Assembly: GCA_003222115.1 (NCBI GenBank) | Contig: QHUL01000069.1 | Location: 12,417-76,416, forward strand | DNA: 64,000 bases | DNA from: Gemmatimonadota bacterium | GTDB taxonomy: Bacteria > Gemmatimonadota > Gemmatimonadetes > Gemmatimonadales > GWC2-71-9 | Direction of reading: 5' to 3' | In this document: positions 1 to 64,000 of the stretch, piece after piece | Layout of the letters: each line of letters starts with the position of its first letter | Numbering within the stretch: the stretch's first letter is position 1 | The notes under the pieces: model-generated | Databases searched by the model: none | Told to the model about the DNA's origin: nothing | What the model saw: only the letters and a program-made list of their open reading frames with translations | Translations under genes and position numbers: made by a program

Positions 1-647
1 CGGCGCGCATCCGCAGCGCCCCCGCCGACGTGGGGACGCTGCGCGTGCGGCTCTCCGGCGTGTCGCTCGCGGGGCTCGATCTCGCGGGCGGAGCGCAGCG
101 GCTCCGCGGGGACACCCTGGAGGTGCACCGCCAGGAAGTCCCTGCGGCCGCATACCGGCTCCCGGCCGCGGACACGGCGCTCCGGCCCTATCTCCTCCCC
201 GAGCCGCTCATCCAGAGCGGCGACGCCCGCGTCCGCGCCCAGGCGCGCCAGCTCGCGGGGCGGGAGCGCGACCCGGCGCTGGTCGCGGAGCGCCTCACCC
301 ACTGGGTGTACGGCCACGTGGAGAAGCGACTCACGGTGAGCGTGCCGAGCGCGGTGCAGGTGCTCGCGGCGCGGCGCGGTGATTGCAACGAGCACACCGT
401 GCTGTACGTGGCGCTGGCGCGGGCAGCGGGACTCCCGGCGCGCGCGGCCGCGGGCCTCGTCCATCTCGACGGCCGCTTCTACTATCACGCCTGGCCCGAA
501 GTGTGGCTCGGCAACTGGGTCGCCGTGGACCCGACGCTCGACCAGTTCCCCGCCGACGCGACGCATCTGCGCTTCGTCGTCGGGGGGCTCGCCCGGCAGG
601 TCGAGCTGGTCCGGATGATCGGGAAGCTGAAGCTCGAGGTGCTATGA
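1..647 (+). CDS. Transglutaminase-like domain protein, 5' end cut by window edge
   Basis: Frame is open from the window start. Core GDCNEHTVLYVALARAAGLPAR ... HAWPEVW ... DPT fits the transglutaminase-like Cys-His-Asp core. Stop overlaps the next start (ATGA). Confidence 0.7.
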   Translation, partial: ARIRSAPADVGTLRVRLSGVSLAGLDLAGGAQRLRGDTLEVHRQEVPAAAYRLPAADTALRPYLLPEPLIQSGDARVRAQARQLAGRERDPALVAERLTHWVYGHVEKRLTVSVPSAVQVLAARRGDCNEHTVLYVALARAAGLPARAAAGLVHLDGRFYYHAWPEVWLGNWVAVDPTLDQFPADATHLRFVVGGLARQVELVRMIGKLKLEVL

Positions 648-1402
648 TCCGTCTGGAGAGCCTCACCAAGCTGTACGGCAGCTTCGTAGCGGTGGACGAC
701 ATCACGCTCCACGTCCCGCGGGGCGTACTGTACGGCTTCCTGGGGCCGAACGGCGCCGGGAAGACGACGACGCTGCGCATGATCGCCGGCATCCTGCGGC
801 CCAGCCAGGGCCGGGTCCTCCTGGGCGGGGACGACGTGCACCAGAGGCCGCTGGCCGCGAAGCTGCGGCTCGGCTTCATCCCGGACCGCCCGTTCGTGTA
901 CGACAAGCTCACGGGGGCGGAGTTCCTGCGGTTCGTCGCGGGACTGTACGGCCAGGAAGGCGACGTCGTGGAGCGCCGCATCGCCGAGCTGCTCGAGGTG
1001 TTCGAGCTGACGAGCTGGAAGGACGAGCTGGTCGAGGCGTACAGCCACGGCATGCGCCAGAAGCTGATCATCTCGAGCGCCCTGATCCACCGGCCGGAGT
1101 GCATCGTCGTGGACGAGCCGATGGTGGGCCTCGACCCCAAGGCCGCCCGCCTGCTCAAGAACATCTTCCGCCAGTTCGTCGGCAAAGGCGGGACCGTGCT
1201 GATGAGCACGCACACGCTGGAAGTCGCCGAGGCGATGTGCGATCAGGTCGCCATCATGCAGCACGGCCGCATCGTGGCGAGCGGCACGGTCGCGGATCTG
1301 CGGCGGCAACACCAGGCGGGGGACGCGAGCCTGGAAGAGCTGTTCCTCAAGCTCACGGGCGGCGTCGAGGCGCGCGAGCTCGCCGAGGTGCTGGGCCGGT
1401 GA
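644..1402 (+). CDS. ABC transporter ATP-binding protein
   Basis: Walker A GPNGAGKTT, signature SHGMRQKL, Walker B IVVDEP. ATG 644 overlaps the upstream stop. Confidence 0.9.
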   Translation: MIRLESLTKLYGSFVAVDDITLHVPRGVLYGFLGPNGAGKTTTLRMIAGILRPSQGRVLLGGDDVHQRPLAAKLRLGFIPDRPFVYDKLTGAEFLRFVAGLYGQEGDVVERRIAELLEVFELTSWKDELVEAYSHGMRQKLIISSALIHRPECIVVDEPMVGLDPKAARLLKNIFRQFVGKGGTVLMSTHTLEVAEAMCDQVAIMQHGRIVASGTVADLRRQHQAGDASLEELFLKLTGGVEARELAEVLGR

Positions 1403-3090
1403 AGCAGCCCTCCCTGCGCCACGTGCTCCAGCCGAAGTGGCGCACCGCGCTGCAGCGCGTCCGCGAGGAGCGGGACCGGGGCGGCAGCGGCAAGCTCCTC
1501 ATCCTCGCCCTCGTCGGGCTCGCTTTCTGGACCGGCGTGTACGGCGTGCTGTACCGCATCCTCAAGTACTTCCGCGGCGTCGAAGACCTCGGGCCGCTGC
1601 TCGCCGGCAAGCTCCTCGGCTTGGTGCTGCTCTCCTTCATCTCCATTCTCGTGCTCTCGAACGTCATCACCGCGCTGTCCAGCTTCTTTCTCGCCAAGGA
1701 CCTGGACCTCCTCGTGTCGGCGCCCGTGGACTGGCTGCGCCTCTATCTCGCGAAGCTGGGCGAGACGCTGCTGCACTCCTCGTGGATGGTGGCGTTGATG
1801 GCGGTCCCCATCCTCACGGCGTACGGAGTGATCTACCGCGGTGGCCTGGTCTTCCTGCCGGTCGCCGTGCTCACGCTCGTGCCGATGCTGGCGCTGCCGG
1901 CCGTCGCCGGCAGCGCCATCACGCTCGTGCTCGTGAACGTCTTCCCCGCGCGGCGCACGCGCGACCTGCTGTCGATCGTCGCGCTCGGGGCGGCGGCGGG
2001 GGTGATCCTCCTGTTCCGGTTGATCCGCCCCGAGCAACTGGCGCGCCCGGAGGGGTTCCGCAACCTGCTGGACTTCATCACGGTGCTGCGCACGCCCACC
2101 TCGCCGTTCCTCCCGAGCGAGTGGGCGGCGAAGGCGATCATGGGCTTCCTGCGACACAACTTCGATCCCCTGCCGTTGCTGCTGCTGTGGAGCACGGCCG
2201 CGGCGCTGGTGACCCTGGGCGGGCTGCTGCATCGGGAGCTGTTCGCCACCGGGTACACCAAGGCGCAGGAGGGGGCGGAGCGGTTCGTGCGCGGCACGTT
2301 CTGGCGCTGGACCGTGGGCACGCTGCTGCTGCCGCTGCCCGTCGCGAAGCGGGAGTTCGTGCTCAAGGACGTGAAGCTGTTTTTCCGCGACACCACGCAG
2401 TGGAGCCAGCTGATCCTGCTCGCCGTCCTCGTCGTCGTGTACCTGTTCAACATCAAGGCGCTGCCGCTGCATCGCGGCGAGCCGGTGGGCTTCTTCTACG
2501 TGACCCTGGTGTCGTTTCTCAACCTCGGCCTGTCCGGGTTCGTGCTCGCGTCGATCGCGGCCCGCTTCATCTTCCCGGCGGTCTCGCTCGAGGGCCGCCA
2601 GATGTGGCTGCTGCGCTCGAGCCCGCTCGATCTGCGGGCGCTCCTCTGGTCCAAGTACTGGGTGGGGACCGTGCCGCTCCTGGTGCTGGCCATGCTCCTC
2701 ACCGGGCTCACGGACGTGTTGCTCGAGGTCTCCTCCTTCATGATGATCCTGAGCCTCGCGACGATCTTCGCCCTGACCCTCGCGATCGCGGCGATGGCGC
2801 TCGGCTTCGGCGCCCTCTATCCCCAGTTCGAGACCGAGAACGCGGCGCAGATCCCCACGTCGTTCGGCGGGTTGGTCTACATGATGGCGACGATCGCACT
2901 GCTCGCGGGTGTCATCGTGGCGCTGTGGCAGGCCGTCTACGTGTACGTCCACGCGGTCTACGAGGGGCGACCGGTGGTGGTGGACGCGTGGATGCTGTGC
3001 TGGTTCACCGTGGCCGCGGCCCTGTGCGCGGCGGCCACGGTGATTCCTCTGCGGGTGGGGCTGAAGAAGATGGAAAGCTTCGAGTTCTAG
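1399..3090 (+). CDS. Polytopic membrane protein, putative permease partner of the ABC ATPase
   Basis: GTG 1399 overlaps the ATPase stop (GTGA). About 560 aa with many hydrophobic helices. Role inferred only from coupling to the ATPase. Confidence 0.6.
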   Translation: MKQPSLRHVLQPKWRTALQRVREERDRGGSGKLLILALVGLAFWTGVYGVLYRILKYFRGVEDLGPLLAGKLLGLVLLSFISILVLSNVITALSSFFLAKDLDLLVSAPVDWLRLYLAKLGETLLHSSWMVALMAVPILTAYGVIYRGGLVFLPVAVLTLVPMLALPAVAGSAITLVLVNVFPARRTRDLLSIVALGAAAGVILLFRLIRPEQLARPEGFRNLLDFITVLRTPTSPFLPSEWAAKAIMGFLRHNFDPLPLLLLWSTAAALVTLGGLLHRELFATGYTKAQEGAERFVRGTFWRWTVGTLLLPLPVAKREFVLKDVKLFFRDTTQWSQLILLAVLVVVYLFNIKALPLHRGEPVGFFYVTLVSFLNLGLSGFVLASIAARFIFPAVSLEGRQMWLLRSSPLDLRALLWSKYWVGTVPLLVLAMLLTGLTDVLLEVSSFMMILSLATIFALTLAIAAMALGFGALYPQFETENAAQIPTSFGGLVYMMATIALLAGVIVALWQAVYVYVHAVYEGRPVVVDAWMLCWFTVAAALCAAATVIPLRVGLKKMESFEF

Positions 3091-3575
3091 AGCGGGAAGC
3101 TGAGCCCGCCGAGCACGTTGAAGGACGTGTTGTCCCTGAACACGAGCTTCGCCTCCAGGAACGGCTTGAACGGCATCGCCCGCCGGCCCTCCCACCCCGC
3201 GAACGCGTTGGCGCCCGCGTCGCCCCCGCCGCTCGCATGGAAGTACGCGAAGCCGCCGCCGAAGTAGAACAGACCGAACGCCGTCGGCGGGCGGTACCTC
3301 AGGTCGGCGTTGAGGCGGTAGGGCGTTCCGGTCACCCCGAAATAGAACTCGGCGGAGGGCACGAGCGTCCAGCGACGCCCGACCGGCAGGTTGAACTGCC
3401 CGCCGAAAAAGGTGTGATCCGCGTCGAAGTCATAGCCGATGCGGAAACCCACGGAAGGTCGCGGCGCGCCGATGAGCGCCTGCCCCCGCCGGGCGCGCCG
3501 TTGCGCGTCCGCGGTCGACGCCACGGTCGACAGCGCGACGAGCGCCACCAGCACCCGCAACGTGACGGATCTCAC
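3087..3575 (-). CDS. Small outer-membrane beta-barrel protein
   Basis: GTG 3575 is preceded by a GAGGGA Shine-Dalgarno. Signal peptide ...LVALSTVASTADA. Alternating aromatic/Gly strand pattern and C-terminal ...GGLSFPL. Confidence 0.55.
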   Translation of the reverse strand: MRSVTLRVLVALVALSTVASTADAQRRARRGQALIGAPRPSVGFRIGYDFDADHTFFGGQFNLPVGRRWTLVPSAEFYFGVTGTPYRLNADLRYRPPTAFGLFYFGGGFAYFHASGGGDAGANAFAGWEGRRAMPFKPFLEAKLVFRDNTSFNVLGGLSFPL

Positions 3576-3637
3576 ACTGCCATCCCTCGGTGGAAAGGTC
3601 GGACACTGATAGGAGATACCGGTCGGAAACGCAAGGG

Positions 3638-4189
3638 TTAGGCGGCGACGCGCGCGCCGCAGGCGTGGCAGTAGCGCGCGTCGTGCTCCAAGGCCGCCCC
3701 GCAGCGCGCGCAGTAGCCCGGCGCGGATCCGACACGGCGGCCGCACTCCGAGCAGAACTCCGCATCCCGCTCCTGGCGAGGGCCGTGCTCCGGACAGGCG
3801 GGAAACCCGGAAGGACTCCCTGACGGTCGCGGGACGCGAGAAACGGGCGATGGAATGCTCGGAGGCGGCTCCGGCCCCTCGGCCCGCAGCGCCGTCAACG
3901 CCTCCGCCGCGTACTTCGCTTTCAGCGCGTCGTAGTCAGCGTCCGACAGCTTCCCAGTGGCCCGGTCGAACTCGATCTCTTTCAGCGCACGCAACGCGAC
4001 CGCGCGAGGGGAGAGATCATCATCCGGATCTTCCCCCTCGCTACCCCTTCCCCCTTCCCCCCGACCGTGAGGGAGTCCTTCAGGGTTCCCCGGCAGTTCA
4101 CGGTCAGCGAGGTCCGGCCGGAAGATCGGCCGCAGCACGTAGAAGACCGCCCCGACGGCGAGCAGCACGCCCGCCACGAACTCGAGCAT
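3638..4189 (-). CDS. CcmI-like N-terminal TM protein fused to a double zinc ribbon
   Basis: ATG 4189. MLEFVAGVLLAVGAVFYVLRPIF resembles CcmI TM1. Helical LKEIEFDRATGKLSDADYDALKAKY segment. C-terminus has CPEH..CSECG and CARCG..CHACG pairs. Last gene of the ccm cluster. Confidence 0.55.
   Translation of the reverse strand: MLEFVAGVLLAVGAVFYVLRPIFRPDLADRELPGNPEGLPHGRGEGGRGSEGEDPDDDLSPRAVALRALKEIEFDRATGKLSDADYDALKAKYAAEALTALRAEGPEPPPSIPSPVSRVPRPSGSPSGFPACPEHGPRQERDAEFCSECGRRVGSAPGYCARCGAALEHDARYCHACGARVAA
3800..3830. repeat. Short dispersed repeat copy 1 (core CGACCGTSAGGGAGTCCTT, reverse orientation)
   Basis: Its reverse complement matches 4062-4091 at about 27 of 31 positions. It shares an exact 20-mer with 58481-58500. 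Confidence 0.7.
4062..4091. repeat. Short dispersed repeat copy 2, inverted partner of 3800-3830
   Basis: cgaccgtgagggagtccttcagggttcccc, preceded by tandem CCCCTTC units (4044-4061). Confidence 0.7.
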
Positions 4190-4197
4190 CGCAGGAA

Positions 4198-4797
4198 TCA
4201 GCCGGGGAGACTGTCGAGCTCGCGCCGCAGGCGCTCGAGCTCGGCAGCGGTGGCGTCGAGCGCGGCCGGGGCAGCGGGAGCGGCGGGCCGCGCCGCCGCC
4301 GCGCGGGCCCAGCGGCGCAGCGCCATCACGAGCACCGCAGCCGCGACGAGGATCAGGACTGTGGGCAGGAAATAGCCCGCCAGGTTGAACCCGCGCTTGG
4401 GAGGCGCCATCAGGATCTGCACGCCGTTCTCGCGCACGAACTGGTCGATGATCTCCTGGGCGTCCTGGCCGCGGTCGGCGAGCTGCAGCACGCGCTGGTG
4501 CATGGCGGGACTCGTGGTGCAGCTGAAATCGGTAGTGCGGCAGGTGTAGACGTCCTGATTGCACCCGCACGTGCACTTCAGCTGCTTCTCGATCACCTGG
4601 ATCGCAGCGTCGTTGTCGCGTGCGGTCACGGGGGGGAGCGGGCGACCGGCGCGCGCCGGGTCAAACAGCCTGCCCGAGGGGCCGGTGCCGGGGAGAGAGT
4701 CTTGGGCGGCAGAGGGCGGTAGAGGGCGGTAGAGGGCGGCAGAGGCGAGTCCGCCGAGCAACCCGAAGAATTCGCGGCGTGTACAGTCCAGCATCAT
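4198..4797 (-). CDS. ccmH: Cytochrome c biogenesis protein CcmH (variant Cys motif)
   Basis: ATG 4797 overlaps the ccmF stop. RREFF Tat-like N-terminus. Core QLKCTCGCNQDVYTC...IIDQFVRENGVQILMAPP followed by a TM helix. Confidence 0.75.
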   Translation of the reverse strand: MMLDCTRREFFGLLGGLASAALYRPLPPSAAQDSLPGTGPSGRLFDPARAGRPLPPVTARDNDAAIQVIEKQLKCTCGCNQDVYTCRTTDFSCTTSPAMHQRVLQLADRGQDAQEIIDQFVRENGVQILMAPPKRGFNLAGYFLPTVLILVAAAVLVMALRRWARAAAARPAAPAAPAALDATAAELERLRRELDSLPG

Positions 4798-6815
4798 TGC
4801 TCCCCCACCAAGCGCACCACATACCCCGCTTGCACCCGTTTCACGGCGGGCGACCCGCCGCCCGGCCACATCACCACGAGCCCGCCCACCACCAGGACCA
4901 CGCCCCCGTACCACACCCACCACACCAGCGGATTGATGGTGAACCGGAACACCGCCTGCTCGGTGCCGTTCACCACGCCGCCCAGCACCACGTACAGGTC
5001 CTCGCGCAGGTCGCTCCTGATGCCGACCTCGGTCGAGGGCTGGAACGTGGGCCGGCCCAAGCCGTCCACGTGCTGGCGCTTCTCGGTCGTCAGGACGCCG
5101 AGCCGCTTGCCGTCGCGCTCCACCTCGAGCGTTGCCGCCGTGACCTGGCGGTTGAGCGCGTCGTACTGCGAGATGCCCAGGTGGGTGAGGCGGTAGGTCC
5201 AGCCGTAGGGGCTCCGGATCGTGGCCCGCTCGCCGGGGCGCAGCGTCACCTGGGTCTCCGTCTTGAACGCCATCCCGGCGAAGGCGATGAAGAGGATGAG
5301 GATACCGGTATGCACGATGTAGCCGCCGTAGCGGCGGCGGTTGCGGCCGACGAGCCGCGCCAGCGCGAGTGCGTACGGCTCACCGTACTGGCGATGGCGC
5401 GCGTGCGCGCCGCGGGCGAACTCCTGCGCGACCGTGGCCGCGACGAACCCGGCGAGCGCGATCGCCATCAGCGCCCAGCCGTCGCGCATGCCGCCGAGCA
5501 GCAAAATCAACCCGACGAAGCCTCCGGTGGTCACCGGCACGGCGAACTGCCGCCTCAGGTTCGGCAGCGACGCCCGGCGCCACGCGATGAGCGGCCCGAT
5601 CCCCGTGAGGGCGAGCAGCGCGAGGCCGAGCGGGATGTTGACCTGATTGAAGAACGGCGGGCCGACGGTGACCTTCGTCCCCTGCACGAGCTCGGAGAGG
5701 ATCGGGAAGAGCGTCCCCCACAACACGGAGAACGCGATCCCCACGAACAGCAGATTGTTGAACAGGAAGCTCGCCTCCCGGCTCACCATCGACTCGAGCC
5801 GCGCTTCCGCATCGAGCAGCGGGAGCCGCCGCGCGTACAGCGTGAAGCTCGCCGCCGCCGCCACGACGAGGAACACCAGGAAGTAATAGCCGACCGGCGA
5901 CTGCGTGAAGGAGTGGACGCTCGAGATCACGCCGGAGCGCGTGATGAAGGTCCCCATCACGGAGAGCAGCCACGAGCCGATCACGAGCGCGAGGTTCCAC
6001 TTCTTCAGCATCCCCCGCTTCTCCTGGATCATCACGGAGTGCAGGAACGCGGTCATCGTGAGCCAGGGAAGCAGCGCCGCGTTTTCCACCGGGTCCCACG
6101 CCCAGTAGCCGCCCCAGCCCAACTCCACGTACGCCCACCACATCCCGAGCAGCAGCCCGATCGAGAGGAACAACCACGACACGAGCGTCCACTTGCGGAT
6201 CGCGACCAGCCAGTCGGTGTCGAGCCGCCGCGACAACAGCGCCGCCATCGCGAACGCATACGGGATCGTGATCGAGATGTAGCCGAGGTAGAGCATGGGC
6301 GGATGGAACACCATGCCCGGGTTCTGCAGCTGGGGGTTGAGTCCGTTGCCGTCGAGCGGCGTGAAGGCGAGCCGGGCGAACGGGTTCGCCGCGAACAGCA
6401 TCACCGTCACGAAGAACGCGGCCACCGCGCACACGACGCCCGCGACGTACGGCAGCAGCGGCGCGTGGCGGCGCGACGTGAACGTCAGAGCGAGCGAGCC
6501 GAACAGGGACAGCACGCTGGCCCAGAAGAGCAGGCTCCCCTTCTGGCCCGCGTACAGCGCCGACCAGGTGTAGAAGATCGGCAGATTACGGCTGGTGTAG
6601 GCGGCGACGTATTCGACGTTGAAGTCGTGGTGGAACAGCGCCCACTCGAGCGCGAACACCGCCGTCACCAGGGCGGCGCACATCGCGAACACGGCATGGC
6701 GCGCGCTCTGCTGGAGGTCCGCGCGGCCGAGCAGCCCGCCCGCGAAGCCCGTCAGCGCCCCCCAGATCCCGACGAGGAAGGCGACCCACAACGCCAGATT
6801 GCCGAGGACGGTCAT
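4794..6815 (-). CDS. ccmF: Cytochrome c heme lyase subunit CcmF
   Basis: ATG 6815 overlaps the ccmE stop. WWD motif WGGYWAWDPVEN. Long polytopic membrane protein. Confidence 0.92.
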   Translation of the reverse strand: MTVLGNLALWVAFLVGIWGALTGFAGGLLGRADLQQSARHAVFAMCAALVTAVFALEWALFHHDFNVEYVAAYTSRNLPIFYTWSALYAGQKGSLLFWASVLSLFGSLALTFTSRRHAPLLPYVAGVVCAVAAFFVTVMLFAANPFARLAFTPLDGNGLNPQLQNPGMVFHPPMLYLGYISITIPYAFAMAALLSRRLDTDWLVAIRKWTLVSWLFLSIGLLLGMWWAYVELGWGGYWAWDPVENAALLPWLTMTAFLHSVMIQEKRGMLKKWNLALVIGSWLLSVMGTFITRSGVISSVHSFTQSPVGYYFLVFLVVAAAASFTLYARRLPLLDAEARLESMVSREASFLFNNLLFVGIAFSVLWGTLFPILSELVQGTKVTVGPPFFNQVNIPLGLALLALTGIGPLIAWRRASLPNLRRQFAVPVTTGGFVGLILLLGGMRDGWALMAIALAGFVAATVAQEFARGAHARHRQYGEPYALALARLVGRNRRRYGGYIVHTGILILFIAFAGMAFKTETQVTLRPGERATIRSPYGWTYRLTHLGISQYDALNRQVTAATLEVERDGKRLGVLTTEKRQHVDGLGRPTFQPSTEVGIRSDLREDLYVVLGGVVNGTEQAVFRFTINPLVWWVWYGGVVLVVGGLVVMWPGGGSPAVKRVQAGYVVRLVGEQ

Positions 6816-7219
6816 GCCGCCTTGGGGACCGCTTCGTAGCGGGACCCGCATTTCGCGAGCACGTCCGTCGCGTAGATGACCCCGTCCCGCTGGAGGCGGC
6901 CTTCCACGACGACCTCCACGCTGTCCGTGAAGGTGTCGGGAGGCAGGCCATGGAACACCACGGGGTAGCGGGCGCTGCCGTCCGTGATCTGGAAGCGGAG
7001 CGTCTGCGCCGCGGGGTCGCGCGCCACGGTTCCCGGCACGACCCGCGCCCCGACCTTCATCCCCAGGTTGTAAAAGGAAGGGTCCGCCGCGACGCGCTGC
7101 GAGAGCTCGCTCGGCGTGAGGAAGAACTGGCCCGTCTGCTTCACGCCCGAGGCCATGAGATACCCCACCGCCCCGACGACCAGCACGGCCCCAATGGCGA
7201 ACTTCGCTCCGGCGTTCAT
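6812..7219 (-). CDS. ccmE: Heme chaperone CcmE, CxxxY variant
   Basis: ATG 7219 (TTG 7225 is also in frame). N-terminal TM anchor and OB-fold-like core. C-terminal LAKCGSRYE sits where canonical CcmE has HxxxY. Confidence 0.85.
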   Translation of the reverse strand: MNAGAKFAIGAVLVVGAVGYLMASGVKQTGQFFLTPSELSQRVAADPSFYNLGMKVGARVVPGTVARDPAAQTLRFQITDGSARYPVVFHGLPPDTFTDSVEVVVEGRLQRDGVIYATDVLAKCGSRYEAVPKAA

Positions 7220-7224
7220 GCCCA

Positions 7225-7230
7225 ATTATA
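7225..7230 (-). promoter_or_regulatory. Perfect TATAAT hexamer 5 nt upstream of the ccmE ATG (candidate -10 box, near-leaderless start)
   Basis: Minus strand reads gaaggacaggTATAATtgggcATG. The hexamer overlaps the TAA stop of the upstream gene. The -35 region is weak (TGGAGC). Confidence 0.25.
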
Positions 7231-7693
7231 CCTGTCCTTCGCGCGCCTGCTCCAGCGCCCAGCGGACGGCCTGCTCCGGCGTGGTCACGCGCGGCATGTC
7301 CACCACCGACGGGAAGGCGTCGTGCAGGCCGACGATCGGCGTGCCGATCCGCTGCGCCAAGGCGATCTCCGACAGCGTCCCCCACCCGCCCCCGATCGCG
7401 ATCACCGCCTGCGCCGCCCGCACGATCAAGGCGTTGCGCATCTCCCCCATTCCCGTCGCGAGCGGGACGTCGATGAAGGGATTCGCGTCGGCGCGGTCGT
7501 TGCCGGGAAGGATGCCGACGGTGAGCCCGCGCGCCTGTTTCGCGCCCCGCGCGGCCGCCTCCATCACGCCGCCCAAGCCGCCGCACAGGAGCACCGCCTG
7601 CCGCTCGGCGAGGAGCCGCCCGACCACGCCCGCCCATTCCGCCTCTTCCGAGGTGCAGGTGCTGCCGCCGATCACGGCGACGAGGGGGTTCAC
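7226..7693 (-). CDS. TIGR00725 / LOG-family (lysine-decarboxylase-like) protein
   Basis: GTG 7693 overlaps the glpK stop. Rossmann-like VAVIGGS start and GGGWGTLSE motif. Confidence 0.7.
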   Translation of the reverse strand: MNPLVAVIGGSTCTSEEAEWAGVVGRLLAERQAVLLCGGLGGVMEAAARGAKQARGLTVGILPGNDRADANPFIDVPLATGMGEMRNALIVRAAQAVIAIGGGWGTLSEIALAQRIGTPIVGLHDAFPSVVDMPRVTTPEQAVRWALEQAREGQV

Positions 7694-9177
7694 CGGCTGC
7701 CCGCCGCCGCCCAATGGAGCGCCGTTGCGACCGCCCGCCGCCACTCGGCTTCCCGCGCCCGTGCCGCCGGCGCCCCGTCGCCCGGGAGAAAGCGTTTGAA
7801 CTTCCGGCCGGCGAGGAAGTCCTGGAGCGAGCGCCACACGCCCGCGCCCAGCCCCGCGAGGGCGGCGGCGCCGAGCGCGGTGGTCTCGACCACGTCCGGC
7901 CGCGCCACGGGCACTCCCAGGAGGTCCGCCTGGAACTGCATCAGCCAGTCGTTCGCGGCCGCGCCGCCGTCGACCTGCAGGGCATGAAGGTGAAGCTTCG
8001 CTTCTCCGGTCATCGCCTCGAGCACGTCCTTCGTGCTGAACGCCATCGCCTCGAGCGCCGCCCGGGCGAGGTGAGCCCGGGTGGTGCCGCGGGTCACGCC
8101 GACGATCGTGCCGCGCGCGCGCGGCTCCCAATGGGGGGCGCCGAGCCCCACGAAGGCCGGGACGAAGTACACGCCGCCCGTGTCCGGGACGTCGCTCGCC
8201 AGGCGCTCGGTCTCGGCGGCGTGGCGGATGATCTGCAGGCCGTCGCGCAGCCATTGGACCGCGGCGCCCGCGATGAACACGCTGCCCTCGAGCGCGTACA
8301 CCGGCTCGCCGCGCGCGCCGCAGGCGAGCGTCGTCAGCAGCCCGTGCTTCGACATGGGCCGCTCCGTCCCCGTGTTCAAGAGCAGGAACGCCCCGGTGCC
8401 GTACGTGTTCTTCGCCTGCCCCGGCTCGACGCAGCCGTGGCCGAAGAGGGCCGCCTGCTGGTCGCCCGCGATGCCGGCGACCGGCAGCTCGGTGCCGAGG
8501 TGCTCGGGCTCGCACACGCCGAACGACCCGTTCGAGCTCCGCACCTCCGGGAGGGCCTCGCGGCGCACGCCGAAGAGCCGCAGCAGGTCGTCGTCCCACG
8601 ACCGCGCCGCGATGTTGTAGAGCATGGTGCGCGACGCGTTGGTGTGGTCCGTGGCGAAGCTCTTGCCGTTGGTCAGCCGGAACAAGAGCCAGGCGTCGAT
8701 CGTCCCGAACACGGCGTCGCCCGACGCGACGCGTTGCTCCAGGCCGGGCACGTTGGCGAGCAGCCACTCGATCTTCGTCGCGGAGAAGTAGGGATCGATG
8801 ACGAGCCCGGTGCGCTGCCGCACCAGCGCCGCGCGGCGCTGTTTCACGAGCTGCCGGCAGCGTGCCGCGGTGCGCCGGTCCTGCCACACGATGGCGCGGT
8901 GCAGCGGGCGCCCGGTGGCCCGCTCCCACACGCACACGGTCTCGCGCTGGTTGGTGATGCCGAGGGCCGCCGGCACGACCTGCGCCCGCTGCAACGCCTC
9001 GCGCGCCGCCGCGAGGGTGACGCGGAAGATCTCCTCGGCGTCGTGCTCCACTTCGCCCGGCGCCGGAAAATGCTGGGTGAACTCGCGGTAGCCCCGTCCC
9101 AGCAACCGGCCGTCCTCGGCCACGACGAGCGCGGTGGTGCCGGTCGTTCCCTGATCGAGCCCCAGCACCGCGCTCAC
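7690..9177 (-). CDS. glpK: Glycerol kinase
   Basis: GTG 9177 overlaps the mtnA stop. FGGY kinase motifs LGLDQGTTGT, ITNQRET, WQDRRT, GDQQAALFG. Confidence 0.92.
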   Translation of the reverse strand: MSAVLGLDQGTTGTTALVVAEDGRLLGRGYREFTQHFPAPGEVEHDAEEIFRVTLAAAREALQRAQVVPAALGITNQRETVCVWERATGRPLHRAIVWQDRRTAARCRQLVKQRRAALVRQRTGLVIDPYFSATKIEWLLANVPGLEQRVASGDAVFGTIDAWLLFRLTNGKSFATDHTNASRTMLYNIAARSWDDDLLRLFGVRREALPEVRSSNGSFGVCEPEHLGTELPVAGIAGDQQAALFGHGCVEPGQAKNTYGTGAFLLLNTGTERPMSKHGLLTTLACGARGEPVYALEGSVFIAGAAVQWLRDGLQIIRHAAETERLASDVPDTGGVYFVPAFVGLGAPHWEPRARGTIVGVTRGTTRAHLARAALEAMAFSTKDVLEAMTGEAKLHLHALQVDGGAAANDWLMQFQADLLGVPVARPDVVETTALGAAALAGLGAGVWRSLQDFLAGRKFKRFLPGDGAPAARAREAEWRRAVATALHWAAAGSR

Positions 9178-10196
9178 GGGTCGGTCCCGAAGGGCGGCTT
9201 CACGAGGCCGCGCTCCATGAGGTAGCCCGTCACGTAGCGCGCCGGCGTGACGTCGAACGCCGGGTTCAGCGCGTCCGCCGCGGCGGGCGCGATCGGCCGG
9301 CCCGCCAGCGTCTTCACTTCCTCGACCGGGCGCTGCTCGATGGGAATGCCGTCGCCGTCCGCGAGCGTCGCGTCGATGGTGGTCGACGGCGCCGCACAGT
9401 AGAACGGCACGCCGTGATGGAGCGCCAGCACGGCGAGCGCGTAGGTGCCGATCTTGTTGGCGAAGTCGCCGTTCGCGGCGATGCGGTCGGCGCCCACGAG
9501 CGTCAGGTCGACCTCCGCCTGCCGCATCAGCGCGCCCGCCGCCGCGTCCGCGATCACGGTGCACCGGATGCCGGCGTGCGCGAGCTCCCAGGCCGTGAGC
9601 CTCGCTCCCTGCAGCACCGGTCGTGTCTCGTCCACATACACGTGCACCCGCCGCCCCGCCTCGTGGGCGAGGTAGACCGGGGCGAGCGCCGTGCCGATAC
9701 CGCCGGTCGCGAGCGCCCCGGCGTTGCAATGCGTCAGGACCGCGGCGCCGTCGGGCACGAGCGGGAGACCGGCTTCCCCGATGCTACGGCACATCGCGCG
9801 ATCCTCCTCCCAGATCGCCGTCGCCTCGCTCTTCAGCCGGTCCCACAGCGCGGCGCCTTCGCCGGGCGCTTGCGCGGCCACGCGGCGCATGCGATCGAGC
9901 GCCCACCGCAAGTTGATCGCCGTGGGACGAGCGGCGGCGAGGGGGGCGGCCAGCTCCTCGACCCGCGCCAGGAAGCGCTCGCGCGGAGCGCCACGCTCGT
10001 CCCGGAGCCCCGCGACGAGCCCCATGGCCGCCGCGATCCCGATGAGCGGCGCCCCCCGTACCTGCAGCGTCCGGATCGCCTCGGCCATCGCGGCGGCGCT
10101 TTCGAGGTCCCGCTCGATGTGGGCTTCGGGGAGCGCCCGCTGGTCCACGATGCGCACGGCCCCGCTCCGGGTCCAGGCGATGGCTTGGACGGGCAT
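9174..10196 (-). CDS. mtnA: S-methyl-5-thioribose-1-phosphate isomerase (eIF-2B family)
   Basis: ATG 10196. Motifs RGAPLIGIAAA, THCNAGALAT, VDETRPVLQGARLTAWEL, GADRIAANGD. Confidence 0.85.
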   Translation of the reverse strand: MPVQAIAWTRSGAVRIVDQRALPEAHIERDLESAAAMAEAIRTLQVRGAPLIGIAAAMGLVAGLRDERGAPRERFLARVEELAAPLAAARPTAINLRWALDRMRRVAAQAPGEGAALWDRLKSEATAIWEEDRAMCRSIGEAGLPLVPDGAAVLTHCNAGALATGGIGTALAPVYLAHEAGRRVHVYVDETRPVLQGARLTAWELAHAGIRCTVIADAAAGALMRQAEVDLTLVGADRIAANGDFANKIGTYALAVLALHHGVPFYCAAPSTTIDATLADGDGIPIEQRPVEEVKTLAGRPIAPAAADALNPAFDVTPARYVTGYLMERGLVKPPFGTDP

Positions 10197-10210
10197 GAGC
10201 AAGAAGCTAA

Positions 10211-10319
10211 TGCGGAGTGCGGAGTGCGGAGTGCGGAATGCGGAGTGTAATTGGAAGGTCGCACGGGGAAGCGAGGCCCGCATTCACACTCCGCACTCCG
10301 CATTCCGCATTCCGCATTC
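10211..10319. repeat. Tandem-heptamer hairpin (unit TGCGGAR)
   Basis: Left arm 10211-10247 is five units. Right arm 10285-10319 is CAYTCCG units. Loop is about 37 nt. Lies between divergent mtnA and the enoyl-CoA hydratase gene. Confidence 0.9.
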
Positions 10320-10337
10320 TCGTGGTAGGATTTCCGC

Positions 10338-11120
10338 ATGGAATACCAAACTCTCCTTTTCGAGATCAAAGACGGCATCGCGCTGATCACGATCAACCGT
10401 CCCGACAAGCTCAACGCGCTGAACGACCAGGTGATGGCGGAGCTCGCCGACGTGGCGCAGCGCCTCGCGACGGACGACGTCATCCGCGGGGCGATCCTCA
10501 CCGGAGCCGGCCCCAAGGCCTTCGTTGCCGGGGCCGACATCGGGGATCTCGCCAAGCAGGGCCCGTTCGACGGGAAGGCCCGCGCGCTGCGCGGCCAGGC
10601 CGTGCTGCGGCGGCTCGAGACGTGTGGCAAGCCGGTGATCGCGGCGGTGAACGGCTTCGCGCTGGGCGGCGGGTGCGAGCTCGCGATGGCCTGCCACCTG
10701 CGCATCGCGAGTGAGAACGCCAAGTTCGGCCAGCCCGAACTGAAGCTCGGCATCGCGCCCGGCTACGGCGGGACACAGCGTCTGCCGCGCCTCGTCGGTA
10801 AGGGCGTCGCGTTGCAGCTGATCCTCACAGGCGAGACCATCGACGCCCGGGAAGCCCACCGCATCGGGCTCGTCAACAAGGTGGTTCCGTCCGCCGAGCT
10901 CCTCGCCGCAGCGGAGCAGCTGCTGCGCGCCATCCTCGCCATGGGCCCGCTCGCGGTGCGGCTCGCGCTGGAAGCCGTGGACCAGGGGCTCGAGATGTCG
11001 CTCGACGAGGGCTTGCTGCTCGAAGCGAACCACTTCGGCCTGCTCGCCGCGACGCGCGACATGAAGGAGGGACTGGGGGCGTTTCTGGAGAAGCGGGCCC
11101 CCAAGTTCGAGGGGCGCTGA
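10338..11120 (+). CDS. Enoyl-CoA hydratase (crotonase family)
   Basis: NRPDKLNALN, FVAGADI, AAVNGFALGGGCELAMAC. Confidence 0.9.
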   Translation: MEYQTLLFEIKDGIALITINRPDKLNALNDQVMAELADVAQRLATDDVIRGAILTGAGPKAFVAGADIGDLAKQGPFDGKARALRGQAVLRRLETCGKPVIAAVNGFALGGGCELAMACHLRIASENAKFGQPELKLGIAPGYGGTQRLPRLVGKGVALQLILTGETIDAREAHRIGLVNKVVPSAELLAAAEQLLRAILAMGPLAVRLALEAVDQGLEMSLDEGLLLEANHFGLLAATRDMKEGLGAFLEKRAPKFEGR

Positions 11121-11144
11121 GGCCCACCAACGACTTAGTAAGTC

Positions 11145-11173
11145 TTGCGCTGACAACAACTTCTGAGTATTTT
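11145..11173 (+). promoter_or_regulatory. Candidate sigma70-like promoter (TTGCGC, 17-nt spacer, TATTTT)
   Basis: Read by eye in a locally AT-richer stretch after the hydratase stop. Not validated. Confidence 0.25.
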
Positions 11174-11188
11174 GGGGGGGTTGTCTGA

Positions 11189-13522
<2,334 letters not shown>

Positions 13523-13722
13523 CGCGCCGCGCCTGCCCAGAACTTATGTGATGACAATCACTATGGCGTTCCTGCCACACCCCTCCCCCCTTGACTTCCG
13601 CAGCCGCCGTTCCAAACGTAGGACTCAGCAGACCGAACTAACTCGCTCTCTGGCGAGGTGTTAGGCCCCGTTGCGCCCGCGATCGGCCATCGGGGCCGTT
13701 GTGTCTGCGAGGAGCAGCGGAC

Positions 13723-15555
13723 ATGGCCCTGCATTCCCGCATGGACGGTTTGGACGTGGGCGTCGCCGTGATCGCCCCGGATTGGACGATCGCGCAGTGG
13801 AGCGCGCCCGCCGCCCACCTCACCGGCATCCCCGCCGACCGGATGGTGGGCCGGAACTTCTGGCTCGCGTTCCCCGCCGCGCCGAGCAGCACCATCGAGC
13901 GGCTGCTCCAGGAAGTGCTCCAGGACGGCGTGACGCGCTCGTTCGTCGCTCCGGGACGGAGCGACCTTCAGGGCAGGGTGTTCGAGGCCCAGGTGACGCG
14001 GGGGGCGGGGAATCATCTGATCCTGCGCTTCCGCGAAACGCGGGTGCACGCGGAGCAGGACGCCGGCGCCGGACACCTCCTGACTGCGGTCGATACGGAG
14101 CGACGGCTCTACAAGCAGTTGTTCACCGCGCTGCCGACGCCGGCGCTGGTGCTCACCGTGGACGGTCAGATTCTCGACGCCAACCCCGAAGCCGCGGCGC
14201 TGCTCGGTGTCCCGAATCTCCCCGCCCTCCGCGGGCGCGCGCTCGCGGCTTGGGCGATGTCCGATCAGCGCGCCGCTTTCGCCAAGGCGCTGCGCGACGC
14301 GGTGACGCGCCGCCAGGCGTTCCGGCTGAGCCTCGAGTTCGCGGGGGAGCCGGCGCGCGAGGTGGAGGCGGTCATCGACAACCTGGATCCCGAGGACACG
14401 GTGGCGAAGCTGCTGTTCTTCGCGACCGACGTATCGCGCGAGGTGCTGCTGCAGCAGAAGCTCCTCAAGGCGGACCGGCTGGCGCAGCTCGGCGCCCTCG
14501 TGTCCGGCGTCGCTCACGAGCTGAACAACCCCCTGGCCGCGATCGCGGCCTTCGCGGAGTTGCTCGCCACCGGCGCGGGGGATCCGGATCTCAAGGAGAG
14601 CGGCCAGTTGATCCACATGGAGGCCATGCGCGCCGGGCGGGTCGTGCAGACGCTGCTCGACTTCGCGCGCCAGCGGGCGCGCGTGCGCGAGCCCGTGGAC
14701 CTGCTCGAGGTCGTGGAGCGGGTGCTCGCCCTGCAGCGCAACGCCCTCAAGAAAGCCCGCGTCAAGGTCGAAGTGACCCTGCCGGCCGACCTGCCGGACG
14801 TGACGGGCGACGCGCAGGAATTGCAACAGGTCGTACTCAACGCCGTCGTCAACGCGCAGCAGGCGATCGAGCAGACCGGCCGCCCCGGCAAGCTCTCCGT
14901 ATACGCACGCCGCGTCGACGATCAGGTCGCGCTCGCGTTCGAGGACACGGGGCCGGGAGTGCCGCCCGAGATCCTGGACCGGATCTTCGAGCCGTTCTTC
15001 ACCACGAAGGGGGAGGCGGGCACCGGCCTGGGGCTCGCGATCAGCCTCGGGATCGTGAAAGCGATGGGCGGGCGGCTGTACATGCACAACCTCGAGGGGG
15101 GTGGCGCCCGCTTGAGCGTCGAGCTGCCCACGGTGGCCGCGCCCGCACCGGAGCCCGAGCGGGCGGGGTTCCGCGGCCCGGCGCGGCCGCTCTCGATCCT
15201 CGTCGTCGAGGACGAAGGGAGCGTGCGCCGCGGCATGGAGCTGATGGCCGAACGGCTGGGCCACCGGGTCACGAGCGCCGCGGGGTTCGAGGACGCGCTG
15301 CGCCATCTCCGCGACCGGACACGCTACGACGCGCTGCTCGTGGACGTGCACCTCGACGAGGCGCACACGGGGTTCGACCTGTTCGAGGCACTGCGACTCG
15401 AGGGCCGGGGCCTCGATCAGCACGTCGTGTTCACGACCGGGGACTCGATCTCCCCCAGGACCCGCGACGCCTTGCAGCGCTCCGAGCGCCCGGTGCTCCG
15501 CAAGCCGTTCAATCTCGAGGAGCTGAGGGAGATTCTGGATCGGGTCGCCGGCTAG
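13723..15555 (+). CDS. PAS-domain hybrid sensor histidine kinase with C-terminal receiver
   Basis: H-box SGVAHELNNPLAAI. G-boxes DTGPGVP and GTGLGLAIS. Receiver ILVVEDE...LLVDVHL. Start could also be 13699. Confidence 0.85.
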   Translation: MALHSRMDGLDVGVAVIAPDWTIAQWSAPAAHLTGIPADRMVGRNFWLAFPAAPSSTIERLLQEVLQDGVTRSFVAPGRSDLQGRVFEAQVTRGAGNHLILRFRETRVHAEQDAGAGHLLTAVDTERRLYKQLFTALPTPALVLTVDGQILDANPEAAALLGVPNLPALRGRALAAWAMSDQRAAFAKALRDAVTRRQAFRLSLEFAGEPAREVEAVIDNLDPEDTVAKLLFFATDVSREVLLQQKLLKADRLAQLGALVSGVAHELNNPLAAIAAFAELLATGAGDPDLKESGQLIHMEAMRAGRVVQTLLDFARQRARVREPVDLLEVVERVLALQRNALKKARVKVEVTLPADLPDVTGDAQELQQVVLNAVVNAQQAIEQTGRPGKLSVYARRVDDQVALAFEDTGPGVPPEILDRIFEPFFTTKGEAGTGLGLAISLGIVKAMGGRLYMHNLEGGGARLSVELPTVAAPAPEPERAGFRGPARPLSILVVEDEGSVRRGMELMAERLGHRVTSAAGFEDALRHLRDRTRYDALLVDVHLDEAHTGFDLFEALRLEGRGLDQHVVFTTGDSISPRTRDALQRSERPVLRKPFNLEELREILDRVAG

Positions 15556-15560
15556 TAAAG

Positions 15561-15619
15561 GGCCGGTAAAAGGCCGGGGAAGGGGGAAGGGGTGACCCTT
15601 CCCCGGCCTTTTACCGGCC
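15561..15619. repeat. Hairpin with a perfect 24-bp stem built from GGCCGGTAAAA / GGGGAAG units; probable bidirectional terminator
   Basis: 15561-15584 is the exact reverse complement of 15596-15619, with an 11-nt loop. More CCGGCYTTTNA units follow to about 15641. Lies between convergent genes. Confidence 0.85.
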
Positions 15620-16969
15620 TTTCACCGGCTTTTGACCGGCCGTCAGCTCTTCGACCCCGTCCTTCGTCACCCGATGCGAGACGAGCGGCAGCGGCTTGTC
15701 GGCGAGCCGGTCCCCCATTTCGATGGCGCGCTCCAGTCCCTCAAATCCGAGCTTCACTCCCGCCGCGTCTTTCGCGAACACGGAGGCGATGGGCTCGCCG
15801 GCGAGCACCTTGTCCCCCGGCTTCACGGTGATGACGAAGCCGACGCTCGGGTCGATGACGTCGTCCACCTGACGCCGCCCCCCGCCCATGGCGACAATGG
15901 CCCGGCCGATGGTGCGGGGCTCGACCCGCGTTACCACCCCGGTCTCCCGGGCAGCGAAGATCTCCACTGCCTGGGCCTGCGGCAGCACCGACGGGTCCTC
16001 GAGCACCTTGGGGTTGCCGCCCTGCGCCTCGATCATCCGCTCGAACTTCTCGGCGGCAAGACCCGAGCCGAGCACGCTTTGGAGCTTCTTGCGCGCCTGT
16101 TTGGTGCTCTTCTCGACGCCGGCGGCGAGGAGCATCTCGACCCCCAGGGCGTAGGTCACCTCCATCAGATCCTCCGGACCCTCGCCGCGCAGCGCGAGGA
16201 TCGCCTCTTCCGTCTCGAGCGAGTTGCCGCAGGCCCGGCCGAGCGGGCGATCCATCGCGGTGAGCAGCACGACCGTGGGGCAGCCGCGATCCTCGCCCAG
16301 CGCGATCATCGTGCGCGCGAGCTCCAGGCCGTCCTTGAGGGCAGGGAGGAAGGCGCCGCCGCCCCGCTTCACGTCGATCACGAGGCCCGTGAGCCCCTCC
16401 GCGAGCTTCTTGGACATGATGCTGGCGGCGATGAGGGGAATCGCCTCCACCGTACCAGTGACATCGCGCAGGGCGTAGAGCTTGCCGTCGGCCGGGGCGA
16501 TCTCCGGGGTCTGGCCGATCATGGCGCAGCACAGCTTCATGACCTGCGCCTTGGTCTCGGCCAGGGACAGGCGGGTGCGGAAGCCGGGGATCGCCTCCAG
16601 CTTGTCGAGCGTCCCTCCCGTGTGCCCGAGTCCCCGACCCGACATCATCGGCACCGCGACGCCGCAGGCGGCGACGAGCGGCGCGAGCACGAGCGACACC
16701 TTGTCTCCGACGCCGCCCGTGGAGTGCTTGTCGATACGCGGCGTGGCCCACCCGTCGAACGCGAGGCGCTGCCCCGATGCGAGCATCGCGTCCGTGAGGG
16801 CCGCGAGCTCCGGCCGCTCGAGCCCGCGGAAATAGACCGCCATGAGCAGCGCCGCCATCTGGTAGTCGGGCACGCGCCCTGCCGTGTAGGCGGCGACGAG
16901 GGCGGACCATTCCTCGGGCGTGAGGGCGCCGCCGTCGCGCTTGCGTTCGATCAGCGGCACAACGAACAT
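15611..16969 (-). CDS. deoA: Thymidine (pyrimidine-nucleoside) phosphorylase
   Basis: DKHSTGGVGDK, MSGRGLGHTGGTLDKLE. The last roughly 10 codons (..TAGQKPVKGR) are encoded by repeat units. Confidence 0.9.
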   Translation of the reverse strand: MFVVPLIERKRDGGALTPEEWSALVAAYTAGRVPDYQMAALLMAVYFRGLERPELAALTDAMLASGQRLAFDGWATPRIDKHSTGGVGDKVSLVLAPLVAACGVAVPMMSGRGLGHTGGTLDKLEAIPGFRTRLSLAETKAQVMKLCCAMIGQTPEIAPADGKLYALRDVTGTVEAIPLIAASIMSKKLAEGLTGLVIDVKRGGGAFLPALKDGLELARTMIALGEDRGCPTVVLLTAMDRPLGRACGNSLETEEAILALRGEGPEDLMEVTYALGVEMLLAAGVEKSTKQARKKLQSVLGSGLAAEKFERMIEAQGGNPKVLEDPSVLPQAQAVEIFAARETGVVTRVEPRTIGRAIVAMGGGRRQVDDVIDPSVGFVITVKPGDKVLAGEPIASVFAKDAAGVKLGFEGLERAIEMGDRLADKPLPLVSHRVTKDGVEELTAGQKPVKGR

Positions 16970-16998
16970 TAGCGGCCCCCCTCCTCGCGGAGACGTCG

Positions 16999-17811
16999 AT
17001 GCGCGTTGGCCCGTGGCTCCTCACCCTGGCGTGCGCCCTGCTCGCGGCGCCCGGACCCTTGGCGGGCCAGGCCCACGAGACCGCGGCGCACCACATCGCG
17101 CTCGGGGACACGGCGACCAGGGCGCTCGATCCGCAGACCGCGCTGCGGCACTATCGCGCGGCCCTGGCGCTCGACTCGACGAGCTACGAGGCGCTGTGGA
17201 AGGCGTCGCGCTCGCTCGTCGACATCGCGAAGCAGATCGAAAGCGAGGAGGACTCCCTTAAGCAGCGGCGCGACACTCTGTACATGCAGGCGCGCGCGCT
17301 CGCCGACGCGGCGGTGCGGGCCAACCCGAACGGCGCGGAAGCGCACTTCATGATCGCGAACGCGCTGGGCCGCCTCTCGCTCACGCGGGGCGGTAAAGAG
17401 CGCGTCCGCTTCGCCCGCATCATCTACGACGAAGCCATGAAGGCGGTGAAGCTCGACTCGACCCACGACGGCGCCTACCACGTGCTGGGCTCGTGGAACG
17501 CGGAGATCAAGCGGTTGTCTGGAATCCAGCGGTTCTTCGCCAAAGCGCTGTTCGGCGCCGGATTCATGGACAAGGCCAACTGGCCCGACGCCCAGCGCTA
17601 CCTCGAGAAGGCGGTCGCCTGGAAACCGGGCAACATCTTCCATCGGCTCGAGCTGGCGGAGGTGTACATGGACGTGGGCAGGTTCTCCGCCGCCCGGGAG
17701 CAGCTGACCGCCATCGCCGGCCTGCCCCTCGCGGACGTGCTCGATCACGAGTACAAGGAGGACGCGGTGCTGGATCTCAAGGACATCGCGGGCCAGAAGG
17801 ACAAGACCTAG
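16999..17811 (+). CDS. Secreted helical-repeat (TPR-like) protein
   Basis: ATG 16999. Signal peptide MRVGPWLLTLACALLAAPGPLAGQA. Helical repeats. Stop shares CTAG with the convergent gene. Confidence 0.5.
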   Translation: MRVGPWLLTLACALLAAPGPLAGQAHETAAHHIALGDTATRALDPQTALRHYRAALALDSTSYEALWKASRSLVDIAKQIESEEDSLKQRRDTLYMQARALADAAVRANPNGAEAHFMIANALGRLSLTRGGKERVRFARIIYDEAMKAVKLDSTHDGAYHVLGSWNAEIKRLSGIQRFFAKALFGAGFMDKANWPDAQRYLEKAVAWKPGNIFHRLELAEVYMDVGRFSAAREQLTAIAGLPLADVLDHEYKEDAVLDLKDIAGQKDKT

Positions 17812-19160
17812 CGCCGCCGCATCAGGCGCTCGATCTCGTCGGTGGTGCGCGGCGCCTTGCCCGACAGCCACTCGGCGCCCGCGGCGGTGACCAGCACGTC
17901 GTCTTCGATCCGCACCCCCAGGCTTTCCTGCGGCAGGTAGATCCCGGGCTCGATCGTGAACACCATGCCCGGCTCGAGCCGCTGGCGCCCGGGGACGTTC
18001 ACGTCGTGCACGTCCATGCCGAGGTGGTGCCCCAGCCCGTGAATGAAGTACGTGTCGCAGGTGCGGTCTCCGCACAGCGTACCCGAATGGTCCCGCATGT
18101 AGGTCCGCGCGATGCGGTCGAGGTCGCGCAGCGTGACGCCGGGGCGCACCGAGTCGAAGGCGGCCCGCTGGGTGGCGAGCACCAGGTCGTAGATCGCCTT
18201 CTGGCGCCCCGTGAACCTCCCGTTCACCGGGAACGTTCGCGTGACGTCGGCGGTGTACTGGCCCCACTCCGCGCCGGCGTCGACGACGACCAAGTCCCCG
18301 TCGCGCGTCTGCCGGCGGTTGACGTCGTAGTGCAGCGTGGTCGAGTTCGGGCCGCTGCCGACGATGGACGGGTAGCCCACGCGGTCGGCGCCGTTCCGGC
18401 GGAACCCGGCCTCGAGCACCGCTTCGATCTCGTATTCGTACATCCCCGGGCGGGCCCCCTGCATCGCCGCGACGTGCCCGGCGACGCTGATGTCGATGGC
18501 CGTGCGCAGGCGCGCCAGCTCGTCGGCGTCCTTCACCATGCGCAGCGAATCGGCGACGGGGCGGAGGTTGCGCACGTCGCGGCCCGCGAAGACGAGATCC
18601 ACGACGCGGCGCTCCTCGCGCGTGGCGTCGTCGAGCGGCACGTACACGGGCCCCGGCACGCGCGACTGCACCAGCCGCAGCCGGCCCTCCAGGGAATCGG
18701 TCGGCAGCACGATTGGGATCCCGGAGAGCCGCGCGGCGGTGCTGTCGGGTCCCAGCCGCAGCCCCGTCCAGCGCTCGCGGGCGGGGTTGCGCGGCGGCAG
18801 AAACAGCGTGGTCTCGACCGAGTCGGGCCCGCGCGCGGTCAGCACGATCCACGCGTCCTGCGTCTCGAGCTCCGTGAAGTAGAAGAACGTGTTGTTCTGG
18901 CGGAAGTCGTTGTCCTGGATGTAGTCGCGCTCGACGTCGCGCTCGTGCGCTGCCGGGATGAGGGCGACGCCGTGGTCGAGAGATCGCAACAGCGCCAGGC
19001 GCCGCGCCGCGACGGCCGCGGTGTCCACCGGTCGGCCCATGCCCGGCAGCTCGGGCACGACGCGCCAGGCGCCGATCGGCGGCGCGCCCGAAGCCCGCGC
19101 CTGCGCGACGAGTCCGCCGCCCGCGAGGACGAGCAGCGTCGTGAGCAGCCCGATCCGCAT
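17808..19160 (-). CDS. Xaa-Pro aminopeptidase (M24B), secreted
   Basis: ATG 19160 with a signal peptide. VDAGAEWGQYTADVTRT, HGLGHHLGMDVHD, EPGIY, RIEDD. Confidence 0.88.
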   Translation of the reverse strand: MRIGLLTTLLVLAGGGLVAQARASGAPPIGAWRVVPELPGMGRPVDTAAVAARRLALLRSLDHGVALIPAAHERDVERDYIQDNDFRQNNTFFYFTELETQDAWIVLTARGPDSVETTLFLPPRNPARERWTGLRLGPDSTAARLSGIPIVLPTDSLEGRLRLVQSRVPGPVYVPLDDATREERRVVDLVFAGRDVRNLRPVADSLRMVKDADELARLRTAIDISVAGHVAAMQGARPGMYEYEIEAVLEAGFRRNGADRVGYPSIVGSGPNSTTLHYDVNRRQTRDGDLVVVDAGAEWGQYTADVTRTFPVNGRFTGRQKAIYDLVLATQRAAFDSVRPGVTLRDLDRIARTYMRDHSGTLCGDRTCDTYFIHGLGHHLGMDVHDVNVPGRQRLEPGMVFTIEPGIYLPQESLGVRIEDDVLVTAAGAEWLSGKAPRTTDEIERLMRRR

Positions 19161-19212
19161 GGGCTCCGAAGCTACCGCGCGTCGCGAACGGCGGCAACGC
19201 CGTGCGGCTTGA

Positions 19213-22062
<2,850 letters not shown>

Positions 22063-22075
22063 GTTGGCGTCCCAT

Positions 22076-22639
22076 ATGACCGCCATCCGGAGCGCCGCGC
22101 CAGACGGAATGACCATCGGACGCGGCGCCCTGCGGCAGCTGCGCGAAGGCCTGCTGCGCCACGCCCCGGATCACGCGGTCAACATCCTCCAGCAAGCGGG
22201 GTTCGCCGCCGGCGAGGGCATCTACCGAGCCTTCCAGACCTGGCTCCCGGGGCAGGCCGGGGTCACGCGCCCCGAGGAGCTCGACGCCGCCCAGCTCAAC
22301 GACGTGCTCTCCGCCTTCTTCCAGGCGGCCGGCTGGGGCGCCGTCACCGTCGCCGCGCTCGGCCCCGCGCTGGCCGTGGACTCGCGCGACTGGGCCGAAG
22401 CCGAGCCCGGCACGACCGAGACTCCGATGTGCTTCTTCTCGTCCGGGATGCTGGCCGACTTCCTGGGCCGACTTTCGGGAGAGACCGTCGCGGTGATGGA
22501 GGTGGAGTGCCGCAGCCGCAACGACCCGCGCTGCCGCTTTCTTTCGGCCGCGCCCGAAACGCTCAACGTCGTCTACGATCAGATGATGCGGGGAAAGGGG
22601 TACGCGGACGTGCTCGAGGGAGGGCGGGGGGGAAGATAG
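22076..22639 (+). CDS. V4R (4-vinyl reductase-like) domain protein
   Basis: ATG 22076 (TTG 22064 is in frame). Pattern PMCFFSSGMLADFLG...VMEVECRSRNDPRCRF. Confidence 0.5.
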   Translation: MTAIRSAAPDGMTIGRGALRQLREGLLRHAPDHAVNILQQAGFAAGEGIYRAFQTWLPGQAGVTRPEELDAAQLNDVLSAFFQAAGWGAVTVAALGPALAVDSRDWAEAEPGTTETPMCFFSSGMLADFLGRLSGETVAVMEVECRSRNDPRCRFLSAAPETLNVVYDQMMRGKGYADVLEGGRGGR

Positions 22640-22643
22640 CGCG

Positions 22644-23966
22644 CTAGCGGCGCGCCACGGACACCCCCTCGAGCAACAGCGACGGCGTGTGGCGCGCTCC
22701 GTACCAGCGACCGTCGGTCCCGAACCCGCCGATCCGCTTCAGCAGCTCGTACGCGTTCCCCGCCACGGCGGCATCCTTGACGCGACCGGTGATCTCGCCG
22801 CGCTCGACGCGATAGGCAAGCGCCACCGGGTGACTGAACGCCCCGCCGATCACGTTCCCCTGCCCCACGCCGATCAGCTCGTCCACGACCAAGCCGTCTC
22901 GCACATCGCCCAGCAGGCCACCCCCGAGCTCGCCCACCGCGTCGTCGTTCCCGCTTCCCGCTTCCCCGATGATGATGTTCGTGTACCCCGGCACCGGTTT
23001 GGAGAAGATGCCCCGTTGCCCGTGCCCCGTGCTGCGCGTGTTCGCGCGCGCCGCGGTCTCGAGATCATAGATGAAGCCGCGCACGCTGCCGCGGGCGACG
23101 AGCGGCAGTGGCGCCGACGGCACGCACTCGTCGTCGATGGGGCGCGACGCGGCGCGGCCGGGCCGGAGCGGGTCGTCGGTGACGGAGAACGCGGGGTCGA
23201 ACACCTGCTGCCCCAGCCTGCCGGCGAGGGGCGAGATCCCCTGCAGCACCGCCTTTCCGGAGAGGGCCTGGGTGACGGGCAGGAGGATCGCGGCGAGTCC
23301 CGGCGGCGTGAACACCACCGGCAGCGCCCCCTCCGGCGGCGCGACGATGCGAAGCGCCCGCTCCAAGCGGTCCGTGATCGACCGCACGAGCGCGTCGAGG
23401 CGGTCCTGTGCGGGCAGGTCGCAGCCCTCCCAGCTGTCGCCGATCATCAGCACGTCGTCGCCGGCGAAGCGCCAGATCTCCGCGCTCACGCCGACGGCGG
23501 TCGTCCGGTAGGACGCGTGGGCGCCGGCCGTGTTCGCGACCCGGGTCTCGGAAATGTCGCGCCCGATCCCGACGCTCACCTGGCACCCGTCGCGCGTGAG
23601 GCGCTCGAGCACCCCGCGGCCGATCGCGATCAGGTCGTCGAGCGAGGCGCCGGCGGCCCGATCGAAGTGCGTGGGGACGGGAGGGAGCGGGGCGGCCCCG
23701 GGCAGCGTGAGCTCGACCGTCCCGCCGAGATCGGCCGACGCGAGGGCGCGGTCGACCAACTCGCCGGCTGCCGCGACGGCCGTCGTCCCCGCGGTGCCCA
23801 CGCGGCCGTCCCGCAGCACCCGCAGGCCGATGCCCGCCTCCTCGGTCGCTCCGGCCGCCTTGAGGCGGCCCCAATCGAACGACACGGAGGTGCTCTCCAC
23901 GCGGCGCCAGATGGCGTCCGCCCCCCGCGCGCGGCGCCGGGCGTCGTCGAGCAGCCGCTCGATCAC
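22644..23966 (-). CDS. pmbA: PmbA/TldE-family metalloprotease partner
   Basis: GTG 23966 overlaps the tldD stop. PmbA_TldD family pattern. Paired with tldD. Confidence 0.8.
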   Translation of the reverse strand: MIERLLDDARRRARGADAIWRRVESTSVSFDWGRLKAAGATEEAGIGLRVLRDGRVGTAGTTAVAAAGELVDRALASADLGGTVELTLPGAAPLPPVPTHFDRAAGASLDDLIAIGRGVLERLTRDGCQVSVGIGRDISETRVANTAGAHASYRTTAVGVSAEIWRFAGDDVLMIGDSWEGCDLPAQDRLDALVRSITDRLERALRIVAPPEGALPVVFTPPGLAAILLPVTQALSGKAVLQGISPLAGRLGQQVFDPAFSVTDDPLRPGRAASRPIDDECVPSAPLPLVARGSVRGFIYDLETAARANTRSTGHGQRGIFSKPVPGYTNIIIGEAGSGNDDAVGELGGGLLGDVRDGLVVDELIGVGQGNVIGGAFSHPVALAYRVERGEITGRVKDAAVAGNAYELLKRIGGFGTDGRWYGARHTPSLLLEGVSVARR

Positions 23967-25342
23967 GCCGGGACGTCGCCCCCGATCAGCGCCTCCTCGA
24001 TGCGGACGTGGGGCGCACCCTCGGTCACGGGGAGCGGCCCCTGGCCGGCCTTGCCGCAGCCGCCGCCCATCTGGTTCCAGCGGAAGTCGCCGGCGATGCG
24101 CTCGATCCGGTCGAGCGTCTGGAACAGGTTCCCCGCGAGCACGACGTCCTTGACCAGCTCGGCTTGATGCCCGTCGCGGATCATGCGCCCGTAGGCCGCG
24201 GTGAAGGAGAAGTTTTCGAGCAGCGTCTGACCCCCGAACGCGCCGCAGGCGTAGACGCCGAGCTTGATGTCGCGGATCAGGTCCTCGAACGTCCCTCGCC
24301 CGTTCCCGATGTACGTGTTGGTCATTCGCACGATGGGCGCGTGGCGGAACGACAGCGCGCGTGCGTTGCCCGTCGGCCGCTCACCCAGCCGGGCCGCGGT
24401 CTCCCGCGAGTGCAGGCGGCCGACCAGGACCCCCTCGCGGATGAGCGGCGTGTCCTGCGTTGGCGTGCCCTCGTCGTCGAACGGCAGCGTGCCGCGCAGC
24501 CCGGGCTCGGCGCCGTTGTCGCCCACGTTGAGCACGGGCCGACCGAAGCGCCGGCCCAGCGTCATCATCTCGCGCGCCTGGGGATTCTCGTAGATGAAGT
24601 CCGCCTCCGACAGATGGCCGAACGCCTCGTGGATGAACACGCCGGCCAGCTCGGGATCGAGCACGACGGGGTAGCGGCCGCCCTTCACGCCGGGTGCGTC
24701 GAGCAGCGCGACCGCGCGCTCCGCGGCCGCGCGAAAGCCCGCGCTCCGGCTCTGCGCTCCGGTCCAGCCGCGACGCAGGCCGATGGACTCGAGTCCTTTC
24801 TCGATCGTCCCGTTGCGGCGCGCCACTGCGGTCCCGGACAGGGTGACCTCCGGCCGCAGCTCGTGCAGCATCGCGCCCGCGGAGCTCACGAACCAGTACT
24901 CGGTGACCTCGTCGCGGTAGCTCGCGAGGGTGTCCACGACCCGGTCGCTCACCGCGAGCATCTCGCCGTTGTAGGCCTCGATGAGCCGCTTCTTCTCGGC
25001 GAGCGGCACGCCGCGCACGTCGCCGTCCAGGTCGAGCAGGGCGTCGGCCTCGTGGGGCGGCACGTCGGCGAGGCGGATCGGATCCTCCACCCGGATTGCG
25101 CGCGACAGCTCGGTCGCGCGGGCGACCATCGCCGGGAGCCGCTCCAGCGACGTGAACGAGGCGACGCCCCAGCCGTACCCGCGGTGCAGCGCGCGCACGA
25201 AGCCGCCCTGGTCCTCGGTCGCCGTGGCGGACTCCAGCCGCCGCCCGCGGTACGTGACGGACGAGCCCCAGGTGCGTTCGACGCGGATTTCGGTGTAATC
25301 GGCGCGCGAGGTCCGCAGCGCGTCGAGCAAACGGTCCTTCAC
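23963..25342 (-). CDS. tldD: TldD metalloprotease
   Basis: GTG 25342 overlaps the upstream stop. HEAFGH zinc motif and C-terminal GGGCGK. Confidence 0.88.
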   Translation of the reverse strand: MKDRLLDALRTSRADYTEIRVERTWGSSVTYRGRRLESATATEDQGGFVRALHRGYGWGVASFTSLERLPAMVARATELSRAIRVEDPIRLADVPPHEADALLDLDGDVRGVPLAEKKRLIEAYNGEMLAVSDRVVDTLASYRDEVTEYWFVSSAGAMLHELRPEVTLSGTAVARRNGTIEKGLESIGLRRGWTGAQSRSAGFRAAAERAVALLDAPGVKGGRYPVVLDPELAGVFIHEAFGHLSEADFIYENPQAREMMTLGRRFGRPVLNVGDNGAEPGLRGTLPFDDEGTPTQDTPLIREGVLVGRLHSRETAARLGERPTGNARALSFRHAPIVRMTNTYIGNGRGTFEDLIRDIKLGVYACGAFGGQTLLENFSFTAAYGRMIRDGHQAELVKDVVLAGNLFQTLDRIERIAGDFRWNQMGGGCGKAGQGPLPVTEGAPHVRIEEALIGGDVPA

Positions 25343-25890
25343 TCCGCGAGTTCCCGCAACTTCTCCGCGTAGTCGGGCCGCATCACGATCTCCCCACCCA
25401 CGATCACCTCGCGGTCCCAGGGGAGGATGATGAAGTTCTCGCTTTCGAGGGCGTAGAAGTCCGGCTTGAAGTCGCCGGTGCGGAAGGAGACGGCGGTCTT
25501 GACGGCCGCGGGCTGGAGCTCGCGCACCGCCGCCAGCGCGAGCTTCATGGTGTCGCCCGTGTCGCAGGTCTCGTCCACGATCAGCACCCGCCGCCCGGCG
25601 ACGAGGCGCGGCGGACCCGCGATCACGACCGGGCGCGACCCGCCCGCCTCGCGAGTGATGGTCATGGATGCGAAGTCGCGCTGCAAGATGCTCGCGACCA
25701 CGGAACCCGGGATGGCCCCGGCCTTGGCGATCCCGATCACGAGCTCCGGGTCGTAGTCGCGGAAGATCTTGAGCGCCAGCGCCCGGCACAGCTCGCCGAA
25801 GAACGGCCAGTCCACCTGGAGGACACCGCGGGGTGGCTGCCGAGTGGTGCGCACGTTCTGCGGGGTAGGGCGCAGCGGCGTGGGGGACAT
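25339..25890 (-). CDS. Phosphoribosyltransferase (purine PRT-like)
   Basis: PRPP-binding loop VLIVDETCDTGDTM. Confidence 0.7.
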   Translation of the reverse strand: MSPTPLRPTPQNVRTTRQPPRGVLQVDWPFFGELCRALALKIFRDYDPELVIGIAKAGAIPGSVVASILQRDFASMTITREAGGSRPVVIAGPPRLVAGRRVLIVDETCDTGDTMKLALAAVRELQPAAVKTAVSFRTGDFKPDFYALESENFIILPWDREVIVGGEIVMRPDYAEKLRELAE

Positions 25891-25942
25891 AGGCTGAGAA
25901 GCTACATTGCGAACGTCCGCAGCCGCAAGCTATTTTCGGCGC

Positions 25943-26404
25943 ATGGGTTTCTGGCGCCGCCTCTTCGGCGGCTCATCGGGCGATGAGCTCAAACCCCAGC
26001 GCCTCGACTACTTGAACGAAGCGCTCGCACTCGAGCGCCAAGGCGACTACGAAGCGGCGCTCACCTCCTACCGTCTGGCGCTGCGCGACCATCCCAACGA
26101 CGCCCGCATCCTGCAGAACATGGCGATCGCGTTCACGAAGACGCGGCGCCTCGACGAGGCGATCCGGCACTACCGGCGGGCCCTGGAGCTCGACAACGGG
26201 CTGGCGGGGGCCCACTACGGGCTCGCCTTCCTGCTGCTGAAGCGCGGCGATCCCGACGGCGCCGCCCAGCACCTGCGGGCGTTCCTGGCGCATCCGCCCA
26301 GGGGGCCCGACGCGCAAAGGTGGATCGAGCACGCCACCCAGGCCCTGCGCGACCTCGGGTCGTCCGGCGGGTCTCCCGAGGCAGTATCGGCGGAGGCGCC
26401 GTGA
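25943..26404 (+). CDS. TPR-repeat protein
   Basis: ATG 25943. TPR-like repeats (EALALERQGDYEAALTSYRLAL..., EAIRHYRRALELD...). Confidence 0.65.
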   Translation: MGFWRRLFGGSSGDELKPQRLDYLNEALALERQGDYEAALTSYRLALRDHPNDARILQNMAIAFTKTRRLDEAIRHYRRALELDNGLAGAHYGLAFLLLKRGDPDGAAQHLRAFLAHPPRGPDAQRWIEHATQALRDLGSSGGSPEAVSAEAP

Positions 26405-27128
26405 CCCGGTGGGGCCCGCGCGGGGCGGGCGCGCTGGCGCTCGCCCTGGCGGCGGCCGCTGCGTGCGGGAAACTGGGGCCCGACTTCAACCAAGTGGTCG
26501 CGATCGAGGTGGCCGCGCTGGACAGCGTGGAAGAGGTCGACACCCTTCGCCCCCAAGCGCGCGCACTCGACGGCCGGGGCGACGCCGTGTCCACCGCCAT
26601 CGCTTGGGCCACGGTGGACACGGCCGCCTTCCTCGAGGTCGTGGACCCCACCACCGGGGTGACCGCCGCCGAGCGCTCCGGCACGGGCCACCTCCAGGCC
26701 CGGGTCGGCGCGCTGCGGAGCAACCTGCTCACCGTCCGTGTCCTGGCCGCGGCCGACACCGTCTTCGCCGCCACACCGCCGCCCACGACCGTGACCCTCT
26801 CGGCCCCGGATTCCCTTTCCGATTCCCTCGGCGTCCTGCTCCAGGACACGACCGCTGCGGGCCCGGTGAATCTCACGGGCCGACCCATCGTCTTCACCCT
26901 CACGACCTATCCCGCTGGCACCGGGCCGGCGACGCTGGTCACGAGCCCCACCGCCTACGCGCTCGTCACGACCGACACGGTGGCCACGAGCGCGGGGCTC
27001 GCCGCAGTGCAGGTACGGATTCTCCCCGGCACGCCGCCGGACCACGTAGTCGTCGAGGCAACCGCCACACGGGCCGTGGGAACCCCGGTGCTCGGCTCTC
27101 CGGTCAGTTTCGTCGTCGTGGTGCAGCC

Positions 27129-27132
<4 letters not shown>
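26401..27132 (+). CDS. Lipoprotein with Ig-like (Big_2-type) domains
   Basis: GTG 26401 overlaps the upstream stop. Signal plus lipobox ALAAAAACG. Big_2-like IAWATVDTAAFLEVVDPTTGVTAAERSGTGHLQARVG. Confidence 0.55.
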
Positions 27133-28942
<1,810 letters not shown>

Positions 28943-28946
<4 letters not shown>

Positions 28947-29539
28947 CTCTTTTCGCCGACGACGAGGCCGTGACCGGCGCCCAGCCCCCTGACGCCGTCC
29001 GGGAGCGCCGCGCCCTCGTCCTCGATGACGAGCCGCCTCCCCCGCAGCAGCACCCGCTGCGCCTCCGCGATCCACGGCGCCCGCGCCAGGTCCGCCCCCA
29101 CGACGACGCCGCGGGCGATGGACGGTCGCAGCGGGATGATGGTGGCGCACTCGAGCAGGCTGAGCACCGGCAGCTCCTCCGCGCCCGGCGGGGCGTTCGT
29201 ACCCACGAAGTGAATGCCGTCGATCAGGCCGGCCAATCCGACCGCGTGGCGTGTCGCGCTGCCCAGGAGTACGACGTAGCCGCCCGGGCCCGAGAGATCG
29301 AGCAGCGCCTGGAGCGTCCCCGCATCGGCTGGGCGCGCGCCCCTCACCCCTTCCGCCTTTCCCCTCCCGCGCGTGAAGTACACGACGCCCTTCACGATCG
29401 GGTATTCCTTGCGACAAACGGGGCAGCCGACCAGCCCGGTCCGCACCATGCGTCCCGCCATCTCGCCCGTGGAGAGCACGAGCGGATCCGCCTGGTGCGA
29501 CTCCGGGCAGCGCAGCAGCTCCGTCAGCTCAATGTGCAT
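28943..29539 (-). CDS. Trm112-like zinc-ribbon N-terminus plus methyltransferase-like domain protein
   Basis: LLRCP...CPVCRKEYPIVKGV, followed by LLDLSGPGGYVVLLG. Function uncertain. Confidence 0.4.
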
Positions 29540-31460
29540 CGCCGCCGAAGACCACCCAAGTGAGGCTGTTGGCCTCGACGCGCACGCGCTGGCTCAATCG
29601 CTGCCCGTCCACCACGACCGCCAGGGTGTAGTCCCCGGGCGGCACGTCGCCGATGGCGAAGTGCTCCTGGTACGCCGGATCGGAGTGAGCGCGCTCGCCG
29701 TAGGTCTCGACGTAGGAGAACGGCGTCTCCTGGGGCTCGGCCTTGGTCAGGCCGAAGATGCGGGCCTGCCGGACGGGCTCCCCGCGACCGTCCCACACCT
29801 GCCCCGCGACCACGCCCGTCCCGGGTAACGGGCTGATCCACAACTCCGGGTTCGCCGTGTAGCGGGGGAACCGCTCGCCCGGATCCACGATGAGGGGCAC
29901 GGAGTCCGTCGCCGCCGCGTGGACCTCGAGGTGCAGGTGGTCGTTCGTGGCTCGGCCCGTATTGCCGACCCTCGCGATCACGTCGCCGGCTTTGACCCGA
30001 CCGCCCACTGCGGCGAGCAACTTGGAGTTGTGGTAGTAGGTGGAAAAGACAAAGCGCTGTCCGCCGTCAGCTTTCAGGTTGCGGTCGTGTCTGATCGCGA
30101 CTGTCAGCGAGCCCGACTCGGCGGGTCCCGCGAACACCACGACGCCGTCCCCGATCGCGTGGACCGGCGTGCCGTCGGGAGCGTTGAACTCGACGCCTTG
30201 ATGCTGCTGGAAGGCCCCACCCATCGTCGAGCCGTAGCGGTACGTCTGATCGATGTACGCCTGGTCGTCGAGGGCGATGGGCCGCTGGAACCACGTGTGC
30301 TTGAGCCCCTGCGTGTTCGTGTCCGCCGGGGGGCGGTACGTCACGCCCACCAGCGTCAACCCCTGGTCGAAGCGGCAGCTCGCCAGGCCCGTGGGGCGAC
30401 CCACGGCGTACCAGCCGGCCGAGAGGGGCAGGAACGCGGTGGCCATCCTGACGGGATCGCAGATGCTGAGCGGGTCGTCGTAGCGGAACACCCCTCCCGG
30501 TGTGGCCGCGTACACGTCGCGGGGCGGCGCACGGTCCAGCCGCTGCACGGGCGGAATGTCGGCGCGGCACTTCTTGATGATGGGCCCGCGCCCGCAGTTG
30601 GCGCGCCCCCGCCGGTCCACCCAGAGGCCGCGCGTCGGGTCGAGGCGGTACAAACCCCGCTCGGTGCCCACCCACACGCCGCCCGAGTCGGCGGCGAGCG
30701 CGCGGATCCGGTTGACGCAGCGGGCGGGATCGCAGGGCGAGGGCTCCGGGAACTCGCTCCAGGTGCGCCCGCCGTCGGCCGAGCGCGCCAGCCCGCGCAG
30801 GTGCGCCGCCCACAGGCTCCCGTCCGGCCCGGCGGCGAGCGCGAGGACGTACTGGCTCGCGATCCGGCCGACGACGTGCGGCGCCGTCGCCGCACCGGCG
30901 GAGTCCGTGATCTCCGCCCAGGTCGCACCGCGGTCCCCGGTCAGTTTGATCCCGTCCGCCGTGGCCACGTAGACGGTGTCGCCCCGCGTGACGATGCCGT
31001 TGGGCGTCACGTACTGCCACTCCGGGCCGAGCTGCGTCAGCTCCCAATTGGTCCAGGTCTTGCCGCCGTCCGTGGAGAGGCCCCAGCCGTTACCGACGGT
31101 GCCGTACCAGATGGCGCCCCGCGGCCCGAATCCGAACGCCTGGACGAAGTCCCAGGAGATCGAGTGGGCGGCGGTGTCCACGTTGTGGCCGCTGTGCTCC
31201 CAGGTCCCCGCGCCCGGCCGCAGGACATAGATCCCCTGACCGTAGGTCCCGACCCAGACGGCGCCGTCCGGCGCCCGCGCGAGCGCGAGCACGTGCACGC
31301 CGAAGCCGGTCGTGTCGGGCAGGGGCGGGAGCGCCTGGGCGGTGGCGGTGCCGAGTGGAGCCACGGCCAGCAGGGAGAGAAGTGCGGAGTGCGGAATGCG
31401 GAATGCGGAGTGATCGCCGGCGACCAGCCGGTGGCCAGGTAGCTGCGGCTCGCCCCGCAT
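29529..31460 (-). CDS. Secreted M23 metallopeptidase with N-terminal propeller-like repeats
   Basis: M23 core ...GNTGRATNDHLHLEVH. Repeats DGGKTW and DGGRTW. Signal h-region LLSLLAVAPLGTATAQA. Start is uncertain (31460 or 31490) because it lies within a hairpin. Confidence 0.8.
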   Translation of the reverse strand: MRGEPQLPGHRLVAGDHSAFRIPHSALLSLLAVAPLGTATAQALPPLPDTTGFGVHVLALARAPDGAVWVGTYGQGIYVLRPGAGTWEHSGHNVDTAAHSISWDFVQAFGFGPRGAIWYGTVGNGWGLSTDGGKTWTNWELTQLGPEWQYVTPNGIVTRGDTVYVATADGIKLTGDRGATWAEITDSAGAATAPHVVGRIASQYVLALAAGPDGSLWAAHLRGLARSADGGRTWSEFPEPSPCDPARCVNRIRALAADSGGVWVGTERGLYRLDPTRGLWVDRRGRANCGRGPIIKKCRADIPPVQRLDRAPPRDVYAATPGGVFRYDDPLSICDPVRMATAFLPLSAGWYAVGRPTGLASCRFDQGLTLVGVTYRPPADTNTQGLKHTWFQRPIALDDQAYIDQTYRYGSTMGGAFQQHQGVEFNAPDGTPVHAIGDGVVVFAGPAESGSLTVAIRHDRNLKADGGQRFVFSTYYHNSKLLAAVGGRVKAGDVIARVGNTGRATNDHLHLEVHAAATDSVPLIVDPGERFPRYTANPELWISPLPGTGVVAGQVWDGRGEPVRQARIFGLTKAEPQETPFSYVETYGERAHSDPAYQEHFAIGDVPPGDYTLAVVVDGQRLSQRVRVEANSLTWVVFGGDAH

Positions 31461-31490
31461 ACTCCGCATTCCGCACTCCGCATTCCGCAT
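31382..31490. repeat. Tandem-heptamer hairpin (unit TGCGGAR) spanning the 5' end of the M23 gene
   Basis: Left arm 31382-31412 and right arm 31456-31490. Same unit as 10211 and 37174. Confidence 0.9.
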
Positions 31491-31494
31491 TGGT

Positions 31495-32220
31495 TCAGCC
31501 TCGCGCCGTATAGACCGTCGGCATCAGCCGGATCTCCGTGATGTCGAGCCGCGGGGGCCGGGTCACGGCGAACACCACCGCGTCGGCGACGTCCTCGGCC
31601 CGCATCATGTCCTGGCGCTTCGTGAACCCGGGCTGGGAGTCCGGGTCGATCGGGTCCCACATGTCCGTGTCGACGGGCCCCGGTGAGACGAGGGTGGTGC
31701 GCACCCCGGTGCGCGCCAGCTCCGTGCGCAGCACCTCGTGCATCCCCCGCAGTCCGTATTTGCTCGCGGCGTAGGCGCTCGAGCCCGCATACGGCACGTG
31801 GTCGGACACCGAGCCGATCGTCACGACGTGGCCGCTGCCGCGCCGCACCAGATGCGGGACGAGCGCGCGTGCGATCAGAAACGGGGCGGTGAGATTGACC
31901 GTGAGCGCGCGCGCGAACTCCTCCGGGCTCGTCTCCGCCACCGGCTTGATGAAGAAGATCCCGGCGTTGTTCACTACGACGTCCGGGGCGCCCGGGTCGG
32001 CGACGACGCGGGCGACCGCCCGCTCCACCGCGGCCCTGTCCCCGACGTCGCACCGCAGGTCGGTGCGGCGCTCCGCGCCGCCGTCGGAGAGCGAGCGCGC
32101 TAGCCGCACCACGTGAGCGCCGGCGGCGTGCAGGGCGTTCGCGACGGCGAGCCCGATCCCTCGCGATGCGCCCGTGACCAGCGCGATCTTCCCGGCGAGC
32201 GGCGCGCCGCCCCGGCTCAC
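31495..32220 (-). CDS. Short-chain dehydrogenase/reductase
   Basis: GTG 32220 overlaps the folE stop. [19 protein letters not shown]. Confidence 0.88.
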
Positions 32221-32873
32221 TCGAGGCCCCGGCCGCCGTGCACCAGCCGCAGGAACTCGTCGCGCGTCTTCGCGTCCTCGAGCAGCGCGCCGCGCAGCGC
32301 GCTCGTCACCGTCTTGGAGTTCTGCTTCTCGACCCCGCGCATCATCATGCACAGATGGTACGCCTCGATCACGACGCCCACGCCGCGCGGATCCAACACC
32401 TCCATGAACGCGTCCGCCACCTGATCGGTGAGCCGTTCCTGCACCTGGAGCCGCCGCGCGAACACCTCGATCACCCGGGGGATCTTCGACAGGCCCACGA
32501 GCCGCCCGTTCGGGAGGTACGCGACGTGTGCCTTCCCGAAAAACGGCAACAGGTGGTGCTCGCACAGGGAGTAGATCTCGATGTCCCGCACGCACACGAG
32601 GTTGTCGTGCCGCTCCGAGTACAGCGCGTCGCCGATCACGTCCGCCACGGACATGCCGTAGCCGCGGGTCAGCCACTTGAGCGATGCCTCGACCCGCGCC
32701 GGGGTCTGGCGCAGACCTTCGCGCGCGGTATCCTCGCCCAGCTGCCCGAGCAGCTCTCGCACCAGCACCTCGAACGGCGTCCGTCCCGCAGCCGCCGTCG
32801 CCGCCGGCAGCGGTTCGACGTGCTCCTCGTGCAAGCTGTGCAGGCTGGACGACTTCACCTTGTCACGTCTCAT
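32217..32873 (-). CDS. folE: GTP cyclohydrolase I
   Basis: [30 protein letters not shown]. Confidence 0.93.
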
Positions 32874-32970
32874 GGTAGTCCACGTAGTTGCGACCCGTCT
32901 TCCACAGGCGGATCCGTTTGACGGCGGCCGTCTTGTTGGGCCTCCCAGGCAGGACTATCTTCGCTCGCAC

Positions 32971-34185
32971 GTGAAACTAAAGGTACTCGCTTCCCTGTCC
33001 ACGGCGGGAGCCTCGGCGGTGTCCGCCCTGTGGACGTTCCCGAGCATCCTGGGTTCGGCGTTCCTCGTCGCCTGGGCTGCGGAAGCGGCGCAATTCCTGA
33101 TTTCCCAGGGCCTCGCACTCGCCATCCTCGCCTGGCTGCAGACCCTGCCCGAATTCGCCGTCGAAGCCGTCATCGCCTGGGAAGCGGGGCGCGACGCCGA
33201 GCGCGCCCACCTCGCGATCGCGAACCTCACCGGCGCCATCCGCCTGCTGCTGGGCCTCGGCTGGCCCATGATCTACGCGGTGTTCGCGACGGCGGGTCGC
33301 CACAAGGCGGTAGGGGCGCAGCATGCTGCGCCCCTACTCCCCGCGATCCAGCTCGAGCGCGAGCACGCCGTCGAGATCGTCGGGCTCGTGCCGCCGCTCT
33401 TGTATTTCATCGTCATCCTGGTCAAGCAGAGCCTCACCTGGGTGGACGCGCTCGTGCTGTGCGCCCTGTACCTCGCCTACCTCTGGGTGCTGCTCCGCAA
33501 CCCGGCCCACCAGATGGAGCAGCTGGAATACGCCCCTGCCGTGTCGCGCTGGGCCGTGCGCCAACGGGGGTGGCGCCGGACGGCCGCCATCGGGGGCCTG
33601 TTCGCCGCGGGCGGCGGGCTGCTCTACGCGAGCGCGCACCCCTTCCTCGAGTCCATGCTGGCGCTCGCCGGGCTGCTCGGCGTCAGCCAGTTCGTGCTGG
33701 TGCAGTGGGTGGCGCCCTTTCTCTCCGAGTTTCCGGAGAAGGTCTCCGCCTTTTATTGGGCGCGCCGGGTCACGCACGCGCCGATGGCCCTGATGAACAT
33801 GGTGTCCAGCAACATCAACCAGTGGACGGTGCTGGCGGCGATGATCCCCCTCGTCTACGGATACTCGAGCCTCCGCCACCACGGCGTCTGGATGGATTTT
33901 CACTTCGATGCCGCGCAGCGTCTCGAGATCCTGCTGACGCTCCTGCAAACGGCGCTCGGCATGATGCTGCTCGCGAATATGGAGTTCGACTGGCTCGACG
34001 CCACCATCATCTTCGTGCTGTGGCTGGCGCAGTTTCTGCACCCGGATTGGCGGGAACAGGTGGCGGTCGCCTACGGCCTCTGGATGGTGATTCTCGGGAT
34101 CGGGTTCGTGGTGCGAGGGAAGCCGTTGCTGGCGCCCAAGTACTTCTGGGAGACGCTCAAAGCGCGATCGGCCGGCACCGCCTAA
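32971..34185 (+). CDS. CaCA-like cation antiporter family membrane protein
   Basis: GTG 32971. Two internally similar halves with LQTLPEFAVE and PFLSEFPEKV. Polytopic. Confidence 0.45.
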   Translation: MKLKVLASLSTAGASAVSALWTFPSILGSAFLVAWAAEAAQFLISQGLALAILAWLQTLPEFAVEAVIAWEAGRDAERAHLAIANLTGAIRLLLGLGWPMIYAVFATAGRHKAVGAQHAAPLLPAIQLEREHAVEIVGLVPPLLYFIVILVKQSLTWVDALVLCALYLAYLWVLLRNPAHQMEQLEYAPAVSRWAVRQRGWRRTAAIGGLFAAGGGLLYASAHPFLESMLALAGLLGVSQFVLVQWVAPFLSEFPEKVSAFYWARRVTHAPMALMNMVSSNINQWTVLAAMIPLVYGYSSLRHHGVWMDFHFDAAQRLEILLTLLQTALGMMLLANMEFDWLDATIIFVLWLAQFLHPDWREQVAVAYGLWMVILGIGFVVRGKPLLAPKYFWETLKARSAGTA

Positions 34186-34419
34186 CGCGGGCCGGCCGAC
34201 CGGTTACGACAGGAACGGAGAGGATTATTGAAGCCCGAAAGAAATGACTGGTCCCTCACCATGGCGTCTGCCTTCCCCACGAGGGGGCCTGACATCGGTC
34301 ACAGTATCCGGGTCCACGATCGAGCTTGTTGGCTCAATAATTGAGCTCCCCGTCCCTAAGCGAACATACCGCACCGGGAAGAAAGGTCAAGGAAGGTCCC
34401 ACACCAGGAAGGAGCGACA

Positions 34420-34581
34420 ATGAACCTCACTCTCGTCGCCGCGGTGGTCCTGCTCGGCGCCTGGCTCGTGCTCGTGTTCCACGCCCATAGCGAGAGCGGA
34501 GCGGTCCACATCCTCTACGCCGCAGGCACGGTGCTGCTGGCGCGGCGCGTGCTCGTGGGCGCGCCCCGGTTTCGGTCCTGA
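34420..34581 (+). CDS. Small (53 aa) two-helix membrane protein, absent from the ORF track
   Basis: ATG 34420 follows GGAAGGAG with 5-nt spacing. Sequence MNLTLVAAVVLLGAWLVLVF...ILYAAGTVLLARRVLVG. Confidence 0.5.
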   Translation: MNLTLVAAVVLLGAWLVLVFHAHSESGAVHILYAAGTVLLARRVLVGAPRFRS

Positions 34582-34601
34582 CCGAGGGTCGGAGGGCCTC
34601 G

Positions 34602-35798
34602 CTAGAGGTCCCCCTTGTAGAGCAGCAGGTTCGGCGTGCCGCCCGGATTGCCCGTGATCACCCCCGTCGTGGCGTTGCCGATGATCCAATTCGACACCGT
34701 GGCCGAGGCCGCGTCGCCGAACGTGGCCTTGTAGAGCGCAGCGGTACCGGTGACGTGGGGCGTCGCCATCGACGTGCCGCTGAGCGTCATGGTTGCGCCC
34801 AGGAGCCAGTCGGACTTGATGGCCGACCCCGGCGCGTACGCCTCCACGCAGATCCCCCAGTTCGAATACGACGCCTTCGCGTCGGTCTTCTCCGAGGCGG
34901 CCACCGTGAACACCCCGCTCGCACCGGCGGGAGACGAGTTGCACGCGTCGGCGTTGTCGTTCCCCGCCGCCACGGCAAGAAACACGCCCGAGTTCCAGAG
35001 GTTCGTGACCGCCGTGTTGAGCGCCGCCGAGCTGCCCCCGCCCAGCGACATGTTGGCCACGGCCGGGCTCTGATGGTTCGCCGTCACCCAATCCACCCCG
35101 GCGATCACGTCCGAGGTGAAGCCGACTCCGGCGCAGCCTAACACCCGCACACCGTGCAGCGAGACGCCCTTCGCCACGCCGTAGGTCGCCCCGCCGACGG
35201 TGCCCGCGACGTGGGTGCCGTGGCCGTTACAGTCCTCGCCGATGGCGACGAGATCGAGGGTGAGCGCGTCGTACACGTTGTCGGCCCGGCCGCCGAAGTC
35301 CGGGTGGAGCGTCCAGATGCCCGTGTCGATGATGTAGGCCTGCACGCCGGCGCCGTCCGACGTATAGGTGTACGCGCCGGAGAGCGGGAGCGCCTGCTGA
35401 TCGATCCGGTCGAGCCCCCAGGGGTCGCCGTTCGCGTCCATCGCCTCGGTCCCGTCCGCCCGGATTGTCTGATCGGGCTCAACGTAGGCCACGAGCGGCT
35501 CCAGCCGCAGCAGTGGCACTGCAGCATCCGGCAGGGTCGCGGCGAAGCCCTTGAGCGCGGCCGTGTACGTGTGCAACAGCGAGCCGTTGTACGTGGCGAC
35601 GAGGGTCTGCGCCAGGCCGATCGGGTCCGTAACCCCGTCGGTGAACACGACGATGTAGCGAGCGGCGCTCGGCTCCGGGAGGCCGGGCAGCCCGATGGCT
35701 GCGGGCGCCCCGCCGGCTTGGAACGGGGTCGAGGTGTCCTGACATGCGGCGAGAAGCAGGGCCGCAGTGAGGAGAGCGGCGCGGCGGAACTGGTTCAT
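34602..35798 (-). CDS. Secreted subtilisin-family (S8) peptidase with I9 propeptide
   Basis: ATG 35798 with a signal peptide. Catalytic triad context YIIDTGI, HGTHVAGT, GTSMATPHV. Confidence 0.9.
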   Translation of the reverse strand: MNQFRRAALLTAALLLAACQDTSTPFQAGGAPAAIGLPGLPEPSAARYIVVFTDGVTDPIGLAQTLVATYNGSLLHTYTAALKGFAATLPDAAVPLLRLEPLVAYVEPDQTIRADGTEAMDANGDPWGLDRIDQQALPLSGAYTYTSDGAGVQAYIIDTGIWTLHPDFGGRADNVYDALTLDLVAIGEDCNGHGTHVAGTVGGATYGVAKGVSLHGVRVLGCAGVGFTSDVIAGVDWVTANHQSPAVANMSLGGGSSAALNTAVTNLWNSGVFLAVAAGNDNADACNSSPAGASGVFTVAASEKTDAKASYSNWGICVEAYAPGSAIKSDWLLGATMTLSGTSMATPHVTGTAALYKATFGDAASATVSNWIIGNATTGVITGNPGGTPNLLLYKGDL

Positions 35799-35943
35799 GA
35801 CGCTGACCTTCCCTGAGCGGGTCCGGCCGTTCACGGGCAAGTTCCGTTCCGTGTGCCGGGCGGTGCGGCCCCGCGCCCAGCCGTCATCCGAGCATAGAAG
35901 GTCCGCAACCCTGTGGCGTGCGTGCTACGGAGCCCTGCGCCGC

Positions 35944-37173
35944 TCAGCCCGTCATCACGATCACCCCGAGACCCCAGACCAGCGTCAACAGCGTGACCGG
36001 AATGCCGACCCGCGCATACTCCCAGAAGCCGATGTGCACGCCCCGCGTCTCCGCCCGCTCCGCCACGATCAGGTTCGCCATGGAGCCGATCAGGAGCAGG
36101 TTGCCGGCGAACGTGGAGCTCATCGCGACGACCCGCCATACGAGGTGGGGGTCGGGCAGCTGCGGCACCGTATTCCGCCACAGCATCACCGCCGGCACGT
36201 TCGAGATCAGGTTCGAGAGCACGGCCATTACTCCGGTCACGACGCCCGCCACGCTCCACGCCGATCCGGCCTGCACGAGAGCGAGGGCGTGCCGGTCGAT
36301 CCACGCCACCGCCCCGGTCTGTTCGAACCCCCGCATCACGACGAACAGCGACGCGAAGAAGAGCAGCAGGGACCACTCCACCCGGTCGATGGCGTACGCT
36401 GGGTCCCGCTGCGCGATCGCGACCATGAGCGCGCCGGCCGAAATGGCGACGAGCGGGAGCGGGCCGCCGGCGAGCCACGCGACGACGGCCGCCCCGAATA
36501 CCGCCAGGCCCTTCGTGACGAGCGGCCGGTCGAGAACCACCGGCACCGCGGCGAGGCGCTCGCGAAACGGCTCGCGCAACTCCGCGGCGTAGGCCCAGCG
36601 CAACCAGCCGTACGTGATGGCGAGCCCGCCCAGCGCGACCGGCACCATGTGGACCAGGAACCCGCCGAACGTCGCGCCGCTCCAGATCCCGACGAGCATG
36701 TTCTGCGGGTTCCCCGTGACCGAGAGCACGGAGCCGACGTTCGAGCCCATGGCGAGCCCGATGAGGTAGGGGGTCGGCCGCACCCGCAGCGGCCCCAGGG
36801 CGGCGAGCAAGACGGGGGTGACGACGAGGCAGATCGTGTCGTTCACGAACAGCGCCGACAGCAGGCCACCGCCCACCACGATGCCGAGCAGGAGCCGCTG
36901 CGGGGTCGGGGCGCGCTGGAGGATCCATTCGGCGGCCCACTCGAAGAACCTTCCGACCTCGAGGTAGCCGACGACGAGCATCAGGCCCAAGAGGAACACG
37001 AGGACGTCGAAGTCCACGGCGGCGTAGGCGTCGACCAGCGGCAGCACTCCGAAGACGACCATGGCCACGGCGCCGAGCAGGCTCGCCGCCGGTCGGTTGA
37101 GGTGGACGAAGGGGAGCCGCTGAACGGCGATGAGAACGTAGGTAGCGGCGAAGATGACGAGGCCGGTGGTCAT
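35944..37173 (-). CDS. ArsB/NhaD-superfamily permease (citrate transporter-like)
   Basis: ATG 37173. Polytopic. ...LFVNDTICLVVTPV..., VTGNPQNMLV. The track ORF start 37233 lies inside the hairpin and is probably spurious. Confidence 0.75.
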   Translation of the reverse strand: MTTGLVIFAATYVLIAVQRLPFVHLNRPAASLLGAVAMVVFGVLPLVDAYAAVDFDVLVFLLGLMLVVGYLEVGRFFEWAAEWILQRAPTPQRLLLGIVVGGGLLSALFVNDTICLVVTPVLLAALGPLRVRPTPYLIGLAMGSNVGSVLSVTGNPQNMLVGIWSGATFGGFLVHMVPVALGGLAITYGWLRWAYAAELREPFRERLAAVPVVLDRPLVTKGLAVFGAAVVAWLAGGPLPLVAISAGALMVAIAQRDPAYAIDRVEWSLLLFFASLFVVMRGFEQTGAVAWIDRHALALVQAGSAWSVAGVVTGVMAVLSNLISNVPAVMLWRNTVPQLPDPHLVWRVVAMSSTFAGNLLLIGSMANLIVAERAETRGVHIGFWEYARVGIPVTLLTLVWGLGVIVMTG

Positions 37174-37250
37174 GCGAGTGCGGAGTGCGGAATTCGGAAT
37201 GCGGAGTTCCCGCGGAAACTCCGCATTCCGCACTCCGCATTCCGCATTCG
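37174..37250. repeat. Tandem-heptamer hairpin (unit TGCGGAR) filling the GNAT-stop to permease-start gap
   Basis: Left arm 37174-37208, 8-nt loop, right arm 37217-37250. About 80 percent of positions pair by eye. Confidence 0.9.
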
Positions 37251-37251
37251 G

Positions 37252-38220
37252 TCAGATCTCCCAGTTCGAGAACAGCACGCCGTGGGCCGGGGGCTGCTCG
37301 GGGTAGCCGTCCTGGGTCATCCGCAAGTCGGTCCAGCGGACGCGGTAGCCGCGGGCGATGAGGCGGCGGAACGCGTCGGTGTAGCGCGTCTGGCAGCGCA
37401 CGCCGACGCGGCGGATGCCGGCGCGGGCCGCCGCCGCCTCCACGGCCACGATGGCGGCGTCGAACGCCCGCTCGTCGCGCGCGGCCAGCTTGAGGATGCG
37501 CACCTCGTCCTTGGGCCGCCCTTCCGCGAGCGGGGCCGAGTGCCACAGCACCATGGCGCCGAGCCCACCCTGGCCTTCCACCAGGGAGGTGTCGCCCAGC
37601 CCCAGCTCGGCCGTGAGCAGGATCTCGCGCGTGAAGTCGCAGCCGCGCGCCAGTGCCCCGACGAGGTCCCGCACCGCATCGAGGACCTGCGTCTGCGCGC
37701 GGCCCTGCCGCGCCGAGAGCAACACCGGCGGGCGGTGCCCGCGGGTCGCGATGTCGTTCGTCATCGTCACGGTGAGATGTCCGGGGACGAAGCCGACCTG
37801 GGCGTAGAAGCCGATGTTCTCGACGGTGCGCGGCATCGTCTCGAGACCCAGCGTCGTGACGCCCTGCTCGATCAGCCAATCGGCCGCCGCGCGCACGATG
37901 GTCTTGCCCACGCCGCTCCCCTGCCGGTCGGGCCGTACCGCGAGCGGACCCATCCACCCCTCCAGCCCCGACCGGTGCGCGATGTTGAACGCCGCGACCT
38001 GGTCGGTCTCGTCGCGCCACAGCATCGCCCCATCGCCCGCGTCGAGCAGCGCGTAGCGCCACACGTCGGGATTGAGCTGCGGCACGCGCACGCCCACCAG
38101 GCCGTCGCGGCGGTAGCGGTCCGTGAAGGCTTCCGCGAACACCCGGTTCAGCCCGTCGATGTCGCGCTCGCCGGCCCGCTCGGGTCCGTAGACCTGCCGC
38201 TCAGGCAGCCACGCCCGCAT
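37252..38220 (-). CDS. GNAT-family N-acetyltransferase, two-domain
   Basis: ATG 38220 overlaps the sbcC end by 20 nt. LAVRPDRQGSGVGKTIV acetyl-CoA loop. Confidence 0.75.
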   Translation of the reverse strand: MRAWLPERQVYGPERAGERDIDGLNRVFAEAFTDRYRRDGLVGVRVPQLNPDVWRYALLDAGDGAMLWRDETDQVAAFNIAHRSGLEGWMGPLAVRPDRQGSGVGKTIVRAAADWLIEQGVTTLGLETMPRTVENIGFYAQVGFVPGHLTVTMTNDIATRGHRPPVLLSARQGRAQTQVLDAVRDLVGALARGCDFTREILLTAELGLGDTSLVEGQGGLGAMVLWHSAPLAEGRPKDEVRILKLAARDERAFDAAIVAVEAAAARAGIRRVGVRCQTRYTDAFRRLIARGYRVRWTDLRMTQDGYPEQPPAHGVLFSNWEI

Positions 38221-40630
38221 CGCCCGCTCCGAGGATGGCGGTGTCGTCGCGCACTACGCTCGCGCCGCGCGCGGCGTCGTACTCCACCCGGATCACCCGG
38301 TCCAGCCCTTCGCGCACCTGCTCAATGTGCGTGATGAGAATCACCTGGGGGAAGCGGTCCCCCAGGCGGCGCAACAGGGAGACGACGTGCTGGCGGCGGG
38401 ACTCATCGAGCGAGCCGAAGATCTCGTCCAGCACGAGCAACGACAGCGGTTGCCCCGCGCGCTCGGCGATCATCTGGGAGATGGCGAGCCGCAGCACCAG
38501 GTTGGCCACGTCCTCCTCACCGCCTGAGAGCACCGGCTTGGCGATGCCGTCGTCGAGGACGGTGATCACGTAGTCGTCGTTCAGGTCCACGGCCTCGTAG
38601 CGGCCGTCGGTGAGGTCGGCGAGGAAGCCGGAAGCGAGCTCGGCGATTTCGGGCCGCATGGCGGCGTTCAGCTCGCCCCGCAGGTCGGAGAAGGCCTTGT
38701 CGAGCTCGTGGTGCAGCCGCTCCTCGCTTCGCCGTTCCGCGATCTGGCGCTCGCGGGCGGCCCGCTCCCGCTCGCGCCGCTCGACCTCGTGGACGCCCGC
38801 CTCCGCCGCGACGAGCTCACCGCGCGTCTCCGCGACGGCGAGCTCGGCCTCCCGCAGCGCACGCGCCGCCTGGTCGTGCCGCTCCCGCGCCGCGGCGAAC
38901 GCCTGCTCCGAGAACCGCTCCGCCGCTACCGCCGCAGCGAGCTCCTCCGCGCGCCGCTCGTGAGTCGTGAGGGCCTGCTCCGCGAGCTCGGCCTCCCGCA
39001 CCAGGACTTCCGCCCGCTCGGCCCGCGCCGCGAGCTTCGCCGCCTCGAGGACGACGGGTTCGAGCCGGGTGAGCTCGGCCCGCACCGCGTCGTGGCGCTG
39101 CGAGTCGTAGCCGGTGGGGCGGGCGCCAAGCTGGGCCTCGAGGTCCCGAGCCCGCCGCTCCGCCCCCGCCCGCTCCTGCGTCGCGCGGGTGAGCTCCTGC
39201 GCCTGGGCGCGCAGCTCGCCGGCGCGCTCGCTGGCCCGGCGGCTGACGTCCCGCAGGGCGTCCCGCTCGGCCTCGGCCGTCGTCACCGCCGCGGGCGGCT
39301 GGGCCAGCTGCTCCAGCCGCTGGCGGAAAAACTTGCCGTCGTCCACGATGGCCTGCAGCTGCCGGTCGAGGATGCCGAGCACCGCACCGTGCTCCGCCCC
39401 GAGCGGCCGACGGCAGGTCGGGCATTCGCCCTCGGGCCCGAGCAGCTCGATCTTGTCCCGTTGCTCCTTCAGATCGTCGTACTGGCGGAGCAGCTCCGTG
39501 CGGCGGGTCGCCGCGTATTCCTTCTCCCGCACCCACACCGCGCGCTGCTCCGCGGCGGTGCGCTCCGCCGCCTCCAACCGCTGCGCCAGCGCCAGCACCT
39601 CGCGCTCCGCGTCGGCGAGCGTCGCCGTGGCCGTCCGGAGCGCGTCGATGCGGCGGTCCAGGGCGGCCATCGAGCGGCGCAGCTCCTCGAGCTGCCCCTC
39701 GTCGGCACGCCGCGCCGCTTCCTCCTGCTGCAGCCGCTCCAGCTCGCCCAGCTCGCGCTTGAGCCGCTCCACCGGCTCGAGCTCCGGCCCGAGATGCTTG
39801 AGCTGCTCCCGCGCGTTGAGCGCGTCGGCGAGCTCGCGATCGAGCCGCTGGCACTCCTGTCGCGCCACCGTGACGGCCTGGTCGGCCATCCGCCGGTCGC
39901 CGTCCAGCGAGCGCACCCGCTTCTCCCGCTCCACCCATTCCTTCCACTCGGGCTCCACGCGCGCGAACTGACGCTCCGCCGCCGCGCGCTGGCCGTCCGC
40001 CGCCTGCGCCGCGCGTCGCACCTCGTCGAGCCGCGCAGCGGCCGTCGTGCGCTCCGCCTCGAGCCGCGCGCTCTCGGGCAGACCCGCCTCGAGCCCGCGC
40101 AGCTCGCTCGCGAGCGCGTTGCGCCGCTCGCGCACGCGCTCCTGGGCGAGCCGCAGCCGGTCGTACCCCAGCACGCGCGACAGGAACGCCGCCCGGTCCG
40201 TCTTGCCCAGGCTCGCCATCACCGCCAGCTCTTTCTGCCCGGTGAAGTAGGTGTTGAAGAACTCGTCGTGGCGCATCCCCAGGACGCGCTCCAGCCCGGT
40301 CGTGACTTCCGTGAGCGAGTTCGCCACGACGACGCCATCCTGGTACAGCTCGGCGCCGTGGAGCCCCCGCACGACGCGATACTCGTGCGCCCCGAGCCCG
40401 AACTCCAGCTCCACGCGGACGCTCGTGCGCGGCTTCGCCCGCAGGTTACGGATCCCGTCCTTGTCGCCTCGCGCCGCCGCGTTGCCGTAGATCGCCCAGG
40501 CGATCGCCTCGAGCAGCGTCGACTTGCCGGAGCCGTTTGGGCCGATGATACCCGTGATTCCGGGCCCCACCACGATCTCGCAGTCCGCGTACTGCCGGAA
40601 GTTGACGAGGCGCAGCCGGTGCAGCCGCAT
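38201..40630 (-). CDS. sbcC: Rad50/SbcC-family ATPase
   Basis: Walker A GPNGSGKST. Long coiled coil with CPTC zinc hook. LSGGEEDV, LLVLDEIF. Confidence 0.9.
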   Translation of the reverse strand: MRLHRLRLVNFRQYADCEIVVGPGITGIIGPNGSGKSTLLEAIAWAIYGNAAARGDKDGIRNLRAKPRTSVRVELEFGLGAHEYRVVRGLHGAELYQDGVVVANSLTEVTTGLERVLGMRHDEFFNTYFTGQKELAVMASLGKTDRAAFLSRVLGYDRLRLAQERVRERRNALASELRGLEAGLPESARLEAERTTAAARLDEVRRAAQAADGQRAAAERQFARVEPEWKEWVEREKRVRSLDGDRRMADQAVTVARQECQRLDRELADALNAREQLKHLGPELEPVERLKRELGELERLQQEEAARRADEGQLEELRRSMAALDRRIDALRTATATLADAEREVLALAQRLEAAERTAAEQRAVWVREKEYAATRRTELLRQYDDLKEQRDKIELLGPEGECPTCRRPLGAEHGAVLGILDRQLQAIVDDGKFFRQRLEQLAQPPAAVTTAEAERDALRDVSRRASERAGELRAQAQELTRATQERAGAERRARDLEAQLGARPTGYDSQRHDAVRAELTRLEPVVLEAAKLAARAERAEVLVREAELAEQALTTHERRAEELAAAVAAERFSEQAFAAARERHDQAARALREAELAVAETRGELVAAEAGVHEVERRERERAARERQIAERRSEERLHHELDKAFSDLRGELNAAMRPEIAELASGFLADLTDGRYEAVDLNDDYVITVLDDGIAKPVLSGGEEDVANLVLRLAISQMIAERAGQPLSLLVLDEIFGSLDESRRQHVVSLLRRLGDRFPQVILITHIEQVREGLDRVIRVEYDAARGASVVRDDTAILGAGDAGVAA

Positions 40631-41820
40631 CAGCCCGCCTCCCCCGTCGCCTCGCGGCCGACCTGCTCCAGGTACTCGACCCCCAGGCGGACCAACGCCT
40701 CCCGATCGAGCGACGCGTCGAGCGGCCGCCGGCTCAGGAACTCACGCAGCGTGTCGGGCAGCGTGTGGCGCCGCCCGGGGCCGCCGACGCCGACGGTCCG
40801 GCGCTCCTCCGGCCGCCGCACGTCGAGCTGGAAGTTGAGCGCCCGGGACTTGTAGTGACGAATCGCGGCGTGGTCCAGGTCGCGCGCCGTGCCGCGCGAC
40901 ACGTCGTACACGACCAGCCGCACCACCTGGTCCTCGAACGTCGGATCGGCCGCGGCCACGCGCTGCGCGATGCGGGCGTCGAGCTCCTTGGCGCTGAGCC
41001 CCGCCCCCTGGATCGGCGGCAGGTCGACCAGGCGCCGCGATCCGGGGATCGGCCGAAAGGTCGTGCGGGCCCCCGGCAGGTCCACCAGGAGGTAGCCCTT
41101 TCCCGGTCGGCCGTGCTCTGCCTCGTCCTTCAGTTCGCCCCAGGCGTTGGGACTCACGTGCTCCAGGCTCCCCGAGTACCAGGCGTTGGCCGCGACCTCG
41201 TGGCACACGTGATAGTGCCCCAGCGCGACGTAGTCCCACTGCGCGGGCGCGAGGTCCTGGGTGGTGAGCAGAGCCCCGCCGTACTCCGCCGCGCTGCGGT
41301 CCCCGCCGATCACACCCTCCACCTCGCCGTGCACCAGCAGCACGTTGCGCGTCGTGGCGTCACGCCGCTCGGGCCGCAGCGCCGGTCGCTCCTCGCTCAG
41401 GAGCGCCTGGTGGGGCACCGCGAGGACCGAGCAGTCCAGTTTCGGGAACACGATGCGGCGCGCCCGTTCGATCACGACTTCGACCCCGAGCGCCTCGTAC
41501 AGACGCAGGATCGTCCCGGTCTCGACCGAGCGGGGCGTGTCGTGATTGCCGGCGATCAGCACGACGGGGGTCTCCGGGAGCGCCACGCGCACGCGCTGCA
41601 GCTCCCGGAACAGGAACAGGATCGCCGGGTTGGTGGGGCGGACGGAGTGGAAGATGTCCCCGGCGAGGAGGATCAAGTCCGGGCGCTGCGCCACGAGGTC
41701 GTCCACGGCGCGGCGGAACGCGTCCGCCACGTCGACCTCGCGCTGATTGCCGCCCCGCGCCGTCTGCCGGTCGTACTGGCGGAAGCCGAGGTGGAGGTCG
41801 GCGAGGTGGGCGAGCTTCAC
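40630..41820 (-). CDS. sbcD: Mre11/SbcD-family nuclease
   Basis: DLHLG, GDIFH, GNHD, LGHYH phosphoesterase motifs. Stop overlaps the sbcC ATG. Confidence 0.9.
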   Translation of the reverse strand: MKLAHLADLHLGFRQYDRQTARGGNQREVDVADAFRRAVDDLVAQRPDLILLAGDIFHSVRPTNPAILFLFRELQRVRVALPETPVVLIAGNHDTPRSVETGTILRLYEALGVEVVIERARRIVFPKLDCSVLAVPHQALLSEERPALRPERRDATTRNVLLVHGEVEGVIGGDRSAAEYGGALLTTQDLAPAQWDYVALGHYHVCHEVAANAWYSGSLEHVSPNAWGELKDEAEHGRPGKGYLLVDLPGARTTFRPIPGSRRLVDLPPIQGAGLSAKELDARIAQRVAAADPTFEDQVVRLVVYDVSRGTARDLDHAAIRHYKSRALNFQLDVRRPEERRTVGVGGPGRRHTLPDTLREFLSRRPLDASLDREALVRLGVEYLEQVGREATGEAG

Positions 41821-41824
41821 GGGC

Positions 41825-42697
41825 TCACTTTCGGTCGGTGAGCTCGAGGGAAGTCCTCTGCTCCAGCGCCATCGTCATCCCGGCCGGGCCGAGCTGACCC
41901 CCGCTCGCGGTGATGCGCATCGTTCCGCTCATCGTCGAGCCGAGCGGTGCCCCTTTCGACACCGAGAACTGCCGCTCGCCCGTCAGCGTGCCGGAAAACC
42001 GCAGCGTGGAGGTCTGCCCCTGCTGGGTGACCGTGACGGGGTCGGTCGGGAACGACGTCTCCACCGCGAGCACGACGGTGGTGTCGGCGCCCGCGATCTG
42101 GAGCTGCTTCACGGTCAACTTGCTCTTCGCCTTGAGCGGCGCGCTCGTACTCACGATCTGGGAGATGGGCAGCTCCGTCTCCGACGTCCAGGAGTCACCG
42201 ACCCCCACCGGCTCGGTGGGCAGCGGGAACGCCATGTTCTTGACGCTCTTCGCCATCTGGTCGGTGATCGGCGAGGGCGTCCCGGCCACCCCGCGGAACT
42301 CGGCCCGCACGACGTTCATGCGGTCGTCGTACACGATCGTGCTGGTGAGGCCGCGCATCCGGTCGAGGGCCGGCTTCATCGCGTCGGGACCCATCATCGG
42401 CGACTCGAGCGTCGTGGAGTCGAACTTCACGGTGACGCCGATGCCCCCCTCCGTCGGCCCGGCCACGGATTGGGTGTAGTACATCCGCATCGTGAACGCC
42501 TGGCCCGGCATCCGCGCCATCGGCCCCGTCTCGAACTTGATGGAGTTCTGCTGCTCGAGCCGGTAGCGGTAGGCCGCGCCCGCCGGGGGATGGAACCGGA
42601 GCGCGATTTTGGGCCCGCTCGCCCTGTCGCAGCCCGTCGAGGCGAGCAGGCCGGCGAGGGCGAAGGGGCGGGCGGCGGTCATGAGCGCTCCGGGCAT
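41825..42697 (-). CDS. Putative lipoprotein of unknown function
   Basis: ATG 42697 overlaps the herA stop. FALAGLLASTGC signal and lipobox-like sequence. Beta-rich, no nucleic-acid motifs. Confidence 0.6.
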   Translation of the reverse strand: MPGALMTAARPFALAGLLASTGCDRASGPKIALRFHPPAGAAYRYRLEQQNSIKFETGPMARMPGQAFTMRMYYTQSVAGPTEGGIGVTVKFDSTTLESPMMGPDAMKPALDRMRGLTSTIVYDDRMNVVRAEFRGVAGTPSPITDQMAKSVKNMAFPLPTEPVGVGDSWTSETELPISQIVSTSAPLKAKSKLTVKQLQIAGADTTVVLAVETSFPTDPVTVTQQGQTSTLRFSGTLTGERQFSVSKGAPLGSTMSGTMRITASGGQLGPAGMTMALEQRTSLELTDRK

Positions 42698-44655
42698 CAG
42701 TAGGGTTCCTCCGATATCGGATTGAGCGGCGGCACGACGTGGCGCGGCCGCGGCGCCGCCGGCGCGATGCGGGTGCCCAGCGCCTTCCGGAAATACGCCA
42801 GAGCGTCCTCCGGCCGCGCGCGCCGCACCCCAGCCAGGGCGCGCCGTACATCCTCCGCCGTGCGATCGGTGATCAAGTCCTTGACCTGGTTCGGCCGGAT
42901 GCGCCGATCCAGCTGCACCAACTGGCGGACGACGGCGTCCTCGAACGGCAGGTCGGCCGCCGGCGGGAAGCGCTCCACGCCGTCCCGGCCGCGCAGCGGC
43001 GCGGGCCGCGGAAAGCGCACGAAGATGGGTTGGGTGAAGTGCGGGTGACGCACCATCAGCTCACCGATCGGCAGCGTGGCGAGCTTGATCTTGGTCGCGG
43101 GCGAGAGCACCTGATAGCCCGGCGTGGCCAGCTCGTCCATGTCCATGCGACCGTACACCAGCGTGCCCGCGTTGCCCACGATGCGCCGGTGCACCTGCGA
43201 GCGAAACTGCTCCGCCCCGAACAGCACCAGGCCCAGGTACCGTCCCCGCTCCGAGATGTCGAGCAGCATCTTCTTCACGTACGTCTCGGGACCGTCGGCG
43301 GGGGCGTACTTGTTCAACTCGTCGACGAACACCACGACCGCGTCCACACCCAGGTCGCGTCGCTCGAGGTGCTCGCGCAGCTTCGATACGACGCGCGCAA
43401 AGACGAGGTCCTGGCCGAGTGGGTCCACGTTTGCCACGTCCACGACGTACACCGTGCGGTCCTGGAGCTCGCCCCAGGGCAGATCGTTCGAGGGGCCGTC
43501 GTCCGTGACCAGCCCCTTGCAGCGGGTCGAGATGTTGGCGAGGCGGTTGCGCACCTTGCGGATGGTGGCGATGTGATGGGTGCGCCACATGTCGCTCCGT
43601 CCCGTCGCCTCGAGCCCGTCGAAGATCGCCCGGAAGAGCGCGTCGAGATCCGCGAAGTTTTGCACGCGGTGCTGCCGGCCGAAGCCGTCGTCGAACTCCT
43701 TGTTGAGCACCCGGTCGGCGAGAAAGTCGATGAACGCGTCGGCCTTGGCGTCGATGTCGTCGCGGTTGAGGAGCACCTCGGCGAAGTCCAGGACCTCCTG
43801 CAGGCCCCACACCAGCGCGTCCACGTCGCTCACCAGATCGGGATGGGTGCGCAGCGTGTTGAGGTTCACGCCGTCCGCCTTGAACGGCGCGAAGTAGCGC
43901 ACGCGCTCGAACGGGCGCGGCTCGACGTCCAGCCGCGCGTAGCGGCGCCGGTCTTCCGCGTCCAGCTCGCCCGGCCGGTCGAGGAAGCAGAGGTCGGGCC
44001 CCTTCACATTGAAGCACACCGCGGCGATGCGTCCCTTGTGGGCGGGAAAATGCCGGAACACGGACGCGAGCAGGAACTCGACGGCGCTCGTCTTGGTCGC
44101 CAGCCCCGAGACACCGGAGATGTTCAAGTGCGCCGCCTCGGGGCCCAGCAGGAAGTCGGCGTCGAGGTAGACCGGCGCCTCCAGTCCGCCCGAGGTGTAG
44201 AGGCCGATCGGGATCGGCGTGGGCTGCGCTCCGCCCACATACGCATCCATCCGCAGGGCCTGCGCCACGTCAGCGTCGCCCGCCACGTGCACCTGACCGA
44301 GCGGCACGGGTTGGAGCGGCTCCTCCGGGATCTGCCGCAGCACCGCCGCGGTCCACAGCCGAATCTCCTGGCGCACGGTCGGCGCCTCCGCCGCGCGCGC
44401 CGGGTCCCCTTCGGCACCCACGACGTCGTGGAGCGGAGTGGCCAGGTCCGAATAGGCGAACCCGTCCGTCACGACGCCGTACACTACACGCCCTACGCCC
44501 AACGCCCCACGCTCCGACGCTTCGACCCGGACGATGGCCCCGATACCGATGGTGGTTTCGTTCGCAGTCCAGAAGTGGAACTGGTGCGGCGTCGCCGGCT
44601 TCAGCTCGGTGGCGACGACGCGGCCGACTGGAATAGGACGGCTCTTGTCGATCAT
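42697..44655 (-). CDS. herA: HerA-like (DUF87) ATPase
   Basis: ATG 44655 overlaps the nurA stop. HAS-barrel-like N-terminus. P-loop region ISGVSGLATKTS and Walker B VVVFVDELNKY. Confidence 0.75.
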   Translation of the reverse strand: MIDKSRPIPVGRVVATELKPATPHQFHFWTANETTIGIGAIVRVEASERGALGVGRVVYGVVTDGFAYSDLATPLHDVVGAEGDPARAAEAPTVRQEIRLWTAAVLRQIPEEPLQPVPLGQVHVAGDADVAQALRMDAYVGGAQPTPIPIGLYTSGGLEAPVYLDADFLLGPEAAHLNISGVSGLATKTSAVEFLLASVFRHFPAHKGRIAAVCFNVKGPDLCFLDRPGELDAEDRRRYARLDVEPRPFERVRYFAPFKADGVNLNTLRTHPDLVSDVDALVWGLQEVLDFAEVLLNRDDIDAKADAFIDFLADRVLNKEFDDGFGRQHRVQNFADLDALFRAIFDGLEATGRSDMWRTHHIATIRKVRNRLANISTRCKGLVTDDGPSNDLPWGELQDRTVYVVDVANVDPLGQDLVFARVVSKLREHLERRDLGVDAVVVFVDELNKYAPADGPETYVKKMLLDISERGRYLGLVLFGAEQFRSQVHRRIVGNAGTLVYGRMDMDELATPGYQVLSPATKIKLATLPIGELMVRHPHFTQPIFVRFPRPAPLRGRDGVERFPPAADLPFEDAVVRQLVQLDRRIRPNQVKDLITDRTAEDVRRALAGVRRARPEDALAYFRKALGTRIAPAAPRPRHVVPPLNPISEEPY

Positions 44656-45641
44656 GACCCCGTCTTCGGGAGGCGGGACCCGGCCGCCGGGAGCAGGTCC
44701 CTTGGCGCGCGGCTCCGCAGGTAGGTCTCCACGTCGTGTATAGGATACAACAGGCGGTCCCAGCGCGCGTCGGGCGTGGAGACCGGGGCGCGCTCGCGCA
44801 GCAGCCATCCGGACAGCGCCGTGGCCTGCGCGACGCTCGCGGGGTGGGGGCGCGCCTCGATACGGAGCAGCCCGTAGAGCAGGTCGTTGCCCTGCCACGG
44901 CCACAGCCGCAGATACCAGGAGTACACCGGTTGGTGCTGGTGCCCCAAGGGCCGAAACGCGCTGGTCCGGTGGTCGGCCGGCACGGTGAGCGCGCGCTCG
45001 AGCGCCGCGCCTTCAAAGTATTGCGCGCCGTGGCTCTTGATCACGCCCAGCACCCGTGGATGCTCGGCGAGCACGCGGGACTCGGACAGGAGGCCGTCCA
45101 CGACGAGCCACTCCTCCGGGCCGAGCCGCCCGGCGCAACGCTCACCCAGCTCCCGCTCCACGTCCTCGCGCGCGCGATCCACGCGCCCGTGCGCCGCGCG
45201 CAGCGCCCTGCCCGGCTGCCCCGTCTCGTCCGCCGCGAGATCGACGATCTCCACGCCGGCCTCCTCGAGCGCGCGGCGCACGGGCGCAGACAGGGCCGCG
45301 AGCCGGGTGATCACGAGCTCGCGCGTCGCTTCGTCCGCGGTCCGCGGCCGGCGGTCGGGCCCGCGCCGCCGTACGGCCGCCGCGACGTGGGCGCGCACGA
45401 TCGGCGTCGCGCCGTCATAGCCTACGACGGCCCACCGCTGGATGCCGTCCAGGAACGAAATCACGGGGCCCGGCGCGGCCGCGAGGGGGACCGGGTGCAG
45501 CTCGAGGGCCGCTCCTTCCACCAGCTCCGCCCCTGCGGGCTCGAGCGCGTCGCTGCGACCCGTGCTCGCCTCCGGCACGTAGGCCGCCCGCACCGCTCCG
45601 GCGGCGACGATCGCCTCGGTCCAACGTCGGGGCGGCGTCAT
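44652..45641 (-). CDS. nurA: NurA-like nuclease
   Basis: FLDGIQR, LVVDGLLS, VIKSHG, WYLRL, LYPIHDVETYL follow the order of NurA motifs. Directly coupled to herA. Confidence 0.6.
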   Translation of the reverse strand: MTPPRRWTEAIVAAGAVRAAYVPEASTGRSDALEPAGAELVEGAALELHPVPLAAAPGPVISFLDGIQRWAVVGYDGATPIVRAHVAAAVRRRGPDRRPRTADEATRELVITRLAALSAPVRRALEEAGVEIVDLAADETGQPGRALRAAHGRVDRAREDVERELGERCAGRLGPEEWLVVDGLLSESRVLAEHPRVLGVIKSHGAQYFEGAALERALTVPADHRTSAFRPLGHQHQPVYSWYLRLWPWQGNDLLYGLLRIEARPHPASVAQATALSGWLLRERAPVSTPDARWDRLLYPIHDVETYLRSRAPRDLLPAAGSRLPKTGS

Positions 45642-46345
45642 CGCGTCCGCAGCGCCCAGCCGATGTAGCTCACGCTGAGATCGTCCGTCAGCTGGGGAAA
45701 CCCCTTCATCTCCTGCACCACGAGGTCGTTCCGGCCCAGCCGCTCCGCCAGCTCCTCCGGCGTGACGAACCGCGCGAACTCGTGGAACCCCTGGGGCAAG
45801 GTCTGGTGGACGTACTCCTCCTCCCAGATCAGCCGCAGGAACGCCGCGATCGTGCGGTTGTGGGTGACGAACCCGAGTCCGCCGCCCGGTGCCAGCACGC
45901 GGGAGATCCCGGCGATCGCGCTCTCGAGGTCGTCCACGTGCTCCAGGACGTCGGTCGCGAAGACGAGATCGAAGTGGCCGGCGAAGTTGCCCGCCACCAA
46001 GCTCTCGGCGGTTGCCGATCTGTAGTCAATGGTCAGCCCGGACTGCGCGGCGTGCTCGCGGGCCACGGCCAGCGATTTCTGCGACGGGTCGATCCCCGTG
46101 ACATTGGCCCCTTCCGCCGCGAGCGACTCGGCGAGGATGCCGCCGCCCGAGCCGACGTCCAGAACGCGCTTCCCCCGGAAGCCGCCGAGCACGCTCCGAA
46201 AGTACGCGACGCGGGCGACGTTCAGCTGGTGCAACCCCGCAAGAGGGCTCGCACTGCCCCACCACAGATCGGGGATCCGCTGGAGCAGGCGATCGTACTT
46301 GTCGGGCACCGCAAGTCCTTCGAGCCGCGGGAGTTGACCGCTCAT
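45638..46345 (-). CDS. ubiG: UbiG-like class I SAM-dependent O-methyltransferase
   Basis: LWWG...LHQLN, VLDVGSGGGILAE, VTGIDPS, DVLEHVDD, LPQGFHEF...TPEEL. Confidence 0.65.
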   Translation of the reverse strand: MSGQLPRLEGLAVPDKYDRLLQRIPDLWWGSASPLAGLHQLNVARVAYFRSVLGGFRGKRVLDVGSGGGILAESLAAEGANVTGIDPSQKSLAVAREHAAQSGLTIDYRSATAESLVAGNFAGHFDLVFATDVLEHVDDLESAIAGISRVLAPGGGLGFVTHNRTIAAFLRLIWEEEYVHQTLPQGFHEFARFVTPEELAERLGRNDLVVQEMKGFPQLTDDLSVSYIGWALRTR

Positions 46346-46974
46346 CCGGAGACCTTCACGCCCACCACGAGGCCGTCCCGGATCGGCACGGCGGCGGCAA
46401 CGACGCGCGGGTCCGTCGCCGCCAGGCGGTTGAAGGCGCGCACCCCCTCGGCGTCCGGGCTCGTGTCCGTGGGATCCACGACCGCGCCATGGAAGAACGC
46501 GTTGTCGCACAGCAGCAACCCACCGTCACGCAGCAGCTTGAGGCTCCACTCGAAATATTGCGGCAGCGGCGCCTTGTCGGCGTCCAGGAAGACCGCGTCG
46601 AACCCAGGGGTGAGCGTGGGGAGGAGGTCGAGTGCCGACCCTTCGAGCAGCTGCACTCGCGGCGCCACGCCCGCTTCGGCGTAGGCCCGGCGCGCCAACG
46701 CGGCGTGGCGCGGGTCTTTCTCGATGGTCGTGAGACGACCGTGCGGCGGCAGCGCGCGGGCCAGCCACACGCCGGAATATCCCGCGAGCGCCCCGAGCTC
46801 CAGCACGCGCGTCGCGCCCACGGCGCGTAGCAGCACGTGGAGCAACTTCCCCTCGTCGGCGGAGATGTAAATGGCGGGCAAGCCGAGCGCCTCGTGCCGC
46901 GCCCGGATGGCGGCGAGGACAGCATCTTCAGGGGCGAACAGCTCGGTGGTGTAGCGCGCGAGCCGCTCGTCCAC
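46342..46974 (-). CDS. Family-3 O-methyltransferase (caffeoyl-CoA OMT-like)
   Basis: GTG 46974 lies just after the upstream stop. VLELGALAGYS, TIEKDP, FDAVFLDADK, GGLLLCDN. Confidence 0.7.
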   Translation of the reverse strand: MDERLARYTTELFAPEDAVLAAIRARHEALGLPAIYISADEGKLLHVLLRAVGATRVLELGALAGYSGVWLARALPPHGRLTTIEKDPRHAALARRAYAEAGVAPRVQLLEGSALDLLPTLTPGFDAVFLDADKAPLPQYFEWSLKLLRDGGLLLCDNAFFHGAVVDPTDTSPDAEGVRAFNRLAATDPRVVAAAVPIRDGLVVGVKVSG

Positions 46975-46976
46975 GC

Positions 46977-47492
46977 TCAGGCGGTGACCTCGACGTTCGG
47001 GAAGGGGGGCACCTCCAAGAACCACAAGCCGGCGAGGCGCGACTGCTTGTCCAGCTCGACGAGGACGTGGTCGGCGATGCGCACGACCATCGCGGCGCGC
47101 GTTCGCCCCACCCGGATGTGCAGCACGGACTCGGTGTGGTTCTTCTCGACTGTGAGCGCCGTGTCCACCTCAACCGCGGCCACGTTCGGTTGCGACTTGC
47201 GGCTCGCGAAGACGACGCGGCCTTCCTTCGTGGGCTCCGGCACCACCAGCGCGTCGACGGTGCGGACGTCGTCCGGCCAGCTGACCACTTCCACGCCGCG
47301 CAGCACGCCGCCCGCCACGTCGAGCAGCACGAAGGACCCGTCGTCGCCCTCCAGGTCCACCGTCCCGTTGAGCCCGCTCGCCTTCGCCACGCCCTTGCAG
47401 GCCACCGAGAGAATGTCGGTCTCGGGGTCCCAGCGATAGCTGACCTTGGGGAGCTTCCCGTCGAGTGGTTCGATGCGTGTCTCGAAGCTCAT
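46977..47492 (-). CDS. Hypothetical protein (DUF2283-like YxxDxExDxL segments)
   Basis: ATG 47492. VSYRWDPETDILSV. First gene of the long minus-strand operon. Confidence 0.45.
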   Translation of the reverse strand: MSFETRIEPLDGKLPKVSYRWDPETDILSVACKGVAKASGLNGTVDLEGDDGSFVLLDVAGGVLRGVEVVSWPDDVRTVDALVVPEPTKEGRVVFASRKSQPNVAAVEVDTALTVEKNHTESVLHIRVGRTRAAMVVRIADHVLVELDKQSRLAGLWFLEVPPFPNVEVTA

Positions 47493-47527
47493 GCGGACGT
47501 CGCCTTCCTGTGGTACGGGAGGGGGGG

Positions 47528-47534
47528 TAATATA
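47528..47534. promoter_or_regulatory. AT-rich TAATATA island in the divergent promoter region
   Basis: The only AT-rich hexamers in the 70-nt gap between divergent starts 47492 and 47563. Candidate -10 boxes on both strands. Confidence 0.25.
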
Positions 47535-47562
47535 GGCGCCACCTCCGAGGGGGGCTAGGACG

Positions 47563-48801
47563 ATGGAGCGGCGGGAGTTCTTGATGGTAGCCGGGGCGGT
47601 CGCGGCGGCGTGGCCAACGCGGAAGGCGGAAGTCGGAACGCGGAACTGGGAGCCGGACGACTCGTTCCGCGTTCCGCGTTCCACGTTCCGCGTTGCCCCC
47701 ACCCAGGAGCCCGCCCTCTCCCGCGACGTCTTCGCCCGCCGGCTCGCCCGGGCCCAGCAGGAGCTGCAGGCGCGCAAGACCGATCTCCTCATTGCCACGC
47801 CGGGGACGAACTACGAGTACCTCACGGGCTACAACCCCGGCCGCAGCGAGCGGCTGATCGCGCTGCTCCTCCCCGCCAGGGGCGACCCCACGATCGTCTG
47901 CCCCAGCTTCGAGGTCGAGCGGATCCGGCAGCACAGCGTGGTGGCCGCCACCCGCGGCTGGGAGGAGCAGGACGACCCCTACCGCCTGGTGCGGCAGGCG
48001 GTCCGGGAGATGAGGCTCAGCGCGCGGGCCGTGGCGCTGGAATCGACCACCGCCTACGCCGTCGCCTTGCGGCTCGCGGAGGCCCTTGGCGGGAAATTCG
48101 CGGATGCCGCCCCGATCACCGATCGGCTGCGCATCATCAAATCCCCCGAAGAGGTCGCGCTGATCCGTCAGGCCATCGACATCACGGAGGCGGCGATCGC
48201 CGCGACGTTCGCGAAGCTCGCGGCGGGCGCGAGCGAGCGGGAGGTGGCCCAGCTGCTGTCGGGTGAGATGCGGCAGCGCGGCGCCGAGGGAGGCGGCCTG
48301 GTCCAGTTCGGGCCCTCCAGCGCGCTGCCGCACGGCGGGCCCGGCGGCCCGACGCTGGCGCGGGAGATGGTGGTGCTGATCGACTGCGGATGTCGCGTCG
48401 CCGGCTACACGTCCGACATCACGCGCACGACGTGGTTCGGGGACTCCCCGGTGCCGGAGTTCACGCAGGTGTTCAACCTGGTGCACGACGCGCAGACGGC
48501 CGCCATGCAGCAGCCCCCGCTCACGCCATGCCAGGAGATGGACCGGGTGGCGCGCCGCGTGATCGCGCAGGGCGGCTTCGGCCCCTTCTTCACCCACCGC
48601 CTTGGCCACGGCATGGGCCTGGACGGTCACGAGCCCCCCTACCTCGTGGAAGGCAACGCCACGCCGCTCGAGCCCGGCATGGTGTTCACCATCGAGCCGG
48701 GGATCTACCAGCTCGGCAAGTTCGGCGTACGGATCGAGGACGATTGCGTGATGACCGAACGCAACATCGAGGTTCTATCTCACAGAGCGGCCAAGCTCTA
48801 A
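47563..48801 (+). CDS. M24-family Xaa-Pro peptidase with Tat-type signal
   Basis: MERREFLMVAGAVAAAW. DCGCRVAGYTSDITRT, HRLGHGMGLDGHE, EPGIY, RIEDD. No usable start codon downstream of the internal hairpin. Confidence 0.85.
   Translation: MERREFLMVAGAVAAAWPTRKAEVGTRNWEPDDSFRVPRSTFRVAPTQEPALSRDVFARRLARAQQELQARKTDLLIATPGTNYEYLTGYNPGRSERLIALLLPARGDPTIVCPSFEVERIRQHSVVAATRGWEEQDDPYRLVRQAVREMRLSARAVALESTTAYAVALRLAEALGGKFADAAPITDRLRIIKSPEEVALIRQAIDITEAAIAATFAKLAAGASEREVAQLLSGEMRQRGAEGGGLVQFGPSSALPHGGPGGPTLAREMVVLIDCGCRVAGYTSDITRTTWFGDSPVPEFTQVFNLVHDAQTAAMQQPPLTPCQEMDRVARRVIAQGGFGPFFTHRLGHGMGLDGHEPPYLVEGNATPLEPGMVFTIEPGIYQLGKFGVRIEDDCVMTERNIEVLSHRAAKL
47616..47694. repeat. Tandem-heptamer hairpin (units CGCGGAA/GGCGGAA/GTCGGAA) inside the M24 CDS
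   Basis: Arms 47616-47646 and 47664-47694, about 27 of 31 complementary. Translated as TRKAEVGTRNWEPDDSFRVPRSTFRV. Confidence 0.9.
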
Positions 48802-49196
48802 CGGGGACGAGGGACGGGGGACGAGGGACGGGGTGACTCCCGACGACGCTGTAGGGTAAATACCAGTCCGATCAGCAATCCGACCTCTCGATTGGCAAGC
48901 TTCAACGAGTCTTGCACGTCGGTGGCCGCGGCAAGGTGCAAATCAGCGACCAACTCAAGATGAGTGCATAACTCCGTGGCCGAACCCAGCGCGATCCGGA
49001 GAAACCGGACGAACTGTGGGGTCGTTCCGAGCGCGTATCCCTCAGCGATGTTGGCAGGAACCGCCGCGGAAGCGCGGCGAATCTGATCCGACAGTCCAAA
49101 GTGCCGGCTGAGAGGCGCGTGCAGCGTCAAACGATAGGCCCGGCGAGACAGCTCCCGCCCGCAGTTCCATGCCTCGAGGGAATTGAGCTTGTTCAC
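48798..49196 (-). CDS. Four-helix-bundle protein (23S rRNA intervening-sequence protein family)
   Basis: GTG 49196. SLEAWNCGRELS..., SDQIRRASAAVPANIAEGY, FLRIALGSATEL. The C-terminal tail ESPRPSSPVPRPR is read from the repeat arm. Confidence 0.8.
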   Translation of the reverse strand: MNKLNSLEAWNCGRELSRRAYRLTLHAPLSRHFGLSDQIRRASAAVPANIAEGYALGTTPQFVRFLRIALGSATELCTHLELVADLHLAAATDVQDSLKLANREVGLLIGLVFTLQRRRESPRPSSPVPRPR

Positions 49197-49298
49197 CCGG
49201 GAAATCTGGGGAACCGATCGTCAGACTGAGAACCCTTTACCCGCAGTCAGGGCCGATCTCGTGCAGGACCCGTCTCCCGTCCCACGTCCCCCGTCCCA
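48802..49298. mobile_element. Inverted-repeat-bounded cassette carrying a four-helix-bundle gene (IVS-like element)
   Basis: Arms 48802-48835 (GGGACGR units) and 49270-49298 are complementary. The interior has A/T3-richer codons. The cassette exactly fills a stop-to-stop gap. Confidence 0.6.
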
Positions 49299-50486
49299 TC
49301 AATCCCCCAGCTTCTTCGCGAACGTAACAAGGCGATCCAGGGCCTTCACGATGCCGTCCGTCGCGGCCGCATACGACAGCCGCACGTAGCGGTCGTCCCC
49401 GAACGCCGCGCCGGGGACCAGCGCCACGCCGGACTGCGTGATGAGCCGGGTGCAGAACTCGGTGCCGCTCGTCCCCCCGAGCGAGTCGACGCGGAAGAAG
49501 AAGTAGAAGGCGCCGAGCGGCTCGACGAACTCGATCCCGGGGAGCTCCTGGCGGAACCGGCCGACGACCAGGTCGCGCCGCCTCCGGAACTCGGCCACCA
49601 TGCGGGTCACGTCGTGCTCCACCCGCTCGTCTCCCAGGGCCGCCGCCGCGGCGTACTGCGCGGGGTGGTTCGCGCCGGTGGTGGTGTGCGACTGCAGCGC
49701 CGCCATCGCCCTGGCGATCGTCCCCGGGGCGAGCGCCAGGCCGATCCGCCACCCGGTCATCGCGTACGCCTTGCTGACGCCGTAGACGACGACCACCCGC
49801 TCCAGCAGCTCGTCCGGCAGGTCCAAGAACGACGGCGCCGGACCGGTGCCGTAGTGGATGCGGCGGTAGATCTCGTCCGCGATGACCCACACGCCGCGCT
49901 TGCGGGCCCATTCGGCGATGGCCCTGATCTCCCCGTGCGTGTAGACGCCGCCCGTCGGGTTGCAGGGCGAGCAGAGCATGAGCCCCTGCGCGCCGGGCAC
50001 GACCCGGTCCAGATCCTTGACGCTCAGCTTCAGGCTCCACTCGGGGTCCCCCGACACGAGCACCGGACGGGCGCGGGCGAGGTGCACGATCTGCGGGTAC
50101 GAGACCCACGCGGGGGCGGGGATCGCCACGACCTCCCCGGGCCCGAACAGCGTGAAGCACGCGTTAAAGAGCGACTGTTTCGAGCCGCTGGACACCACGA
50201 TGTGATCGGCGTTGACGGGCCGCCCGCCGGACAAGAGGGACAGGTGTTTCGCCGCCGCGGCGCGCAGCTCGAGGATCCCCTCCGTCGCCGGGTAGTGCGT
50301 CTTCCCCTCCTTGATGGCCCGGATGCCGGCGTCCGCCGGAATCGACGGCGTGGGGAAGTCCGGCTCGCCCGCGCCCAGGTCGATGACGTCCTCGCCTGCC
50401 GCCCGGCGCCGCTTCGCCTCCTGCGAAATCGCGATCGTGGCCGACGTCTCGAGGTGCTGGAGGTTGGGGGAGAGTCCCTGGGTCAT
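49299..50486 (-). CDS. Aspartate/aromatic aminotransferase (class I)
   Basis: GEPDFPTP, SPCNPTG, YGVSKAYAMTGWRIG (PLP lysine). Confidence 0.88.
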   Translation of the reverse strand: MTQGLSPNLQHLETSATIAISQEAKRRRAAGEDVIDLGAGEPDFPTPSIPADAGIRAIKEGKTHYPATEGILELRAAAAKHLSLLSGGRPVNADHIVVSSGSKQSLFNACFTLFGPGEVVAIPAPAWVSYPQIVHLARARPVLVSGDPEWSLKLSVKDLDRVVPGAQGLMLCSPCNPTGGVYTHGEIRAIAEWARKRGVWVIADEIYRRIHYGTGPAPSFLDLPDELLERVVVVYGVSKAYAMTGWRIGLALAPGTIARAMAALQSHTTTGANHPAQYAAAAALGDERVEHDVTRMVAEFRRRRDLVVGRFRQELPGIEFVEPLGAFYFFFRVDSLGGTSGTEFCTRLITQSGVALVPGAAFGDDRYVRLSYAAATDGIVKALDRLVTFAKKLGD

Positions 50487-50538
50487 GCGCCACGATACCC
50501 ACGCACCGTCTCCGCGCGCAACGGTCTGCGGGCCGAGG

Positions 50539-51363
50539 TCATGGCACGCCGGTGCCGCGCGCCAGCGGATCCACGTACGTGCTCCGCTTCCATCTATAGG
50601 GCAGCTCGATCACCCCTCCCGGCCTGGTGATCACGGCGAACGCCCCGAGCGCGTCCCACAGCACGCGGCGTTGCTGCACCACCGCTCCCGGCTCCCCCAG
50701 CACCTGTCCCAGGCGGAACCGCACCACGACGTTGCGGGGCGCGGGCGTGTTCGCGGTCGCCGCGGGGAGCACCGACAGCGCCACCGTGGGAATGCCGTGT
50801 CGCTCCACCTCGCGCGCGATCAATCCCACGGACTGATGGCAGGTGGTTCAGCCGGGTGTGAACACCGCGTGGGTCGCGCCGTCTGCGACGAGCCGCCGCG
50901 CCACCTCGGGCGCCGTTTCCCGCGTCAGCCGCTCGCGCTCCGCATCCAGCACGTGGCCCATGAACCCGAAGTGCCGCGGCGCGACCCGGACCCCGAGCGG
51001 CGCCAGCTCACGCAGCCGCTCCAGCGGGAACACCGTGTTGACGTCCCGGTCCGCCGCGGCGTGGTCGTAATAGTCGTGCGTGATCATCAGCTGAGACGCC
51101 GCGACGTCGCCCGGAATCTCCCGAAAACTCGCGTCGCCTCGCGGGTTCTCCATGTCGAAGGGCGGAGCGGAGCGAGGGTGGACGCCGGCCGCCGTGACGA
51201 GCGCGATCCGACCGTGGTGAAAGGGCACCCGCGGGGCGGCCCAGGGGAGGACGGCGGCCCCGACCGGCGCCAGGCCCCAGCGCGCGTACAGCGCCGCCCA
51301 CCAAGGTGCTCGCGTGTACCAGGAGGAGAGGAGCTGGTGCCAGGCGCGCCGCAGGCTCGTCAC
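50539..51363 (-). CDS. GrdB-family (glycine/sarcosine/betaine/D-proline reductase B-like) protein with in-frame TGA, candidate selenoprotein
   Basis: Track ORFs 50848-51363 and 50539-50829 share one frame and are separated only by TGA 50848-50850. Reads AVFTPG-U-TTCHQSVGLIAREVERHGIPTV. Confidence 0.55.
50819..50837 (-). promoter_or_regulatory. Candidate SECIS-like hairpin
   Basis: The mRNA reads UGA, then 10 nt, then AUCAGUCC-GUG-GGAUUGAU (8 bp including one G-U). Confidence 0.3.
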
Positions 51364-51439
51364 GTGGTCGTTGCCTTTTCGCCCGCCTCAAACTAGCATC
51401 CCGGCGACGGCGCAGCACCTCTTTGACAATCGAGGCCGT

Positions 51440-52723
51440 GTGACGCTGGATGAGGCGAAGGCCGCGCTCGGGCGCGGCCGCCCCGTGGTGTTGGTGGCGC
51501 CCCCCGAGCCGGAGCAGGCAGGGGCCGCGTGGGAGCTCGTGGGACCCTTGACGCCCGGGCGCCGCCCCGGGGCCGACCCACCCGTGGTGGTCATGTGCGC
51601 CGATGACGTCGCCGCGACGGCGTGGGCGTCCGCGCCTCCCCCTCACGTCCGCGTCCACGCCGTCACCGCCCTAGGCCGCGCCGCCCGCACCCTCACCGAC
51701 AGCGGCGTGGACGTGCTCGCCGGCGCGGTCCAGGACCTCGCTGCACTCGTCAGCCGTTCCACCCTCAAGCTCGAGACCGCGCACGCCGTTGTCGTCGCCT
51801 GGCCCGAAACGCTCCTCGCCGGCGAGCACGCGGCCGCCCTCGACGCGTTGCTGGGCGAGGCGAAACAGGCCCGCCGCATCATCCTGAGCTGGAATCCGGC
51901 CGCGCTGCGGGATTTCCTCGAGCGCCACGCGCACCGGGCGCACGTCGAGGGCTCGCCCTCGGTGGACGAGAGCGGGCGGCCCCTGCCGGCCCTGGGGCCG
52001 GCGCGTTACGTGGTCGTCTCGCCCTCGCGCCGTCCGGCTGCGTTGCGCGACGCGCTCGACGCGCTCGACCCGAGGCGCCCCTACATCTGGCGCGGCGGTC
52101 CCGTCGCGGCGCAAGGTGACCCGCCGGACGCCGTGCTGTGTGTGCTGCTCCCCACGCGCGCGGAGTTCGCGGCGCTCTCGCGTTTGGGGGCGCCGGTCCT
52201 GTTTCCCACGGCGGCGCAGCTACCCTATGTCCAGTCCCTGGCCCGTCCGCTGACGCCGTTGCGGCTCCCCACCTCGGCGGACCGCGCACAGGACCGCGCC
52301 GCCGACCTGCGGGAGCGCGTGGCGCAGATCCTCACTGATAGGAGCGTGGACGCCGAGCTCGCGCTGCTCGATCCACTGTTCGAGCGTCATGATCCGGCAG
52401 AGGTCGCGGCGGCCCTGCTCGCGATCCTGGGCGGAGGGGGAAGGGGGAAGCGCGAAGGCGTAGCGATCGAACCCGCTCCCGCCGCGTGGGTGAAGGTGTT
52501 CGTCAATGTAGGGAAGAAGGACCGGGCGGCACCCAAGGACCTCGTGGGAGCGTTGCTTCGCGAAGTCGGAATCGAGAAGGAAGCGATCGGTCGCATCGAG
52601 CTGCGGGAGACGTTCTGCCTGATCGACGTGGCGCCAGCGGTCGCGGAGCGGGTCGTTCGGGATCTCACGGGAGTGTCGATCAAGGGGCGCCGTGCCGTGG
52701 CGCGGCTCGAGCGGCAGACCTGA
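51440..52723 (+). CDS. Degenerate DEAD-box-like protein with DbpA-type C-terminal RNA-binding domain
   Basis: GTG 51440 (start uncertain). C-terminus WVKVFVNVGKKDRAAPKDLVGALLREVGI...IGRIELRETFCLIDV. Helicase motif positions are all substituted. Confidence 0.6.
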   Translation: MTLDEAKAALGRGRPVVLVAPPEPEQAGAAWELVGPLTPGRRPGADPPVVVMCADDVAATAWASAPPPHVRVHAVTALGRAARTLTDSGVDVLAGAVQDLAALVSRSTLKLETAHAVVVAWPETLLAGEHAAALDALLGEAKQARRIILSWNPAALRDFLERHAHRAHVEGSPSVDESGRPLPALGPARYVVVSPSRRPAALRDALDALDPRRPYIWRGGPVAAQGDPPDAVLCVLLPTRAEFAALSRLGAPVLFPTAAQLPYVQSLARPLTPLRLPTSADRAQDRAADLRERVAQILTDRSVDAELALLDPLFERHDPAEVAAALLAILGGGGRGKREGVAIEPAPAAWVKVFVNVGKKDRAAPKDLVGALLREVGIEKEAIGRIELRETFCLIDVAPAVAERVVRDLTGVSIKGRRAVARLERQT

Positions 52724-52731
52724 GAACGCCG

Positions 52732-52757
52732 ACGGGCCGCCCAGCGGGGCGGCCCGT
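52732..52757. terminator. Perfect 10-bp GC hairpin between convergent genes
   Basis: ACGGGCCGCC-cagcgg-GGCGGCCCGT. No clear U-tract on either strand. Confidence 0.45.
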
Positions 52758-52797
52758 ATACCGCGTCCTCGAGACTGCGACCTCCGGTGTGTGACGC

Positions 52798-53088
52798 CTA
52801 CCGCTTGTTGTTCAGTGCCATCTTCAGCTGCTTGCCGGCGCGGAACGCGGGAGCGATCGACGCCTTGATCTGAATCGTCCCACCCGTCTTCGGGTTCCGC
52901 CCCATGCGCGCGGCGCGCTTGCGGGCCTCGAAGTTGCCGAATCCGGTGATCTGCACCTTCGCACCCTTCTTCAATTCTCCCGCGATGATGCCCTTGTCGT
53001 CGAACAGGGCGTCGATCGTGCGAGTGGCGTCGGCCTTCGACATCTTGGTGCGCATGGCCAGGGCCGCGGTCAGCTCAGCTTTGTTCAC
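52798..53088 (-). CDS. hup: HU-family DNA-binding protein
   Basis: GTG 53088 is preceded by an AAGGAGA Shine-Dalgarno. [23 protein letters not shown]. Confidence 0.9.
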
Positions 53089-53182
53089 GCTATCTCCTTG
53101 TGGAGGACTAGGGCCGGAGAAAGCCTTGATGTTTCGCCCCTTTTCTCGGGGGGGGCGCCCGAAAAGCCCGGAATCCCGGCAC

Positions 53183-53212
53183 AATATGGGGGTATGCCGA
53201 GAAAATCCGCAA
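53183..53212 (-). promoter_or_regulatory. Candidate promoter of the HU gene (TTGCGG, 18-nt spacer, CATATT)
   Basis: Read by eye on the minus strand about 95 nt upstream of the HU start. Confidence 0.3.
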
Positions 53213-53267
53213 GATACCGGCACTTCCTTGACCCATCCCCCCGGAGAAACTACCCTTCCACCCCGTT

Positions 53268-53360
53268 GCCAGCCGCAAGCCGTAAGCCGCAAGCACGCCG
53301 TGCTCGGCCTGGGAACCGCGTGCAACCTTACGCCTTGCGGCTTACGAGTTACGACCTGCG
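53268..53360. repeat. Tandem-heptamer inverted repeat (unit CCGYAAG)
   Basis: Left units 53271-53293. Right CTTRCGN units 53327-53360. 13-bp perfect core 53281-53293 / 53334-53346. Weaker than the other loci. Confidence 0.65.
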
Positions 53361-53374
53361 ATCAGGGGTGGCGG

Positions 53375-53980
53375 ATGTTTCACGGGACGCGGCCGGGCTG
53401 GATCGAAGTCATTTCAGGCGTGATGTTTGCGGGGAAGAGCGAAGAACTGATCCGCCGCGTGCGGCGGGCTGTGATCGCGCGCAAGCAGGTCCAGGTTTTC
53501 AAGTCCCACCTCGACGCCCGCTACGCGGGACTGTACTCCGTGACCAGCCACGATGGCCTGACGGTCGACGCGGCGCCCGTGGACTCGGCCGACCAGATCA
53601 TGCGGCAGGTGCGGCCCGACACCGAGGTCGTCGCCATCGACGAGGCGCAGTTCCTGGACGGCGGCATCGTGACCGTCGCCAACGCGCTGGCCGATCGGGG
53701 AGTGCGGGTGATTGTCGCCGGCACCGACAGCGACTTCCGGGGCGAGCCGTTCGGCGCCATGCCCATCTTGATGGCGGCGGCCGAGATTGTCGACAAGCTC
53801 CAGGCGATCTGCGTCGTGTGCGGGGGACCGGCGACGCGGAACCAGCGTCTCGTCAACGGCAAGCCCGCCCCCTGGGACAGCCCGACGATCATGGTAGGCG
53901 GGCGGGAGTCGTACGAGGCGAGATGCCGACACTGCCACAGAGTCCCGAAGCGCGATGAAGACCAGACGGCCCTGCTGTAG
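53375..53980 (+). CDS. tdk: Thymidine kinase
   Basis: P-loop [18 protein letters not shown], Zn ribbon CVVCG...CRHCH. Confidence 0.92.
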
Positions 53981-54044
53981 AGACATCAGACATCAGACGT
54001 CAGACATCAGCGTGCTGAGATCTGATGTCTGATGTCTGACGTCT
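53981..54044. repeat. Tandem-heptamer hairpin (unit GACRTCA) filling the tdk-stop to coaE-start gap
   Basis: Left arm 53981-54010, 10-nt loop, right arm 54021-54044. Confidence 0.9.
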
Positions 54045-54045
54045 C

Positions 54046-54657
54046 ATGCTGAACGTCGGTCTCACCGGCAACATCGCCTCCGGCAAGTCCACCGTGGTCG
54101 ACCTGTTCCGTCGCTGGGGGGCGACGATCATCGACGCCGACGCGCTGGCCCGCGAAGCGCAGGCGCCCGGGGGCGAGGTGCTGGCCGCGATCGCCCGGCG
54201 CTTCGGCGCGGACGTGCTGGCTGGGGACGGCTCGCTCGATCGCGCCGCGTTGCGAGCGAAGGTGATGGGTGACGACGCCGCCCTTGCGGCGCTGAACGCG
54301 ATCGTCCACCCCGCGGTGCGGCAGCGCCGCGCGCAGTTGATCCGCGCCGCCCGCTCGCGCGGCGACCTGCTCGTCGTGAACGACATCCCGCTCCTGTTCG
54401 AGGTGCTCGACCCGGCCGAGTTCGACGTGGTCGTTCTCGTGGACGCGCCGGTTGCCCTGCGGCGCACCCGGTTGCGGGCGATGCGCGGCCTGGGGAACGA
54501 GGAGGCGGACCGGATGATCGCGGCCCAGATGCCCGCGGAGCGCAAGCGCGGCCGCAGCCACTACGTCATCGACAACAAAGGCACGTTGGAGGAGCTGGAG
54601 GCCGACGCGCGCCGCCTGTACGACGTGCTGGCGGCGCGGGCCAAGCAGTTGCCTTGA
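54046..54657 (+). CDS. coaE: Dephospho-CoA kinase
   Basis: VGLTGNIASGKST P-loop, and the typical length. Confidence 0.9.
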   Translation: MLNVGLTGNIASGKSTVVDLFRRWGATIIDADALAREAQAPGGEVLAAIARRFGADVLAGDGSLDRAALRAKVMGDDAALAALNAIVHPAVRQRRAQLIRAARSRGDLLVVNDIPLLFEVLDPAEFDVVVLVDAPVALRRTRLRAMRGLGNEEADRMIAAQMPAERKRGRSHYVIDNKGTLEELEADARRLYDVLAARAKQLP

Positions 54658-54724
54658 CACGCCTTGGCGGCGTCCGTAACCTTCGCCCCGACCCTCCCCG
54701 AGCCTGAAACGAGCGCGCCGGCGC

Positions 54725-55114
54725 ATGGCCCGAATCCCCGACGACCTGCTCTACTCCGAGGAACACGAATACGTCAGGCGTAGCGACGCGGAAAACGTCG
54801 TCGTGGTCGGCATCACGGACTACGCGCAGGGGGAGTTGGGCGACGTCGTGTACGTGGACCTGCCCAAGGTGGGAACCGCGTACGGCCGCATGGACGTGTT
54901 CGGGACGATCGAAGCGGTGAAGGCCGTGTCGGAGCTGTTCGCGCCGATCAGCGGCGCGGTGATCGAGGTGAACACGGCGCTCGACAAGGATCCGGCCCTC
55001 GTGAATCGCGACCCGTACGGCGAGGGATGGATGATCAAGCTGCGGATCAAGAATCCCGGTGAATTCGATCAGCTGCTCGGCAGCGAGGAATACGAGAAGC
55101 ACATCGGAGCGTAG
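54725..55114 (+). CDS. gcvH: Glycine cleavage system H protein
   Basis: Lipoyl-lysine context IEAVKAVSELFAPISG. Confidence 0.93.
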   Translation: MARIPDDLLYSEEHEYVRRSDAENVVVVGITDYAQGELGDVVYVDLPKVGTAYGRMDVFGTIEAVKAVSELFAPISGAVIEVNTALDKDPALVNRDPYGEGWMIKLRIKNPGEFDQLLGSEEYEKHIGA

Positions 55115-55129
55115 CGTCATCCGCCGACC

Positions 55130-58036
55130 ATGAAGACCACCCGAGAGATCGCGCGCGCCTTCCTCGTCACCGACCGCTTCGTGACGCGCCACATCGGCCC
55201 GAGCCCGGACGAGACGGAGGCCATGCTCGCGACACTGGGCTACTCCTCGCTCGACGAGTTCATCGACGAGGTCGTCCCGGCCGACATCCGGCTGTCCCGG
55301 CCGCTCAACCTTCCCCCCGGCCGGAGCGAGCGCGAGGTCCTGCAGGCGCTGCGAGGCTTCGCGGCCCAGAATCAGCTGTTCCGCTCCTACATCGGGATGG
55401 GATACTACCCCTGCTTCACGCCGCAGGTGATCCAGCGCAACATCGTGGAGAATCCCGGCTGGTACACGGCGTACACGCCCTACCAGCCGGAGATCGCGCA
55501 GGGCCGGCTCGAGGCGCTGCTCAACTATCAGACCGTGATCGCGGACCTCACGGGCCTGCCGATCGCCAACGCCTCGCTGCTCGATGAGGCGACCGCGGCG
55601 GCCGAAGCGGTCCACCTCACGCAGAGCGTGACCACGGTGCCCGTGGGCGCGACGCCGGTCTACCTCGTCGCGGAGAACTGCCATCCCCAGACGATCGCCG
55701 TGCTACAGACCCGCGCCGGGGCGCGCGGGCTCAAGGTGCAGGTGGCCGACCCCGCCCGGTTCCGCTTCACGCCCGGGGTGATCGGCGCGCTGGTGCAGTA
55801 CCCCACCACCGACGGCGCGATCGCGGAGTACGCCGGCGTGTGCGCGGCGGCCCACGCCGCGGGGGCGCTCGTCACGGCCGCGACCGACCTGCTCGCCCTC
55901 ACCCTGCTGCAGCCGCCCGGCGAGTGGGGCGCCGACATCGCCATCGGGTCGAGCCAGCGGTTCGGCGTGCCGATGGGCTACGGCGGCCCGCACGCGGCGT
56001 TCTTCGCCACGCGGGACGAGTACAAGCGCCACCTCCCGGGACGCATCATCGGCGTGTCCCAGGACGCGGCCGGCCGCCCCGCGCTGCGGATGGCGCTGCA
56101 GACGCGCGAGCAGCACATCCGGCGCGAGAAGGCCACGAGCAACGTGTGCACCGCGCAGGTGCTCCTCGCCGTGATGGCGAGCATGTACGCCGTGTATCAC
56201 GGCCCCGAGGGCCTGCGCCGCATCGCGCAACGGGTGCACACCCTCACCGTGCTGCTCGCGGCCGCGCTCAGCCGGCTGGGCTACCGCATCGTCCATCCGT
56301 CGTACTTCGACACCCTGTGCGTCGAGGTCGAGTCGTGGGCGCTGTCGCGGCTGATCGACGCCGCCCGCGCCCGCCGCACCAACCTCCGCACCGTCTCCCC
56401 CACCCGCATCGGCATCTCCCTCGACGAAACGACGACCCTCGGCGATCTCGCTGACCTCGTCGCGGTGTTCTCGCTCAACGAGGTGCTGCCGTTCATGGTC
56501 GAGGATCTCGGCGCCAGAGCGGACACCGCGATACCGGAGGGGCTGCGGCGCACGTCCCCGTACCTCACGCACCCCGTGTTTCACAAGTACCGGTCCGAGA
56601 CGGAAATGCTGCGCTACATCAAGAGGCTCGAGGCGCGCGACCTCTCGCTCACCTCCGCCATGATCCCGCTCGGCTCGTGCACGATGAAGCTCAACGCGAC
56701 GACCGAGATGGCGCCCCTCTCCTGGCGCGAGTTCAACCGGCTCCACCCCTTCGCCCCGCGCGAGCAGGCGCAGGGCTACCGCACCCTGTTCCGCCAGCTG
56801 GAGCAGCAACTGGCGGAGATCACGGGGTTCCCCGCCGTGTCGCTGCAGCCCAATTCCGGAGCCCAAGGCGAGCTCACCGGCCTGCTGGTCGTGCGCGCCT
56901 ACCACACCTCCCGCGGCGAAGGGCACCGCGACGTGTGCCTCATCCCCACGTCGGCCCACGGCACCAATCCGGCCAGCGCCGTCATGGCGGGCTTCCGGGT
57001 GGTCCCCGTGCGGGTGGACGCGCGGGGCAACATCGACCTCCAGGACCTGAGGGAGCGGGCGGCGGCGCACCGGGACCGGCTCGCCGCCATCATGATCACC
57101 TATCCGTCCACGCACGGGGTGTTCGAGACGTCGATTCGCGATATCTGCCGCATCGTGCACGAGCAGGGCGGCCAGGTGTACATGGACGGGGCGAACATGA
57201 ACGCGCAGGTGGGCCTGTGCCGACCTGCCGACTTCGGCGCCGACCTCTGCCACCTGAACCTGCACAAGACGTTTTGCATCCCCCACGGCGGCGGCGGCCC
57301 GGGGATGGGCCCGGTGTGCGCGGCCGAGCACCTCGCCCCGTTCCTCCCCGACCACCCCGTGGTGCACCTCGGGCGCACGAGCCCCTGCGGCACCGTGTCG
57401 GCGGCGCCATGGGGCAGCGCGTGGATCCTGCCGATCTCCTGGGCCTACGTCGCCCTCATGGGCCGCGAGGGGCTGGTCGAGGCAACGAGGCTCGCGATCC
57501 TCAACGCCAATTACATCGTCAAGCGCCTCTCACCTCATTACAGCGTGCTGTACACCGGGCCCAACGGGCTCGTCGCGCACGAGTGCATCATCGACACGCG
57601 CCCCTTCAAGCAGTCGGCGGGCATCGAGGTGGACGACATCGCCAAGCGGATCATCGATTATGGCTTCCATCCCCCGACGGTGTCTTTCCCCGTGCCGGGC
57701 ACGCTGATGATCGAGCCGACCGAGAGCGAATCGAAGGAGGAGCTGGACCGCTTCTGTGACGCGCTGATCGCGATCCGGGAGGAGATCCGGGAGATCGAGG
57801 AGGGCCGCCAAGCGCCCGGCAACAACCTGCTGACCAACGCCCCCCACACGCTCGAGGACGTCATCGCCGACCAGTGGGAGCGCCCCTACCCGCGGGAGCG
57901 GGCGGCGTTCCCCGCTCCCGCGACCCGCCAGCACAAGGTGTGGCCGTCGGTCGGGCGCGTGGACGGGGCGTACGGGGACCGCAATCTCGTGTGCGTGTGC
58001 CCCCCGGTGGAAGCGTATGCCGTCGCTGCTGACTAA
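55130..58036 (+). CDS. gcvP: Glycine dehydrogenase (decarboxylating), single-chain P protein
   Basis: 968 aa. [31 protein letters not shown] (PLP lysine). Confidence 0.96.
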
Positions 58037-58856
58037 GGCGGATGGTCGGAAGGTTGGAAGGTTGGAAGGTGTACCCGACCTTCCAACTTTCCAACTTTCC
58101 ATCGACTCAATCGGCCGCTCCGGCGCCGAGAACATGGCGCTGGACCAATGGCTGTTGGAGCAAGCCGACCAGAGCGGCCGCGCGTTCTTGCGGCTGTACC
58201 GCTGGGACCCACCCTGCCTCTCGCTCGGCCGCAACGAGCCCGCCACCCGCCGCTACGATCGGGCCGCGATCGCGCGGCTGGGGCTCGACGTGGTGCGCCG
58301 GCCGACGGGCGGGCGCGCGGTGTGGCACCAGCACGAAGTGACCTACGCCGTGGCCGCGCCCGTCGGCGCCCTCGGCTCGCCGCGTGAGAGCTACCGCCGG
58401 ATCCACGAGTGGCTGGCGCGTGCGCTGCGGGCTCTCGGCGTCGAGGCCACGCTGGCCCCCAACGGTCCGACCGTCCCACTGCGACCGTCAGGGAGTCCTT
58501 TAGGGTCCGACGGATCCGGGGCCTGCTTCGAGAGGCCCGCGGGTGGCGAGGTCGTCGTTGGCGGACGGAAGCTCGTCGGGTCGGCCCAGGTGCGTCAGCG
58601 CACGGCGTTGCTGCAGCACGGCTCGATCTTGCTCGAGGGGTCGCAGGAGATCATCGGCGCCATCAGCCGTCAGCCATCGGCTATCAGCGGAGGAACGACG
58701 TTGGCCGCGGTGCTGGGCCGGCCCGTCTCATTCGACGAAGTCGCCGGAGCGGTCGTGCAGTCCTGGGGCAACGCCGTGACTGCTGCCGCCCCTTACCGCC
58801 CCTTACCGCCCTTGACCTCATTCTTTTCCGACCCTGCCTGGACCTGGCGCCGCTAG
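58017..58856 (+). CDS. Lipoate-protein ligase family (LplA/LipB-fold) protein
   Basis: [30 protein letters not shown]. The conserved N-terminal strand LSIDS lies upstream of ATG 58134. Start is therefore ATG 58017 or TTG 58062, both reading through the hairpin. Confidence 0.65.
58044..58104. repeat. Tandem-octamer hairpin (unit GGTTGGAA)
   Basis: Left arm 58044-58070 and right arm 58078-58104. Mismatches are G opposite T (G-U compatible on the plus-strand RNA). Confidence 0.9.
58481..58500. repeat. Short dispersed repeat copy 3 (GCGACCGTCAGGGAGTCCTT)
   Basis: Exact 20-mer shared with the reverse complement of about 3811-3830. Both encode RPSGSP in their host genes. Confidence 0.7.
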
Positions 58857-58880
58857 CGCGCCGGTAGAATCTTAGGCACC

Positions 58881-60566
58881 ATGCGAGCGCCGCACGCCGT
58901 CCGAGCGTCCCCGTCCGCGACCGTCCGTCTCACCGCACTCAGTGTCCTGCTGTTCGTCGCCTGCGCGCACCGCGAGGGGTGCACGGGCGACTACTGCGGG
59001 ACGCTCGTCATCGCCACGGCGGGGGAGCCCGAGTCCCTGCTCCCTCCGGTCATCACCTCGGCCGTCGGCCTGGCCGTCGCCGATCAGCTGTTTCTGAAGC
59101 TCGCCGACATCGGGCTCTCCACCAACACCGTCGGCGACGAGGACTTCCAGCCGCAGCTCGCCGAGCGGTGGGAGTGGGCCGATTCGGTCACGCTGGTGTT
59201 CCATCTCGACCCGCGGGCCCGGTGGCAGGACGGCCGCGCCGTGACCGCTCTCGACGTCGCCTTCACGTTCGACGCCTACAACGATCCGGCCGTGAACTCG
59301 CCCTTCCGCTCGGGCGTGCGCGCGATCAGCGCCGTCACGGCGCGGGACTCGCTCACCGCGGTGTTCCGCTTCCGGAAGCGCTATCCCGAGATGTTCTATG
59401 ACGCCGTGTACCATCTGCGGATCTTGCCCGCTCACCTGCTGCGGGCGATCCCCAGGGACCAGTGGCGCAGCGCCCTCTTCGGACGCCGGCCGGTGGGCGA
59501 CGGCCCCTACCGGTTCGTGTCGTGGAAAGCGGGGGAGCAGCTCGAGCTCGCGGCGGACTCGGCGTTCTTCCTCGGACGGCCGCACCTGCGGCGGGTGATT
59601 TGGCGGCTCACGCCGGACCTGCAGGTCGCCGTCACCCAGCTCGTCGCCGACCAGGCGGACGCCATCGAGGTGCTCGGCCCGCCCGACAACCTCAAGCGGG
59701 CGCAGGGCGCCCCGCAGCTCACCCTCTACCCTTACCGCGGCGCGACGTACGCCTACCTCGGGTTCAACCTGGCGGCGAACGGCGATTCGAGCAGGCCGCA
59801 TCCGCTGTTCGGCGAGCGGGAGCTGCGGCGCGCCCTCGTGATGGCGGTCGACCGGGAGCGACTGCTGCAGAACGTATGGGGCGACGCCGCCAGGGTCCCA
59901 CCGGGGCCGATGCCGCAGCTCTGGTGGATCTGGGATCCTGAGACGCGGATGCTGCCCTCCGACACGGCCCAGGCGTCGCGGCTGCTCACTCGGCTCGGCT
60001 GGCGGGACTCCGATCACGACGGCGTGCGGAAGCGGCAGGGCAACCGGCTCGCATTTCGCATCATGGTGCCGACGACGAGCGCGGTGCGTCGCCAGTACGC
60101 CCGACTGCTGCAGGAGCAGTACCGGTCGCTCGGGGCCGAGGTCGAGCTCGATGAAGTGGAGCCCAGCGTCTTCGCCCAGCGGGCCGCCGCGGGGCGCTTC
60201 GACGCCCTGCTCATCTCCTGGAACGCCGATCCGACGCCGACCTCGTCCATCGCGCAGACCTGGACCCGGGAGGGGATCGGGCGCTCCAACTATTTGCGCT
60301 ACGTGAGCCCGGCGTTCGACGGGCTGGTGGAGCGGGCGAGCGCCGGCGCGGGCCGGCGCGCGGCGACGCAACGCACCTGGCGGCAGGCCATCGAGCTACT
60401 CAACCAGGACGCACCGGCCGTCTTTCTGTTCGCCCCGCAGAGCGTGGCGGCCGTGCACCGGCGGGTGGCCGACGTCACGATCCGGCCGGACTCGTGGCTG
60501 GCGCTGCTCCGCACCTGGCGCATCCCCGCCGATCGCCTGATCGATCGCGACCGCGTGGAGCGTTAG
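58881..60566 (+). CDS. Peptide/nickel ABC transporter substrate-binding protein (family 5)
   Basis: Lipoprotein-like N-terminus (LLFVAC). SBP_bac_5-like length and pattern. First gene of a five-gene importer operon. Confidence 0.85.
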   Translation: MRAPHAVRASPSATVRLTALSVLLFVACAHREGCTGDYCGTLVIATAGEPESLLPPVITSAVGLAVADQLFLKLADIGLSTNTVGDEDFQPQLAERWEWADSVTLVFHLDPRARWQDGRAVTALDVAFTFDAYNDPAVNSPFRSGVRAISAVTARDSLTAVFRFRKRYPEMFYDAVYHLRILPAHLLRAIPRDQWRSALFGRRPVGDGPYRFVSWKAGEQLELAADSAFFLGRPHLRRVIWRLTPDLQVAVTQLVADQADAIEVLGPPDNLKRAQGAPQLTLYPYRGATYAYLGFNLAANGDSSRPHPLFGERELRRALVMAVDRERLLQNVWGDAARVPPGPMPQLWWIWDPETRMLPSDTAQASRLLTRLGWRDSDHDGVRKRQGNRLAFRIMVPTTSAVRRQYARLLQEQYRSLGAEVELDEVEPSVFAQRAAAGRFDALLISWNADPTPTSSIAQTWTREGIGRSNYLRYVSPAFDGLVERASAGAGRRAATQRTWRQAIELLNQDAPAVFLFAPQSVAAVHRRVADVTIRPDSWLALLRTWRIPADRLIDRDRVER

Positions 60567-61541
60567 GTGACGGCGTGGCTGGTGCGGCGCGTCGCCGCCG
60601 CGATCGCCATCGTCTGGGCGGTCGTCACCGTCACCTTCGTCCTGGTCCATGTCGCTCCGGGAACGCCGTTTCTGCCGCCCGCCGAGACGCCCGTCGATCC
60701 CGCCGTGCTCGAGCGGCTGCGGAGCCAGTTCGGGCTCGATCGCCCCTTGTCGGAGCAGTATGTCCGCTATCTGCGCGAGATCGCCCGTGGCAATCTGGGC
60801 GAGTCGTTCGCGCTCCACCGCCCCGTCGCCGACGCGCTGGCCGAGGCGCTGCCCAACACGCTGACGCTGGCCGGCGCCGCCTTGTGCATCGAGTTCGTGC
60901 TGGGTCTGGCGCTGGGTGTCTACCAGGCGGCGCGAGCCCGCCGGTTCGGCGATGTCGCCCTGGGCAACGCCACGTTGTTCCTCTATTCGGTGCCCACCTT
61001 CTGGCTGGGGCTGCTGCTGCTGGTCGTCTTCGGGCAATGGCTGCGCTGGTTCCCGGTCGGGGGCGTGGTGGACGTGGTGACGCACGAGTCGCTGCCGTGG
61101 GCGGGCCGTGTGGCCGACCGGCTGTGGCACCTCGCGCTCCCCGCGGGCACGCTGGGCCTGGTGGGCGCGGCGGCCACCGCCCGCTTCGAGCGGGCCGCGA
61201 TGCTCGAGGTCCTGGGCCAGGACTACGTCCGCACTGCCCGAGCGAAAGGACTCCCGGAGCGCCGCGTGGTGCTGGGACACGCGCTCCGCAACGCGCTGCT
61301 TCCCTTCGTCACGCTGTTCGGCTTGGCGTTTCCGTTTCTCCTCACCGGCGCCGTGCTCGTGGAGACGGTGTTCGCGTGGCCGGGCATGGGCCGCCTGGCG
61401 GCAGAGGCGATTTTCCGACGGGACTACCCTGTGGTGACCGCCGCGGCGATGCTGGCGAGCGGGATGGTCGTGCTCGGAAGCCTGCTCGCCGACCTCTTGT
61501 ACGCGGCGGCCGACCCGCGCATCCGGACGAGCGCCGCGTGA
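60567..61541 (+). CDS. ABC transporter permease (DppB/OppB-like)
   Basis: GTG 60567. EAA-like loop [25 protein letters not shown]. Confidence 0.88.
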
Positions 61542-62464
61542 ACGTGCGGGCCTGGCTGGCCCTGCTCGGCGCGATCGCCGTGGCCCTCGCGGCGGTGGGC
61601 GAGGCGCGGCGGCTGGCCGCCCGCGGCAGTCGCGGGCGCCGCTTCTTCCGTCACGCCACAGCGTCCGGCGGCCTCTTCGTGCTCGCCTTCTTCACGACCG
61701 TGGCCGTGGCGGCGCCGCTCGTCGCGCCCTATCCGCCCTCCAGCATGCCCGAGATCGTCGCGCTGCGCGACGCGCCGCCGTCGCTCGCCCACCCGCTCGG
61801 GACGGATCTCTACAGTCGCGATGTGTGGAGCCGCCTCGTGTACGGCGCGCGGGTGTCGCTCGGCATCGGGGCGCTCGCGATGCTCGTCGCCCTGACCGTG
61901 GGCGCGGCCGCCGGCGCCGTGGCGGGCTACGCCCGGCGCTGGGTCGACCCCGTCCTCATGCGGCTCGTGGACGTGGGGCTGTCGATCCCACGCATCTTCG
62001 TATTGCTGATGGCCGTCGCGCTGTGGGAGCGCTTGCCGGTCAGCGCCCTGGTGCTCGTGATCGGACTGACCGGGTGGTTCGGGACGAGCCGCCTCGTCCG
62101 CGCGGAAGTCCTGTCGCTGCGCGAGCGCGAGTTCGTCGCCGCCGCGCGCGCTCTCGGCGCCCGGCCGGCACGCATCATCCTGCGCCACGTCCTCCCCAAC
62201 GTCGCCGCCCCGCTGATCGTGTCCGCCGCGCTCGGCATCGGCAGCGTCATGCTGCTCGAGGCCAGCCTGTCGTTCCTCGGCATCGGCGTGCCGTCCCCGG
62301 TCCCGAGCTGGGGGAACATGATCGCCGACGGCAAGGATCAGCTCGCGACTGCCCCGTGGACCTCGCTGTTTCCGGGACTCGCCATCGCGGTCGTCGTGAT
62401 GGCGCTCACCGCGGTCGGCGACGCGCTGCGGGATGCCCTCGATCCCGGCCGGGAGACGGCGTGA
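61538..62464 (+). CDS. ABC transporter permease (DppC/OppC-like)
   Basis: GTG 61538 overlaps the upstream stop. [43 protein letters not shown]. Confidence 0.88.
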
Positions 62465-63489
62465 CGGAGCCCTTGCTGCGGGTGCGCGATCTCAAGACGT
62501 ATTTCGTCACCGAGCGCGGCGGCGGCACGGCGCGCGCCGTCGACGGCGTGTCCTTCGACGTCCATCCCGGCGAGACCCTCGGCATCGTCGGGGAGTCGGG
62601 GTGCGGCAAGACCGTGACGTCGCTCTCGATCCTGCGCCTCATCCCGGAGCCGCCGGGGCACATCCTCTCGGGCAGCCTGATCGAATTCGAGGGGCGGAAC
62701 CTGCTGACGCTCCGCCCCCCCGAGCTGCGCGCCATCCGCGGCAACGAGGTCGCGATGATCTTCCAGGAGCCGATGACGTCGCTCAACCCCGTGTTCACGG
62801 TGGGCGACCAGATCGCCGAGGCCGCGATCGTGCACCAGCGGCTGCCCCGCAAGCGGGCGCGCGCCCGCGCCATCGAGATGCTGCGCCTCGTCGGCATCCC
62901 CGATCCCGAGGAGCGCGTGGATCACTACCCGCACCAACTGTCGGGCGGCATGAGCCAGCGGGTGATGATCGCGATGGCACTCGTGTGCCACCCCAAGCTC
63001 CTCATCGCCGACGAGCCGACGACGGCGCTCGACGTGACGATTCAGGCCCAGATCCTCGAGCTGCTCGACCGCCTGCAAGCCGAGCTCGGCATGGCGGTCC
63101 TGCTGATCACGCACGACCTCGGAATCGTGGCCGGGACGTCGGATCGCGTGGTCGTGATGTATGCGGGCCAGGTGGTGGAGACCGCGGCGACGCCCGAGCT
63201 GTTCGCGCACCCGCTCCACCCCTACACGGAGGGGCTGATGGCCGCGGTGCCCCGGATTGACACGCGGGTGAGCCAGGTGCGGGGGCGTTTGCACACCATC
63301 CCCGGCCAGGTCCCCGCGGCGAGCGCGTGGCCCGCGGGCTGCCGGTTCCACCCGCGCTGCCCGTACGCGTGGGACCGCTGCACCGTCGAGGAGCCGCCGC
63401 TGCTTGACGCGGGGCGGGGCGAGCCCGGCAGCCACGCGGTGCGGTGCTGGCTCCTCACCGAGCCCCGGCGCCGGACCCGCCAGGCGTGA
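62461..63489 (+). CDS. ABC transporter ATP-binding protein (DppD/OppD-like)
   Basis: [30 protein letters not shown]-terminal oligopeptide domain. Confidence 0.92.
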
Positions 63490-64000
63490 CGACCGTCGCG
63501 CCGCTCGTCGAGGTGGACGGGCTCGTGAAGCATTTTCCCGGCGATCGCGGGCCGTGGCCGCTCGCGCGCCGGCGGCGGCCGGTGCGCGCGGTGGACGGCG
63601 TCTCGCTACGCATCGCGGCCGGCCGCACCCTGGGCCTGGTGGGGGAGTCGGGTTGCGGCAAGTCCACCGTGGGACGCTCGATTCTCCGACTGATCGAGCC
63701 CGACGCCGGCCGCGTCGTACTCGACGGCGTCGACGTGCTCGCCTGCCGCCCGCGGGAGCTGCGAGCGCTGCGCCGTCGCATGCAGATCGTGTTCCAGGAT
63801 CCGTACGGCTCGCTCAACCCGCGGATGACCGTGCGCCAGGCGTTGCGTGAGCCGCTCGTGATTCATCACCTGGCCCGCGGCCCGGAGATCGACCGCCGAA
63901 TCGCGGGACTCCTCGAGGAAGTGGGGCTCGACGCCGCCTTCGCCGACAGCTACCCCCACGAGCTGTCGGGCGGGCAGCGCCAGCGGGTGGGCATCGCCCG
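63486..64000 (+). CDS. ABC transporter ATP-binding protein (DppF/OppF-like), 3' end cut by window edge
   Basis: GTG 63486 overlaps the upstream stop. My own translation gives GESGCGKST and [12 protein letters not shown]. Not in the ORF track because no stop lies in the window. Confidence 0.88.

Follow-up and report, generated by a model that had tools for sequence, protein, structure and literature searches.

The window, the 64,000-nt stretch of DNA analysed here, carries a minus-strand gene cluster from a soil-type, mesophilic Gemmatimonadales bacterium (phylum Gemmatimonadota) that encodes NurA, HerA, Mre11 and Rad50. The locus is probably a chromosomal, vertically inherited operon whose most likely product is a double-strand-break end-resection machine. 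It comprises nurA (44652–45641; a 329-aa bacterial-type nuclease with an RNase H-like fold), herA (42697–44655; a 652-aa ATPase/translocase of the HerA family, within its bacterial, NurA-associated clade), a gene for a DUF6263-family predicted lipoprotein (41825–42697; 290 aa), mre11/sbcD (40630–41820; a 396-aa Mre11-family phosphoesterase nuclease) and rad50/sbcC (38201–40630; an 809-aa Rad50-type SMC-like ABC ATPase). Gene calls made independently on metagenome contigs of identical sequence give the five minus-strand reading frames of the original prediction the same boundaries. Its overlapping start and stop codons can be read directly from the sequence: nurA and herA share ATGA (4-nt overlap, 44655–44652), whereas herA and the lipoprotein gene, and mre11 and rad50, each meet in TGATG (1-nt overlaps at 42697 and 40630, respectively). 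The single exception is a 4-nt gap (GCCC) between the lipoprotein gene and mre11, which starts with GTG at 41820. We place the herA start at ATG 44655, not at the head of a longer GTG reading frame from 44904, as this fits the N-termini of homologues.

Taken alone, the NurA protein has no match above threshold in Pfam, NCBIfam or PDB sequences, and none in PADLOC. Its AlphaFold2 model (pLDDT 82.6, pTM 0.82) matches 7f6d_G, the Deinococcus radiodurans NurA (drNurA), with an E-value of 1.5e-12, and 1zup, the Thermotoga NurA (TmNurA), with 5.5e-10 in Foldseek; these two solved bacterial NurAs are the only full-length matches (probability 1.00). A family profile built from 72 diverse relatives likewise reaches drNurA (4e-9) and TmNurA (5.3e-9), and 13 of the 72 match Pfam NurA. 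These relatives show little or no variation at D65, E162 and D182, which align in the profile to D49, E140 and D157, the catalytic residues of TmNurA (PMC3300031). We therefore propose D65, E162 and D182 as the predicted catalytic residues, with E283, D291, D303 and E305 as candidates for a fourth acidic or histidine position. Fold, profile and aligned D-E-D set all identify the 329-aa protein as the expected NurA. That it is instead no functional NurA but an RNase H-fold protein that has degenerated or is unrelated, with the HerA-like ATPase serving another partner, would agree with the lack of direct sequence matches and with a Foldseek TM-score of 0.57 to drNurA at 17% identity. We regard this as very improbable, given the exclusive structural matches, the profile E-values, the conserved acidic triad and the fact that nurA always adjoins herA in our survey of Gemmatimonadota loci.

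HerA is recognized by its similarity to D. radiodurans HerA (7f6d_B, phmmer E-value 2e-41), which supports the identity of the herA-like gene. Its profile matches the same protein at 2e-61, the only HerA in the PDB that it detects. The Walker A motif (G181-VSGLATKT-189, with K188/T189) has a deviant form common to the D. radiodurans protein, as is the Walker B motif (V444-DELN, with D445/E446); the counterparts there are K175/T176 and D487/E488 (PMC9960219). The protein has no match in Pfam or NCBIfam, and its structure prediction is poor (pLDDT 50). Identity to other HerAs is 69–96% within Gemmatimonadota and 51–63% across phyla.

The assignments of Mre11 and Rad50 rest on complete motif sets and on profile matches, as had been predicted. 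Mre11 contains D8-L-H-L-G, G54-D-I-F, G91-N-H-D, V163-H-G and G201-H-Y-H and matches Pfam Metallophos (4.5e-13), and Rad50 contains a Walker A motif (G30-PNGSGKS), a zinc hook (C403-PTC406), the signature S702-GGE, a Walker B motif (L732-VLDE) and an H-loop (I766-TH). Pfam detects SMC_N, AAA_23 and SbcC_Walker_B in Rad50, with Rad50_zn_hook below threshold (16.6 bits, cut-off 24.3). For both proteins the archaeal NCBIfam models outscore the bacterial SbcCD models (Mre11_Sulfo 82 bits versus sbcd TIGR00619 76.1 bits, cut-off 77.65; archaeal Rad50 PRK03918 185.8 bits versus sbcc TIGR00618 101 bits), although none of the scores comes close to the archaeal equivalog cut-offs. The best PDB matches of Mre11 are the Pyrococcus furiosus and Methanocaldococcus jannaschii proteins, then that of Thermotoga maritima; those of Rad50 are M. 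jannaschii (7e-31), P. furiosus (1e-25) and T. maritima (2e-23). By sequence, both proteins are of a short type resembling their archaeal and Thermotoga counterparts. The label "archaeal-style" first given to this locus thus holds for the gene set and partly for Mre11 and Rad50, but not for HerA and NurA: both are bacterial in type and match D. radiodurans or Thermotoga structures and none from archaea.

The gene string is packed beyond these five genes. At the nurA end, the stop codon of a class-I SAM-dependent methyltransferase gene (Methyltransf_11/UbiE-like; 45638–46309, minus strand, 223 aa) shares 4 nt with the nurA start (ATGA); this gene lies 5′ of nurA in about 17 of 80 surveyed loci, all close relatives. 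At the rad50 end, the start of a GNAT-family acetyltransferase gene (37252–38220, minus strand, 322 aa; Pfam Acetyltransf_1, 2.5e-11, with only weak PDB matches, to RimI-like GNATs) overlaps the end of rad50 by 20 nt. It follows rad50 in 47 of the 48 Gemmatimonadota loci with enough flank, and is missing there in L006, a 33%-GC metagenome-assembled genome; it is a lineage-specific conserved companion and counts as a fifth cluster gene in Gemmatimonadota. Immediately behind the GNAT stop codon, two tandem arrays of the heptamer [A/G]TGCGGA in inverted orientation (37178–37247, strand not assigned) form a long and very stable hairpin with a predicted RNA folding energy of -57.8 kcal/mol (z = -9.5). 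The same kind of element follows the GNAT gene in locus L044, and the hairpin is a probable 3′ boundary of the gene string, either a terminator or a REP-like element.

The lipoprotein, by comparison, is probably a passenger. It has a signal peptide and a lipobox (A-S-T-G-C23) and matches Pfam DUF6263 at 27 bits (cut-off 26.7). Across 74 loci, the slot between herA and mre11 falls into three length classes (0–200 nt, about 0.82–0.94 kb, or at least 1.65 kb); the lipoprotein gene is missing in L001, L006, L007 and L009, and unrelated genes occupy the slot at other loci, such as Nramp in L070. Because this junction accepts unrelated inserts, the two halves of the operon need not be strictly co-translated.

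We surveyed synteny in 80 Gemmatimonadota genomes, counting over loci with evaluable flanks, and found the cluster in nearly all of them. HerA is preceded by NurA in 69 of 71 evaluable loci and followed by Mre11–Rad50 in 65 of 67, and the identities of the four proteins to those of the window co-vary across loci (r = 0.84–0.97). The same order occurs outside the phylum in an Armatimonadota locus (L009), in L006 and in a 58%-GC contig (L007), while versions with true SbcCD, mostly plasmid-borne, occur in Cyanobacteria, Chloroflexota and Actinomycetota; in all, the cluster is present in at least four bacterial phyla besides Gemmatimonadota. Since one order recurs in 65–69 of about 70 Gemmatimonadota loci and in other phyla, the arrangement is not a product of chance. 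The novelty claimed for a bacterial operon of HerA/NurA with SbcCD is weakened by this commonness and by the nurA-herA-sbcD-sbcC adjacency reported in Oceanithermus profundus (Blesa et al. 2017, PMC5448004), although we found no published description of the cluster for Gemmatimonadota.

In the resection model, a Mre11 nuclease dimer and a Rad50 ABC-ATPase dimer, joined by the CPTC zinc hook, would recognize and clean DNA ends. A HerA hexameric translocase would then feed the duplex into a NurA dimer, whose RNase H-like sites (D65, E162, D182) may digest the 5′ strand, leaving a 3′ tail for RecA. We infer complex formation, substrate polarity, co-transcription and a role in recombinational repair from the archaeal system and from D. 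radiodurans NurA–HerA, which performs translocation-coupled 5′ resection (PMC9960219); archaeal HerA–NurA is reported to work together with Mre11–Rad50 (PMC3326311, PMC5715905). The role of bacterial NurA–HerA is disputed, as deletions in Deinococcus and Thermus cause modest changes in damage resistance or even improve it (PMC9960219), and a 2026 study argues for digestion of both strands by archaeal HerA–NurA, with a possible antiviral function (PMC12977600).

This antiviral proposal, together with the known defence systems that combine HerA with Sir2 or DUF4297 effectors, raises the alternative of anti-phage or anti-plasmid defence, with HerA–NurA as motor-nuclease and Rad50–Mre11 as SMC-like sensor destroying linear or foreign DNA instead of mending the chromosome. 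Distant nurA-herA-sbcD-sbcC relatives are indeed plasmid-borne, those of Chlorohelix (L091) and Streptomyces (L092) lie near genes for a TIR-domain protein, ImmA/IrrE or Wadjet-like components, and in PADLOC Rad50 matches mad3 and LmuB, both SMC-like ATPases of defence systems. These Rad50 matches are, however, of the generic ABC-head kind expected of any Rad50; PADLOC gives HerA one weak match (mad8, 4e-5), and the HerA profile misses the Sir2- and DUF4297-associated HerAs in the PDB. Unlike a defence island, the cluster is nearly universal among the genomes sampled, and three loci of distinct lineages (NurA 38–100% identical) share its syntenic housekeeping neighbours (thymidine kinase, HU, DbpA, an aminotransferase and an M24 peptidase). 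Its GC content equals that of the window, no transposase or integrase lies beside it in the window, and HerA has a single relative among 2.9 million viral contigs. The earlier caveat of a defence role was thus reasonable but finds poor support at this locus, and we consider such a role unlikely here.

We assign a similarly low probability to nurA-herA and mre11-rad50 being independent neighbouring modules in separate pathways. Examples of such pathways are SbcCD-like hairpin cleavage for one module and, for the other, a partnership of HerA–NurA with RecJ or a part in DNA transfer or segregation. A slot that takes the DUF6263 lipoprotein, Nramp or inserts of 1.7–3.9 kb would suit this reading, as would the unlinked pairs of Deinococcus and Thermus (PMC5448004) and the reported ties of HerA-family ATPases to DNA transfer and partitioning (PMC5365140, PMC2588523). 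Against it, archaeal Mre11 is reported to interact physically with HerA (PMC2288612), and the four-gene linkage recurs in Gemmatimonadota, Armatimonadota, Cyanobacteria, Chloroflexota, Actinomycetota and Oceanithermus. That the linkage is found with two Mre11/Rad50 types and in two gene orders argues for selection on the association.

As a set, the four genes are most familiar from thermophilic archaea (Sulfolobus, Pyrococcus), which carry a herA-mre11-rad50-nurA operon, as reported by Constantinesco et al. (2004). The window has the same four functions in one co-directional cluster, and its Rad50 is short (809 aa) with a CxxC hook, as in archaea. The typical archaeal order is herA-mre11-rad50-nurA, whereas that of the window is nurA-herA-(insert)-mre11-rad50; archaeal HerA and NurA structures are detected neither by its sequence profiles nor by Foldseek, and its host is a mesophilic soil-type bacterium and not a thermophile. 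Sir2–HerA and DUF4297–HerA anti-phage systems also pair a HerA-family hexameric ATPase gene with an adjoining nuclease or effector gene, but the partner in the window is NurA, the context is core-genome and no PADLOC system matches. The clusters of Cyanobacteria, Chloroflexota and Actinomycetota (L090, L091, L092, L093 and L094) tightly link the same four families, with E-values of 1e-14 to 7e-29 for the NurA profile and of about 1e-54 to 1e-71 for that of HerA. They differ in having true bacterial SbcD and SbcC (in L090–L092, SbcC of 1006–1117 aa scores 144–285 bits with TIGR00618), in a HerA only 24–33% identical to that of the window, in their mostly plasmid location, and, in actinomycetes, in the order herA-sbcD-sbcC-nurA. 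The closest solved relatives are D. radiodurans NurA and HerA (7F6D, 7WRW/7WRX; PMC9960219), which share with the window proteins the HerA motifs G-x-S-G-x-A-T-K-T and DELNKYAP, a similar NurA size (about 330 aa) and a nurA-then-herA operon. That pair is not beside sbcCD, its NurA is about 17% identical, and the window NurA and HerA escape Pfam and NCBIfam models. In O. profundus, a thermophile of the Deinococcota, SbcD and SbcC homologues lie directly 3′ of nurA-hepA(herA), a cluster mentioned solely as a synteny observation and explicitly read as an archaeal-like architecture for double-strand-break repair (Blesa et al. 2017, PMC5448004). With the arrangement present in other bacteria and in this one earlier report, the Gemmatimonadota locus therefore extends a known theme.

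On the minus strand of the window, where G+C is about 70% throughout, nurA (329 aa, 44652-45641), herA (652 aa, 42697-44655), a lipoprotein gene (290 aa, 41825-42697), mre11 (396 aa, GTG start, 40630-41820) and rad50 (809 aa, 38201-40630) form one cluster, in which nurA, herA, mre11 and rad50 are co-directional and tightly spaced with a single unrelated gene, that for the lipoprotein, interposed. The five open reading frames coincide exactly with the coordinates of the original prediction, and independent gene calls of identical metagenomic contigs place the same boundaries. The overlapping start and stop codons and the lone 4-nt gap that it described are seen directly in the sequence: nurA and herA share ATGA, TGATG joins herA to the lipoprotein gene and also mre11 to rad50, and the gap GCCC separates the lipoprotein gene from the GTG start of mre11.

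The packed gene string extends past the limits first drawn for it, with methyltransferase genes at one end and a GNAT gene at the other. Three same-strand genes with gaps of at most 33 nt lie upstream of nurA (45638-47492): a UbiE-like class-I methyltransferase gene (223 aa, 45638-46309) that overlaps the nurA start by 4 nt, a caffeoyl-CoA-type O-methyltransferase gene (46342-46974; Methyltransf_3, 4e-43) and a gene for a 171-aa protein without a Pfam match (46977-47492). Because the latter two continue the string upstream, it starts at the divergent intergenic region near 47500. Downstream, a minus-strand GNAT acetyltransferase gene (322 aa, 37252-38220) overlaps the end of rad50 by 20 nt, and directly after its stop codon lies a 70-nt palindrome of [A/G]TGCGGA heptamers (37178-37247; fold -57.8 kcal/mol, z = -9.5), a plausible 3′ boundary of the string. 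Tandem heptamers of this kind (4-6 copies) and their reverse complement form very long intergenic hairpins here and at 10210-10317 and 31382-31490; ATGCGGAATGCGGA, with up to 2 mismatches, has 22 matches in the window against 0.5 expected, and the GNAT gene of another locus (L044) has a similar element after it. In this lineage the hairpins probably represent a terminator or a REP-like element. Scans of 36000-48500 returned 0 sigma-70 promoters and intrinsic terminators at chance level, both scans being uninformative for this phylum.

The window NurA alone has no match in Pfam (none even at E 10), NCBIfam, PADLOC or the PDB, missing the gathering threshold of the Pfam NurA family (PF09376), and a profile of its close homologues was also matchless in the same kind of searches. 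We built an AlphaFold2 model from 30 homologues (mean pLDDT 82.6, pTM 0.82), for which the only significant full-length Foldseek matches, among those listed, were Deinococcus radiodurans NurA (drNurA, 7f6d_G; E 1.5e-12, probability 1.00, TM 0.57) and the Thermotoga maritima NurA homologue TM1739 (TmNurA, 1zup; E 5.5e-10, TM 0.55-0.61). Argonaute PIWI domains came next at E ~0.01, as an RNase H-like fold would lead one to expect, and no archaeal NurA entry was recognisable among the 50 matches listed. Searching 1.84 billion representatives with a profile recovered 789 relatives; 72 varied members of full length, which share 26-61% identity with the window protein, were aligned to represent the family. 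The resulting profile reaches drNurA (4e-9) and TmNurA (5.3e-9) in the PDB, and 13 of the 72 members match PF09376 directly (best 4.8e-7).

Across the aligned members E162 and D182 never vary, and D65 hardly does. Window residues D65, E162 and D182 align with D61, E152 and D169 of the TmNurA chain, which after subtraction of a 12-residue tag correspond to Asp49, Glu140 and Asp157, the conserved active-site residues of TmNurA according to Chae et al. (PMC3300031). The fourth metal ligand (Glu280 in TmNurA, His411 in PfNurA) falls outside the aligned region, and E283, D291, D303 and E305 are conserved candidates for it in the window protein. Fold, profile and catalytic residues converge on a bacterial-type NurA as the predicted identity of the 329-aa protein. 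The prediction would have been undermined by a protein that did not model as NurA or lacked the catalytic set; the fold match, the profile and the aligned D-E-D residues point the other way.

The window HerA has no Pfam or NCBIfam family match even at E 10; some of its orthologues carry the JGI label 'DNA helicase HerA-like ATPase'. It matches D. radiodurans HerA (drHerA, 7f6d_B) at 2e-41, residues 10-263 aligning with 15-273 and 400-562 with 443-603, so that homology to a characterised HerA spans the barrel at the N-terminus as well as the RecA-like ATPase domain. The two proteins have an unusual Walker A in common (NISGVSGLATKTS in the window, NISGISGVATKTS in drHerA), and their Walker B motifs read VDELNKYAP and LDELNKYAP, respectively. 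The shared Walker alignment places window K188/T189 and D445/E446 on drHerA K175/T176 and D487/E488, which are needed for ATPase activity (PMC9960219), and these window residues are invariant across phyla. When a cross-phylum HerA profile was compared with the PDB, drHerA was the only match (2e-61), and archaeal HerA and the HerA proteins of Sir2-HerA and DUF4297-HerA all went undetected. An AlphaFold2 model of HerA was of low confidence (pLDDT 50.1), the 20-sequence alignment of close homologues being too shallow. On a 2.47-Mb Gemmatimonadales contig (L001, 10984-12940), herA is called as only 444 aa, a 620-nt uncalled stretch follows nurA and tblastn reaches just 68% of HerA; the short herA probably stems from a frameshift or another error of the long-read assembly, or is a pseudogene.

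The Mre11 carries all five phosphoesterase motifs (DLHLG, GDIF, GNHD, VHG and GHYH, residues 8-204) and matches Pfam Metallophos at 4.5e-13. It scores 76.1 bits on NCBIfam sbcd (TIGR00619), just under the cut-off of 77.65, and 82 bits on Mre11_Sulfo against a cut-off of 500; it is a clear homologue outside every curated equivalog. The Rad50 has a bipartite ABC ATPase head, the two parts of which flank a long insert with a CxxC zinc hook, with Walker A GPNGSGKS at residues 30-37, zinc hook CPTC at 403-406, signature SGGE at 702-705, Walker B LVLDE at 732-736 and H-loop ITH at 766-768. It passes the Pfam cut-offs of SMC_N and SbcC_Walker_B and reaches 16.6 bits on Rad50_zn_hook, below the cut-off of 24.3; on the archaeal Rad50 model PRK03918 it scores 185.8 bits (cut-off 700) and on bacterial sbcc TIGR00618 101 bits (cut-off 478.5). 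Scores of the two proteins are otherwise all far below the equivalog cut-offs. The best PDB matches of both are P. furiosus and Methanocaldococcus jannaschii proteins, followed by those of T. maritima; no chain named SbcC occurs among the Rad50 matches at E <= 1e-8, and all chains named SbcD rank under archaeal Mre11. By these comparisons the window Mre11 and Rad50 lean to archaeal relatives and would constitute a separate clade of short Rad50/Mre11 rather than archaeal orthologues. Fold, profiles and motifs together bear out the gene assignments originally made.

Linkage of these genes is a regular feature of the sampled genomes of the phylum. We surveyed by tblastn the 80 best genome matches of a HerA alignment scan, all Gemmatimonadota metagenome-assembled genomes (MAGs). 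Among evaluable loci, nurA, which adjoins herA through the ATGA overlap in the window, precedes herA in 69 of 71, and 65 of 67 have mre11 and rad50 downstream of herA. Across 56 complete loci the identities of the four proteins to their window counterparts co-vary (r = 0.84-0.97), as expected if they are inherited together as a unit; constraint is strongest on HerA (69-96% identity) and weakest on NurA (40-92%). Three loci whose NurA proteins are 38-100% identical to that of the window have flanks in common: genes for a thymidine kinase, a DbpA helicase and an aminotransferase lie upstream in all three, those for HU and an M24 peptidase occur in two, and an O-methyltransferase gene upstream and a GNAT gene downstream are also present. 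The G+C content of the cluster is that of the window, and only one distant HerA relative was found among 2.9 million viral contigs (IMG/VR). The Gemmatimonadota cluster is a core-genome locus, not an island; given its matching G+C, its conserved flanks and the single IMG/VR relative, we rejected a phage-borne origin and a recent horizontal acquisition. A nurA-herA pair, likewise of this bacterial type, is carried by a temperate Thermotogae virus, Marinitoga camini virus 1 (KP836355.1, 4927-7635), and by the viral contig IMGVR_UViG_3300010393_000011 (6902-9707). Neither has an adjacent mre11-rad50 pair; on the latter, just a weak Mre11-like match lies ~2.7 kb away on the opposite strand.

The product of the interposed gene (290 aa) carries a signal peptide that ends in A-S-T-G-C23, and it matches Pfam DUF6263 marginally (27 bits, cut-off 26.7). 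In 74 Gemmatimonadota loci the distance between herA and mre11 is trimodal, at 0-200 nt (no gene between), ~0.82-0.94 kb and >=1.65 kb; the middle class has the size of the DUF6263 gene, a relative of which is found there by tblastn in about 27 of 80 loci. We read this lipoprotein gene as a passenger. Unrelated genes also occupy junctions of the cluster in some Gemmatimonadota: in one locus (L070, 4657-5748) an Nramp (Mn2+/Fe2+) transporter gene lies between herA and mre11, and its position beside Mn-dependent nucleases may be coincidence; in L082 (6320-7975) and three similar loci a gene for a glycerol-3-phosphate-oxidase-like FAD enzyme lies between nurA and herA. In 47 of 48 Gemmatimonadota loci the GNAT gene immediately follows rad50; it is absent from that place in an other-phylum cluster (L006). 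Only the N-terminal half of its product matches known GNATs, weakly (RimI-like), and the enzyme may be a partner of the repair proteins, or their regulator, specific to this lineage. The UbiE-like methyltransferase gene next to nurA is confined to close relatives (about 17 of 80 surveyed loci), and an O-methyltransferase gene is also found upstream in two distant relatives (L001 and L008). These upstream genes prompted us to consider a MADS-like methylation-associated system, which was rejected since the enzymes are of small-molecule O- and UbiE-like types and the nurA-adjacent one is so restricted in distribution.

Beyond Gemmatimonadota, the order nurA, herA, mre11, rad50 occurs on a 33%-GC NCBI MAG contig (L006) and a 58%-GC contig (L007), both with a short, archaeal-leaning Rad50 (812-816 aa; 213-250 bits on PRK03918). 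This order is repeated on a MAG contig of Armatimonadota (L009), whose rad50 is cut by the contig end and so unscored; one more distant NurA representative bears an Armatimonadota name. In a second flavour, found in PLSDB, genes for NurA-like and HerA-like proteins cluster with those for true SbcD and SbcC. The NurA-like proteins match the NurA profile at E 1e-14 to 7e-29, and in the three cases run against NCBIfam (L090-L092) SbcC is 1006-1117 aa long and scores 144-285 bits on TIGR00618. These cassettes are borne by Sphaerospermopsis and Aulosira plasmids (Cyanobacteria), a Candidatus Chlorohelix plasmid (Chloroflexota; L091, NZ_CP128402.1, 1-13176), a Streptomyces linear plasmid (L092, NZ_CP134205.1, 1-14447) and an 11.85-Mb Nonomuraea record, which PLSDB names 'plasmid I' and which, judging from its size, is presumably a chromosome. 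Both actinomycete cases have the order herA-sbcD-sbcC-nurA. ImmA/IrrE metallopeptidase genes adjoin the Chlorohelix and Streptomyces cassettes; the former is also near genes for a TIR-domain protein and a Ser/Thr kinase, and the latter near Wadjet-like TIGR02680, TIGR02678 and DUF2397 genes. These surroundings look like defence islands, unlike the Gemmatimonadota locus.

The best-supported reading of the window cluster is a putative machine for processing the ends of double-strand breaks (DSBs). Mre11-Rad50 would bind and trim DNA ends, a HerA hexamer would translocate duplex DNA into a NurA dimer, and NurA would degrade the 5′ strand to leave a 3′ tail for RecA. This resection model is the established one for NurA-HerA of D. 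radiodurans (PMC9960219) and for its archaeal counterpart. Protein identities, motifs, codon overlaps and conserved linkage are observed in the sequence itself; the complexes, polarity and physiology of the window cluster we infer. It could be argued that nurA-herA and mre11-rad50 are two unrelated modules that happen to be neighbours, as the lipoprotein gene interposed between them might suggest at first sight, but their linkage recurs with two types of Mre11/Rad50, in two gene orders and in several phyla, and we regard mere proximity as improbable.

The main rival to end processing is a role in defence, which plasmid-borne relatives and the current debate on HerA-NurA support. In PADLOC-DB 2.0, which includes Sir2-HerA, Lamassu, MADS and others, there was no specific match, however: NurA had none, HerA matched only mad8 (4e-5) and Rad50 only generic SMC/ABC-head models. 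The locus belongs to the core genome and is near-universal in the sampled genomes, and a signature gene in a variable island, as expected of a defence system, is not seen, the flanks being conserved housekeeping genes. A defence function is thus unlikely here. Within the end-processing reading, a bolder version is possible, and we offer it tentatively: the cluster could be an ancient, vertically inherited bacterial resection machine, pairing bacterial-type NurA/HerA with short archaeal-like Mre11-Rad50, shared with Armatimonadota and low-GC lineages, serving as the main DSB resection pathway of these phyla in place of RecBCD, AddAB or AdnAB, with the GNAT as a lineage-specific regulator. If so, the Mre11-Rad50/HerA-NurA partnership would not be an archaeal speciality moved to Deinococcus-Thermus by horizontal transfer, and would instead be a widespread, largely unannotated bacterial system.

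A whole mesophilic soil phylum keeps the four genes as one core-genome operon, and related cassettes occur in at least 5 other phyla. Two of the four are missed by standard annotation: NurA and HerA have no Pfam or NCBIfam match and appear as 'hypothetical' or 'ATP-binding protein'. With this locus one can ask in a bacterial setting whether Mre11-Rad50 hands DNA ends to HerA-NurA and whether HerA-NurA serves repair or defence, questions still debated for archaea too. Conceptually the step forward is modest, since known homologues supply the mechanism and Oceanithermus had already shown the synteny; the moderate interest of the locus lies in two key genes invisible to annotation and in a test system for both questions.

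Literature searches on this cluster found nothing on Gemmatimonadota. A 2026 paper treats the herA-nurA operon of bacteria as peculiar to Deinococcus-Thermus, with archaea as its likely source, presents bacterial HerA-NurA as unlinked to Mre11-Rad50 and raises an antiviral role for the pair (PMC12977600). Synteny of nurA-herA with sbcD-sbcC had already been seen in Oceanithermus (Blesa et al., PMC5448004). With this precedent, near-universal presence in the Gemmatimonadota sample and occurrence in other phyla, the cluster is less unusual than first supposed. Compared with the archaeal herA-mre11-rad50-nurA operon, the window cluster has the same four-gene set, co-directional and tight. The window HerA and NurA differ from the archaeal proteins and match bacterial structures only (drHerA; drNurA and TmNurA), whereas Mre11 and Rad50 lean to archaeal models yet score far below their equivalog cut-offs. 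The label 'archaeal-style' therefore suits the gene set and the flavour of Mre11 and Rad50, but not HerA and NurA, which are of bacterial type.

Follow-up and report, generated by a model that had tools for sequence, protein, structure and literature searches.

A hairpin of inverted heptamer arrays lies in frame within an M24 peptidase gene of Gemmatimonadota and turns over among its orthologs

How does a protein-coding gene come to hold a complete hairpin between its export signal and its enzyme, is this hairpin translated, and does it serve the gene in any way? These questions are raised by a Xaa-Pro peptidase (M24) gene located at 47563..48801 on the + strand of the window, that is, of the whole 64,000-nt stretch of DNA analyzed here. 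According to its ORF, translation, Pfam matches and orthologs, the gene encodes 412 aa comprising an export signal, a hairpin-encoded linker and the mature enzyme.

The left arm of the hairpin (CAACGCGGAAGGCGGAAGTCGGAACGCGGAAC, 47615-47646, + strand) is comprised of 4.5 ACGCGGA units, including the variants AGGCGGA and AGTCGGA, and is read as (P)TRKAEVGTRN. It is followed by a 17-nt loop (TGGGAGCCGGACGACTC, 47647-47663, +) read as WEPDDS, and by the right arm (GTTCCGCGTTCCGCGTTCCACGTTCCGCGTTG, 47664-47695, +), which has 4.5 TCCGCGT units, one of them the variant TCCACGT, and is read as FRVPRSTFRV. An earlier note, made from the letters of the window, had placed the hairpin in frame between the signal and the catalytic domain, and sequence, ORF and Pfam agree on this; the peptide it quoted for both arms is that of the translation, and its estimate of about 27 complementary positions out of 31 becomes 28 out of 32 in our own count over 47615-47695. 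Tandem-repeat analysis yields 4.4 and 4.6 array copies per arm (83% and 92% matches), and each arm has at least three tandem 7–8-nt units, with the arms being reverse complements of each other. The hairpin encodes an insert of 26–27 residues, and its heptamer units are free of stop codons in all frames of both arms. The RNA fold of the 99-nt hairpin stretch is –62.8 kcal/mol (z = –5.97), compared to –42.0 ± 3.5 kcal/mol for 200 dinucleotide shuffles, none of which is equally stable; the antisense strand folds slightly better than the sense strand. An intrinsic terminator is ruled out, as the stem is followed by GCCCCCACCCAGG and not by a T run. A search of 47400-47900 against Rfam 15 (E ≤ 1) retrieved no family at its gathering score, just generic hairpins of the miRNA precursor type that score far under it, and inspection of the element flanks by eye revealed no target-site duplications.

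The gene is intact around the hairpin: the ORF stays open across it, and both flanking protein parts are complete. Pfam assigns residues 60–192 to Creatinase_N (8e-19, 68.9 bits; cut-off 22) and residues 200–399 to Peptidase_M24 (2e-58, 197.8 bits; cut-off 23). An alignment of 38 orthologs shows no variation at D274, D285, H349, E378, and E392, the spacing of which fits that of the five metal ligands of M24B enzymes. About 120 database orthologs, 404–420 aa long, match the protein with 69–99% identity and full-length query cover. In the AlphaFold2 model based on the 38 orthologs, residues 1–50 have pLDDT below 50, with helix 3–16 as the sole predicted structure, and the fold begins near residue 51; the segment encoded by the hairpin is predicted to be a disordered linker.

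Upstream of the hairpin, MERREFLMVAGAVAAAW (47563..47613, +) encodes a twin-arginine-type signal, in which M1, R3, R4, and F6 are invariant in the 38 aligned orthologs. Among database proteins, 116 out of 121 start with M-x-RR-x-F, while the other five have an N-terminus that is truncated or miscalled or, in one case, G replacing the first R. In 31 ortholog DNAs the residues R3 and R4 are retained via the synonymous codons CGG, AGG, CGA, and CGC, and F6, via TTT or TTC. The RRxFL-type motif near the N-terminus is followed by a hydrophobic stretch with a short core of 11–12 residues, and small residues of a putative signal peptidase site can be recognized by eye, A-A-A before W17 in this protein and V/I/T-x-A/G in orthologs. 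The genome encodes TatC (contig C33, 216 bits). Thus, the twin-arginine appearance described previously holds for the motif and its invariant residues, but not for profile searches: the NCBIfam search (Tat model TIGR01409; E ≤ 10, three N-termini) gave no match, and a Pfam signal match (PF10518) is also absent. Short signals are often missed by these models. The M24 peptidase is probably exported via the Tat pathway. As homologues at 50–53% and about 40% identity have RRxFL signals followed by plain linkers lacking any hairpin-like peptide, the signal predates the hairpin. The proposed comparison with orthologs also supports the view that the segment is an insertion, since homologues at 40–53% identity join the signal to a plain linker, and residues of the hairpin linker are absent from orthologs without hairpin DNA.

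Translation through the hairpin is supported by its surroundings. As the earlier note maintained, usable starts are found only 5′ of it: the in-frame candidates there are ATG 47563, TTG 47581, and ATG 47584, and the first canonical in-frame start after the hairpin is the GTG at codon 126 (47938), inside Creatinase_N. The gene begins with ATG in all 31 ortholog DNAs, and a single open frame is retained in 30 of them, the exception being the frameshifted locus L016. We measured frame distances from ATG to the Q-E-P motif, the conserved opening of the mature part, and observe 12 lengths of 96–147 nt among the first 25 DNAs and, with all 31 included, 15 lengths, each of them a multiple of 3. In 22 of the 31 DNAs, no canonical start occurs 3′ of the cassette until past the conserved NYEY motif or a comparable depth within the mature domain. 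The region at 47527..47560 (+), with the –10-like TAATATAGG and then GAGGGGGG..AGGA resembling a ribosome-binding site before ATG, is nearly identical at most orthologous loci shown and missing in the most distant ones. A GGAGG-type site precedes ATG in most orthologs, and the TAATATAGG box is found further 5′, likewise in most; this region may act as a promoter. Hence the proposal that the ribosome reads through the hairpin gains support, from the sequence side, in the conserved ATG, arginine codons, ribosome-binding-like site and frame: translation would start at ATG 47563 and continue through both arms, yielding a precursor that contains the hairpin peptide.

The hairpin is not confined to this genome. 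Among 201 sampled genomes of the phylum, five genera of one family have close orthologs (E < 1e-160), and the hairpin is found at this site in several Gemmatimonadales genera. Hairpins in ortholog proteins and DNAs rule out one recent insertion restricted to this genome. Losses are also observed: three loci keep one arm only (half hairpins in L014, L028, and L010), L013 has a degenerate stretch, L023 and L026 have no hairpin at all, and there exist lineages with 11–15 fewer linker residues. As the one-arm and hairpin-free orthologs retain an intact gene, the structure is dispensable for it.

The content of the site differs widely between orthologs. AC-unit cassettes are read as TRKAEVGTRN...FRVPRS..., AT- and GT-unit cassettes, as MRNAEFGMRN...FRTPHSAFR. 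and VRSAECGVRS..., and TT-unit cassettes, as ADWRLRIAD...NPQSAIRNPQS, while some orthologs have octamer-unit cassettes. The cassette types depart from the mature-domain tree, with 57 changes on 119 tips compared to 77 (range 68–84) for shuffled labels, and of the pairs whose mature domains share at least 97% identity, just 58% have the same cassette. For example, along 900 nt of the gene and in the upstream flank the window and locus L039 show 99% identity, whereas no alignment is possible from codon 8 through the codon preceding Q48. On the contrary, L005 and L017 have cassettes identical at 95% in genes identical at 76%, and a loop related to that of the window occurs in L003, with 87% identity of the cassette vs. 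75% of the gene. The cassette TT_short is found in two backgrounds, L039 and L042, with differing SNPs on both flanks; therefore, recombination reshuffles the cassettes, at any rate between close relatives. A paralogous donor for cassette conversion is ruled out, as the genome has no second copy of the gene and other M24 matches are at most 37% identical.

Moreover, cassettes occur in both orientations. Inversion of the whole element is clear in L002 relative to L008 and in L012 relative to L005, L015, and L017: aligned in reverse complement, these pairs have identical arms and loops with 65–80% identity. Loops of L043 and L044 match at 13 out of 17 positions in reverse complement and at five out of 17 in the forward orientation (counted by eye).

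Despite this variability, the cassettes share one register. The left-arm GCGGA cores are located 56, 63, and 77 nt from ATG, with the TCGGA variant at 70 nt, in AC, AT, GT, and TT cassettes, these values being 3 or 9 nt less in some orthologs due to upstream codon loss; the right-arm cores precede the QEP codon by 38, 31, 24, and 17 nt in cassettes of the AC, AT, and GT types and by 34, 27, 20, and 13 nt in TT cassettes. The unit families differ mainly in two inter-core bases, altered together in all units of both arms, and switches between families proceed without 7-nt length steps, which would break the frame. In an ungapped alignment of ten 83-nt hairpins across genera, 87% of stem cells are paired, compared to 29–48% when the partner is slid. 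Both partners have changed in seven pairs, covariation scores 0.162 vs. 0.113 for shuffled data, with one shuffle out of 500 reaching the observed score, and one stem position is unpaired in nine hairpins out of ten, forming a conserved bubble in unit 3. The common position of cores, together with conserved pairing, therefore indicates that the unit families at this site have shared ancestry or a common register.

The hairpin of the M24 gene belongs to a large population. We have identified 92 pairs of inverted heptamer or octamer arrays in the genome (3.08 Mb, 70% G+C), 80 of them with loops of at most 80 nt and 12 with long loops; xxGCGGA units are found in 36 out of the 92. Most reside between or inside genes that run in the same direction (30 co-directional cases, six convergent and one divergent). 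Thirty nucleotides of the right arm studied here are identical to a solo array elsewhere in the genome (C88:6749-6778), and M24-site arms from other genomes are 100% identical over 30–34 nt, variant units included, to arms at other places of this genome. Furthermore, entire arm-loop-arm stretches of M24-site alleles match other loci at 86–93% over 55–80 nt. These matches between loci therefore point to dispersed families and not to products of local slippage. Simple vertical descent with local concerted evolution is ruled out as the only process by the two backgrounds of TT_short and by the arm-loop-arm matches elsewhere, and independent insertions as the only process, by the single register of all unit families.

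About a dozen short-loop hairpins seem to be in frame in long ORFs, with coding-like G+C by codon position on both sides. Pfam confirms this for five genes, encoding UvrA, DnaG, DnaX, KsgA, and asparaginase II, and for the latter two one domain match extends across the hairpin. The uvrA gene also has a fixed site, at which relatives 89–97% identical in the searched region carry a GT, AC, or TT hairpin or a short plain stretch, and the uvrA alleles share the A-E/D-x-G...A-E register.

The reading that we favor, with a probability of about 0.78, is that the hairpin represents tolerated palindromic repeat DNA residing in a disordered permissive linker and translated with the gene. According to this reading, a palindromic element with short tandem arms of 7-nt, sometimes 8-nt, units would have entered, in an ancestor shared by several Gemmatimonadales genera, the linker between an older signal and the mature peptidase. 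It would be transcribed and translated with the gene, the enzyme tolerating 26–27 additional disordered residues, and the insert is presumably neutral. Later changes would have occurred at the DNA level, including inversion of the whole element, joint change of the two variable bases of each unit on both arms, reassortment of cassettes between relatives and in-frame deletion of arms, while variants breaking the frame would be removed by purifying selection on the downstream enzyme. Arm switching may have proceeded via repair of hairpins shifted in register, via ectopic conversion from other copies, or via renewed insertion at this site. What speaks against the favored reading is the recurrence of the same cassette alleles in backgrounds that are only about 75% identical, which would not be expected if one old insertion had simply decayed neutrally, as well as the pairing retained across genera, which selection on the structure could also produce, and the short hydrophobic core of the signal with no match to Tat models.

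Another possibility, which we regard as a long shot, is that the hairpin is not passive but the substrate of an undescribed DNA-level system rewriting heptamer-armed palindromes in place, by flips and joint replacement of unit bases that keep the cores and the length, possibly templated by other copies or tied to the PF05635 genes (see below). If so, in-place rewriting would make intragenic copies switchable linkers varying within populations.

Among the alternatives to the tolerated-repeat reading, the one that survives best, while still being unlikely, assumes that the hairpin is a selected cis-acting structure of the mRNA or of single-stranded DNA, e.g., one that might halt the ribosome once the signal peptide has emerged and so leave time for folding, loading of metal or targeting to Tat, or one that might serve as a site of processing or of mRNA stability, for instance as a target of RNase III. 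The persistence of the hairpin at one site across genera, the 87% pairing with compensatory changes and the conserved bubble are in line with this, and a strong fold immediately after the signal peptide is well placed for a pause. However, the orthologs with one arm or no hairpin keep the gene intact, inversion and family switching alter the sequence freely, Rfam provides no match, and similar hairpins with similar allele turnover are found in the cytoplasmic uvrA, dnaG, and dnaX. Nor is there a clear folding bias towards the sense strand, which is the better folder in 17 and the antisense in 10 of the 30 co-directional cases (not significant), the antisense being slightly better in the M24 gene itself; we have dropped this asymmetry as a sign of RNA-level selection, as evidence either way. 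If the structure did pause ribosomes after the Tat signal, it would be relevant for export biology, but the present evidence speaks against it.

A further alternative, that the encoded peptide itself is selected, e.g., as an Arg-rich spacer or pro-peptide, and the palindrome is incidental, has very little probability. A stretch of about 25–30 residues is indeed retained in most orthologs, at a position typical of linkers and pro-peptides. Still, the peptide switches from TRKAEVGTRN... to ADWRLRIAD... between proteins whose mature domains are about 98–99% identical, without loss of the DNA pairing; moreover, inversion rewrites the loop residues, the segment is predicted to be disordered, and some lineages manage with 11–15 fewer residues.

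Finally, a start of the enzyme 3′ of the hairpin at a non-canonical codon, with the upstream ORF being a leader peptide or untranslated and the hairpin lying in the 5′ UTR, is hardly credible: most such hairpins of the genome are intergenic, the gene is located at a divergent promoter region and open frames are cheap at 70% G+C, but maintenance of the frame in 30 out of 31 DNAs through 15 length classes has a chance of about (1/3)^14, or 2e-7 (assuming independent and unconstrained length changes), RR is retained via synonymous substitutions, distant hairpin-free homologues have the signal fused to the enzyme, and most orthologs lack a canonical start before the conserved domain.

The closest known analogs are Rickettsia palindromic elements (RPEs), dispersed elements of about 150 bp, many of which are in frame in unrelated housekeeping genes (Ogata et al., 2000; PMC10969869), and the comparison with them suggested by the earlier note is apt as an analogy. 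Both are dispersed palindromes found in frame and read as extra segments compatible with the protein fold; however, RPEs have a conserved encoded peptide and lack tandem units (PMC10969869). Compared by architecture, the elements described here are arrays of 7-nt units that are read in all three frames and encode a non-conserved peptide, and one site holds different unit families in both orientations in close relatives.

Heptanucleotide repeats are also known, such as cyanobacterial STRR, the GGGNATC arrays studied as intergenic repeats in Xanthomonas and Nostoc (PMC4692102), and the four- or five-unit elements of Geobacter metallireducens, located between and within genes and partly drawn as hairpins (PMC2700814). 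They resemble our elements in having about 4–5 units and many dispersed copies, mostly between co-directional genes and in some cases intragenic. These reports treat regulatory or quadruplex-forming repeats, with translation, orthologous sites and turnover not analyzed (PMC4692102, PMC2700814), whereas the xxGCGGA units contain no G-tract repeat, and both arms of an inverted pair are present in full in the element described here.

REP/REPIN elements, which are mobilized by RAYT transposases, have GTAG or CGTC tags and are extragenic (PMC3733652), share with our elements the short dispersed hairpin repeats, vertical persistence at sites and families with canonical arms; in contrast, the arms here are internally periodic, and the hairpin of the M24 gene is intragenic. 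In intragenic invertons, a segment within a gene flanked by inverted repeats occurs in both orientations encoding different residues (bioRxiv 10.1101/2023.03.11.532203). Here, too, both orientations are found, each as an open frame with different residues, but they are seen between genomes only, the invertible unit is the palindrome itself with a 17-nt core, and it is not known to be linked to a recombinase.

The behavior of in-frame palindromic repeats known from Rickettsia is extended here to inverted arrays of 7-base units and to the free-living soil phylum Gemmatimonadota, together with a shared register, verified inversions, reassortment and a large series of orthologs. In more than 140 orthologs, one fixed intragenic site contains four heptamer families, octamers, both orientations, half hairpins, or no hairpin. 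As the frame constraint forbids one-unit slippage at this site, the series makes the persistence, homogenization and inversion of palindromes testable. For genome annotation, such hairpins give no ground for moving start codons, and the extra peptide segments should not be treated as domain features.

One more heptamer-armed element adjoins the M24 gene downstream, at 48803..49298 on the – strand. It contains a four-helix-bundle gene (PF05635, 48798-49196) within GGGACGA/CCCGTCC heptamer arms, between two convergent stop codons, and the gene matches 23S_rRNA_IVP in Pfam at 4e-26. ORF-bearing 23S rRNA intervening sequences occur in Coxiella. Such PF05635 cassettes and the hairpin of the M24 gene have in common a stem of inverted tandem heptamers; the latter differs in having a 17-nt loop and no gene and in its location within a protein-coding frame. 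Among relatives, the PF05635 element is observed in filled, gene-less, remnant, and empty states.

In-frame hairpins of the same kind as in the M24 peptidase gene (window 47563..48801, plus strand) are found in other genes, among them uvrA (locus L047:2483-2560, equal to positions 4582-4659 of contig C67 in G000, the window's own genome) and dnaG (L048:2083-2150, or G000 C29:8082-8149). Each of dnaX, ksgA and an asparaginase II gene also carries one, as, apparently, do ftsK, ligD, a 2-oxoglutarate dehydrogenase gene and others. At the uvrA site, relatives with 89–97% identity over the searched region have a GT, AC or TT hairpin (families named by the two variable bases preceding the GCGGA core), or none.

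Within the M24 hairpin, the third stem unit contains a mismatch bubble (columns 18-19 with 63-64 of A2, the ungapped alignment of ten 83-nt hairpins from this site; window 47632-47633 with 47677-47678), which is conserved in nine of the ten aligned orthologs, irrespective of orientation or unit family. One ortholog, L016:1501-1700 (MNEL01000016), is frameshifted by a deletion that reaches from the hairpin's right arm into the FARR codons; the explanation is either pseudogenization or misassembly of the repeat.

Five further inverted pairs of heptamer/octamer arrays are located in the window at 10211-10319, 31381-31491, 37176-37249, 53981-54052 and 58040-58101. Several of them mix ATGCGGA and GTGCGGA units in a single arm, so that pairing between the arms involves G-T or A-C positions. 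Solo arms are present in G000 as well: a single 30-nt array at C88:6749-6778 matches the M24 hairpin's right arm exactly and lacks a partner, and a composite arm at C100:5686-5760 consists of an AT/GT-family right arm followed, after 5 nt, by an AC-family one.

Downstream of the M24 gene, a cassette (window 48803-49298, minus strand) comprises a PF05635 gene, encoding a four-helix-bundle 23S rRNA intervening-sequence protein, between arms of GGGACGA/CCCGTCC heptamers, these arms filling the space that separates the stop codons of two convergent genes, the M24 gene and an aminotransferase gene. In relatives this junction forms a series of states: the same cassette (L039), a GGGATGC hairpin without a gene (L043), an 11-nt remnant (L041), and an empty junction with adjacent stops (L045).

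Upstream, the 69-nt divergent region (window 47494-47562) between the M24 gene and the minus-strand DUF2283-like gene starting at 47493 is nearly identical across most of the orthologous loci. Within it lie CCTTCC (the DUF2283-like gene's ribosome-binding site), TAATATAGG and the element GGGAGGxGCTAGGACG-ATG.
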